From contig NIVC01002767.1 of assembly GCA_002269645.1 (NCBI GenBank), positions 1-64,000 of the forward strand: DNA of 64,000 nt. The letters are read 5' to 3'. Position numbers and translations under genes: made by a program. Below are positions 1 to 64,000 of this stretch, piece by piece (the first letter of the stretch is position 1; each line of letters begins with the position of its first letter). The DNA comes from Macrostomum lignano. Taxonomy: Eukaryota. The notes beneath the pieces are model-generated. The model was not told the DNA's origin, did no database searches, and saw only the letters and a list, made by a program, of their open reading frames with translations.

Positions 1-1270
1 ATACTCAGAAGTGGTTGTACTACTCGTGAGTAGCCAGCAATGTGCGTTCGGTAGAAATTTGCAAGTCCAAGGAAAGATTGTAGTTGTTTAACCGTTTGAG
101 GCACAGGAAGCTTGATTTTCTCGATGAGGCTGGGTGCGGGTCTAATGCCTTGAGCAGAAACCACAAATCCAAGATATTGTACCTCTGTTTTGGCAAAGAT
201 GCATTTTCGTAGTGAAATTCGCAATCCATGATGTCGTAACTTTTGGAAGAAGCGTTCGATTTCTTTGAGCATGCCGGTGAAGTCTTCGGCGATGAGCATG
301 ACGTCATCCAAGTAGGCAATCTGATTTGGAGAGTCAGCTGTTAACAATGCTACAAGACGGCACATTAAGCTAGGACTGGACTTGAGTCCTTGAGGTAGTC
401 GATTGAATTCCCAAAGTAGGCCGTTGGGTGCAATGAACGCAGTGTATTTTGTGCTTTCTGGATCGATCCGAACTTGGTAGAAAGCATCTGCTAGGTCACA
501 GAGTGTGTACAGTTTAGCGTTTTCAATCGATGTAGCAAATCCGGAATCTTAGGAGGTCGGATGCTAGGAGCACGAATTAGCTTGTTCAGTTTTCGGTAAT
601 CCGTCACGAGTCTTAGTTGTCGGCGACCTTGAGCGTCGAGCGTCTTCTTTTCCACGAGAAGACATGGACTTGAGTATTCCGATTCACTCGGACTGATGAT
701 TCCTTTTTGACGGAAGTTTTCGATGAGCTCATCAAACCGTTCTTGTAGTCCATGAGCGATTGGATAGGGTCTGGACGTGACTGGCTCAGAGTGTGGGTGT
801 AGATGCAGGTGAGCCGTGTATTGGGTAGAGCAACCCATGTCGGTTGGCAGTAGTGCCAAGACGTCACGGTACTTGTTCATTAGAGTAACTAATTGTTCAC
901 TCTGCTCGGTTGAGAGGTGCTGGTTGGCTTGTTTGAGTTGAGTACGGATCATGTCAGTCGTAGGTGCTTCTTGTTGCAGCGTGCGGAGACTGTTGATTTG
1001 AGCTGCTGGGCGCACGATGTTGTAGTCAGACATGTTAGCCAGATTCCAATGACTTGTTGAGGATGCAAGGTTTGCGTTGTCAGCGACGGGTTGGCAATTT
1101 CCACAGTGATAGTTTGTCCGTCCGGGTTGACAGAAACAAGGCAAGTTGGTATCATCAACTGGTGTTTCTGGATCGTGTGGTCCTTAGGGACGAACAGGAC
1201 AGGAATCGTTGGCTCATGTCGAGAAGAGAGTTTCAGCGTGACTTGGTGCGTTGTCTGTGGTGGTAACTCT
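1..1270 (-). CDS. pol: Pol linker domain and reverse transcriptase (truncated by window edge; frameshifted)
   Basis: SSPCLLVEKK, LRLVTDYRKLN, DLADAFYQV, FNRLPQGLKSSP, IAYLDDVML, YLGFVVS, LQSFLGLANFY. Confidence 0.9.
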
Positions 1271-1369
1271 AGTTGTTTTGCATCACCGCAGAGGTTTCTT
1301 GCAACTGTTGGATGGAGTTGAGCATCGCAAATTGCTCATTGCCAAGCTTAGCTGTCGCTTTCGAGTAGT

Positions 1370-1700
1370 CGAATTGTAGTGGTATTCCCAGTGACTTAAA
1401 GGTTTCTACTCCTAAGAGCAAATCATAGTCAGCGTCGGGGGTGTCGAGCACAAAGGCCGATATCTTGTGGTTGCGGCCATCGATTTCGAGATCAAAAGTG
1501 CCTTTTTGTTGAGGTTTAGTTGTTGTCCTCCTGCACAAATGGCGTTCATATTGGTGTCTTGTAGTGGTACTCGAAGCTTCTTGGCGAATGCCGGTGAGAT
1601 GCAGGAGATCGAGGCGCCGCTGTCAATGAGGGCGGTGCATCTGTGTCGAGTATGCGGTGCGTTACGGCACCACAGGTTGATCATAGTTGCTGTTGTTAGA
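1370..1700 (-). CDS. Retropepsin-type aspartic protease (frameshift at about 1505)
   Basis: ALIDSGASISCIS, then YDLLLGVETF in the next frame; in frame with the env TM and tail. Confidence 0.85.
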
Positions 1701-1959
1701 TGCTTCAAAACAAAGGCGTATGAGTAGTTTGCTGGCCATTTTGGAACTTTAGGTTCTGGCGGTGGTCTCCGTGGTGGCGGAAGGGTGGCGCGAAGTTCAA
1801 TCGTGTCGATGGGTGCCGAAGGTGTTGGCGCTTGTCTCGGTGGTATCAGTTGCTGTTGTTGGGAGTGGTCGTTTCGTGATTCCACTCGAGTTGGAGTTCG
1901 TTGTTGCCGCAGCACTTGTATAGTGTGCGTTCTGCCGTAACGGATGGTGCTGGCGACGC

Positions 1960-4910
1960 AGAGTCGGCCAAGATTGCACACGAAGATAATAACGGCAATG
2001 TAAACGATTACAGCTGCTGTTAAGACGAACTTTTCTTGATAGTTTGCGACTAGTCGATCCCAGTTGAATATCGACGAAGACCATAGATTGAAGAGAGCGA
2101 GTTTTGAGTCCAGGAATGCACTGTCAGCATGTGCTGTTCTGTGTCGTGTTCGATTCGGAAGTTTGAAAACTGTAATCAGAAAATCGCGAGTTTGCATGAA
2201 CTGGTGCATTAGGTCGGTCACCGTTATCGGACTACGAAGTGAAGTATAATTGATATCTCCCATAGGTTTGAAGATGCTTTCGGAGACTGAAGTTTGCAAA
2301 TCGGACAACCGATAGTTTTCATCGGATCTGACATTAGCAGTTGTGGGTTCAAACCTCGAAAAATTTAGTGTGGTCTTGAATAGCATCGATTGTTTAGGCA
2401 GGTAGTAGTACGGGAAGGCGTCGCATGAGATTAGAGCTGGAGTAGCTGTGGAGACAATACGAGTCGTTGTGTCCAAAAATCCAAGAACAGTATAATTTTG
2501 TAGACGGAATTCCAGTGGGGGACGCGTGAAGCATTGGTTCGTCTTATACTTTGGTTGGACAAAGCGAAATTGATGTAGAGGTTTGCACTGGTAGACGAAG
2601 AGATATCCAGCAATGGATCTAGCTCGCAAGAAAGGATCATTTAATAAGAGTCGAGCAGCGAGCGTTGGTTGTGTGTAGTATAACTGTCGGTTGTACTTGA
2701 GACTAGTTGCGTACATCATGCATTGAGTGGTTGCAAGCTGCCTCTGTACTTGGAGAAGGTCTTTTCGAGCTTTACTAGCAGCTCCTTGTAGTTGTCCAGC
2801 AAGAAGTTCAGCGGATGTGAACGTTGATGAAAGTTGCGCAGTAGAGTTGCCTGAAGGGGCTGCGATGGTTTTGTCGTCTGTGCTTCGCTTGTTGCGTGGT
2901 AGTAGTAGGAGATCCGGTTGACTGCCTTGGGGTTCGTGATGTGGAACTGCTAGATTCGTGTGAATAGAAGCCAGTTGTGGATTGGTTGTTGTCACTGGTG
3001 AGTTCGTGGTGAAGGTTGAGGTTGCAGACTTTGCTGGTGCACTGGTAGTGCTGCTAGAGGTTGAGGTTGTTGGCGGTAAAGTGGTGGTGGTACGAGGTTG
3101 TGTCGTCACTTTTGTTGTCGTCGTAGTTGGACCTGCTGTTGTTGTTGCTGCTGAGGTTGTAGCAGTTGTGGTTGTTGAAGTTGTCGGTGTTACGGTTGTG
3201 GTAGGTATTGTTGTCGTTGTAGTCGGTGGCATTGTCGTCGTAGCTGGTGTGTTGTCATTGTAGTCGGTGGTGTTGTCGTTGTAGTCGGTGGTGTTGTCGT
3301 TGTAGTCGGTGGTGTTGTCGTTGTCAAAATTGTAGTTGTTGGTGTTGATTTTGTAGTAGTTAGTATCGTAGTAGTTGGCGTCATTGTTGTAGAAGTGCTT
3401 GACGTCGGTGGATGATCAGGTCGCTCTTGTCGTAAAGGTTGCGGCGGTAGGAATTGTCGTGACTGAGTTGTCGTAGTGAAAGGATGTTGAGTCGTCGATT
3501 GCTGAACGGGTAATATTGTTGGTGGCGTTGGTAGTATCGCTGGTGGTGAACGACGTTTTTGTCTCGAAGAAGTGGTTTCTTCGCTAGTTTGAGGTTTTGG
3601 AGTAGCTTCTTCTAATGGGCTTCGTAAGGTGGCGAGAAATTCTGCTTCTTTGTTGTCGAGGATGTCTACGTATAGACCTTGCGTTGAAAGGTACAACGTC
3701 TTACGGACGCCAGTGCAGGTGAGAGTGTGAGTCGACGGCACTGGGTTGAAGGTTAGTCCCAATGTTTGATCATTAGTTAAGAACAAGCCGGAGTTTAAGT
3801 TGCCTTCAAGAGTACGAAATGGAAATGGTTTTTGTCTCGAAGAAGTGGTTTCTTCGCTAGTTTGAGGTTTTGGAGTAGCTTCTTCTAATGGGCTTCGTAA
3901 GGTGGCGAGAAATTCTGCTTCTTTGTTGTCGAGGATGTCTACGTATAGACCTTGCGTTGAAAGGTACAACGTCTTACGGACGCCAGTGCAGGTGAGAGTG
4001 TGAGTCGACGGCACTGGGTTGAAGGTTAGTCCCAATGTTTGATCATTAGTTAAGAACAAGCCGGAGTTTAAGTTGCCTTCAAGAGTACGAAATGGTTTTA
4101 AAGGACAATCAGCGAGTGGTGGAGGTGTCCAAATAAGATTTAGATGTCTTGGTCCTTTCACGTCAATTTGGTAGATTGCTTCAGTTTCCAAAGGATCCCA
4201 GGGGGATGTTAGTATCGGCAAAGGTAGGTTGAAAGCTCGCATTTCTTGTGCAGTTGTTTTAATTGTACAAAATTTGTCGGCGAGTTTGCAGTTGTCCATT
4301 GGGAAGGACAAAGATTCCATTTTTTGATCTGCTGTTGAGTAGGCTGGGATTCCGGTGATCACTGTTGTTACTATTTGTTCTGAATGTGAACCAGGAGTGC
4401 AACGCACGCATTTTGCGTGTTGAATGTCGATTGCAGGCGTTGGATAGACTGAGTTGACGCAGTCTTTAACACTAATGATCCATCAGGCGATAGCTTTGTT
4501 CGTGCCCAGTTTTCACAATCAGCTTGAGTGACTGGTTGCGGTTCCAACTCTACCAGGGCGGATGTCCAGGTTCTTATCACCGCCTTATCACATCTAATAG
4601 TGATTTTCTCGCGGAAACAGACAGTCATAACCAGGGAACTGGTTTCTACGTTTGTTGTGTAAAGTTCCAGTTTCAACGGGAGTGTCGGCGTTGTTTGGTG
4701 TTTGAGCTGTTCGCAACGGATCTCATGTGGTATCGTGAAAATTCTGGGATCTGGTTGTACGGACAGACCATTGGTGTGTCAATGAAGCCCTCGTGAGATT
4801 GTCTCTCAATCGATGGTGGGGTTGACGTCGTTACCGGCGTAGCGTTGGCTAGTGCGAAGAGTGAAGTTGCTAGGCACAGGAGAAAAAGTGTCAGTAGTGA
4901 TCGGCGAATT
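1960..4910 (-). CDS. env: Envelope glycoprotein, class III fusogen of herpesvirus gB/chuvirus type; broken by three single-base frameshifts
   Basis: Signal peptide RRSLLTLFLLCLATSLFALANA; gB-like motifs in order PMVCP, LELYTTNV, PVTQADC, LIW..DCPL, YLSTQGLYV, AGQLQ..TQC, PTLAARLLLNDPFLRARSIAGYLFVYQC, CFTRPPLEFRL; C-terminal TM FVLTAAVIVYIAVIIFVCNL. Confidence 0.8.
3556..4099. repeat. Exact in-frame tandem duplication, 273 bp period, inside env
   Basis: Peptide PFRTLEGNLN...EETTSSRQK occurs twice; copies begin at 3556 and 3829. Confidence 0.95.
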
Positions 4911-4929
4911 CCGACGGAAGCTTTCACGG

Positions 4930-6751
4930 TTTTCTCGCGGTTGTTGTTGCTGGTCGGTGGAGTGTAGGTGTCAGTCATTCTTTCAACCGTACAAAGGCGA
5001 ATAGAGTTGATAGTCGCAGCGGCAGTAGTCGGTTTTTTGAGTAAAGATTTCAGCTGCTTAGCGTCTCCAGAGTAGCGAATTTCGTTTCCAAAAGTCGGTG
5101 GGCGTTCATCAACTGTAGCAATGTGCATCAGTTGGGCAGACTCGGGAGCGTCGTGAGTCGTCCATCCAATCTGCGGCTGTTGATTCCATCCTGGGTGGGA
5201 CGTTTCAGGGTCCTGAGCAGTGATGGCGCGTATCGGTGGATATTGTTGTTGCGCAAATCTCGGAGGTTGTCGTTGATTGTTGGTGCCGTTGTATCGAGGC
5301 GGATAGCGTTGCTGAGGCCGGTTTCCATAGTCTTGACGGGGTGGAAATCGTGATTGTTGTGTCGCCGGTGGACCGTAGCCTTGTGTACGTTGGGCTCGTA
5401 GTCGGCACTGGTTAATAGAGTGTCCTGGTTTTCGGCAATAGTTACAGGTCAATCGTGGCGGTCCCTGCTGGTAACGATTTCGCGGGGCATCAGAGCCGTA
5501 TTGGGCTGTGTTCCTTCGATCACTTGAGTTAGGTCGGAAGGGACGAGGTTGTTGGTCATTCCTTCGACGACAGTCGGCGGCATAGTGTCCAGGTCGACCG
5601 CAATGATAACAAGTGGGCTTCTGTTGCATATTAGCGATAGGTGGCTTGGTTTGTGTTTGCAGGGAGGCAACCACCTGCTGATTGGCTTCCTTCGTCGTTT
5701 TTTCTAAGGTAGTTAGACGCTCTGTGAGAGCTTTCAAGTCAGTGCCATCAGAGTCCATGGTGGAGTCGCGGATTTGTTCGGCGCGGATGGCCTTGTTGAT
5801 TAGCGTACTTTCCGTGGTGATATTTTGCTTCAAGAGTTCTCGTTTGATGTAGGGTAGAGCATTGTTGATAGTCGTAGCCATCAGGGTAGCAAGGAAGTCT
5901 CGGTTGCGCTGGTCGATGACAGCTTGGTTCGCGGGTGGTGTTTCCGGACCGGCACCTTCCGGAAATTCTTCCGGTATTTCCGGCATAGCTGACCTGAGCT
6001 TTCGACGAATATCGGTGAAATAAGACAGGAACGGTTCGCCGTACTGTTGTTTCCGGGTTGTTGCATTATGCAGCGTTAGAGCCGAGCCAATGGTTACTTC
6101 CCGAAGGCGTTGAGACAGTGCCTCAATGGTGGCTGGATAAGAGGCTTGGACTGCGGCAGAGAGGCGACTGTATTCGAGTTTAAGAAGGTCATTCAGTAGT
6201 CGCGGGAAGAGCCGAATCTTTGCGTTCTCCGATAGTCCAAAGGAGCGTGTGATCAAGTCGAACTCTTCAGTGAAGGAGCGGAAGTCATGCATTTGGTCGA
6301 TTCCTTTCAGGGATTGACGAATTTCAGCAAGAGCAGTAGCTGAGACGGGATGGTTTGATTGCAATTGCAGACTGCGGTTCATAACGTCAGTAAGTTCACG
6401 GACAGCATTTGTCGCTGCAGCATCAACATGGGGAGCGCCGTCCTGATCAGCCATATCTAGAGTAGATTCTTCAGCAATATCGTTTGGGGCTGGTTGAACT
6501 GTTTCGTCCGCGTCTGTTAGGATGGAGCTGGGTGCTGGTGAGTGTGCACGGTTGTGTTCAAAATGATCCGCGAGAGGGTTATTAAACTCAACGTTATTTG
6601 GTATAAACAGGTTAGGTACTGGTGAACTACTTCGTGGGAGCTGTTCACCTATTTGGCAGTCAGAAGTTTCTAAATTTTGTTCAGGGGGTCTGTTAATATT
6701 TGAGCTTTGAAAAACTGGTCCGGAACGTAAATCTCGGACAGGTGTGGTCAT
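4930..6751 (-). CDS. gag: Gag (capsid plus two CCHC zinc knuckles), N-terminal part of polyprotein
   Basis: ATG at 6751 (MTTPVRDLRSG); helical capsid-like region with QQYGEPFLSYF; CYHCGRPGHYAADC and CNYCRKPGHSINQC; no stop before the env signal peptide. 3' boundary approximate. Confidence 0.85.
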
Positions 6752-7789
6752 TAACAAGAATTCAATCAATAATTTCAAGGCAACGATAGCACAAAAGTGT
6801 AACTAATAGCAAAGTAGAGTGTCAAATTCAAAGTGAGCAAACGGCAATGGCTTTCAGGGTTGCGGTTGGCGGACTGGCTGGGGAAGGGAGAAAAAGAGAG
6901 ACTGTGTAATTTTTTAACTGTGATCTGCGACGAGCTTTGAAAATCGAAGTAATTTTGAATTGAACTGCCTTTTGATTGGTTCTGAAACTTTGAATTTTGA
7001 AATTTTGAACTCGGAAATCTTGAATTGAACTGCCGTTTGATCGGTTCTGAAACTTTGAAACTGAATTTGATAAAGGAGCTCCTGAATGTTGGACTAGACG
7101 GACATCAGTGGTGGCCAATAAAATCGAATTTGTATCATTGAAGTCGGCAGTTTTCTTTTTCTTGAAGTCGGCAGTTTATTCTTTTCATGAATTCGGCAGT
7201 TTTCTTCTGAGAACTCGTTCTGGCTTTTGAATTTCGAATCTGAATTTTTTTTGAGCTATCTGACGAGTTTCAGCTAGGGGGTTGATTTCATAATTTTAAG
7301 CAAACGTAGAGAAATGTTTTTGTAGTTTTATAAATTTGCTATTTTTAATTTTTTGAAAATTTTATAATTTTTATTGATCGGACTGATCATTTTGTAACTT
7401 TAACATGATAAGAGCAGTACGGGTTGTACGAAATGAACTATAAGCAATGGTATTGTTTTTTGTGTTTTCAAGTTTTATTATTTTTTGCGATCTAATGATC
7501 ATTTTGAGTTTGTCGCAGGCTACGAAAATACTATGTGAATAGTCTAGCATAGATGAAGCGAAGAAGAGTAAATGGAGACGTGCGTTTTTTGAGGTTTTAA
7601 ATTTTTTATATTTTTTGTCGATCAAATGATCATTTTCAAAGTAGTGTTTACACCATGCAGTTTAAAGTAACAGAAGGTGAGCTGGAAATGAGACTACGAT
7701 CAAAAGACAATGAGAGAGTATAGTATATTTACAGGGCCCAAGGGGGGCTGATGCTGAGGCGATAGAAATTGCGGCTTATGGGGGGGGGA

Positions 7790-8598
7790 TCACTCAGGGC
7801 GACCACCGTATGCGGAGGCGAGAAGTTTGGGGCAAGGAGAGTCGCTAACGTCAAAACAGGGGTCGTCGGTAAAGTCGGGGTGGCCAACTATATGTTCCCG
7901 GTGGAACCGAGGGAGGGTGAGGAAATGAGCTTCAATGGCCTGACCTCTAGAACTGCCGCGATGGCGCGTCCAGGTCGACCAGAAGTGGTAGCGGAGTTGG
8001 TAAGAGGCAAGGTGGAACAGGCTTAAGGGTGAGTCGGAAACGGGGGGAACAAAGCTCTGGAGCAATAGTTCGTGGCGTTCACACTCCTCGTCATCAATTT
8101 TGCGACAGTATATTCGGCGGAGATCTTTGTAGCGAAGAGGAACGCCGGTATGAAAATCAACGCAACGCAGAGCGCGGAAGAGTAGCTCGAAGTCCTGGCC
8201 TCGGAGGGCTATATCGACGATTGCGGACTTAAAAGCTCCTTGCAGGGGCGGCAGATGGAGGCCTTCGAGATGGAATAGCATATTGTCTATCTGCCCGGGA
8301 TGTGGCATTGGAGGCAGTCATAAATGTGGGTCAGGTAGGAATCAGTAATGGTGAGGACAAACTTGGTTACGGGACCAGGGCGTCCATTACAACTGAAGAG
8401 ATCGTGAAACAGGGAATCCGGGATTGCGGGCTTGACGGTACGAGGAAACGGAAAGGGCGAGAGATAGGAGGGGTGATAGTAAATGAAACTGCGGCGATGT
8501 TGGCAATAATACGTCTGACACTGGCAATCAAATAGTGGGACATCATCGGGGGCAGTAAGGGATGCGGCTTCAGCGTAGATACGTGCGAAAGTAGTCAT
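7790..8598 (-). CDS. Accessory ORF(s) of unknown function in the retroelement leader (103 aa plus 172 aa, probably one ORF of about 270 aa with a -1 break)
   Basis: ATG at 8598; coding-like island in AT-rich leader; the two ORFs overlap by 22 nt with the same -1 offset as the pol breaks; Cys/His clusters. Confidence 0.55.
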
Positions 8599-8989
8599 GT
8601 TGAAATTATAATAAGTGAATTAAAGTACTTTAATTTAATTTACAGTGTTACCAAGTTGCTGGAACGGTAGAGACTGGATGTGAAGAGTGTCGTTCTTGCA
8701 GTTGGCTTCGGTAGTACTGGAGAGGAGATTAACTCAAGAGTGCAGGATTCTGTCAATCTATAGTGCTGCAAAAGTGCTAGTATAATAGTGCTGTTGATGG
8801 CGAATTCTGAAGGGAGTTGGGAACGGAGTTTGCGGCGTCCTCATTGGTTGGTTAGGGGGATTCCAAGCCATGCCTGGGAGACGGGGCGGTTATATTGGTG
8901 AAACTGAAGGGGGACGGGTAAGGCTTGCTACTCCTTCGCGACTCCGCTACTTCAAACACTCCCGGACGACGATTGCTCGACTATTTATT

Positions 8990-9271
8990 ATGGCTATGCA
9001 AGCTCAACTCGAAAGGACGAGGAAGACGGCAGATCAATGGTGGTGGCTCTGTCGGCGGTTGTGGGAGCTCGAATTGCTGCTGGAGGACGGCTGGCCCCGC
9101 GACACGAAGCGGGGTGCTCGGCGGGGTTCGCGACTCCTGTCAGCGTTCAGGCGGCTAGTCACACCCGTCCGTAAGTGGTGTGAGCGCCGCCTCGAATGGT
9201 GGCAGGAGCTCCAGCATGTGGAAGAAGAGATTGTCGCAGGACGCCGTTGGGGTAATTTTATCTTAGTTTAA
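8990..9271 (+). CDS. Antisense 93-aa Trp/Arg-rich ORF in the retroelement leader
   Basis: ATG at 8990 (MAMQAQLERTRK..WWWLCRRLWELELLL); GC-rich island flanked by AT-rich DNA. Confidence 0.4.
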   Translation: MAMQAQLERTRKTADQWWWLCRRLWELELLLEDGWPRDTKRGARRGSRLLSAFRRLVTPVRKWCERRLEWWQELQHVEEEIVAGRRWGNFILV

Positions 9272-11035
9272 TGTAATGAAGGGGCTAACCGACTGAAGGT
9301 AGGGGTAATCTTGAATTTAATTTTTTTGTAATTTTGTATAGTTTTTGTAGATATGCTAACGACAATTGAATTGCTTATTAGTGTACATATATTTATATTG
9401 TTATTGTTGCGATTACCCTTTTGTACGTGTGAATGTTTTTGTAAAAAAATACATAACTAACCTGTTTAACTATTTGAATTGATAAAGGCTGCTCAGGTTA
9501 GAGGGGGGCTATGGGTAGGGCTCAATCTTGACAAAGCAAAGGATGGATAGCGTAAAAAGTAGTTTTCGTAAAAACGGGAACAAGATGGTTAACAAAATAA
9601 GTAGGGCAAAAGCTGTATGGGGCACTAAGCATCTATTGCCTTTGGCAATAGGGAGATGAGAGAAAAGTAGAAGTTGTTTGGATCTTAATCCATCATACAA
9701 AAACGAGAAATGGCTAGGAAAAGAAAAAATTCCTGGGGAAATTGTTTATCAGAGATCGTGAAAAGGTCGCTGAACCGGAGGGTGAGTGGCAGGATGGAGC
9801 TGGCCTGGACAGTTTGATTAAGGAAAAGATTTTTTGTGGGAGATAAAGTTGAGTGATGGTTTTAATCAAGAAAAGAGGTCGCTCTGGGAGGTCGAGTAGG
9901 CACACAAAGTCTGATGTGGGCAGTTTGTTTAAGATTAATATTTATTGGAGGGAACTGGAGTTGATTAAACACGCAAGAAATTCCCAGCATCCCGAATGAT
10001 CCATAGAAGGCAACTGCCAGAATCAGCAATCCGAAAAAAAAAACTTGGGTCGATAAGGATTTGATGGATGGGGCTCGTGGGGTTTGCAAACAGTGAGTTT
10101 GGAGTGTTTAATCAAGAAAAATAATGAAAGGCTAGGCAAGCGGTCTACGAAAATCAGAAAAGTTTTCCGGATGAAGCACGCAGGTTCGGCAAACAATTGG
10201 TTGGGACTTTAATCAAGGAAAATGATGAATGGTCAGGCAAGCAGCCTGTCGGATAAGCGAAAAAAAATTTTTTTTTGTTGACAGCAAGAAATTGGTGGCT
10301 CCAGAGTTTGATTAATATTTGCTGAAGTGACTTTGTTTGAATAGCTCGTCAGGTTTTTTGCGTTTTCGTTCTTTCTTTCGGGCGCTTAACGGCGCAGAGA
10401 ATCTGAGATAAGCCAGTTTTCTAGATGTGGCCACACACTGGGAAAAACCGAGGAGGAAACGAATGGCTCAGTCACTTTGGAGAGTTTCAAGTTTACTTGA
10501 GGAAATCCAGAGTAGACTTTGCTATTCTATGGAAAAGCAGTGAAGAAAGAAGCGTCCAACATTAAATAAACTTGAACAATTGATGATGCCGCGGTCTTTG
10601 AAAAATCGAAGCTTGGAAGCTTGAACAATTGAGGATCCGAATAACTGAATTGAATTTCTGCATTGAAGCTCTGAGGCTTGAGAATAAGAACTCGATATCA
10701 GACGTTCGACGACGTTTCTTGAATTAGAGTGAAATTGAAATTGTTCCGGAACGATAATTTATTGACTTTCATGGATCCTTTGAATCTGAAAAAACTTGAA
10801 TCAGGTCTCAGTGCACTGGACAAAACTTAGAACCGATTTGAATTCTGAATTGGAATTTGAGAGCTCGTGATTTACGATTCATTCTTCGAATATGTATTAT
10901 TGACAGTCTCGAATGCTCAAAGGGGAGGGGGGGAGAAGCCAGTCCAACCGTTCACACCCATCAGCCACGCCTATAGCTGTCTACCCCATGCAGGGCATAG
11001 CGGCTATTGTGGTGAAACGCATCGGAGGAAAAGTA

Positions 11036-11049
11036 CGGTCAGGGAACCA
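11036..11049 (-). promoter_or_regulatory. Primer binding site complementary to tRNA-Glu(CTC)
   Basis: Minus strand TGGTTCCCTGACCG is the complement of the eukaryotic tRNA-Glu 3' end CGGTCAGGGAACCA (14 nt). Confidence 0.8.
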
Positions 11050-11050
11050 G

Positions 11051-11709
11051 TGAAATATTTTAAAATATATTTTCTTGTTCTTCTTCTGGTCTCTCACTTC
11101 TATGGCTCTTGTTCTACTTCAAATATCAATGTGAGAGCCAAATAACTGAGGCGGCGGATTCAACTGACTTTTCCTGATGATGCAAACACTTGATGGTAAC
11201 TTACAGACCGTTGTATTTGATGGTCACAATCTCGAGATGTTTTCTCACAAAATATAATGTCTAAGGTGGAATTCCAAATAAGAAGCTCGTTCGATTTAAG
11301 TCACAAGGTGTTTCTAGTTGTTCGGGTGAACCGAAGGTTCAGTCTATTGTGAAACGTGGATTGGGTGTTGGTTTGGCTTTAGTAAGTCGACTTATAAGTT
11401 TTGGTGTTTGGGTTGAGACCCTAACTGTGTCAATCAAAATAGTCAAACGAGGTAAGCTAGGAGAATGGCGAAGGAGAGGCAAGGGCGTGGAGAGGCGGAG
11501 CGAGCAGAAAAAAGGGGCGAGCTTCTTGCTTGGTTAACATGAGCTTTTATAGTACTTTTCAGTCTTGATCGCATTGGATGGTACATAACTGCTTTTCATT
11601 GGTTGAGGTTGGGGTCGTGTCCTCAGCTTTTGCTATTTGGAGCGCATTCATTGGTTAAAATACATTCAATCTGGATGGGAGCTTTCTAGAGCCAAAATGT
11701 ATCACTTCA
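11051..11709 (-). repeat. Candidate 5' LTR (about 659 bp)
   Basis: Ends CA one nt before the PBS; TGAA...TTCA inverted termini; contains three CCAAT boxes and a TATA box. The outer boundary is uncertain (alternative TG starts at 11715 and 11730). Confidence 0.65.
11544..11654 (-). promoter_or_regulatory. LTR U3 promoter: 3x CCAAT plus TATAAAAG
   Basis: CCAAT at 11650-11654, 11598-11602 and 11573-11577; TATAAAAG at 11544-11551; all on the minus strand in correct order. Confidence 0.6.
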
Positions 11710-11734
11710 GCGACAGAAAATACCCCGACACTAT

Positions 11735-11930
11735 AATAAACACCTGAAACTATATTGAACATCTCCTGACACTATATTTAACATCTGACACTATGCTGAA
11801 CATCTCCTGACACTATACTCAACACAGAATGATGCAACGAGCGTATATGCAACATTTTCTGACATTATTCAACATATCCTGACATTATTCAACATATCCT
11901 AACACTATTCAACAGACTGACACTATACAT
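11735..11930. repeat. Degenerate tandem repeat, about 22 bp unit (ctgacactat..aacatct)
   Basis: Several imperfect copies immediately outside the candidate LTR. Confidence 0.7.
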
Positions 11931-12339
11931 AATGCATCTCGATACAATAAATAAAGCTTATTTAACTTTCCAATCTGATTTTCGGTCAGGATAAAGCCAC
12001 AATAAGTCATTCTTCGGTCAAAAAATTCAAACACATCGAATATACTCGTAATTAGTGAAGTGTCCGACAGTACTCACAATTTGCGGCTTCATTGAATGAC
12101 AATTTTTTTTTCTGAACAGAACAAGCAACACACGCGTCAAATCTGTCCATGACGCGCTGATTTTAACAACAGAAAAATGCAATTAGCAGGAGAAGACTTG
12201 TATGCAGCAAGCACAAAATGGGTTGACAAATTTGGCCTGTGAACCCTCAGAACAGACGAACTGACAAGAAATTATCAAATGGTCACGGCTAAAGTAACAA
12301 GGCATACTCGGTGCGAACTTTCACAAAAATACCTGAAGG

Positions 12340-13573
12340 GTCAGCAGTACCAGGTAGCACCGGTCAGTAGTACCAGGTAACACCGGTCAGTAGTACCAGG
12401 TAACACCGGTCAGTAGTACCAGGTAGCACCGGTCAGTAGTACCAGGTAACACCGGTCAGTAGTACCAGGTAGCACCGGTCAGTAGTACCAGGTAACACCG
12501 GTCAGTAGTACCAGGTAGCACCGGTCAGTAGTACCAGGTAACACCGGTCAGTAGTACCAGGTAACACCGGTCAGTAGTACCAGGTAGCACCGGTCAGTAG
12601 TACCAGGTAGCACCGGTCAGTAGTACCAGGTAACACCGGTCAGTAGTACCAGGTAACACCGGTCAGTAGTACCAGGTAACACCGGTCAGTAGTACCAGGT
12701 AGCACCGGTCAGTAGTACCAGGTAACACCGGTCAGTAGTACCAGGTAGCACCGGTCAGTAGTACCAGGTAACACCGGTCAGTAGTACCAGGTAACACCGG
12801 TCAGTAGTACCAGGTAGCACCGGTCAGTAGTACCAGGTAACACCGGTCAGCAGTACCAGGTAGCACCGGTCAGTAGTACCAGGTAGCACCGGTCAGTAGT
12901 ACCAGGTAACACCGGTCAGTAGTACCAGGTAGCACCGGTCAGTAGTACCAGGTAACACCGGTCAGTAGTACCAGGTAACACCGGTCAGTAGTACCAGGTA
13001 ACACCGGTCAGTAGTACCAGGTAGCACCGGTCAGTAGTACCAGGTAACACCGGTCAGTAGTACCAGGTAGCACCGGTCAGTAGTACCAGGTAACACCGGT
13101 CAGTAGTACCAGGTAGCACCGGTCAGTAGTACCAGGTAACACCGGTCAGTAGTACCAGGTAACACCGGTCAGTAGTACCAGGTAGCACCGGTCAGTAGTA
13201 CCAGGTAACACCGGTCAGTAGTACCAGGTAGCACCGGTCAGTAGTACCAGGTAACACCGGTCAGTAGTACCAGGTAACACCGGTCAGTAGTACCAGGTAG
13301 CACCGGTCAGTAGTACCAGGTAACACCGGTCAGTAGTACCAGGTAGCACCGGTCAGTAGTACCAGGTAGCACCGGTCAGTAGTACCAGGTAGCACCGGTC
13401 AGTAGTACCAGGTAACACCGGTCAGTAGTACCAGGTAACACCGGTCAGTAGTACCAGGTAACACCGGTCAGTAGTACCAGGTAACACCGGTCAGTAGTAC
13501 CAGGTAACACCGGTCAGTAGTACCAGGTAACACCGGTCAGTAGTACCAGGTAACACCGGTCAGTAGTACCAGG
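12340..13573. repeat. 23-bp minisatellite ccggtcagtagtaccaggta(a/g)ca, about 53 copies
   Basis: Near-perfect tandem array with two alternating variants. Confidence 0.97.
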
Positions 13574-14252
13574 ACTCCCCATCCAGGTCCTCCTCGCCGT
13601 CGTCAGGCCCGTAGCCCTCGCCGTTGTCAAAGTAGGCATCCACGTAGTCATTGTCCTCCAGCTCCTCATCGTTCTCGAAGACCCCAGCCTCCTCGTCTTC
13701 ATCGTCGTCCCGCTCCTCGCCGTCGCCTCCTTCGCCGCCGCCAGCGACAATCGTTGCCGACGTTGCCGCCTCCTTCGCCGCCTCAGCCGACGTCTCCAAC
13801 TGGCCGCCAACGACTTCATCGAGCAGCGCTGAAGCCGCCGCCTCTACGACATCCTGACGGCGCCGCTTGGCTCCGGCAGCGGCGGCATTCTTGGCCACGG
13901 TTGTCGCCGATGACTGCTGCTGCTGCTGTTGACGCCGACGCTTTCGGCGGAGCCAGTCGAGCTCGGCCGGAAAGTTCGCCGAGTTCGGCACCGCGGGCAG
14001 ACTGGCGCCGGCGCTGAAGCGGTCCTCCAGGTCTCGCTTAGCCGCCACCATGAACTTCAGGTCCTTGACCACTGTCGGCGGCGCCGGTCGCCTTGGCAAC
14101 GGCGGGTACAGCGTCTGCTCGTCGTCGCCAACTCTGACTCCGCCAAGCGGCATGTGGCCATCAGAGCGCATCAGGTTTTTGTAGGACTGGACTATGAAGC
14201 TGCCGCCGCCGCGCCCTCCGCGCCCGCCGCCCCGTCCGCCGCCTCTGCTCAT
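13560..14252 (-). CDS. POLR3G: RNA polymerase III subunit RPC7/Rpc31-like, intronless
   Basis: N-terminal RGG stretch, LYPPL motif, acidic tail with DYVDAYFDNGE. Confidence 0.8.
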   Translation of the reverse strand: MSRGGGRGGGRGGRGGGSFIVQSYKNLMRSDGHMPLGGVRVGDDEQTLYPPLPRRPAPPTVVKDLKFMVAAKRDLEDRFSAGASLPAVPNSANFPAELDWLRRKRRRQQQQQQSSATTVAKNAAAAGAKRRRQDVVEAAASALLDEVVGGQLETSAEAAKEAATSATIVAGGGEGGDGEERDDDEDEEAGVFENDEELEDNDYVDAYFDNGEGYGPDDGEEDLDGESWYY

Positions 14253-14864
14253 GCCGATGGCTGCAGCGGCATGAAGGTGAAAGCCCGCACTGTGCCTTCA
14301 GGAAGAAATTGCTAACACCATAGCACAGGCTGGGTGACTGGGTCATAGTGAAGACTTAGTCATACTGCAGACTGGGTCATAGAGCAGACTGGGTCGTAGC
14401 ACAGAATCGGTGACATCGGTGATCGGAGATTCAGTCATACATAAGACTTTGTCAATACGAATGTACTTGAGATAGGTCGTACTGGAGACTTGGTCATACC
14501 GGAGATTTGGTCATACTGGAGATTTGGTCATACAGGAGATTATTTAGTCTAACTAAAGACTATCGACCATACTGTAAATTTTCTTCGCACTGGAAAACTT
14601 ATAGATAATTGATATTTAAAGCCTATCAGTTTATTGAAGCAACAAAAATGAAATGAGATAATTAAGTCAAATGAGCGCATTAGAAATGCAGAGATAGAGG
14701 ATTAAAAAATATTGTATTTGTCTGCCCTTTGATGAAGGCAAAACGATTACAGGTTTACAATTATAAATTAGAATTAGTAACCGTAACAGACTACTGACCA
14801 GCTAACCCGAATTACTTGGGTACTGATTTACTCTCAATCCATATCTCAGCACTGTCACCTGCAA

Positions 14865-15075
14865 TCTCAATGGAATCAGAATCCCAATCGCAATGGGATC
14901 AGAATAACAATCTCAATGGGATTAGAATAACAATCTCAATGGGATCAGAATTTCAATCTCAATGGGATTAGAATTTCAATCTCAATGGGATCAGAATTTC
15001 AATCTCAATGGGATTAGAATCCCAATCTCAATGGGATCAGAATCCCAATCTCAATGGGATCAGAATCCCAAATCT
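14865..15075. repeat. About 23-bp minisatellite aatcccaatctcaatgggatcag
   Basis: Tandem copies just downstream of the ZCCHC9 stop. Confidence 0.9.
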
Positions 15076-15097
15076 TCACATAAATGAGCAGATGCCG

Positions 15098-16249
15098 CTA
15101 GAGCACGACAACCTTGACCTTCTTCTTCTTGGCCTTCGGCTGATTTGCAGCCCCGTCGCCATCCGGGCGGGTCTCCAGAATCGATGGCAACAGAGGAACC
15201 TCGTCATCGGCGCCGCCTCCACCGGACGACAACGGCAGGGCGACTTCGGCGGCCGACACCTCCGCCGCTCGACGGCGCTGCATCAGCGGGCAGTCGCGCT
15301 TGAAGTGCTCGACGCTGGAGCACAGCAGGCAGCCGCCGCCCTTGGGGTAGAGGCCGCGAGGATTGTCGGGGCACGACCGGGACAGGTGGCCGCTGCGGCC
15401 GCACACGAAGCAGCTCGCGAACGGCAGGTCCGGCTGCTGCTGCTGGCCGGCCGACGTGTCCGAACTGCTGCCCGGCCGGGGCATCTTCGGACAGGCAGAG
15501 AGCGCGTGTTCGCTGGAGCCGCAGCGAAAGCAAATGCTAAAGAGAACGGCGGTCAGAGTTGCTTTCTGTTGGTCTGCAGTGATTCTAATGGCTTGGATAC
15601 TAATAGGGGATTCTAATGGCTTGGATACTAATAGGGGAATCTAATGGCTTGGATACTAATAGGCAATTCCAATGGCTTGGATACTAATAGGGGATTCTAA
15701 TGCCTTGGGTACTAATAGGGGAATCTAATGGCTTGGATACTAATAGTGGATTCTAATGCCTTGGGTATTTAATGCAAACGGGAAATTCAAAGGCAACTCT
15801 TGTGAATGTTCGGGCCTGAGATACGCAGAAACCGCAGGGATCAGTGCCTGCCATAGACAGTCCAGCCTTGGCACTTACGCAGCCGCGCCGCTGGCACTGG
15901 CGGCGCCGCTCACTTCGGGACAGTCGCTGACCAGGTGGCCCGGCTGCCGGCAGTGAAAGCAGACTCTGTCCGCCTCCCGGTGCCGTTTCCGCTGCTGCCG
16001 GCGCCGCTCAGACCCGGCCCGTTTCCACTGGCGCAGCTCGGCCTCGGAGCGGAGTACGCGCTCGTACGAGCCGATGCGGACCACGTAGTGACCATTTTTC
16101 AATCGGGTGATCACCCGTCCGCCTGCAGCAGCTGGAGAAGATTTAGACTTGGACTTGGCTGTGAGCAAATCGGCTTTCATCTGAGCCCAGCTGCTGGCCT
16201 CGTTTGGCTTTTTCTTGTTGGCCTGGCCGCCCCTGGCGTAGCGCGTCAT
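15098..16249 (-). CDS. ZCCHC9: Zinc finger CCHC domain protein 9; exons 16249-15879 and 15536-15098
   Basis: MTRYAR start, ASSWAQMK, four knuckles (CFHCRQPGHLVSDC, CFRCGSSEHALSAC, CFVCGRSGHLSRSC, CLLCSSVEHFKRDC), DNPRGLYPKGGGC; GT-AG intron keeps frame. Confidence 0.88.
15580..15770. repeat. Intronic minisatellite ggattctaatggcttggatactaatagg
   Basis: About six tandem copies in the ZCCHC9 intron. Confidence 0.85.
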
Positions 16250-17833
16250 GGCTGCTGAGGCTGCAAGTTTTATTGTTATAAATTTGCTACTGTCTACTTA
16301 CACTGTCAGTAGTAAGTGAGGCAACAGGGGGTTAGAGTTAAGGTTTTCATTTTCAATACAAAGGGAGCTCTTAAGTCCTAAGGGTCAGGGACTCAAACTA
16401 ATTTTTGACACCACATGCATGTTGTGGTTGGGATGGTAGGGGCTTAAGTTAAGATGAATGAAACTACGAGTAAATGGGAAAGCATTTGCCACTATCAAAG
16501 AAGGCTAGATTGCAAAGGAAGCTTCTTGGAAACTAACTGATAAATAGGCCATTGCCCTCACAGAAGATCTTGGTAAGAATAGGAGATTTTGTTACTTTAG
16601 TTACTTCAACAATGAGAACAGATATGTCAGGAGAGAGGGGAGAAAAGGGAGAGAGGAGAGAATGAGAAGAGAGAGCTACATGCAGCCTGTGTCTAGTGTT
16701 AGCCTATGTGCAAAACTAGAAGATTGCCAAAAAAGGAAAAGTTGTGAGGGCAGAGAGAAGGAAAGAAGGGAAAGAGAAGAAAAGGGAAAAAAGAGAAGAA
16801 AGGAGAGATAACAGAGGAAAAGAGAGACAGAGAAAGAGAGTTACCAATAACAATAACAAAATACTTCTCCCACCAGCCCTAGAGTGGCTAGAAAAGAAAG
16901 AAAAGACTAAATGTGTCTCTGGGCCATAGACCTAAAGTCACACCCTCTATTTTGGTCTAAGCACTAGCATTCAGTCAAAAGCTAATCAAGGTATCTTGCT
17001 ATTTGCCCTTGGCCTTGTTTGTGTAGTCCTTACAGCTTGAACAGAAGCACTTTGTATAATAAATCAGGGCAGTAGGCCTCTAACTGGATAATAGATATAG
17101 CCAACTAGTCAAAGTTATCATTTAAGCAACAGGTTAAAAAGCTATTATATTAGACACACAATTATTTTGAATGCAACATGGCTATATATGCAAGATCCAA
17201 TTGTCTCTCCAAGGCATCTATTAGGCTCTAGGTCTTAGCATTGTATAATAGTTATAGAAAGTTTATTAGCTACAGATAGATATGGATAGGGCCTAGCTAG
17301 GTTATAGGAAAAACTTCAAGATAGGCCTATCATGCATAGATATAGATATAGGAAAAATTTGGTTATAGTGGAACTCTGTAGGCCTATAATAGACAATTAT
17401 TATTTAGGGCTAAATATTATTTTCTTAATGTTAAGGTTATCATTAAAAACAAACAAATAAAATCCATTTTATTTACTGTTTACTTTATAATAACTTTTTG
17501 CTTAGGTTTTAGCAGCCTTTAGCTTGCAAGCCAGATTTAGCCTAGCCTGCAAAGACTTTTTTTATAGCCGGCAAATATCTTTAATCTTAATTATAATAAT
17601 TTAGCCTGCAATTTTATTGTAAATTTGTTGTTTCTCTTACAAAAGTTTTGTGCACTAAAATAGGGAATTTAATAAAATTGTATAAGTGGCTATTTATTAA
17701 CTTTAGACAGATAGCACATCATTCAAAACTTTCAAATAGAATAGAAATAGGGGAATTAGCAACAAAGGAAAGTGAGGTAATATTAGGCCAACAATGAGAA
17801 TTGTCATTGAATTGTTGGCCTACAAACATATAT

Positions 17834-18000
17834 GTGCAACTTTGGGAATCACCTGGCCGTTTCTATTGGCAACACATACATGTAAGTCGCTATTGGCTGA
17901 GAGCAGTCACGTGACTACTATTCTGTCCAATAGCGACTTACATGTACACGTGTATTGCCAATAGAAATGGCTGTTGGCCAAGTGAATCCCAAGGTTGTGC
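17834..18000. mobile_element. Palindromic hairpin MITE-like element
   Basis: About 75 bp imperfect inverted arms around AGTCACGTGACT. Confidence 0.65.
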
Positions 18001-20994
18001 CCAAGCATGCCTATAAATGTAATAATATAAGCCTAGTTAAGACCCAAGGGTGGATTCTAGAAAGTAAAACCTCAGGGGGGCAAATTCTAGAGGGTACAGA
18101 CCCAGGTAGTGAATTCTGGAGGGTAAAGACCCAGGGAAGGAAGGCAACCTATGGCATAGGCCTATGGTCTGTCTTGAACTGAAAACCTCATCTGGCCCTC
18201 AAGTGGAAAAAGGTTGCCAATCCCTGCTTTAGCTTAAGACATATTTAATAAGCTCCTAGGCAGCTAGGCCTACAAAAATGGAAAAATAGAATATTTTTCT
18301 ATGAATTTTTTGAATAATTGAATATTATGTTTTGAACTTTATTAATTAACAAACAAAGACTTGTTTTTGGTTGGTTTGGCTTTACACTTACTAGGGCAGT
18401 GTAGGGCCTACACGGCTACACCTACACTGTATACTAGAATTGTCTAGCCTAGTCTGGAGTAGAAATTGAATTGAAACTTAGCAGCAAAACATGCAATGCA
18501 ACTCATACAGTCATAGATAGGCCTAGGGCCTGACTTAAAGATTCAATGCCTAACTTCAAAAATAGCTATAGGCCCTACCAAAAATGAAAAGACCTTACTT
18601 CTAAATTCGATTTTTTTCGCGCGAAACTAGAAATAAGACGAGGACTAGGAGGACGGAGGGAGATTATTAAATCGTACTATCCTAGGCTAGGCTAGCCGCG
18701 TGTCAGCAGATGGATAGGCCTAAATCTCGGACGACAGTTTGTTTGCAAATTATTATGCAATGCGCAACTAGTTTAAACTAATTCTAATAAAATTAATCCT
18801 TTGGGCTTATTTTTCAAAACTAAAAAATGTTATTTTATTTGGTAACAGACAAGCATATATCCATTGGCATTATCTGCACAATCTAAAAACTATACTAACA
18901 AAACAATCTGTCGTAACAGATGTTAACCGAACTAAATGAATGTTAAAATTGGTTAACCTTAGATAAGTAATCAGTTACCCTTTTTACAATAATCGCATCC
19001 AGACCTGAAGTAATTCGTAATATTTATATTCAAGAATCAGAATTGGTTAAAACGAATAGCTTTGAGAATTAAGTTTTTTACAAATGTTTAGGGCTTTCCA
19101 GGAAACGTGACAATTTATGAGGCAAGAGTGCGGTTATTAAACATAAATTAAATTATGAGAATTATATAGGCCTTTGAAAATTATCGATTTGGACCGAGTA
19201 ATATGAAGATTCTAGTAGTCAACAGGTCATTATTTGTCTATTTTTAAAGTGGAGTGTATTTTGCTTGTTGCCTTGGCTCAAGTTAAGGCCTGTTCATATT
19301 GCTACTGCTTACTAGTTAGTTACTAACTTGTTCTAATCTAAATATTGGTAAAAATCAATTTTACTAACTTTGGCTTTTTGTATAGATCCAGCATCATAAA
19401 TTAAAAAACACTAGCCTAACAAAATAAATAGTATTTTGACCTATTTAGGTCATATTTAATTTGATCATTTAAATAATTTAGTTGTTTTCTCATAAGCTGC
19501 ATAAGACAATCTCAAATATTATGACTTTGGCTACAACCATAGGGCATAGGCCCCTAGCCTTAATATTTAGGCCCTAGCCAAGGCCTATTTAAGTTATAGG
19601 TAAAAAAGGTGATAGATCAAAAAGGCAAAAATCAAAAGGGTGATAGTCACAAAATATTTATATATTTATTGCAATTACAAATTCATATTAGACTTGTATT
19701 TATTAACATGAAGTACTTATTGAAATGGTAGCCATGTCTATAATGTTTGAGCTTATAGGTACATTTGCCATATAAGTATATATAGTATTATTGCTTTAAA
19801 CTTTGGCAATAAAAGACCATTGCTATCTTTAGCTAGTGTCAAATAGACTATATTTTAAGGACATGGATGGCTACCCTCTCTACACTCCAGATCATATAGT
19901 ATATGCCCAAAAATTCCAGTGTGCATTGGCCTTGCATGCCAAAAGTAGGCATGCATAGTTGGCATATATTATTCCTAAGAAAATAGTGTGTGCATGTGCA
20001 CATGTATACTTGGTATGCATTTCATAGAATCATGCAAAAAAAGTTATTATGAATTAGAAAAAAGTTAAAAAAAGTTCATTTTGAAATGTAAATTTTAAGC
20101 TTTTCCAGTTTTTAAAGCTTATAATAAAGTATTTAAACAAATTTTTGTATGTATTAATTTTTCACTATGTATAATATCATCAAAATAGTATACAAATGAA
20201 CCAAATTATTTGCCAAAAAGAGTCCATTATGCAATTTTTTATTAAAGGCAGGGGGGTTGTGTGCACCCTGGCGCACTTTAAGCAATATAGGCACATAACT
20301 GGCGAGAGGCATTGCTGCCCATTCCGCTGACTCCCCTGAGCAGGCATAAAAGCGCGCGGATATGTATGCAGGCACACACTCACACAGGAGTGTACAGCGG
20401 CCCTAACTTTATATTATCGTTAGGCATGTACACTTCACTGTGCCTTGGGGGTTGGCTCTCAAGGCCATTAATTGCACAAGCAGAGCCAAGCCGAGATTCC
20501 AATTCAGCCCCAAATTAATGTGACTGCACTTGGAATCAAGCCTAGGTCACTGGCATACCAGAGCAGCTGTGCTACTGCTGGGCTATGGCCCCCCTGTCCA
20601 TTATGCAATATAAAAAGTCATTTTTTGGCATGTCAGAGATGGTTCCATCTAGAACCAAGAGATATATCATTTGTAATTATTTGGGTATGTACCCAGCATG
20701 ATCCAGACTATGGTATCCTTTATGTCTTTAAGTATGAACTGTTAATGACATGGCTACTAGCACTATGTAGACTTATTGACATGGCTATTGTATCTAATAT
20801 AAGATGCATTCTATATTGTAAAAAGTTGGACATTGTGTCAATAAGTTCTAATATTATAGACATAGTAACTTAGCCATGTTTATAAGTATGAGCATAATCA
20901 GTATTAGAGACATGGCTGCTATTTCTATAGTTTTTTGGATTATAGTTATAGACAAGGTGGTGATAACTAGACTGTGACTGATAGGCCAGTGACT

Positions 20995-22040
20995 GGATAT
21001 TTCATCAAAAACCTTTTCATTAAAAGCCTTTTTGTCAAATAGTCATTTGGTCAGTTTGTCAAATAGTGTATGCATAATTATAAATTTAAATTAAATTTAA
21101 TACTTTAGATCAGTTTCATGAATGCTTAAATAGGTCAGCATTGAAAAGGAAGTATACTGCTTATTTAAAAAGACATGTTTCTAAGAAAAGGCCTAAATAT
21201 ATATTTAAATTTTTAACACTCTTTTCACTCAAAAAAAGATGCAATTAACTTTTATACTTTCTTATTTTGTCAAAAGTGATAATTAATTGGCAATTCAATT
21301 TGATGTGTATTATTGCCATTAATATTCTCAATTGTAGTCAATATATTTATCATTGCATGGTAAAATATTGAAACTATGCAATTATATAGTTAGTATTAAT
21401 ATTAATGATACAATAATAATATAATAAGAGTATAATTTAACAAAGTAAAATACTGTGTCTATTCACAAAGCTAAGATATACAGCATACATGTGCAACAGT
21501 TGGCCAAGTCAGCTGATCTGGCTGACCAATTTGGCAGCCAACCAAGGTAAGTTGCAAAAATGCCCATCTAAATAAATACCCAAGTAGTACTAAGTAGATG
21601 ATGAGGCATTTTGCTTTAATAAGAAAGTCATAGCTACTCCTGCCATTCACCCAAAGTTGCATTAATTTTGCGTTAGGGTTTCTTTTACATGTAAGTCACA
21701 TTTTTGGTAAAATTAAGTGGCATGGCTGACTGAATTTTGGAGGTTGCGCATGTATAATATACAGTTAGGGAAAAATTAAAAGTTAGGATTAGGATTAAAT
21801 TCTTTTTTCATGTTTTTTTTCTTAGAAACCCTTTTCTTGAACAAAAGGTAATAACGTCCCTTAGATATAATTTTATCTTAACTTAGCAGGACAATAAACT
21901 AATTACTTAGAAAACTATTTTAACTATTTAATTTAAATTTTAGTAGGCTCTATTTTATTTGCCATTTGACAAAATGACCAAATTATTGTTTGGCAAAAAG
22001 GCTTTTGATGAAATGGTATTTGACAAAATGTCCTAGAACC
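20995..22040. mobile_element. Degenerate element of about 1 kb bounded by inverted repeats (MITE-like)
   Basis: 20995-21070 (atttcatcaaaa..ttgtcaaat) is the inverted counterpart of 21955-22040; no TSD resolved. Confidence 0.4.
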
Positions 22041-24369
22041 ATAGACAGGGTTGCTATATCTTTAAATGTGATAGCAAAATATGTACAAGTAGTTCAATTG
22101 TATTAGACTTGTATTTGTTAAAATGTATTTTTTAAATTTACAAATGAGCTAGCTAGTAGGACTTATAATTGGTATTTTATATGCCTTTACATCCTTGTCA
22201 ACTTTTTATAATTAGTCAATACCTCCTACCAAATTATACTTGCTTTAATGAAATTGACAAACTATAAATCTTACAGCATACTATATTTGTATTATTGTAT
22301 ATCTACCTCATTCTCCTTATTTATCAAAATAATGTACATTGTTGAATGGTCTAATTGTTTATTCATCTAATAAATATAAATGCTATAACTAATGCCCTTT
22401 TGACTATCACCTTTGATCTATTGCCCTTTTGATTGATTCTCAGCCTATTAAATAGGCCCCTATGAAAATAAATTACAACATAACAAGGAAAGGTTAGGCT
22501 TAATTATCATTTAAAACTAGCAAGACATAAAAGATATGAACTTTTAAATGTTAAATTTTATGCATATATTTTTACTAGGGCTTATACAATAAATATTTAG
22601 ATTTGTTTGGCCATTTATTTAGAAAATTGCCATAGGCATAGCCATTAGCATAGGGATTTTTAATATTATATAGGCTTTTAATAATATAATAATTTATATA
22701 CATTAGTTGTTTTACTTAGCTATTGGGGGTTGGGGAAGAAAGGCAATTGCTTCCTTTAGATAGACTGAAAAATAATCCAAAAGAGGGACCCTAACATTTT
22801 TGCCAAAATATTAAGCAACCCTTTTGCCTTCTTCCTTTTTACTTTTTAAAATCTGTTCCCCCTTCATAAATTCCTAGGTATGCCACTTCCAAGTATCCAA
22901 CTATAGTAAGAGATTTTGCCAATGATTCTGTTAATCTCTAATGAATATAGGCAGCTAATGCTAGCACAGTGTCGCATAAATCTAGTAGTACTAATGTCCA
23001 TAGTGTGGTCTCCCTGTATAAAATCTAGGAGATGAATGGTTGCTTACCCAATAGGCTTGCCCTTAGGTAGCAAATGAGCTAATAGATTTTCTTGAGCCTA
23101 AAAGCAAGATATGTGGGCTGCAAAAAGTGCACAAAAATTAGGAAAAATTAGATCAAAGTCAATATATAGTATCAGTCTACTACAAAATGACACCTTTCCC
23201 TACAAAATGACACCTTTCCCTACAAAATGACACCTTTCCCTACAAATTTTCTATCTATTTTACTCAGTGGGCTGCATCAAATGCAAAATTGGAAAAGAGG
23301 GCTGTGGGCCACAGAATTGGCCTGCAGGCCACAGGTTGGGGACCCCTGGATTATATTATGCCATTTCGACTTAAATTAAATGTGGACTAAGTGCAAAAGA
23401 ATAATATAATGTATAATAGCAGTCTGAAAATTTATGAAAATAGCAAAAAGCTTGCTTATAGTAGAACAAGCATATGTCTGCATGAGACAAGAGCAACTGC
23501 TTGTCAATGATGTTTTGAACCATATTGTCCACTTTGGTTAGTTGCTTGTTCTTTCTATCACTTGCTCCTATCTTCTTATTGGCATTGATTTGGTCAAACT
23601 ATTTATTTGGCATCATGCGAGAATTTTGAAACTCTGTCTTCTTAGGGATATGGGATAGATCTTAAAGTGAAATGGTACAAGCTTGTTAAACCTGTAAAAT
23701 TTTGGCTGAAATTTAAAAGCAGCCTTGTAAGACACTCTTGCTTTGTAACTTGCACATTATATAACCCCCTACCTAAATTTTGCCTGCTCAAGGTTTGTGT
23801 CCCCTCTCTTCCTATTCCCTCTCCTCTCTCCTCACCTATCTTATCTCCCCTCTCTCCTCTCTCCCCTGCTCTTCCCTCATTTTCTCCATTTCTCTCCCCT
23901 CTCTCCTCTCATCTCCCCTCTCATTTCCCCTCTCCCCTCTCTCCTCTCTCCCCTGCTCTTCCCTCATTTTCTCCATTTCTCTCCCCTCTCCTCTCATCTC
24001 CCCTCTCATTTCCCCTCTCCCCTCTCTCCTCTATCCCCTGCTCTTCCCTCATCTTTTCCATCTCTCTCCCCTCTCTCCTCTCCTCTGACTCACAGTATGT
24101 GCTAGATTGTATACAAGTTTTTTTACATTGTTCTAATTATTCAAAACCAAAAAGTATGGAAATCTACATCAAAAGCTACAAACTACTCCATATTTCCATA
24201 GTCACAGCTGCCATATTGTTTACGATTTTATGCCAGCAAACACCATTTACAGACCAACTTGAGCAGCTCAATTTCTATAAACTCATTCCCGAGGTGTTGG
24301 CTCAGCAGCAGTTTAAATACTTATTTTAATTTCCTGTCACACCGGAGTTCACACCCAAGCGCCGCCGTC

Positions 24370-27300
24370 ATGGGCTGCACGCTGAGCGCGGAGGAGCGGC
24401 AGGCGCAGGAGCAATCCAAGACCATCGATCGCCTCTTGAAAGAGGACGGGGTCCAGGCTGCCAAGGACATCAAGCTGCTGCTACTTGGTGAGTCTCGCCC
24501 ATAAATTTCATTACAATACCGGCTCTCTGCTCAACTCCGTCGCAGCTGTTAGCACTACTCAGCTGTCGGGCTCGTTATCCCCTTTGCTCATGGGGAATTA
24601 GCGGAATTAGACTTGTCTCTCCCGCGGTCGGCTGTCTTCTCTCATCATTCACTCGCTCACTCTCTGCCCTACACACTCCAGTGCCCCACTTCCCGCGCAA
24701 AGTTTTTAGCGTGCTTGTGACAGCCTAATATCTTTTGGTGCTGCCTGCTCTGCTTTCCACTTTCTCTTCTCGCCTTCTTTGTAATATGCTGGTCTTGGCT
24801 GTCTAGCTTACATAGCTAGCATGGCTGTCACATCTACATGTATTTCAGTTAGTTAGCACACCCTGCATACATTGCATTACAGTAGCTTACATGTCTTGTA
24901 TACATTACATTACAGTAGCTTCCATGCCTTGTCTACATTACATTACAGCAGCTTCCATGCCTTGTCTACATTACATTACAGCAGCTTCCATGCCTTGTCT
25001 ACATTACATTACAGCAGCTTACACACCTAATGTATCCTTAACCCGTACTATCGGCAATGGCATCTGCAGTGCACGTTTCTGCACTCCGACTTCCGCTGCT
25101 AATTGCGCTTATCGCCACTATTCAACATGCTGTGTATGTGGGTGTCTATAATATATTTGCATATTACTCAACTAATGCTGGGCGTGGCGCCCTTGGCTTC
25201 TTCGGCCGCTTCCTTAACCCGCCCCTCCCCCTGGCGCCAATTTCCGCAGCCCAAGGCGGGATAGGAAAATTAGAATTGGGAATTCTACGCTGCCATCCGC
25301 CACTGCCTTTCTCTCTCGACTTCCTTCTCATTCCAGCTTCCTCCTTTGCTAGGCTTGTTGCTTCTAGGGGCTTCTTCACGCTGCCAGAGCGTTGCCTGTT
25401 ACACAGCAATATTATTTAGTGTTTCATACTTTCGATACATATTGGCCCACATAAGCGTTTCCTAGAAATCCACAAAGGAAATTACGCACGCTTGAAATGC
25501 ACTATGAAGCTGAAATCCCAAATCTATCCTACAATCTTGAGGCGGAGTGGCTCTGCTGAGTCGCTTTCTCAAGCTCGAAATTTCACAGAATCCAATTCGA
25601 TTTTAAGCTGGACAGAATTGCCCATGATCTCGCTGAAGGCGTTGTTCCTGCGAATTATATTCATAACTGGCCAACCTTACCAACCCTTTCAGGCGCTGGA
25701 GAGTCAGGCAAAAGTACAATTGTCAAGCAGATGAAGTAAGCATGTTTAAATGTCGACACAAATTTTCCGGCTTGTTTCGACTCTGTCCTTTTTCAAACTA
25801 ATTGCCCTCTTTTATCCAACCATTGCAGAATTATTCACGAGGGCGGCTTCACCCAGGAGGACAACAAGCAGTACAAGCCCGTGGTGTACAGCAACACCAT
25901 CCAGTCTCTGGTGGCCATACTGCGCGCTATGACCACTCTGGGCATCTCTTATGGCGACTCGGAGCGGCAGGTGTCTAAATTTTAGATGCTGCTTCTTTGA
26001 GATCATATAAGCTTGCTAGATCTACTTAGATTGAATTCATATATCTTTTGGATATCCCCATAGATCTTTGTGACATCTGTTAGATATTCCCATAGATCTG
26101 TTAGACATTCTCATAAATCTGTTAGATATCCCCATAGATCTGTTAGACATCCCCATAGATCTGTTAGACATTCTCATAAATCTGTTAGATATCCCCATAG
26201 ATCTGTTAGACATCCCCATAGATCTGTTAGACATTTTCCTAGATCTGTTAGATATCCCCATAGATCTGTTAGACATCCCCCTAGATCTGTTAGACATTTC
26301 CCTAGATCTGTTAGACATCCCATAGATCTGTTAGACATTTCCCTAGATCTGTTAGACATTTCCCTAGATCCTGTTAGACATCCCATAGATCTGTTAGACA
26401 TTTCCCCAGATCTGTTAGACATTTCCCTAGATCTGTTAGACATCCCATAGATCTGTTAGACATTTCCCTAGATCCTGTTAGACTTTTCCCTAGATCTGTT
26501 AGACATCCCATAGATCTGTTAGACATTTCCCTAGATCTGTTAGACATTTCCCTAGATCTGTTAGACATTTCCCTAGATCCTGTTAGACATTTCCCTAGAT
26601 CTGTTAGACATTTCCCTAGATCTGTTAGACATCCCATAGATCTGTTAGACATTTCCCTAGATCTGTTAGACATCCCATAGATCTGTTAGACATTTCCCTG
26701 GATCCTGTTAGACATTTCCCTAGATCTGTTAGACATTTCCCTAGATCTGTTAGACATTTCCCTAGATCTGTTAGACATTTCCCTAGATCTGTTAGACATC
26801 CCATAGATCTGTTAGACATTTCCCTGGATCCTGTTAGACATTTCCCTAGATCTGTTAGACATTTCCCTAGATCTGTTAGACATCCCATAGATCTGTTAGA
26901 CATTTCCCTAGATCCTGTTAGACATTTTCCTAGATCTGTTAGACATCCCATAGATCTTTTAGACATTACCATAGATCTGTTAGACTTCCCATAGATCTGT
27001 TAGACTTCCCATAGATCTGTTAGACTTCCCGTAGATCTGTTAGACATTTCCCTAGATCCTGTTAGACATTTCCCTAGATCTGTTAGACATTTCCCTAGAT
27101 CCTGTTAGACTTCTTGTAAGAATAGACCCGTTAGACTTCTGATAAAACAGACCTGTTGTTTCCAGGCGGACTCTCGCCTTGTATTCGACGTCATCGGCCG
27201 CATGGAAGACACGGAGCCCTTCTCAGACGAGCTGCTGGCCGCGATGAAGCGCCTGTGGGCGGACTCCGGCGTCCAGCAATGCTTTGGCCGTTCCAACGAG

Positions 27301-29343
27301 TACCAGCTCAACGACTCGGCCAAGTACTTCTTAGACGACTTGGACCGGCTTGGCGCCAAGGCCTACATGCCCACTGAGCAGGACATCCTGCGGACTCGAG
27401 TCAAAACCACCGGCATCGTTGAAGTGCACTTCGTCTTTAAGAATCTCAATTTCAAGTGAGCACTCGGTGCTCTAGCTTACTGCTAGATGATTATCGTTTA
27501 AATGCCATTTTAATCCATTATTCAAATACCGTTTCATCCTTTTTACAATCACAACCATTCACAGTCCAATCTCAACTATTCAGATCCCAATCCCAACCAT
27601 TCACATTCAAATCTCAACTATTCAGATCCCAATCCCAACCATTCACATTCAAATCTCAACTATTCACATTCCAATCTCAACTATTCACATTCCAATCCCA
27701 ACTATTCACATCCCAATCCCAACCTTTTACATCCCAATCCCAACCATTCACATTCCAATCTCACTATTCACATTCCAATCTCAACTATTCACATTCCAAT
27801 CCCAACCATTCACATCCCAATCCCAACTATTCACAATCCAATCCCAACCATTCACATCCCAATCCCAACTTCACAATCCAATCCCAACCATTCACATTCC
27901 AATCTCAACTATTCACATTCCAATCCCAACTATTCACATTCCAATTCCAACCATTCACATTCCAATCTCAACTATTCACATTCCAATCTCAACTATTCAC
28001 AATCCAATCCCAACCATTCACATTCCAATCTCAACTATTCACATTCCAATCCCAACCATTCACATCCCAATCCCAACCATTTACATTCTAATCTTAACCA
28101 TTCACATCCCAATCCCAACCATTCACATTCCAATCCCAACTATTCACATCCCAATCCCAACAATTCACATCCCAATCTCAACCATTCACATTCCAATCTC
28201 AACTATTCACATTCCAATCCCAACCATTCACATTCCAATCTCAACTATTCACATCCCAATCCCAACAATTCACATCCCAATCTCAACCATTCACATTCCA
28301 ATTCCATTGCAACACAAGTTTATTAGAATAGTCCCCTCATCTTCATCTCCAAGATTTTCTCAAAGGGCACGAAAAGAGGGGCCTGTCCTAGTCTCAGCCT
28401 CTTCCTTCATCATTTGTGCTCCCCAACAGGCTCTTCGACGTTGGCGGCCAGCGATCCGAGCGGAAGAAGTGGATTCACTGTTTCGAGGACGTCACCGCTA
28501 TTATCTTCTGTGTGGCTATGAGCGAGTACGACCAGGTACTGCACGAGGACGAGACCACTGTAAGTCTGATATAAGTAGTCGATACTACTATAGGTAGGCT
28601 ATAATATAAATTTATGCAGTTAAGCTAAGCTTGTATTTCCCCTACAATTTTAGAACCGCATGCAAGAGTCATTAAAACTATTTGACAGCATCTGCAACAA
28701 CAAATGGTTCACGGAGACTTCTATTATTTTGTTTCTCAACAAAAAAGATCTGTTCGAAGAGAAAATTAAACGATCGCCATTGACTACTTGCTTCCCAGAA
28801 TATTGCGGTAAGTCGCTGTTTATGAAATTGGCTTTACTTGGTACTAAACAAAATAAAATAATATCGACTTGGCTGAATACTCAGCTCAGCTCTGACAGGG
28901 TGTAAGTGTAATATAGTTCACTTTAGCCAATACATTAAAACTGTAAGTTTACCCGATATGTATCGAAAATCTATTTGCTCGATATGTATGAAGAATCTAT
29001 TTTGCCCGATATGTATCGAAAATCGATTAAACCCGATATGTATCGAAAATCTGTTTGCCCGATATGTATCAAAAATCGTTTTAACCGAAGTGTATCAAAA
29101 ATCTTTTCTCCGATATGTATCGAAAATCTATTTACCTAAATCAACCGCTCTGCAGGCAAGCAGACGTACGAAGAGGCCGCCGCCTACATTCAGGCCCAAT
29201 TCGAGGCCAAGAACAAGTCGCCGAACAAGGAGATTTACTGTCACCAGACCTGCGCCACCGACACCAACAACATCCAGTTCGTGTTCGACGCCGTCACTGA
29301 CGTCATCATCGCTAATAACCTGCGCGGCTGCGGTCTCTATTGA
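24370..29343 (+). CDS. GNAO1: G protein alpha-o subunit; exons 24370-24487, 25693-25735, 25829-25970, 27166-27455, 28430-28559, 28654-28807, 29156-29343 (354 aa)
   Basis: [42 protein letters not shown]-terminus NNLRGCGLY; exon sizes sum to 1065 nt with GT-AG junctions. Confidence 0.97.
24860..25020. repeat. 33-bp intronic minisatellite
   Basis: tacattacattacagcagcttccatgccttgtc, about 4-5 copies. Confidence 0.85.
26055..27110. repeat. About 21-bp intronic minisatellite agatctgttagacatttccct
   Basis: Fills most of G-alpha-o intron 3. Confidence 0.95.
27540..28305. repeat. 21-bp intronic minisatellite attcacattccaatctcaact
   Basis: Fills most of G-alpha-o intron 4. Confidence 0.95.
28950..29135. 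repeat. Intronic repeat ccgatatgtatcgaaaatc
   Basis: About six imperfect copies in intron 6. Confidence 0.85.
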
Positions 29344-29580
29344 TCTCAATGGATGTCTAGCTTATTGTTTTACACTCACTGGCATATGCATGCGTACGCA
29401 GTGATTTTATTGATCAATGATTCTCTTAATCGTTGTTATAATTATTGTTAAATCAAATACTATTGTTAGCTGTTGTTGCCGCTACCAGCCTTTGTGTCCG
29501 CGTTTCTATGGTGTGCACCTGTAGCTATAGCTCAGTAGTCGGACCGCCATGTTTTAGTGCCGCATTGAAATGCGAACTCT

Positions 29581-29905
29581 AGACTATTAGAGGGCAATGA
29601 CCGATTCAAAACTAAATTACTGGAGGGCAATGACCGATTCAAAACTAAATTTTAGAGGGCAATGACCGATTCAAAACTAAATTTTAGAGGGCAATGACCG
29701 ATTCAAAACTAAATTTTTAGAGGGCAATGACCGATTCAAAGCTATATTTTAGAGGGCAATGACCGATTCAAAACTAAATTTTTAGAGGGCAATGACCGAT
29801 TCAAAACTAAATTTTTAGAGGGCAATGACCGATTCAAAGCTATATTTTAGAGGGTAATGACCGATTCAAAACTAAATTTTTAGAGGGCAATGACCGATTC
29901 GAAAC
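29581..29905. repeat. About 32-bp tandem repeat tagagggcaatgaccgattcaaaactaaattt
   Basis: About ten copies. Confidence 0.92.
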
Positions 29906-30707
29906 TAGATCATTCATGAATCAATTTTTGTCGTGTCCATCAGCTTTTTAAGCTTAAAATTGTTGCACTTGCGCAAGTCCCGCCACGCTACAAATTTGTG
30001 TTCGATGTTGATCTTTTTGATACCCCCCCCCCTACGTTTTCCCCCAGCAGCACCGCTTTGTGGTTCCGCGTTCAATTCAGCCTATTCTTCGACTTAAGTC
30101 ATTAAAATTTTTGCTCCTAGAAGTTAGAGTCTAGTCTCCGCGCTGCGAAGCCAGCGAGGTCGGCAAAGCGTAGCAATGTTTATATTTCAGCCCGCAGCCG
30201 CCATGTCTGCGCCGCTCTACTAACAGTAGCTAGCAGTGCAAGTCTGGGTCTCGCAATATTCGTTTGGCTTTTTTTGCTGTCGCTTCTTTTTGTTGCCCAG
30301 TTGCGAAGTGGAAGCTATTGAAATCTCTGGTCTGTTTTACGATTAATAAGCTGCTTTTTTCCTCTTTATTGCAGACGGCCTTTTTCTATCGATTTGTTTG
30401 CGTTTTCATGGCCGAGAAATGGCGAAAAAACATGTTAATATATGTAGTACAGCTTGTGCAATAAAAGCCCGGCCCGCCCTCGAACTGATGCATACATATA
30501 TATTTATAATTGTAATAATTATTGTTCAATTTTATATTGTTCAAGTCCAGTGGCGGTGATTATTTATACAATATACAAATATTACAAGCATATAAAGTTA
30601 GTCAGTCTGAAAATTAGACGCTAAAAAATCATACTGAACGAGCCGTTCTTAGTTCCGTCTATTAATTTGAAGTAACAGCACTCGTTGCTAGGCTGTTGCT
30701 AGGCCGT

Positions 30708-30941
30708 TCAGCACATCGGCGTGCCGTCCATGGCGTTGACAGCGCAGAACAGCGGCAGCAGCACGCCCTGGTGCAGCAGGTCAACAAAGGCGGCGCAGGG
30801 CCCGCAGCAGGCTTTGGTGGGCAGCAGCAGCAGGAAGATGGGGAACAGCAGGAATGCCACCGGCCAGGCCAGCAGGATCAGCACCAGCAGCCACAGGAAG
30901 GTCCACAGGCAGGACAGGCAGTCGGACCGGTTGCGGCACAT
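30708..30941 (-). CDS. Small 77-aa Cys-rich membrane protein of unknown function
   Basis: MCRNRSDC..LWTFLWLLVLILLAWPVAFLLFPIFLLLLP..ACC..LPLFCAVNAMDGTPMC; GC-rich coding island. Confidence 0.65.
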   Translation of the reverse strand: MCRNRSDCLSCLWTFLWLLVLILLAWPVAFLLFPIFLLLLPTKACCGPCAAFVDLLHQGVLLPLFCAVNAMDGTPMC

Positions 30942-31659
30942 GCTTTGATGGCAGTTTCTCAGCCAGCACAGATGAGCAGCTGCCCAGCTCTCGCCGCGGC
31001 TCAGCCCAATATAAAAGCCCCCCACCTGCTGCGTCAGCGTGTTTGCCAAAGCCGTTGACTTGTCGGCCAGAGTAAACAAACAGTGCTCACCGGAGCATGG
31101 CAACCGCTTACTCAGCCGCCACCCTCCCACACATTCCGTCCACTTCTCATTCTATAATATTTGTAGTTTAAACAGAATAAAACAAAATCAGCTGCTGCTG
31201 CAAACCGCCTGCGGCTGAGTGATTTGGCCAGAGGGCGGGCAAAGCTCGGCAATTTGTATGCACAGCGCCGCTGTAATGCCCGTGTACTTCACTGTACGCC
31301 AGGCACTTGGAACAGTAAGGTGCCACAAAATATTAATAAATCTCTATTCGGGTTGGTCGGCGAAACTCGATAATCAAGCAATAAACAACACAAATGCTTG
31401 TCATAGGAAATCAACATTATGTTGCACTGCATAGTATATAATTGTTGGATTCTAAATTTAACTAGATATCCGCACCCAGTACTGGCAGTAGTTTAACTTC
31501 TTATCGGTGACGTAATTAATCAGCAGTTCACGCTATTCTCGTGTTTTTAGAAAAAGTACATGAACAAAAGGAGCCTGCAAATATTTTATAAACTAATGCG
31601 AAGTCGCATCAGTAATCAGGATACTTGGCCGCAACAAATGCACTGCTTATTACTTAATC

Positions 31660-31820
31660 TCTGGGACTGTTTGTCCCCTTATCTCTGGGACTGTTTGTCC
31701 CCTTATCTCTGGGACTGTTTATCCCCTTATCTCTGGGACTGTTTGTCCCCTTATCTCTGGGACTGTTTGTCCCCTTATCTCTGGGACTGTTTGTCCCCCT
31801 TATCTCTGGGACTGTTTGTC
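31660..31820. repeat. 24-bp tandem repeat ttatctctgggactgtttgtcccc
   Basis: About six copies. Confidence 0.9.
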
Positions 31821-31988
31821 CTCTTATTTGCAAACATCAAGCAGGAATATCATAATGGCACAAAGCAGAGGCAATAATCGCATTAGAGACAATTACAAAA
31901 AAATAATTTCTAACCTGAAAAATCTACTAAGGCTTAAAAGTACATGAAGAACTCGATAAAATATTTTAAAAACATAAAACCGGCATGC

Positions 31989-34900
31989 TCAGAAGGCGAA
32001 CGGCCGGTGGTCTATAAAACCGCACCGACCGTCCAAAATAAGATCGGCCAGCATTCGGCCAGTGGCCGGGCCGTTCAGAATGCCCCAACAGCTGTGTCCG
32101 GCCGCTACAAAAGCGTTGTGCTTGCCGGGCGCCCGGCCGATCAGTGGCAGGCCGCGCTCGGCCAGAGGCAGGTAGCAGGCCTGGCGGGCCAGGAGGCGCC
32201 CGCGACCCAGCCGGTCTGAGCAGGCGGCTGCCAGGCGCCACAGGCGGTCGCTGCGCTTCTCGTCTGGCTTCACCTGCGGGAACATCGGGAATTTCGAAAG
32301 CTACGTCTCAGGTGTCTTTGACAGCTACGTGTCAGGTGTCTTTGACAGCTAGGCGTCAGGTGTCTTTGACAGCTAGTTGTCAGGTGTCTGACAGCTAAGT
32401 GTCAGGTGTCTTTGACAGCTAGGTGTAAGGTGTCTTTGACAGCTAGGTGTCAGGTGTCTTTGACAGCTAGGTGTCAGGTGTCTTTGACAGCTAGGCGTCA
32501 GGTGTCTTTGACAGCTAGGTGTCAGGTGTCTTTGACAGCTAGGCGTCAGGTGTTTTTAACAGCTAGGCGTCAGGTGTCTTTGACAGCTAGGTGTCAGGTG
32601 TCTTTGACAGCTAGGTGTCAGGTGTCTTTGACAGCTAGTTGTCAGGTGTCTTTGACAGCTAGGTGTCAGGTGTCTTTGGCAGCTAGGCGTCAGGTGTCTT
32701 TGACAGCTCGTTGTCAGGTGTCTTTGATAGCTAGGTGTCAGGTGTCTTTGACAGCTAGTTGTCAGGTGTCTTTGACAGCTAGGTGTCAGGTGTCTTTGAC
32801 AGCTAGTTGTCAGGTGTCTTTGACAGCTACGTGTCAGGTGTCTTTGATAGCTAGTTGTCAGGTGTCTGACAGCTACGTGTCAGGTGTCTTTGACAGCTAC
32901 GTGTCAGGTGTCTTTGACAGCTAGGCGTCAGGTGTCTTTGACAGCTAGTTGTCAGGTGTCTGACAGCTAAGTGTCAGGTGTCTTTGACAGCTAGGTGTAA
33001 GGTGTCTTTGACAGCTAGGTGTCAGGTGTCTTTGACAGCTAGGTGTCAGGTGTCTTTGACAGCTAGGCGTCAGGTGTCTTTGACAGCTAGGTGTCAGGTG
33101 TCTTTGACAGCTAGGCGTCAGGTGTTTTTAACAGCTAGGCGTCAGGTGTCTTTGACAGCTAGGTGTCAGGTGTCTTTGACAGCTAGGTGTCAGGTGTCTT
33201 TGACAGCTAGTTGTCAGGTGTCTTTGACAGCTAGGTGTCAGGTGTCTTTGGCAGCTAGGCGTCAGGTGTTTTTAACAGCTAGGCGTCAGGTGTCTGACAG
33301 CTAGGCGTCAGGTGTTTATGATAGCTATATTTTAGGCGTCTGATAGTTAAAATTCAGGTGAGTTCCAGGTCACAGACAGTTGTCGTTAAGAGTCTTAAAA
33401 CTTAAACTACAGCCAGTTAAAATTAGTTAGCAAAAAACTTTGAAAAACTGTCAATATTCAGAATATCTACTTTAAGTAGAAGTTTAACGTTGAAGAATTT
33501 CAATCTAATCATTCTAATAATTCCTGATTAAACTGCAACTGGCGCCACACACGCACCAAATCGGAGGAGTCGGGCAGCGGCGGGTCGTCGCCCAAGCCGC
33601 AGACGTAGACGGTGCCGTCCGGCCTCGGATAGAACTCCGGCGACGCCCGGCCGGCGTCCATCTGGGTGAACAGGGCGTGCGGCGAGACCGGCTCTGCCGG
33701 CTGCACCACCAGCGAGTGGGCCCGGTGGCCGCGCACCTGCCCGGTTGGCTGGCTGAGCCACGCGAGCCCGGCGTCCGTCCACGGGCCCATGGCCAGCACC
33801 ACGGCCGAGCAGGCGATGGGCGGCTGGCCGCCGGACACGAGCACGTGACTGACGCGGAACTGGCCGGTGGCCGGGTCCGGCTCCGAGGACCACTGCAGGC
33901 CCGTCACCGTGGCAATGCGAACCTGAAAGAATAGCGCCACAATTTAATGAAAGAATGGCGCAACAATTTAATGTGAGAATGGCGCCACAATTTAATAAAA
34001 TAATGGCGCCACAATTTAATAAGCCAATGGCGCCACAATTTAATACAAGAATGGCGCCACAATTTAATACAAGAATGGCGCCACAATTTAATAAATGAAT
34101 GGAGCCACAATTTAATACAAGAATGGCGCCACAATTTAATAAAAGTAGAGCGCCACAATCTAATGAAAGAATCGCACCACGATTTAATGAAATAATGGCA
34201 CCACAATTTAATAAAAGAAGAGCGCCATAATTTAATAAGCGAATGGCGCCACAATTTAACAAAAGAATGGCGCCACAACCTTATCCAGAAATGAAGCTGG
34301 TTCTTCTCTTACCTCCGAGCCAACCAGCTCGGCAGCTTTGCGTGCCAGGGCGGCTGTCAGCTTGCCCGGGTGCACCTGCGCGGTGCTGCTCTGACTGCCC
34401 AGCAGGCCGCACTCGGTCACCCGGCCGGTCACCCAGTCGGGCAGGTCGGAAGCGCCGCTGTGCGATTGGCTGGAGTTGCCGAACACGACGGAAAGTGTGT
34501 CGAGACGGCTGCACAGGTGGGTAACGCGGAATTCTTTGATGTTAACTAGATTAGAAATCCATTCTATTCTTTCATTGATGTTGGCTAGATTAGCAATCCA
34601 TTCTATTCCTGCACCCATGATAGGCTAAATTAGCAATCCATTCTATTCCTTCATAGATGTTGGCTAGATTAGCAATCCATTCTATTCCTGCATCCATTAT
34701 AGGCTAGATTAGCAATTCATTCTATCCCCGCACCCATCCACACTGCAGTTTCCATGGCAATGCACCACAGCCCCACCAGCGCACCGGTAGTCAATGACAT
34801 CGGCCCCCAGCTCGCTGGCCAGTTCCTCATGCAACCGGAAGCTCTCCCGGGCCAGGCTGTTCAGCGCTCCACTGCACCAGTCCAGGGCGAGGAAGCCGCC

Positions 34901-35074
34901 AGCCTTGCCAGAGGCGGCGCTAGCAATGGATACTCGCTCCAGCAGGATGCTGCGCACTCCCCGCTTGGCCAGGTAGTAGGCCACCGAGCACCCGATGATG
35001 CCAGCGCCACAGATCACCACAGGTGCAGGTGAATCACCACTGGTTGCCTGCGCCTCCGACTTGGCAGCAGACAT
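31989..35074 (-). CDS. FAD-dependent oxidoreductase (DAO family, TDA3-like); exons 35074-34785, 34508-34280, 33922-33557, 32273-31989 (389 aa)
   Basis: VVICGAGIIG Rossmann motif, AASGKAGGFLA, VHPGKLT, YPRPDGTVYVCG, QACYLP, AGHSCWGILNGPATG; splice phases consistent. Confidence 0.9.
32298..33330. repeat. 24-bp intronic minisatellite gacagctaggtgtcaggtgtcttt
   Basis: Fills most of intron 3; contains a higher-order duplication of about 572 bp. Confidence 0.95.
33923..34279. repeat. About 21-bp minisatellite making up all of intron 2
   Basis: gaatggcgccacaatttaat units run from donor to acceptor. Confidence 0.9.
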
Positions 35075-35244
35075 AGCAGACTCAGAATCAAATGGAAAAC
35101 TGAGACAATTGTAATTGCAATAAGGCTATCTGCGCCTTGAGTTCAAACTTAAGATACCAAATTGAAAGCCTCTCTGAACCACAGAAGTTGCAGAAGTCTG
35201 CAGACTCCATGTTTACAAATTGAAATTTGAATTTTTCTAATTGG

Positions 35245-35870
35245 ATATTCTGACTGAGTGATTTGTCTAGCTAGATATTGTGACTAAGGCAATTTGTCTA
35301 GCTGGATAGTGTGACTGGGCAATTTGTTTAGCTGGATATTGTGACTGGGCAATTTGTTTAGCTGGATATTGTGACTGGGCAATTTGTCTAACTAGATATT
35401 GTGACTGGGCAATTTGTCTAGCTGGATATTGTGACTGGGCAATTTGTCTAGCTGGATATTGTGACAAGGGCAATTTGTCTAGCTAGATATTGTGACTGGG
35501 CAATTTGTCTAGCTGGATATTGTGACTGGGGCAATTTGTTTAGCTGGATATTGTGACGAGGGCAATTTGTTTAGCTGGATACTGTGACTGGGGCAATTTG
35601 TCTAACTGGATATTGTGACTGGGCAATTTGTCTAATTGGATATTGTGACTGGGGCAATTTCTAACTAGATATTGTGACTAGGGCAATTTGTCTGACTGGA
35701 TATTGTGACTGGGGCAATTTCTAGCTAGATATGCTGGTTGGGGCAATTTCTAACTAGATATTGTGACTAGGACAATTTCTAGCTGGATATGCTGGTTGGG
35801 GCAATTTGTCTAGCTAGATAATGACTAGGGCAATTTGTTTAGCTAGATATTATAATTAAGGCAATTAGTT
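35245..35870. repeat. 30-bp minisatellite gctggatattgtgactgggcaatttgtcta
   Basis: About twenty copies; an orphan unit recurs at about 37017-37050. Confidence 0.92.
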
Positions 35871-37130
35871 AAGCTATATATTATGACTATAGAAATTTGT
35901 GTCTTATTTGCTATAATACCTATATGTTTGACAAATATCTAACTAGGCCTAATACTATAGCAAAGAAATTTATTTTTGTAAACTAGGCAAAGGACACCTA
36001 CAATAGGATAGGGCATAGTCAAAACTGATATATAGACTATGAACTATAATATAATAAGGCCTAGCTATAATCTATAGGATATATTGAACATTTCTTAAGC
36101 CTAGCTGATCTATAGTTATATTTTCAATAACATCTTGAAAAGATCTGATTAGGCCTAGACCTAATATAATATATCCAACAACCAACAATTATTACATACA
36201 ATAGGCCTAATATAGGCCTATCAAGTCGATCTACCATTACCAATACCAATCTACCAAAAACACTGTTAGTGTTAGCAAGGACCACTAGAAGAAGAAGGAC
36301 GGGACACTTTGTTTCTTGGAAATTTTTTAAAGGCTGATTTTCATGGAAAAATGCACTAGCGAGATAGGAACTTTTTACTTTTTTTCACTTTAAAATGGTA
36401 ATAGCTTTTTATTGGAAGCAGATACAAAGCTATTCTTTAGATATAACTTACAAAACATGTTGCTTCAACGGATTTTACAACTAGATTTTTTTACAATTAA
36501 TTGATATTCATAATTGGCTATAATTATATGCATAGCTAGTATAGCTAAGGTATAGCTACATAAAATACAAGTTTATTTTATATGAAAAGTATAAAACTAA
36601 AATGAACAAGCAGTGAATCGGGCATATAATTATAGCCAACTGTTTTTTTAATGATATATTGCTAATAAATATATGCATTCGATTAAAAAGATATTGTAAT
36701 TTTCAAGTTAGTCACTAGTTAGCTTTAAACAATAATTGCTGCATGATATAGCTAGTAGGGCCTAACTAAAATGATATGAAGATCAATTAACTGTAAAAAA
36801 ATCTTTATAAAATCGGTTGAAGCAACATGCTTTGTAAGTTATATCAAAATAAGAGCTTTGTATCTGCTTCCAATAAAAAGCTATTACCATTTTAAAGTGA
36901 AAAAAGTGAAAAGTTCCTATCACTCTATTGCATTTTTCCGTGAAAATCAGCCTTTATTAAATTTTCCAAGAAACGAAGTGTCCCGTCCTTCTTCTAGTGG
37001 TCCTTGGGTGTTAGTTGGATATTGTGACTGGGGCAATTTGTCTAACTGAATTAATATTGTGATTTTGTGATATTGTGAATTTTAATAGTATTTAGGCCTA
37101 GTATGCAATTAGTATTATTGTTTGTCATTT

Positions 37131-37337
37131 TGTAACGCGCGGTATTTGGCAGTGCAAAAATCAATTCGAAGGCCCTGTGAGGCGTGCTGGCTATATGCGA
37201 GTCAACGATGTACATAGAGAGAGAGCGAACGTACAATCGTACATTAAAAGCGATACAATTATTCAGCAAAGTATTTGTCATAGTTCAATGATACAAGTTC
37301 AGTAACTGCCAATAAGGCATGGAATAAAACCAGTACA
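37131..37337 (-). repeat. Candidate 3' LTR of an older Gypsy element
   Basis: TGTA...TACA termini preceded by a purine-rich tract (GGGGTGGGGCGAGGTAGAAA); no partner LTR in the window. Confidence 0.45.
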
Positions 37338-37735
37338 TTTCTACCTCGCCCCACCCCGCGAAACAGGTAAAATAACGGAGGGAATTAAAAACATAAACAC
37401 GTCATCAATATGAATTGTAAAATTGAAACACAGAACCTTTTAAAAAGCATGCATTCACGGTCTCTGACAGTCCTTCACTCTCAGCTCACTCAGTGCTCAC
37501 ACTGAAGCGGCTTGCGAGTGGAAGCTTGAAAAGCAGCAAGCGAGCAAAAGATCTTGTGTATATTTGTTTAAGCATAGTCTTTATACTTGAGAGAATAGGG
37601 AGGTGTGAGTCAGAGCGAACTGGCTGGCTGGGCAAAACTCCCCAGCAGCCAGGCGTGCAGGGGCCTGTGTACAGGCGGGCCCCGCTCTCAACCGTGCACC
37701 AGTCTGGCCGCCACAGAGCTCCCCCCAGCACCGAG

Positions 37736-40700
37736 CTATTCGGCCAAGGCCGCCGGGCTCGGACGGCACCGGCGGGGTGGCAGTTGGCGGCTGGGGAAAG
37801 CAGCAGTGCGTTGGGCCGCCGGCGGAAAGTCGCCAGCTGAAGAGGCGGGGTCGGCGGCAGAGTGCGCTGGGGGCGGCTCAGCGGGCAGCCGCGGCGGGCG
37901 GCCTCTCGGTCGCAGGGCCGGCGTCGGGAACGGGTCGACCGCGTCGATGACGGCTGGCTTCAGTCTCTCCACTGACACTCGGTCGCGTCGAGTGCCCAGG
38001 TCCAGCAGGAAAGCTTTGGCGTCCCGCTCGAGGACCTTGAACGGGCCGTCGTAAGGTCGCTGCAGCGGAGGGCGGTGGCCGTCGCGCCGGACGAAAACGA
38101 ACTGGCAGGCGTCGAGGGCGGCCGGCCAAGCTGTGGGGCGGCTGCCGTGACGGGACGTCGGCGTCGGCCGGAATGCCTGGACGGCGCCGCGGAGCCGGCG
38201 AGGAACTGTTCGTAGTCGCCGGCCGGCGGGCTGGGCTGCAGGCACTCGCCAGGCACGCAGAGGGGCGCTCCGTAGACCAGCTCGGCCGACGATGCCGGCA
38301 GGTCCTCCTTGGGGGCCGTCCGGATGCCGAGCAGCACCCAGAGTAGCTCGCTGACCCAGGCTGGTCCGGCCAGTCGCGTCATGAGGGAGGACTTCAGCTG
38401 CCGGTGGAAACGCTCGACCAGCCTGTTCGCCTGCGGATGGAAAGCCGTTGTCCGGTGGAGCTGCATTCCGAGGAGCCGTGAGACGTTGGACCACAGCTGC
38501 GACGTGAACTGCGAGCCGCGGTCCGAGGTGCTGTCGCTTGGCACTCCAAACCTGGCGATCCAGTGGGCGATGAAGGCGGAGGCGCACGCGGCCGCGGAGG
38601 TGTCGGTCATCGGGATCGCCTCCGGCCACCGGGTGAAACGGTCCAAGATGGTCAGCAAGTGCGTGAAACCTTGCGAAGGCGGCAGCGGCCCCACCAGGTC
38701 GACGTGCACGTGGGCGAAGCGCTGGTCCGGGACGCGGATATTGCCAACCGGGGCGGCGACGTGCCGGTGCACCTTGGCCGTCTGGCAGGCGACACAGGAC
38801 CGGGCCCACCGGCTAACGTCCTTGTTCATGCCGGCCCACACGAACTTGGCGGCCACGAGGCGCCGCGTGCTGCGGACGTGGGCGAGGCCGTGGATGGTGT
38901 CGAAGACGGGGCGTCTGAAATTCGGCGGCACCAACGGGCGCGGCCGGCCTGTGGAGATGTCGCAGAGCAGGGCGACACCGGGGCTGAGCTGCAGCGGCTC
39001 AAGTTGGAGGCTGGCGTCCGCCTGACTGGCCGTATCGGCCGCCTGCGCCTGGGCCATGGACGCGAAATCCACGCCAGGGAGCAGCCGGGGCTGCACGGAA
39101 GAGACCGTGCAGCGGGACAGCGCATCTGCGACCGAGTTGTCCTTGCCCGCACGTGCTGGATGTCCGTGGTGAACTCGGACACGTAGGCCAGGTGGCGCTG
39201 CTGTCGGGCGGACCACGGGTCCGACATCTTGGACATGGCGGCGACCAGCGGCTTGTGGTCCGTGAAAGCGGTGAACGCGCGGCCCTCCAGGAAATAGCGG
39301 AAGTGCCGCACCGCCAGGTACAGGGCGAGCAGCTCGCGGTCGAACGCGCTGTACTTCTGCTCGGGCGGGCGCAGCTGCCGGCTGAAGAAGGCGAGCGGCT
39401 GCCAGGCGCTGCCAACCCGCTGCTCGAGCGCTGCCCCGACCGCGGTATCGGAGGCGTCGACGGTGAGGGCGATGGGCGCGTCTGGCCGCGGGTGCGCCAG
39501 CATGGCGGCGGAGGCCAGCGCCCGCTTCGCTCCATCGAAAGCGGCGGTCAGCTCGGGCGTCCACCGGACGAACTTCTCCTTGCCGGCCATGGCCGCATGG
39601 ATGGGGCGCAGCAGCTGGGCGGCGCGCGGCACGAAGCGGTGGTAGAAATTCACCATGCCGGCGAACTCCTGCAGGCCCTTGACGGTGGCTGGCGGTGCGA
39701 ATCTGGCGATGCGTCGACTTTGGCGGGCAGCGGCACGGCTCCCTGGGCGCTGTTCCGGTGGCCGAGGAAGTCGATCTTGGCCGGGTTGACGATAAGGCCG
39801 TTGTCCATCAGGCGCTGGAAAAGCGTCCGCAAGTGCTCCAGGTGCTGCTGCGGGCTGCGGCTAGCGACCAGGAAGTCGTCTATGTAGGCGAAGACAAAGT
39901 CCAGGTCTTGGCAGACGGAGTCCACCAACCGCTGGAAGGCCTGGGCGGCGTTCTTGAGACCGAATGGCATTCGCAAGAACTCGAAGAGGCTGAACGGGGT
40001 GGTGACGGCGGTCTTGGGCACGTCGGCTGCGGCCACGGGCACCTGGAGGTAGCCACGAGCCAGGTCGATCTTGGAGAAAACCGAGCAGCCGGCTAGGCGC
40101 ACTGAGAAGTCCTGGATGTGCGGCACCGGGTGGCGGTCGGGCACCGTGGCGTCGTTTAGCCGCCTGAAATCGCCGCAGGGCCGCCAGCCGCCGGAGGCTT
40201 TTGGGACCATATGCAACGGCGAGGACCAAGGGCTCTTGGACCGGCGAACGATGCCGAGTTGCTCCAGGAGCCGGAACTCCTCCTTGGCCACCGCCAGCTT
40301 GTCCGGCGGCAGGCGGCGAGGGCGGGCATGGACCGGCGGGCCCTGCGTCGGGATGTGGTGCTCCACCCCGTGTCGTGGCTCAGCCCGCTGGAAACTGGGC
40401 TCGGTGAGGGCGGGGAACTCGGCCAACAGCTGGCTGTACGGGTCCGCAGCGGCGGCTGCGGCGAGTTGCAGTCCGGGCCTCGCGCCGTCCAGCAGGTGCA
40501 CGCTGGCGAGCGAGCGGGCGTCCAGGAGGCGCCGGTGCGGCAGGTCCACCAGCAGGCCGTGGTGCCGCAGAAACTCGGCGCCGATCAGCGGGCGGGAGAC
40601 CTCGGCCAGAAGGAACGGCCAGGAGCAGCGCCGGATGCCGAGGTCCAACGTGAGCTGGCGGGTGCCGAAGGTTCGGATGAGGCTGCCGTTGGCTGCGAAA
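37736..40700 (-). pseudogene. pol: Pol (PR C-half, RT, RNase H, IN) of the CsRn1-type element; frameshifted; PR N-half at 46910-47086
   Basis: LVDTGAEVS (right part), WSSPLHMVPK, PFGLKNAAQAFQR, YIDD, TDASD, FTDHKPL, HVHVDLVGPL, VERFHRQLK, YDGPFKVL. Confidence 0.9.
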
Positions 40701-42093
40701 CCCGGTGTAAAAAGTGGGGTCAAGCGGACGTCTTTCGGACCCCGACGGGTCCTCATTGGGGTTGCGTCTGCTTTAGGAAAAAATATCTAGTTTTTACATT
40801 AAATCACTCTAAAGAGCCATATTTCAGTAACTTCATGGCTAAAAAGTTTGTCATCTTTGTACTTATGTGGGTCCGTTATTCGTCCCTAATGGTCCGTTTT
40901 GATCCGACTCCTCAAAAAATGCAATTTTTTTCTAACGCCGTATAAATGTCCCTTTTGCTGTGATTTCGGTTAGTTTTGGGTTTATTTTCAAGTATTCACC
41001 TTTGTGTACTGACAACTAGCACTTTTTGACAGTCCGATTTAAAAAGATACGTCAGATGAAAAGTGACCCTTGATAATTCTCCAGTTGCATAATTTACTAC
41101 TTGTGATAGTAGAAAAGTTGGCGAAGTTTCTTTTTCAAACTTTTGTGTTTTGTGTTTTGGGGCTTCGAGATTGCAGTCGCGGGACATTAGCCTTTCAGTT
41201 GAAAACAAATTATTCTTTTGTGTGAATTTATATTTTCGTTTTTTATAGACTCATTTTTAAACTATCTTTTAAATCTACTCGTACATTTTTGATTGGGGTG
41301 TCGCGTAAAATGCATCAACAGTAAGTCTGACCATGCCTTACTACTTTTGACAGTAGGGTTCACCAAAAAGGACAATACCCTGAGTGATAACTGCTTTTTA
41401 TTAAAAATACCAAATTAACTAGTTATTAATTGCGTACAATCACTTTTCGATTATGTAAATATTTTGCAGTGCCAGAGTTTTTGAATTTGGAAAAGAAGTT
41501 GGTCAAATTTTCAGTGCGCACCTGATCCGTGTAAATGCGAGTTTAGCAACGTTGGGCGTGGGTTTAAAACTCAGAAATTTCGGGAAAACAGAAAGTGAAT
41601 GAGCTCAATGTAGCACTGAGCCGCCGAAGGGCTGGCGCCAGATTTTGGTGGACCAGGGCCCCGAAGCCTTCGCCAGCGCCATCAAGGAGCAATATATATG
41701 TAAAGAAAACTCAGAATCAACATTTTGAGTTTTCTTTACTTAATTGTTGTCAAGCGAGCAACCCTATCGCAATATGTTACAGAGATCGTGTTAGATTTCC
41801 CGCGGGTGATCCGATAGATTGCTTGCTTCTTCCCGCAGATCAGACAGAAGGGTCCAGTCCTCTAAAAAGGAACATTTAAATGCGTACCTATGATTCTTGT
41901 TTACGGGTAAAAATATGACTTAATTAGTTATGATACTGGTTAACGATTCTTTCATTACAATCAACGCGTGGTAGTGTCCTTAGAGATTTAGTATATTTAG
42001 ATTAAGATTAGTGTATTTGGATATTATATTATATTATATTTGGATATTAATACATGCAACTTATATTATTAAGCCATAGAGTACGCTAGATAG

Positions 42094-42261
42094 CAGTAGC
42101 GCAACCAGAAATTTTTTAAGGGGGGGATTCTGAAGGGTAAAGCCCGGGAGGGGGCGGAGGGGTGGCTCTGTTTTTGGCAGAAATTCGCTTGGTCCCCCTT
42201 TGATTTTTTTCGGTCTCTGCCTAAGGGGGGCGACCGCCCCCGCCCCCTAGCTTCGCCACTG
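42094..42261. mobile_element. hAT-like MITE (CAGTRGCG termini) nested in the DNA element
   Basis: cagtagcg...cgccactg termini resemble the MITE at 56863; no TSD found. Confidence 0.45.
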
Positions 42262-42499
42262 TAAACTATACACAATATAGTACAATTTGCCTTAACAGCC
42301 TAGCCTCACTTTGCACAATTTTTCACTTTCTTCTTGGCGATTTTCATTCAATAATTAAGAGTTTATAGCAAGTATATCCCTCTAGTTAAGGAGACAAAAA
42401 GTTATACTTTACAAATTGGTTCTGGTTCTAGAAGCAGAACAAGCAATATGAAAAGCCTCGTTGTGAAAATTAGGGTTTGTGAAACGACCATAGAGAGGG

Positions 42500-42503
42500 T
42501 GAC

Positions 42504-42574
<71 letters not shown>

Positions 42575-42578
42575 GAGA
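42500..42578. repeat. (GA)n microsatellite
   Basis: Direct reading. Confidence 0.95.
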
Positions 42579-44259
42579 GCTACCATGGGGTGGGCAAACT
42601 CCGGTCCGCAGGCCAAAGCCTCTCCATCCGGCCCTCGGGCCCTTGGACACATTTAGAATTGCAAATGGCAATCCAGCCATCAAGTTTTGTCTCTTCTCAG
42701 TTATCTTTCGATCCTGCTCTCCTCTTATCTCCTCGCATCTCTCCTCTGCTCGCCTCTCTCCTCTCCTCGCCTCTCTCCTCTCCTCTTATCTCCTTTCTTC
42801 TCACTTATCTTTTCTCTCAAACTCTCATCCACTCCCTATAGGATTCTAATTCTAGCTGTTTCAAATGTGTCCTTTTCGAAGCCATTGAAGCAGCCAGAGC
42901 TGAACTACAATCTACGTTAAAATTTATATGGTTGTTTACTTTATGAGACTGAGTTGGAACAGAAAAGGAACTATTTCAAAGGTCTGTTGGTAGCAAACAA
43001 TCGGGCAGTGTGTTGGTGGGGAAGTATCAGAGAGCTCTGAAGACAACAGCTGTTATATTTAGAAGTCTCTGGGAGGGAAGTATGTATCAATTTTATTTCA
43101 AACTGAATTGCCAGGGATATAGCGTTTGTAGACTCGAAGCCTCTCGAGCCTTTCCTTCCGACGTTTTTATGGCCACGACCAGCTGTCATACCCCCCCCCC
43201 GATAAAAAAGTTTCTTTGTTTGATCCAGGCATGGTCTAGGGTTCACAGACCATGAATAGTATTGGTTCCACGATTTCTGTTAGCTTACAGCTATAAATCT
43301 TGGTTAATAGTCTAAAAAGGCCTTCAACAAAGCAAAAAAGAGAGCAAAGTAGAGAAAAGAAAACCAGTCTAGCGTTCTCGAGGTTTCAGTCTCTGTGTAT
43401 TGATATTGCCAGTTGCGACTGCGAATAGAAGATAGAACATATTTACGCGGGCCACAACAAGTCAGGTTATACTGTCTGTTTTTCTACATTTAGCCACATC
43501 AATTCTTGGACAGTTCCATACAGAGATATGTGGATAGATAAATTCAAACGGGTCGGCACTAAACACAAGGAATGTCCGCATTATAATAAGCAGTCATTGA
43601 TATATCTATAGTTGCCAGGTAACTTAGAGATTTGCTTGCTTCACAAGAATGAAAATACGAGCTAATTAAATCAGTAGCGAATCACTCCAAACTAGTCAAT
43701 GAAATAACAATCCAAGAATCATCATGGGGAGCATGAAACACTTCCTGTCTGGCACTATAGAAAAAAATTGCGCGGCCTTCGGAATAGAAGCCGATTTGGA
43801 GGCGGGAGGACTCATACGGATATTGGTAGAGGCTGCCAGTACTGTCTATTACTGTCTCCTTCAGTGCGCCTTCTCTTAGGTGGCATTTTTCAAGACTATT
43901 GAATACGGTACAGAGTACAATAGAAAATAAAAAATGCATATTAGAGTAGAGTTATCTGGTAGGTATTGAACATGGGATATACAAATTGATTCGTCCGTAA
44001 AGGGTCGGAGCAAGGTAGGAGCCGGGATGGAGAAATTGATTGGGGCTGGGCGGGTGGAATGGAGGGATAGGATTGGTCGGGAGGTCTTGAATGTGGAGGG
44101 TGGTGGGGTTGAGAGAGGGAACTGGGCAAGGCTGAGCTTTTATGCAGTAAAATTATCCTGCAAACAGTAAAAAACTGAATTTCCCACTCTTTCTGCAAAA
44201 TTCGATATCTTCACAGTCGGCATTATATTTCCAGCACCAGCATTACATTACATTGCAAC

Positions 44260-46508
44260 ATGTCAAGCGCGGGCATTCGCTTCATTATTTTCTTCATGGA
44301 CGACGGCCAAATTCTGGAGAAGTCCGAGGAGGAACTGACACTCGGCCACTACCAAGGCTTCACGTCCGATGACTGGCGAGCAATGGACGAGGCGCGAATG
44401 TACGAGCCAACGCGAATGGAGGTGCGGGCAGAGTACGGCGAAGAGTGGTATTCAGCCATCATACTGCAAGTGGTGCTGGACCCAGAGACAGACAGCGCGC
44501 CAACCATTCATCATCTCCGCAGAATGCGCATCGAGAAGAAGAAGACGCTGGACTCTCTTCTCAAAGCGATTCGGCGAGTTAATTGCGGTCAGCGGAATCG
44601 AATCTCGCCGATCGATGTGAGTCTTTCCACATACCTTTGGATACCTTTCCTATTAGTGCATAGTATATGTGAGGGTGAGAGTGAGAGCAGACGAGACTGA
44701 GAGTGCGATGCGGTGAGGATGGAGGTGAGCAGCTCTGCTGTATGGGGTGGAAGGCGCCAGAAGGATGAGGCGATGCTGAACGACTGATTCATTAGGATAT
44801 TCGCTACGGACATTATCTCAGAATTTGATTCTATCTTCTACATGTATTGATTCACAGAACATGCCAACGTCTGAGGAAAGCGAGAAGGATCAGGAAGGCG
44901 ACTGCACCCTTACTCCTTCGGCACCCCTCGACACACCAAGTGCGCTGCGACCGACACTGCCGTCATTGCCGATGTCGACACTTCGTTCCACACCCCTCAG
45001 CACACCAAGTGGGATGCGACCGACACTGTCGTCAATGCCAACACTGATGCAGCGGCCGTTTCGGCAGCTTGTGTCAGATGAGTCCAGAGCAGTCTCTGAA
45101 GCTTCTGGAAGCGGTCACGGTGCTTATGAGCCTCCAAGTACCGTCTCCAAGAGCACAGAGCAGGACCGGCCTGAGGGCGGAGCAGCTTCGAGCGGCCTCG
45201 GGTTCCACCCCTCAGCGTTGCGGGACATTCCAGCGCAGCTGATAGGCCTGGGACTCGATCCGGAGTCCATGTGTAGCGTCGCATACCTAGCCACTCTGGC
45301 TACTCGCAGAGCTTGCGAGACGCACGAGGCCGTAAAAACGCTGCAGAGGGAGTTATCCACCATCATTGAGGGTCTGTCCGCTCAAGTGGCTGTACTCAAT
45401 CGACGAATGCAGGTACATCCGCAACACGGGGCAGTCGTGGCAGATTCGACTAGGCGCGACAACTTTCGCCCGATCAATTCCTGGCCGGATTACATTCGCT
45501 TCATCACTTCACGAGCGGAGCGAAGCAACTTGGTAAGAACACAGTAAGCATGGCTAATGCACCATATGGCAAATATTGAGAGTTCTGTGATATTATTTCC
45601 AAATGAATTTCCCACAAAACAGGCTCCAAGTCTACTCGGATGCCGGGCTGCTAGTACGCATGACACTGTCAAGCGCATGCTAAATAAATGCCTGTCGCCG
45701 GAACTACAATGCCTCGTGAACTGGTCCGGTAGGAACATGGCCAGACGACTTCTGGATGAGCACCCAGATGTCCAAGTGACGGACTCCTTCTTGGCTTTCA
45801 GAAATGCGCTGGACGTCTTCCTAGGTGAGTTTTTCCTGCTCAATATCATGCCATGCATACCCTTGGGAGTGTTTCAAGGGGTTGTAATTGAGAGTAGGAA
45901 AGGGATGAATTCACGAAAAATCGGGGTCGCTTCACAAGCGCTAAATTTCACAAATTTCACAAGCGCAAAAAAAATTCTAAATCTTTGTGCGAACACAATT
46001 TTTATTGTAAAGTTTTCAACATGTGCAATCTTACTATCTTACTTATAGCAGTAGTCCCGATCACATCTGATAAAATCCTTAAGCACAAAACTGCAGAGCG
46101 TTCAGAACGTGCGAATAAATGCAGAGGGGTGAGAAAATAGTTGAAGGAAATTAAGCCTGCTATTCCAGTTATTCACTTTGCATCCAAAAATCCAATCTCC
46201 CTTTCGATTCCTCAGAGGCCATCATCGCTTTGTACCCAGAGGAGGCCAGGCGGCCTTCCGAGTACGATGTAGAGAAGACGCTGAAAGACCTTCTGAAGCA
46301 CGCCGCAGAGAGGCAGGCCGCAAGGCGCCGCCGGACGCTCGAGCCTAGGGAAGCTGGAGCGGCGAGACAGGAGGGCATTCAACAGCAAGCTGTTGCAGCG
46401 CAAGGCCATCGGCAGCGAGCGGCTGGCCGTCAGCAGCGACAGACGGGCTGTCGAGGTCCAGCGTCGAAGTACCCTCGCGTTAGCAGCAGTGACAGCTCCA
46501 GTGACTAA
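44260..46508 (+). CDS. Spliced 508-aa DUF4806/BEN-like transposon accessory protein; exons 44260-44616, 44858-45532, 45623-45824, 46216-46508
   Basis: Four GT-AG exons with consistent phases and no stops; DTVKRMLNKCLSPELQCLVNWSGR and KTLKDLLKHAAER resemble DUF4806 motifs. Confidence 0.65.
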
Positions 46509-47041
46509 TTTTATACATTTATACACATTTATACTTAAGCAATCACAAACTTAAACTTGCTAGTTTAATGCTAAACTTTAGCTTAACTCAATGCTAAAAT
46601 AAAGCGTTCGGCTTTACATTTTTAAACAACTGCTTTGTCTTTCTTCTTCTCATTTCTAACATCGAATCTGCACGCATAGCTAGTGCTAATATTTTATCAA
46701 CTATTATGTTAGCAAAACGCATCCAAAACACATGTTGTACACTCTACTGAATCCGACTATAAGTAGTATGAAACGCTTTTTCCACAGTCCGGAAATCGTT
46801 CGCTGTTGGTAAGAAAAAGACGTCTTTTCGACTAAAATACTTTGTACCGCGGTCGTACCCGGGGACCCTGACATGTACGAGTCCGAACGACGACTTTTTT
46901 TACACCGGGAAAGCGGCGGGCCTGCGAGTGCAGGCGGGCGTCGGAACCGGCGACGTGGAAAATGCTGACCTCGGCGCCGGTGTCGACCAGGAAACGCCGG
47001 CCCGTCTGCACATCCGGGATGAGGAGCAGGCTGCTGGTGTT

Positions 47042-47086
47042 GCCGGCCGTCGAGCTGCTCACTGACGGCCGGCCTGCCCGTTTCCC
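47042..47086 (-). promoter_or_regulatory. -1 ribosomal frameshift signal of the CsRn1-type element
   Basis: G GGA AAC at 47080-47086, 6-nt spacer, perfect 10-bp stem GCCGGCCGTC/GACGGCCGGC. Confidence 0.8.
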
Positions 47087-47757
47087 TGGAAGCTGCACGG
47101 GAGTTCCCAGTGGCGGGCTTTCGCACCGAAACGACGATGAAAGAAACACAGGCCGTCGTCCGGGCGGTGCTGCTGGGGCCGTCTCTGTCTGGCGCCCTTG
47201 CTGGCCGCAAAGACTGCCGGCTGGGCTTGCTGGGCTGGGTCTGCCGCCGGCTGCTGGACGGAGGCCGCCACCAGCTGCGGCCGGCTGGCCCAGAGCTTGT
47301 CTGCCTCCTGCGCTGCTGCCCGGGGGTCCGCGAAACTGACGGTTGTCATGGCCATGCGTACTTCCGGTGGCAGCTGCTGGCGGAACAGCTCATCGAACAG
47401 CAGGCAGGGGCGGTGGTTCCCCAACAGGGCGAGCATCTCGTCCATCAGCTCGGAAGGCCGCCGGTCGCCGAGGCCGGACATGCTGAACAGGCGACTGGCC
47501 CGCTGCTGAGGAGTCAAATCGAAAGTGCTGTTGAGGCGCTCCTTTAGCTGAGAGTACTTGTTCGCCTCCGGAGGAGCCTCGAGCACATCGAGCAGGCGCT
47601 CTGCTGTCTGCTGGTCAAGAGCTGCGACCAGATGGGCGTACTGAGTGATGCCTCTCAGGGTAAACTGAGCTTCGGCCTGGATGAACCAGGCTCGAGGCTG
47701 GGCCGCCCAAAACGTGGGCAGCTTCAGGGACACAGCAGAGTCGGTTTGTTGGGCCAT
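47059..47757 (-). CDS. gag: Gag of the CsRn1-type element
   Basis: MAQQTDSAVSLKLPTFW, WFIQAEAQF, LGDRRPSELMDEML, CFFHRRFGAKARH(W)ELPC. Confidence 0.85.
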   Translation of the reverse strand: MAQQTDSAVSLKLPTFWAAQPRAWFIQAEAQFTLRGITQYAHLVAALDQQTAERLLDVLEAPPEANKYSQLKERLNSTFDLTPQQRASRLFSMSGLGDRRPSELMDEMLALLGNHRPCLLFDELFRQQLPPEVRMAMTTVSFADPRAAAQEADKLWASRPQLVAASVQQPAADPAQQAQPAVFAASKGARQRRPQQHRPDDGLCFFHRRFGAKARHWELPCSFQGNGQAGRQ

Positions 47758-47988
47758 TGCACGAAATGGCTGCGTAGGGCTCACCAATGAAGCGGCTTGC
47801 GAGTGGAAGCTTGAAAAGCAGCAAGCGAGCAAAAGATCTTGTGTATATTTGTTTAAGCATAGTCTTTATAGGGAGGTGTGAGTCAGAGCGAACTGGCTGG
47901 CTGGGCAAAACTCCCCAGCAGCCAGGCGTGCAGGGGCCTGTGCACAGGCGGGCCCCGCTCTCAACCGTGCACCAGTCTGGCCGCCACA

Positions 47989-48650
47989 ACACTGAAAGAA
48001 GTCCGGAGGACGTCGCTCCCACTTCGGGTACCACCGCTCGGCCTGGCGGGGCTCCGGCGCGACCTCGTGGGCCACCGGGCGGCTGTCGGAGCTGCTCGGT
48101 GTCGGGCTGAGCTGCTAACCGCCTGTGCAGCCGGTTCACATGCACCCATGCAGCGGACCGGCCGGCTGCCGAAGGCGCGGCGAATGCACACCGAGTGGCC
48201 GCGCTGCTCAAGCACCGTCCAGCCCGGCTCCTATGCAGTAGGCGCCAGCTTCGAGCGCCGCAGCTCGATGCTGAGCAGCACCTCGGCGCTTTGCGGGAAC
48301 TGCGGCAGGTCCGCCGCCTTCTTGTCGTGAGCCGCCTTTTGCTGCTGCTGCCCGGCGGCTACCAGGTTCCTCTTTGACGAACTCGCGAATAATGGGCCAA
48401 CCGCCGCTCCAGCAGTGCTGAGTACATGTGCATGTATGCTGATGCCGAACTGCCGCTCGCTGCTCTGGAACTGCGGCGGGAGCTGCGGGTCGCGGCCGGT
48501 CATCATCGTCAGCGGCGCCACCTTGGTTGAGCTGGGTGGACCCCTGGAGCTGTAGGATAGGACCACCAGCGGCAGCTGCTCCTCTCAGCTGGACTCTGTA
48601 TCGGCGAAAAGCCCCCAGCAGCGACGAAGCGCCAATACGCACTCGTCGTT
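47989..48650 (-). pseudogene. Gypsy integrase C-terminal remnant (host of the CsRn1-type insertion)
   Basis: S*EEQLPLVVLSY..STKVAPLTMMTGRDPQLP, SKLAP..PGWTV, WVHVNRL, ending RPPDFFQC; the frame continues EH-stop beyond the TSD at about 37500. Confidence 0.65.
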
Positions 48651-49322
48651 GCGACGGTTAATGTAAGGATGATAAGCGTTTCATCCGATGTATTTTAAAT
48701 GTGATGTGATGTGAAGCCAAAAAAAGCATGCATTTAGTGCAGCCGAGCTGCTCGATTTGGCTTTCTAAGCCGTTTTTTCTGTGCATTTCTTGGCTATCTA
48801 AGCCATAAAGAAATGCGACATGGGTGTCGGGAGATCTATCCCCCATCCCCCCTCCCTACACCCCTGCCTTGCTGGATCTGCAAGAGTGCTCACGCGATTG
48901 ACGTGAGGCCTCAAGGACCAATAGACCAGAGAGGAATCAATAATCAAGATACATGTACATCAATCAATGACTGCTGTAGAGCGTCTCGCATCGCAGGCGG
49001 CCAATACAAACACTAAGACGATGAGAGTGTTGTAAGACAGGACTAAATTCAGAAATTGTCCTGAGGGTCTCAGGGTCAGCCAAGCAGTTTGAATCTTCAT
49101 TGCTAGGGGAGAATTTCTTTGGATTTCTTTGGAGAACAAGCCAAGTATTTTTCTACTATACTACACATACATTTATGTACTTTGCTGTAATTCTGGGACT
49201 GCCATGTTAACTTTTACCTTCGATCACAGCATCCGAGTTCGATGCTGTTGTCGGGACGTCCACCTGTACTGCTAGCTCCACGTACTGTCCTGGTGAGCGC
49301 TCGAGGTGAAATCGAATGCGCA

Positions 49323-50355
49323 ATGAAATGCGCTCTGGCCATCGGCTGGCTGTCGTTCAGCTTCATCAACGGAGTCTGCGTTCTGTCCAGCAAAGCCGAT
49401 TGTGCCGGATCCGGAGGTGTGGTTTTATATACCGGAAGCGAGAGGTTGTTTGTAAGTTTCCGCTCATGTTCATTTATTTCATTAGTACTACAATTAACAT
49501 TATATTAATATTAAACCAGTTGGTGATCTTCCAGCTAGCTATAGTAACATGTCCATTGATTACCTTTTCAATTATCTTCATGCATTTAAGCGTAAAACCA
49601 AATACCATTAAACAGCACGCATGCCCTCCATTATGCCGTGCGTCTTACCAACTCCAGTCTTTCCGGTCAAAAGTCCCGGATACCAGCAGCAGATTGATAG
49701 CCGGACATTCTGGGTGTTCCAGCAGCGACAGTCTGGAGAAGTTACCTTCAATAGGACCTGGGGTGACTTTGCCAGCGGGTTTGGAACTGCCACCGAGTTT
49801 TGGATTGGTGAGTTCAAATTGGACTCGAGAGAGTTCAAGCCCTGATGAAACACACGAGCATTTGTAATGTTTTTGCTTTTTGTATATCTTGTATTACTGC
49901 TGGCAAGAAAGCGGCTCAAGTCAATCGTTGTTCCTTCATTTCAGGCCTCGAAAGCATCCACAATATGACCATGACCAGCCCCAGAAACCTGCGAATCGAG
50001 ATCCTGACTTTCGACGGAGAGTTTTACACGTTCGAGTGGCTCGGCTTCACCGTTGGGAATTCCAGTACGAACTACAGGATGAACTACGGCAGCTTTCTCA
50101 GCGCCAACTCCACCATCAACTGCGACTTTTTGTCTCACCATCGAGGCAGTCAGTTCTCCACCTTCGACAGGGACAACGACGCTTATTCTTACAGCTGCAG
50201 CACCAAATATGGGTGCGGCGGCTTCTGGTGGAGCAGCTGCTTGAGGATCAACCCGAACGGTGTGTACTCAACCCGGTTCCTCCTACATGGCCTCGTATTG
50301 CATTGGAAGCTACAAGGCCTTCCGTGCGATGCGGATGATGCTGCAGGTGGTCTAA
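49323..50355 (+). CDS. Secreted fibrinogen-related domain (FReD) protein; one frameshift near the 3' end
   Basis: Signal-like MKCALAIGWLSF; WVFQQR, FNRTWGDFASGFG, EFWIG|LESIH (intron 49808-49944), FSTFDRDND, GGFWWSSC; KAFRAMRMML in another frame. Exon 1 junction uncertain. Confidence 0.75.
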
Positions 50356-51647
50356 AAAAAACGTCATCTTTAAGGTTAAAGTGGAATAGAAAGAATATTT
50401 ATTTACTGTCAGTTCTACACGAAGGACGAACTTTGAACTTTGAAACTTTTTGAACTCAAGCTTGCTTTACTAGAAATTAGTGCATGCAAGTACTCGTAAT
50501 CTAAAACTTTCTAAGTGCGCTGAATTGCTGGTCTATTAATGAATCAGCTAATTTATGCACACAATTCAAGGTACCAATCGTTCATAAGTATATACTCCGT
50601 TGTCAAAAACAACGAACAGATTAAGCTATTAAACTAATTACGATCTAAACCAATTAATTTTCCTCCAGGTGCAATTTTTTCTTGCTAATTGTTTCTTTAT
50701 TTTCTTAGAGGATGTAAGGGGGTAGTACTCTTGAAAGACACATGTACAGTGAGCAATCTAACTCGTATAAAATAGGTGTTACATGCAGGTGTCGAGTGAC
50801 GCGTGGTGAAGGAGCGCGCAGGTCTTTATGTACATGTAGATCGAAGTCATCTATCAGAATTGGTGTAATAATTACATGTACTATATTACATATATGTGGT
50901 CAATAACATGGTCAATTATTGGTCAATAGACCAATATCCAATCCAATTTTGCTGGACACTTTTGCTCGTGTGGAGGCATACGAGCGTACATTTACATGTA
51001 AGTCTTTGCATTTCATTTCAGACTTTACATTTCATGCGAACCAGAACTTGGGCTGCGCTGCATATCTCACACGCATACGTACTTTATCGCTGTTTTGTGT
51101 ACATTAAGGATATTCAAAACATTTTGAACTCTCAGTTCTGCACATAGCTTCGTTTGGATCAGTATACGTGTGTGAGTTTAGCGGCAGAATTTAAATGCAC
51201 CTGCATACTCCAAGAGGCTATAATTCAATAATGGATGGTTTCGATATTCGAGCAATGTTAAGTGTGTTGTAATAATACTATACAGGTGTAAGAACAAGCG
51301 AAAACGAGAAATTGGCTTAAGGCGTAGACCGACTCTTGGCTGCCCAGGGCGCCAAGGCATTCACTTATATATTATCATTGTACAGCGAGCAAATGTACAT
51401 AAGAGCTAGTGAACGTGCGCACACGCAATCAACTAAGCAAACCATCTTACAATGCTCTCCTTCTTTCAAAAAGTGTTCCACTCACTTTCTGCATTTTTCG
51501 TTGTGTTAAAAAAAGTTACGAGTATGAGTTCGACGAATTCTGATCGAATATTTGAACGAATAAATATTTGAGGGAAATAAAAGTGGAAATTAAAATGAAC
51601 TTAAGCAATGCCAATGTTTAAAAAAAACTATCTAAGAAAATCTGCAT

Positions 51648-54600
51648 TCAATGAGTATACACTTCACCAAAAAATTCTGGCGGGGCACGGGCCCTCTCAC
51701 TTCGGCGCAATACAGGCTGTTCTGGATGCTCTGGAACATCAGCAGGGGCGCCGACCGGGGCGCCGATTGGGGTGCCGGCTGGGGCGCCGACCGGGGCGCC
51801 GACTGGGGCGCCGGCTGGGTCGCCGGCTGGGGCGCCGGCTGGGTCGCCGGCTTGGGCGCCGGCTGGGGCGCCGGCTGGGACGCCGTCAAATCTCAGGTCG
51901 TCCTCGTCAGGATTGTGCAGTTGCGCCGCTGGTTGCAATTGAGGTGCTGCAGCTGGACTGGCCGTGTTGCATGGCTTCAGGCGATTGAAATGCACCACCC
52001 TTCGCCGTCGTGCATTGGCCTCGTGCTGAATGCGGTAGGTGACGTCTGAGATCTGCTTTTTGACGCGCCATGGCCCAGTCCACCATCGATGAAATTTTCG
52101 GCTCTCGCCTCGCTTCAGCGCCGGATTGTGCAGCCAGACCAGATCGTTCTCGCTGAATGCCTCGCCGTGGCACCTCCTGTCGTACGCTGCCTTCTGGTGC
52201 AGTTGCGCTGCCTCCAAGTTTTGTCGCGCCCTCTCGTGCGATGTCTGCAGCCGGCTCCGCAGCTCGGCCACCCATTCACAAGGACGTTGCCTATCCGGCG
52301 CCAGACCTCCGTATGCCAAGTCCAGTGGTAGTCGCAGTTCCCGGCCGAAATGCATCGCCGAAGGTGTCTGACCAGTCGACTTGTGGACTGAAGTGCGGTA
52401 GCCCATCAGTGCAATCTGCAGATGAAGATCCCAGTCTCGCTGATTCTCGTTCACCCATGCTCGCAGCAGCTGCACCAGTGTCCGGTTCATCCGTTCGCAA
52501 CCGCCGTCTCCTTCAGGGTGGTAGCCTGTCGTCCGAGTCTTGTCGATTTTCAGCAGCCGCATCGTCTCTTGAAACAGCTGTGACTCCCAGTTCCGACCCT
52601 GGTCGGTGTGCACCGACTGCGGGACTCCAAAGCGAGCCACCCACTCGTTGACAAACGTCCGGGCTGTGGTCTCAGCGTCTTGAGACGGCAGTGGAAAGGC
52701 CTCAGTCCACTTGCTGAAGGTGTCGATGACTACCAGGATGACTGAATTTCCACGATCGGTCCTCGGCAGGCCCACCATGAAGTCCATTTCCAGTCGCTGG
52801 CCAACGCTGCCGACCGCCATGCTCTGTAGAGGTGCCCGCCTGTGCTGGCCAGAATCTTTCAGTGTCGCGCATTCGAGGCACGCAGCACACCAGTCAGTCA
52901 CATCTGCTGTCATTCCAGGCCAGTAGAGTCGCGCCCTGATCTTTTCTATGGTCTTCTGCGGTCCGCAGTGGCTGCCGCTCGTTCCAGCATGAGCTTCGAC
53001 AAAAACATCGCGCTGTAGACTCTCTGGCACCAGCAGCTGCTGACAAAAGGAGCTGCCATCTTCGGATTCCCATCGGCGGCACAGCAGTCCGTTCACCAGT
53101 GTCAGCCGCTTAAACTCGGACAGCAGTTGCCGCTGCCGATTGCTCCAGCCGTCCGTCTCTGCCTTATCCGGTGGTTGGCCATCTCGCAAGCAGTTCGCCA
53201 GCTTCTGCATGCACCGATCCTCTGCCTGTGCTCGTCGAATCGCGCTGTCGTCATTGAACTCGACAGCGAGCGCAGAGCCACTGCACAGGCAAGGTCCTTT
53301 TCGACACGGTCGCCGACTAAGTGCGTCTGCATTTCCATGTTTCTCGCCCTTGCGATACTCCGTCTGGTAGTCGAATTCGCTTAGCTTATCCAGCCACCGT
53401 GCCAGCTGACCATCGGGATCTCGAAAGCGCAGAAGATGGATCAGCGAGGCGTGATCAGTACGTAGTGTGAATCTTTTTCCTAACAAGTAGCTGCGATAGT
53501 GACCGACGAAGTGCACAATTGCCAGCAGCTCACGCCTCGTTGTGCAGTAATTTCTCTCTGCTTTGGACAGAATGCGACTGCCGTACGCCACCACCTGCGT
53601 CCTGCCACCACGGCGCTCTTGAAGAACTCCGGAGATGGCCACGCCAGAGGCATCGGTATCCAGCACGAACTCAGCGTCTTCTGCGAATGTCGGCATGATG
53701 AGGACTGGGCTGGAAGTAAGGCACTGCTTTAGGCGATTAAATGCTGCTGAGCATTCGAGAGTCCAGCTGAAGGTCACGTCCTTTTGCGTTAGCTTGTACA
53801 GCGGTTCAGCAATCTCACTGTAGTTTTTAACGAAATGACGATAGTAGCCACACAACCCCAGGAATTGTCGCACTTCTGAACGATCTTCGGGCGTTGGCCA
53901 CTCCTGCACTGCTTTCACCTTGTCCGGGTCAGTGGTCACGCCATCTTTTGAGATTCGAAAGCCAAGAAATGAGATCTCCTGATAGCACAAGTGGCACTTG
54001 GTCGGCTTCAACTTCAGGTTAGCGGTTCTGAATTTCTGCAACACAAGCTCAAGACGCCGCAGATGCTCCTCGAATCCTTTCGAAAAGATGACAACGTCGT
54101 CAAGAAATGACAGGCACACTTCCCATCGGAGGCCCTTCAGAACGAGTTCCATCAGCCTTGAAAACGTGGCAGGACCATTGCACACACCTTGCGGTAGTCT
54201 CTTGTACTGGAATAATCCTTGTGGCGCAGGAAATGCTGTTTTTGCGCGACTCTCTGAGTCCAGCATCACCTGGGTGTACCCGCTAGTGAAGTCGAGCGTT
54301 GAGAACATTGTGGATCCTGCGAGAGCATCGATCAGATCGCTGGTGTGAGGCAGTGGATGACTGTCTTTGACGGTCACGGAGTTGAGCAGTCTGAAGTCGT
54401 TCACGAAGCGCAAACTGCCGTCCTTCTTCTTCACCAGAATGACCGGGCTCGACCACGGAGAATTCGAAGGCTCTACGATGTCGTCTCTCACCATCTGCTC
54501 GACCATCTCTGACACAGCTCGCTGGTTCGGCGGCGACAATCTACGAGGAGGCACTCTGATAGGTTTCGCCGACCCGGTGTCAATTTTGTGGTCAAGGAGT

Positions 54601-55538
54601 GAAGTGCAGCCCAGGTCGTTTGGACTTTTCGAGAACACATCCTGGTACTGATGCAGAAGATCTTTGACACACTGAACTTGATTGGCTGTAAGATTTTTCT
54701 CATCAATGTGCACATTTGGTACATACTCGGCGATTTGACCTTTCACTGTCTCAACTTGCATTGACAACTCTGCATCGGCACCATCTGACATCGGCTCAAA
54801 AGTCCCCAGTCTTGTTCCGGGGTAAAATGTATGCGGCTTGGTGTCCGTATTGACATAGTGAACAGCGATGAGTCCTCCTCGCAACACCGAGAGGCTGCGC
54901 GCTCCACACATGACCGTGGAGATGTCCTTCGAATTGTCAGGCTCAAAAATGCCGCACTCACCATCAACAGCTGCATCTGACTCACTTGCCAATCTCGCTG
55001 GGAAGACGATTTCGTGACCAGCGGGCACGGTTGTCCTGTCTGCTACCTCAACGGCGAATACACAGCTACTTGCTGCCGATGACTCCATTTTTACTTGCTG
55101 ACCGCACACAGTGAGCGTTTGGCGATTGCAGTCGATGACGCAGCCACAGTTTGCCAGGAAATCTGCACCCAGCAAAAAATCCTTGGCCAGATTGTCGACA
55201 ACTAAAACTCTTTGTCGAACCGTTGCCACACCGAAACTTAGCTGCACTTCCTGCCAACCACAGGCAGCCAAATAGTTACCGTCTGCCAGCTTCAACTGCA
55301 CCGGAGTCGTCAAAGGCAGGAGCCTCTCATTCAGCTTGCGAAACAGGGAACTTGACATCAAAGACTGGGAACACCCAGTGTCAACTAGACAGCTGGCAGG
55401 GACACACATTGGCAGGATGCGACAGTTTACCAGCATGTTGGCACCAGTGGCTGAGCAGGACACCTCTACGACTGGTTGCGCCGGGATTCTCACTTGCGGA
55501 ACGGCACCCCGGCGGTCGCCGCTCCATCGAAGTTTCCC
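51648..55538 (-). CDS. pol: Pol PR-RT-RH-IN, expressed by -1 frameshift
   Basis: LVDTGCS, FLDD, LDTDASG, TDHASL, HHCC zinc finger, MDFM..ESQLF..CERMN, WTGPW; C-terminal GAPAG repeats; uninterrupted frame. Confidence 0.95.
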   Translation of the reverse strand, partial: GKLRWSGDRRGAVPQVRIPAQPVVEVSCSATGANMLVNCRILPMCVPASCLVDTGCSQSLMSSSLFRKLNERLLPLTTPVQLKLADGNYLAACGWQEVQLSFGVATVRQRVLVVDNLAKDFLLGADFLANCGCVIDCNRQTLTVCGQQVKMESSAASSCVFAVEVADRTTVPAGHEIVFPARLASESDAAVDGECGIFEPDNSKDISTVMCGARSLSVLRGGLIAVHYVNTDTKPHTFYPGTRLGTFEPMSDGADAELSMQVETVKGQIAEYVPNVHIDEKNLTANQVQCVKDLLHQYQDVFSKSPNDLGCTSLLDHKIDTGSAKPIRVPPRRLSPPNQRAVSEMVEQMVRDDIVEPSNSPWSSPVILVKKKDGSLRFVNDFRLLNSVTVKDSHPLPHTSDLIDALAGSTMFSTLDFTSGYTQVMLDSESRAKTAFPAPQGLFQYKRLPQGVCNGPATFSRLMELVLKGLRWEVCLSFLDDVVIFSKGFEEHLRRLELVLQKFRTANLKLKPTKCHLCYQEISFLGFRISKDGVTTDPDKVKAVQEWPTPEDRSEVRQFLGLCGYYRHFVKNYSEIAEPLYKLTQKDVTFSWTLECSAAFNRLKQCLTSSPVLIMPTFAEDAEFVLDTDASGVAISGVLQERRGGRTQVVAYGSRILSKAERNYCTTRRELLAIVHFVGHYRSYLLGKRFTLRTDHASLIHLLRFRDPDGQLARWLDKLSEFDYQTEYRKGEKHGNADALSRRPCRKGPCLCSGSALAVEFNDDSAIRRAQAEDRCMQKLANCLRDGQPPDKAETDGWSNRQRQLLSEFKRLTLVNGLLCRRWESEDGSSFCQQLLVPESLQRDVFVEAHAGTSGSHCGPQKTIEKIRARLYWPGMTADVTDWCAACLECATLKDSGQHRRAPLQSMAVGSVGQRLEMDFMVGLPRTDRGNSVILVVIDTFSKWTEAFPLPSQDAETTARTFVNEWVARFGVPQSVHTDQGRNWESQLFQETMRLLKIDKTRTTGYHPEGDGGCERMNRTLVQLLRAWVNENQRDWDLHLQIALMGYRTSVHKSTGQTPSAMHFGRELRLPLDLAYGGLAPDRQRPCEWVAELRSRLQTSHERARQNLEAAQLHQKAAYDRRCHGEAFSENDLVWLHNPALKRGESRKFHRWWTGPWRVKKQISDVTYRIQHEANARRRRVVHFNRLKPCNTASPAAAPQLQPAAQLHNPDEDDLRFDGVPAGAPAGAQAGDPAGAPAGDPAGAPVGAPVGAPAGTPIGAPVGAPADVPEHPEQPVLRRSERARAPPEFFGEVYTH

Positions 55539-56332
55539 GACTTCTGAGTGCAAAATCTTTGAACATGGCCCGGCTTACCGCACTTCCAGCATGTCACAAC
55601 TCTGCGTCTGTCGCCGCTCTGACGATGATCCTGGTCCTTTGACTCCCAGCGGCTGAGCTTGTTGGACAGCTCCTTCAGGGACCGTTGAATTCCGACTGCA
55701 AAGGCTTCGGGAACCTCAGCAGCTAGAGCCGTAGCAGTGCCTCCTTGCGACTGTATCGATTCCACGAATCGCGCTGTTTCAACTGTATCAGCGAATGTCG
55801 CCTTTGCCTGCATCTGCGTCTGCATTCGCACAGCTGGGTCCCTCAATCCGGATAGAAACCGACCTTTGAGAAGCTCGTCCTTCGCTGTCACCGACGTCTC
55901 CTGCTCGGCACCTGCTTTCGTCTCCATCAGACTCGGGAACGCACACTTTGCCGCAACGATCAGGGCATCGGAATAGTCTGCAACCGACTGACCGTCCTTT
56001 TGAGTCAGATTGAAGAACTGCGCCTGCAGCTCAGCAGAGGATGTTGATGGCCGAAATCGATTTTTCAGAGCCTTCTCAAAGTCGTCGTAGGACAGGGAAG
56101 CATCCAAATTGTTGGCCGCTTGATATGATTTGTCGTCGAGGAATGACAGCAGAGCATTCTTGCGCTGATCGACAGGAAGAGATGATGCGAAATTGTTGAA
56201 TCGTGCCAGCCAAAGTTCAAAGTCTTGTCCATGCTGGTATTGAGGCGGCCGCAAAAACATGTTGACAAAACTAGCTTGGGGCTGAGTCACCGCCACTGTA
56301 GGGCTCTCTGCACTGCCTTCATTTTCAGTCAT
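55490..56332 (-). CDS. gag: Gag with one CCHC knuckle
   Basis: MTENEGS.., FELWLARF, QKDGQSVADY, CWKCGKPGHVQRFC. Confidence 0.9.
   Translation of the reverse strand: MTENEGSAESPTVAVTQPQASFVNMFLRPPQYQHGQDFELWLARFNNFASSLPVDQRKNALLSFLDDKSYQAANNLDASLSYDDFEKALKNRFRPSTSSAELQAQFFNLTQKDGQSVADYSDALIVAAKCAFPSLMETKAGAEQETSVTAKDELLKGRFLSGLRDPAVRMQTQMQAKATFADTVETARFVESIQSQGGTATALAAEVPEAFAVGIQRSLKELSNKLSRWESKDQDHRQSGDRRRVVTCWKCGKPGHVQRFCTQKSGNFDGAATAGVPFRK
55498..55538 (-). promoter_or_regulatory. -1 ribosomal frameshift signal
   Basis: G GGA AAC at 55532-55538 in gag phase, 6-nt spacer, stem GGAGCGGC/GCCGTTCC. Confidence 0.8.
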
Positions 56333-56862
56333 AGCCGCCGCTGCCACCAATGTAAGAACAAGCGAAAACGAGAAATTGGCTTAAGGCGTAGACCGACTCT
56401 TGGCTGCCCAGGGCGCCAAGGCATTCACTTATATATTATCATTGTACAGCGAGCAAATGTACATAAGAGCTAGTGAACGTGCGCACACGCAATCAACTAA
56501 GCAAACCATCTTACACAGGTACATGTATACACATAACAAATAGCTAGCTGCCGTTACATAAAGGTTATGTATATGTACGTACAGTAGTATATGTACGTAA
56601 GTTAAATTATAGTTGAATTTACCTGGCTATCCATGGGGAGGGGAGCTGGGCGAACTTACATGTACAATCTTTCTTACATGTACATATGTAATTCTTCGTT
56701 TGCTGCATTGATCCACTTGTTGGCCTCTATTGTAGCTCGTAGTACATGTATACGTGTACAGTACTTGCTTTCGTCTATTGTCTTAACTGTCTCAGCCTTC
56801 TGTGTGCCTAACTGCTAGTTTGGCTCTGCCTCGCCCAAGCTCTCAATGAGTGCGCCTCGTGG

Positions 56863-57028
56863 CAGTGGCGTACTCAAAGAGAGCTTCGAGTACGTGCCGC
56901 AGGCACTCATTTTGGCGCCGCAGGCACTCCCAATTGCCTCATGGTTTTGGGTACCCGCCGCGCCCAACCCCACCCCCCAGGCGATTGGGAGGGCCGCGGC
57001 CCCCCCCCCCCCCCTGGCTACGCCACTG
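56863..57028. mobile_element. hAT MITE, 166 bp
   Basis: TIR CAGTGGCGTA/TACGCCACTG with 8-bp TSD CCTCGTGG. Confidence 0.9.
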
Positions 57029-57612
57029 CCTCGTGGATAACCTATCTAGCTATTACTGGCAAATTTCCGAGCCTAGATTCTTTGAGTGCCTGAAAATTTA
57101 AATATTAAGTAACGTTTACAAAATTTATTAAATAACATTTCATTTACATGTGCACGTTTACGTACATGTATGTTAATATTATAGAGAGAATAGGAAGACT
57201 GTCAGATTGATGAACTTCACGATTACAGGGCATGACGGCGCCGTGTAAAGTAAAGGGTTTGTCAGTGTTTGGATGCATTAAAACAATATTTAATAGCCAA
57301 ACACTATCATTAACAAAATATTAAAATGTATGTACCATTGGTTTTATTTCGATGTAGTTTTTTTTACAAGCTAGTAAGCTGAAAGCTAAAATAAATCATT
57401 TATGTTTAGTTTGGTTCTTTATATTTGACTTGTATTTTAACGGCCCTTTTTAATGTTTTATAATTATAAACATCGAATTATCTAATCTAGCATTTTTAAC
57501 TTGACGCAGCAGATTCGCAGTGAAACTGTTGAACAATGATGCAGTAATAAAAGACAATAGATTTTTCTTTAAAATTTAAAGTAGCGTCTGATCTAGACTC
57601 GACCCTTTCAGA

Positions 57613-61092
<3,480 letters not shown>

Positions 61093-61284
61093 AGCCCTGG
61101 AGAAGCTGCAATCGTAGGAATCAGTTTTTTTGCTACTTCATTTTTATATTCACCGTGCATAAAAACTTGTTGAATTTATTTTGCTGTTGTGCCTTCTGTT
61201 CTGGGCAATATTGTGCATATTTCATTCTCTGCAAATGCATTGCAAACTGCTTATTAATGCAACTACTGATTTATCAGATACGGA

Positions 61285-62060
61285 ACAGGGAATCAACAGG
61301 GAGTCAACAGGGAGTCAACAGGGAATGAGCAGGGACTGAACAGGGAGTCAACAGGAAATCAACAGGGAATCAACAGGAATCAACAGGGAGTTACCAGGGA
61401 GTCAACAGGGAGTTAACAGGGAATCAACAGTCAACAAAGAATCAACAGGAAATCAACAGGGAATCAACAGGGAATCAACAGGGAATCAACAGGGAATCAA
61501 CAGGGAATCAACAGGAAATCAACAGAAAATTAGTAGCCTACAACATGGAATCAAGAGGGAGTTAACAGGGAGTCAACAGGGAATCAACATGGAATCAAGA
61601 GGGAGTCAACAGGGAGTCAACAGGGAATCAACATGGAATCAAGAGGGAGTCAACAGGGAGTCAACAGGGAATCAACATGGAATCAAGAGGGAGTCAACAG
61701 GGAGTCAACAGGGAATCAACATGGAATCAAGAGGGAGTTAACAGGGAGTCAACAGGGAATCAACATGGAATCAAGAGGGAGTCAACAGGGAGTCAACAGG
61801 GAATCAACATGGAATCAAGAGGGAGTCAACAGGGAGTCAACAGGGAATCAACATGGAATCAAGAGGGAGTCAACAGGGAGTCAACAGGGAATCAACATGG
61901 AATCAAGAGGGAGTCAACAGGGAGTCAACAGGGAATCAACAGGGAGTCAACAGGGAATCAACAGGAAATCAGCAGGGAATCAAGAGGGAGTCAACAGGGA
62001 GTCAACAGGGAGTCAACAGGGAGTCAACAGGGAGTTAACAGGGAGTCAACAAGTATTGAA
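61285..62060. repeat. acaggga(a/g)tca-based minisatellite with higher-order units
   Basis: Direct reading. Confidence 0.92.
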
Positions 62061-62774
62061 CAAGGGTTGAACAGAAAATACGGTTTTAGAACTATAATCT
62101 AAAGTTCACATTGGCGTCTCGATTTTGACATTTCCGTTGTAAATTAGCGAATTTCTGTACAAAACCAATGTGACGGCTGTCTGTGCGGCGTTATTCCTTT
62201 TGTTAATATTAAACATTTAAATCTATTTTCTTAGATTTTCTAGAAAGGTTTTCTGCATCTTCTGTGTTCTTCTAACTACTATGCGGTTTTATCCTATAAT
62301 TTTATAACATGTATTTCGCACCTATGAGCTGCCTTCAGAGGAAATTGATAGCCTTATGTTTATAAAAAGTGCCACCGACACTTTTCAGCGATGTCTCTAG
62401 CGGATTTGGCCTTATTTTTCGATATAATTTCTGCTTTTTATGTCTTTTAGCGTTGTCAAATCTTTCATTCGCATTCCTTAGTAGCCTACTTATTCAGTAG
62501 GGTATTGAGAACATTGCAGGAGAAATTGTGCAAAATGCTATTTTTAGCAACAATTAGCCCTTTCGTTAGTAAATATTGTCATCCACAGTTTTGATGCAAA
62601 GCCCTCTCTGGCTGATTGACTCCTTAGCATTAGTCTGCTAAACTATTTTCCGCTAATGAAATGATTTATTGCTTCCAGTGTATTATTATTTCAGCTGGGT
62701 GGGTTTAGGGCTGTTTGTTCCTGACTACTTCACCTGTTTTTGAAACTAACACTAGTTTCTAGCACTATTTTTTG

Positions 62775-63845
62775 ACACTAAACAGCTCCTGACACCTCAA
62801 ACAGTTCCTGACACTTTAAACAGCTCCTGACACTTCAAACAGCTCCTGACACTTTAAACAGTTTCTGACACTTCAAACAGCTGACACTTCAAACAGCTCC
62901 TGACACTTCAAACAGCTCCTGACACTTTTAACAGCTTCTGACACTTCAAACAGCTCCTGACACTTCAAACAGCTCCTGGCACTTCAAACAGCTCCTGACA
63001 CTTTAAACAGCTCCTGACACTTTAAACAGCTCCTGACACTTTAAACAGCTCCTGACACTTCAAACAGCTCCTGACACTTTAAACAGCTCCTGACACTTCA
63101 AACAGCTCCTGGCACTTCAAACAGCTCCTGACACTTTAAACAGCTCCTGACACTTCAAACAGCTCTTGACACTTTAAACAGTTTCTGACACTTTAAACAG
63201 TTTCTGACACTTCAAACAGCTTCTGACACTTCAAACAGCTCCTGACACTTCAAACAGTTCCTGACACTTCAAACAGCTCCTGACACTTCAAACAGCTCCT
63301 GACACTTCAAACAGCTCCTGACACTTCAAACAGCTCCTGACACTTTAAACAGTTTCTGACACTTCAAACAGCTCCTGACACTTCAAACAGCTCCTGACAC
63401 TTCAAACAGCTCCTGACACTTCAAACAGCTCCTGACACTTCAAACAGCTCCTGACACTTCAAACAGCTCCTGACACTTCAAACAGCTCCTGACACTTCAA
63501 ACAGCTCCTGACACTTCAAACAGCTCCTGACACTTCAAACAGCTCCTGACACTTCAAACAGCTCCTGACACTTTAAACAGCTCCTGACACTTCAAACAGC
63601 TCCTGACACTTCAAACAGCTCCTGACACTTTAAACAGTTTCTGACACTTCAAACAGCTCCTGACACTTTAAACAGCTCCTGACACTTTAAACAGCTCCTG
63701 ACACTTTAAACAGCTCCTGACACTTCAAACAGCTCCTGACACTTCAAACAGCTCCTGACACTTCAAACAGCTCCTGACACTTCAAACAGCTCCTGACACT
63801 TCAAACAGCTCCTGACACTTTAAACAGTTTCTGAAACTTCAACAG
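62775..63845. repeat. 19-bp minisatellite cagctcctgacacttcaaa
   Basis: About 55 copies. Confidence 0.96.
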
Positions 63846-64000
63846 GCTCCTTTTAAACCTCTGAACTTGACGCTTCAGCATTCCCTACACTATGCTTCCG
63901 CGATCCGGCTTTGCTTCATGATTTATAAAGACAGAAGACACAAGGCCGAGTTCAAAGTTGAAAGTTCAGAGAGGTCAGGGTGTATTTTGACTCGAACTCA

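Follow-up and report, generated by a model that had tools for sequence, protein, structure and literature searches.

The question raised by this locus is what occupies the long leader between the primer-binding site (PBS) of an LTR retroelement and its gag gene. A preliminary description of the 64,000-nucleotide stretch of Macrostomum lignano DNA analyzed here (the window) had placed the LTR at 11709-11051, the PBS at 11049-11036 and the gag ATG at 6751, and these positions were all confirmed. It had further proposed a 4.3-kb leader that encodes an accessory protein. The distance from the LTR end to the gag ATG was measured at 4,299 nt and contains 36 ATGs. The leader contains an optional cassette with two selected accessory genes, and the element is a recently active gag-env-pol errantivirus (Table 1). 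The host is a free-living flatworm.

Table 1. Features of the element in the window (positions in nucleotides from the first letter of the window)
Feature	Position	Strand	Evidence or remark
5' LTR, 659 bp, TG...CA	11051..11709	-	at least 40 matches listed in the genome
PBS, 14 nt, for tRNA-Glu	11036..11049	-	pattern match and host tRNA loci
5' portion of the leader, non-coding	9644..11035	-	copy comparison; common to copies with and without the cassette
Optional accessory cassette, 2.1 kb	7505..9643		absent from 3/5 full-length copies
93-aa Trp-rich accessory ORF, antisense to the element	8990..9271	+	dN/dS and homologue in C1674
Weaker splice-acceptor-like site	8807..8824	-	next ATG starts the 269-aa ORF; kept in 4/8 other copies
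269-aa accessory ORF	7790..8598	-	whole in natural copies; split in the window
Candidate SOCS box of degenerate form, residues 186-240; a BC-box-like helix is followed by a Cul-box-like stretch	7880..8044	-	
Strong splice-acceptor-like site, 15/15 pyrimidines and CAG	6878..6895	-	about 126 nt 5' of the gag ATG, no ATG between
gag with zinc knuckles; continues into the signal peptide of env	4673..6751	-	zf-CCHC, E 2e-8 (Pfam)
env-like region, putative class III fusogen, with Thr-rich spacer and membrane anchor	1623..4778	-	Monjiviricetes_fusion match at E 0.003, below the cut-off
Protease and reverse transcriptase, truncated where the contig ends	1..1680	-	Asp_protease_2, E 3e-5; RVT_1, E 7e-22

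The element that carries the leader

The possibility that the LTR does not belong to this element was addressed by comparison of copies. Five full-length copies were read. In three of them (C1512, C362 and C695), the LTR pairs are identical at 653/653 positions and are flanked by 4-bp target duplications; in the remaining two (C172 and C2365), the pairs match at 634/652 and 635/652 positions (97%) and the flanks are unmatched. C1512 and C362 are 16.9 kb long, and C695, C172 and C2365 about 14.8-15 kb. Flanks differ among another 17 LTRs, and in six 5'/3' pairs found on separate contigs the two members have the same 4-bp flank, the window and C2231 being one such pair. The window's own 3' LTR lies beyond the contig, and its 4-bp LTR flank is that of a 3' LTR on C2231. 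The identical pairs with their target duplications, together with the C2231 flank match, spoke against a foreign LTR. The element is a young, recently active Ty3/gypsy family of about 16.9 kb, and the leader is its own. Paired LTRs, a target duplication and a tRNA primer site, as in Ty3/gypsy elements, are all present: the 3' end of host tRNA-Glu is complementary to the PBS, and tRNA-Glu was found at 3/3 loci scanned. No stable RNA structure was detected 3' of the primer site (z +1.4).

The gene order is gag-env-pol, with env placed between gag and pol in the window and in sibling copies. The env-like region of the window contains several frame breaks, and in the relative C1674 the fusogen match to env reaches E 5e-10, which is over the cut-off. 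Protease and reverse transcriptase were recognized by Pfam and an integrase-like end was read by eye in sibling ORFs, giving the order PR-RT-RH-IN. For every gag/env/pol junction there is a natural copy that reads through it in frame, and in a sister family the frames across env are open for 2,859-2,866 aa; from these junctions and long frames we infer a single gag-env-pol polyprotein.

Plant Ogre elements have an extra ORF1 upstream of gag, and the preliminary description had compared the present leader with theirs. The comparison is no more than an analogy; the element fits the GAG-ENV-POL errantiviruses of flatworms. Errantiviruses of this kind, with an HSV/gB-type env, have been described from Platyhelminthes, Nematoda and Bryozoa (Chary and Hayashi, PMC13524379), and judged by layout the element belongs with the published flatworm members: a Ty3/gypsy pol, the gene order, LTRs, a tRNA site and many young copies are common to both, and the env-like region here is a candidate for the class III fusogen of the published elements (PMC13524379). 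The one M. lignano element tabulated in that paper is about 10.6 kb long, with an LTR of 864 bp and a different primer site (PMC13524379); the present family has a 653-659-bp LTR, a tRNA-Glu site and a length of 14.8-16.9 kb. C2112 probably represents the published family, since it has the same 864-bp LTR and primer site.

The optional cassette and its genes

In C695, C172 and C2365, the cassette is replaced by 42 or 140 unrelated bases. It is present in both the young subfamily and an 83%-identical one, and it holds the 269-aa and 93-aa genes on opposite strands. Its G+C content is 54-59%, compared to 34-42% in the surrounding leader. The gag tree and the 5' leader tree disagree (8 copies, midpoint-rooted), which suggests a history of recombination and loss.

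The 269-aa gene had been seen as a pair of sense ORFs at 8598-7790. The frames and the quoted Cys/His motifs do exist, but natural copies have one ORF; a break near 8290 divides it in the window into frames 8598-8287 and 8317-7790. The ORF is unbroken at four (C4335, C292, C1512 and C362) of the 11 near-identical loci that cover it, and each of the other seven carries 1-5 small indels that break the frame, along with 0-4 substitutions. The break in the window is probably an assembly error for three reasons. First, 23 of 35 frame-breaking indels counted in 18 loci adjoin runs of at least three like bases. Second, putative halves of single insertions differ, C292 being unbroken and C759 having two breaks, and the window having one and C2231 five. 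Third, short-read contigs from 3/4 runs span the 269-aa region with one gap relative to the window, its position not given.

The 269-aa ORF is under purifying selection. Its dN/dS is 0.23-0.37 (upper 95% limits 0.34-0.69) in 6/6 diverged-copy comparisons, which are not independent of one another, compared to 0.15-0.28 for gag. Values among the youngest copies (0.44 and 0.90) have wide limits and are uninformative. Four other frames gave values of about 1-1.5; the mirror frame, which has its wobble positions in common with the ORF, gained 8-9 stop differences. The selection acts between element subfamilies at a dS of 0.3-0.6. These results support the proposed accessory protein, and the gene is very probably real. 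The preliminary description had also asked whether the ORF might be absent or randomly disrupted in other copies: some copies do lack it, but the dN/dS values speak against random decay.

The protein has no relatives outside the element in the searches performed. Of its genomic matches, the 42 among those listed all lie on contigs of this element family, and there is no host paralogue among them. There was no homologue among 548 candidates of 147-471 aa and no match in viral or metagenome contigs; among 1.84 billion representatives, the single match is a chimeric Macrostomum lignano gene model of the same element. Pfam gave no domain in the 269-aa or the 93-aa protein. The full-length 269-aa model is poor (pLDDT 40) and had no match by Foldseek in the PDB and viral sets.

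The second gene, which the preliminary description had missed, has a dN/dS of 0.07-0.12 in three diverged comparisons. Its homologue is an 86-aa sense ORF behind pol in the distant gag-env-pol family C1674 (31% identity over 71 aa, pairwise E 1e-8); in the database search there was none among 3 candidates. A longer, 133-aa start of the antisense frame was rejected, as it is broken in C292, C1512 and C362 while the 93-aa frame is kept. Two further ORFs lie behind pol in the full element, one of 318 aa in sense and the other, a membrane/Cys ORF of 86-92 aa, in antisense. A paralogous relation between the 269-aa and 318-aa ORFs was considered and rejected (E 0.25). The full element has four extra ORFs, two in the cassette and two behind pol, and these, the selection on the reading frame and a probable gB/rhabdovirus-type env between gag and pol bear out the view of a complex retrovirus-like genome. 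Among 10 sister-family copies read, C717, C1639 and C2112 carry a pair of Cys-rich ORFs behind pol. Four of these ORFs were scanned: one is over the Pfam RING cut-off, two are under it and one is unmatched. No canonical SOCS box was found in the extra ORFs of the 10 copies.

The number of ATGs in the leader makes ribosome scanning to gag implausible. The leader is likely bypassed by cis-splicing or spliced-leader trans-splicing to the strong acceptor-like site before gag, which is kept in 8/8 copies; 25 of 1000 leader shuffles give such a site. Spliced-leader trans-splicing is reported to affect about 30% of M. lignano genes (PMC8629364). The 269-aa gene is likely served by the weaker acceptor-like site, whose next ATG is its start, and expression of the 93-aa gene would likely require an antisense transcript. 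No splice joints were seen in four contig sets that cover the cassette, three of which are guessed to be RNA, with strand and level not readable from them.

Candidate functions of the 269-aa protein

The 269-aa protein may bring substrates to a ubiquitin ligase of the host, an adaptor reading that we hold at somewhat under an even chance. Its helical middle part would bind a factor by which the host restricts or silences the element, and Elongin BC and a cullin would be recruited by a degenerate SOCS box at the C-terminus, so that the bound factor is degraded, as with lentiviral Vif. Such a protein would act in trans, and copies without the cassette would still be able to spread.

Several observations point to the box. 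First, the best three matches in Atlas, a language-model search, are SOCS_box/ASB17-like clusters (0.93, 0.91 and 0.90; 192, 176 and 175 of 256 shared features), at a recognition value of 1627, below the 2300 under which the tool rates a high score as weak, and with 4-10 of 100 shuffled proteins reaching 0.9. Second, residues 193-202 are spaced as in the BC boxes of the host, with Ala replacing Cys, as in two host matches (L096 and L102). HIV-1 Vif also has Ala at the BC-box Cys position. HH-align placed this stretch on the host BC box, and the windows containing it were the best of 14; 9/300 shuffles reach the score and the probability is under 1%. Third, the candidate box alone is predicted to form three helices (pLDDT 75) and lies near the C-terminus, where SOCS boxes sit. 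Fourth, it is the most protein-constrained part of the protein in two related comparisons. In C2121a, amino-acid changes number 8/55 in the box versus 58/169 elsewhere (p 0.006) at an equal synonymous rate. A third comparison, with C1325, is confounded: synonymous changes too are depleted in the box (p 0.008), which could reflect recombination or RNA-level constraint. The host genome has Elongin C; a motif-pattern search did not find Elongin B. The RING-like ORFs of the sister families also fit an adaptor role.

Other tests failed to confirm a SOCS box. The Pfam SOCS_box model had no match to the 269-aa protein at E 10, nor to any listed copy of it in a genome scan, and a profile built from 9 host SOCS boxes scored -2.3 bits, equaled by 311/2000 shuffles. 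The Cul5 box has the motif LP-phi-P (PMC4812663); here the first Pro is absent and Thr stands at the second position in all covering copies. For the C-terminal model, Foldseek in the PDB and viral sets was blank, and the VIA matches of this model and of the full-length one were generic, with no SOCS chain among those listed. Ankyrin repeats, as in the ASB family, had no Pfam match, and the middle part of the protein has only a generic helical-solenoid likeness (Z at most 6.7, poor model). Filing the protein as a SOCS-box or ASB protein was rejected on the failed profile and Cul5-box tests, although it may work like one. A repeated BC-box-like match in the genome was also set aside, as it sat in unrelated repeat DNA.

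A real possibility, if not the probable one, is that the protein is a genuine accessory protein without a ligase role, serving in Rev/CERV-like export of unspliced genomic RNA, in particle assembly or in blocking a host factor, and that the box likeness arose by chance. Selection on the gene, combined with failure of the box in two profile tests, suits this alternative. With a long leader that resembles an intron, export becomes a problem of the kind that Cer1 of C. elegans solves with CERV (PMC10309623), and Cer1 is sister to a flatworm errantivirus in the published account (PMC13524379). However, the identical LTRs of C695, which lacks the cassette, indicate that the protein is not needed in cis, and the convergence of the Atlas matches on one family argues for the adaptor. 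RNA export in particular is disfavored by a Lys content of 2.2% and the absence of an Arg-rich RNA-binding stretch.

The preliminary description had called the ORF Cys/His-rich and had named a silencing suppressor or regulator as examples of its role. Such a role is possible in the wider sense, the best lead being the candidate SOCS box, which that description had not noticed; it is unlikely that the protein is a zinc-binding Cys/His protein that directly suppresses small-RNA silencing. The motifs are present, and an N-terminal C27/C32/H34 cluster as well as C70, C98, C146, H150 and C173 are mostly kept among copies. However, Cys/His richness is weak as a key feature: Cys and His make up 10% of residues, several of the quoted ligands (C95, H99, C165 and H176) vary, and the conserved Cys residues are scattered. 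There is no clear zinc finger, by Pfam or by the ligand pattern of known fingers, and constraint is strongest in the C-terminal helices.

Still less probable is the reading of the cassette as a useless passenger of the element, be it a fragment captured from a host or foreign gene or a nested insertion. The optional presence and distinct G+C content of the cassette would agree with such an origin, but the confinement of the listed matches to this family and the homologue of the 93-aa gene in a second element family count against it, and the selection between subfamilies largely refutes it. Finally, an assembly join or a chance open frame, which the many small indels of the region might bring to mind, is hardly credible, being refuted by the recurrence of the same layout in separate insertions with different flanks and in full-length copies, by dN/dS and by the LTR pairs.

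Comparison with known accessory genes, and implications

As a ligase adaptor, the 269-aa protein would resemble HIV-1 Vif and the SOCS-box/ASB adaptors (PMC2880568, PMC4812663) in having a proposed BC-box helix and cullin box after a substrate-binding part. Like vif, its gene is an accessory gene of a retroelement. Unlike Vif, the protein has a degenerate box, is encoded before gag and has an adaptor role by proposal only; no sequence or fold relation between the two was found. CERV of Cer1 is likewise described as a novel accessory protein; its mRNA is spliced, and the LTR element that encodes it is from an invertebrate and bears an env (PMC10309623). The two are likened here by description: CERV is required for RNA export, whereas the present cassette is optional and stands on its own in the leader. 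In bdelloid rotifers, extra ORFs are shared between distant LTR element families (PMC5408684), as they are here; the rotifer ORF3s are recognizable enzymes or env in that account, whereas the present element has four orphan ORFs, on both sides of its genes and on both strands.

The gag-env-pol errantiviruses of flatworms are already published, and their accessory genes were not found in print. The main text of PMC13524379 makes no mention of accessory, RING, ubiquitin, antisense or leader, and the longer version has "accessory" twice; supplements (e.g., PMC12801592) and subscription literature may hold a description. In the literature searched, the RING ORFs of the sister families, seemingly including the published M. 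lignano element, are likewise undescribed.

Accessory genes directed against host defence are a hallmark of complex retroviruses, and descriptions of them from the LTR elements of invertebrates are rare. The present family is young, has four orphan ORFs that are selected or conserved, and occurs in a tractable laboratory animal as natural copies that either have or lack the cassette. Flatworm errantiviruses may have reached ubiquitin-ligase hijacking independently, through a Vif-like adaptor here and a RING E3 in the sisters, against an unknown protein-level restriction in stem or germ cells; we offer this wider proposal tentatively. Should the adaptor reading of the 269-aa protein prove right, a pull-down would identify the restricting host factor, and ubiquitin hijacking by retroelements would not be confined to vertebrate retroviruses.

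Additional open reading frames in gag-env-pol elements

Besides the leader genes, several further ORFs were found in the main gag-env-pol family and its relatives (see the table). Behind pol, five full-length copies of the main element carry a 318-aa orphan ORF that is 91-100% identical across 14 near-complete loci; the leads scoring below 0.9 for it in Atlas, a language-model search of protein clusters, include C48/C57 cysteine-protease clusters as a candidate likeness. Downstream of pol in the copies on contigs C1674, C4628, C1189 and C368 lie a family of 253-260-aa orphan ORFs, sharing 40-81% identity, and likewise a family of 105-113-aa ORFs. In sister families, the stretch from pol to the 3' LTR holds a tandem pair of RING-finger-like ORFs, and one such ORF passed the Pfam C3HC4 cut-off.

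Close to the 3' LTR, four gag-env-pol families carry an antisense ORF of 84-92 aa that has a single membrane helix and, in many cases, a Cys cluster after it. An 84-aa antisense ORF also occurs within the leader of the closest sister family, and BLAST found no match between it (C1672, C247) and the 93-aa antisense leader gene of the main element.

Positions of the features (window coordinates where stated; L-numbers are sequence stretches with their own coordinates)
Feature	Position	Contig or copy
Unrelated Ty3/gypsy elements	window 51648-56380; window 37736-40786, 47059-47865
Host genes adjoining insertion	window 13560-14297, 15098-15640
318-aa ORF	L040:2642-3598	C2365; also C695, C172, C362, C1512
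253-260-aa ORFs	L149:5953-6717; L190:963-1724; L186:8924-9706
RING-finger-like ORFs	L196:741-1409, 1545-2111	C2112
RING-finger-like ORFs	L194	C1639
RING-finger-like ORFs	L192:776-2099	C717
84-92-aa membrane ORF (antisense)	L040:1823-2083; L182:1700-1954; L186:8184-8444; L190:2173-2430
84-aa leader ORF (antisense)	L181:5686-5940; L179:5663-5917	C1672; C247
269-aa gene, partial tandem duplication	L043 (C2121:59763-60960); L044	C2121; C87
Truncated-unit arrays	L154, L129-L139	C1753, C1176
Multicopy repeat	L199 (C271:301600-305599)	C271

Neighboring genes and other repeats

The window holds two further Ty3/gypsy elements unrelated to the main one; in one of them the pol frame stays open over 1,308 aa, and the other is frameshifted. 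The host genes beside the insertion encode, in the order of the table, an acidic-tailed protein similar to RNA polymerase III subunit RPC7 and a CCHC zinc-knuckle protein. Elsewhere, a multicopy repeat carries ORFs resembling a packaging ATPase and a capsid protein and looks, by eye, Polinton- or virophage-like.

Rearranged and truncated copies

Within env, the window copy contains an exact 273-bp tandem duplication (3555-4095), which may be peculiar to this copy or to the assembly, since short-read contigs from all four runs end there. Contigs C1753 and C1176 hold arrays of truncated units of about 3.4 kb, each comprising the LTR and the leader as far as the antisense gene, whose ORF carries in-frame stops. 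In diverged copies, the 269-aa leader gene is partly duplicated in tandem, and because the duplication joins two different variants of the gene, it suggests template switching.
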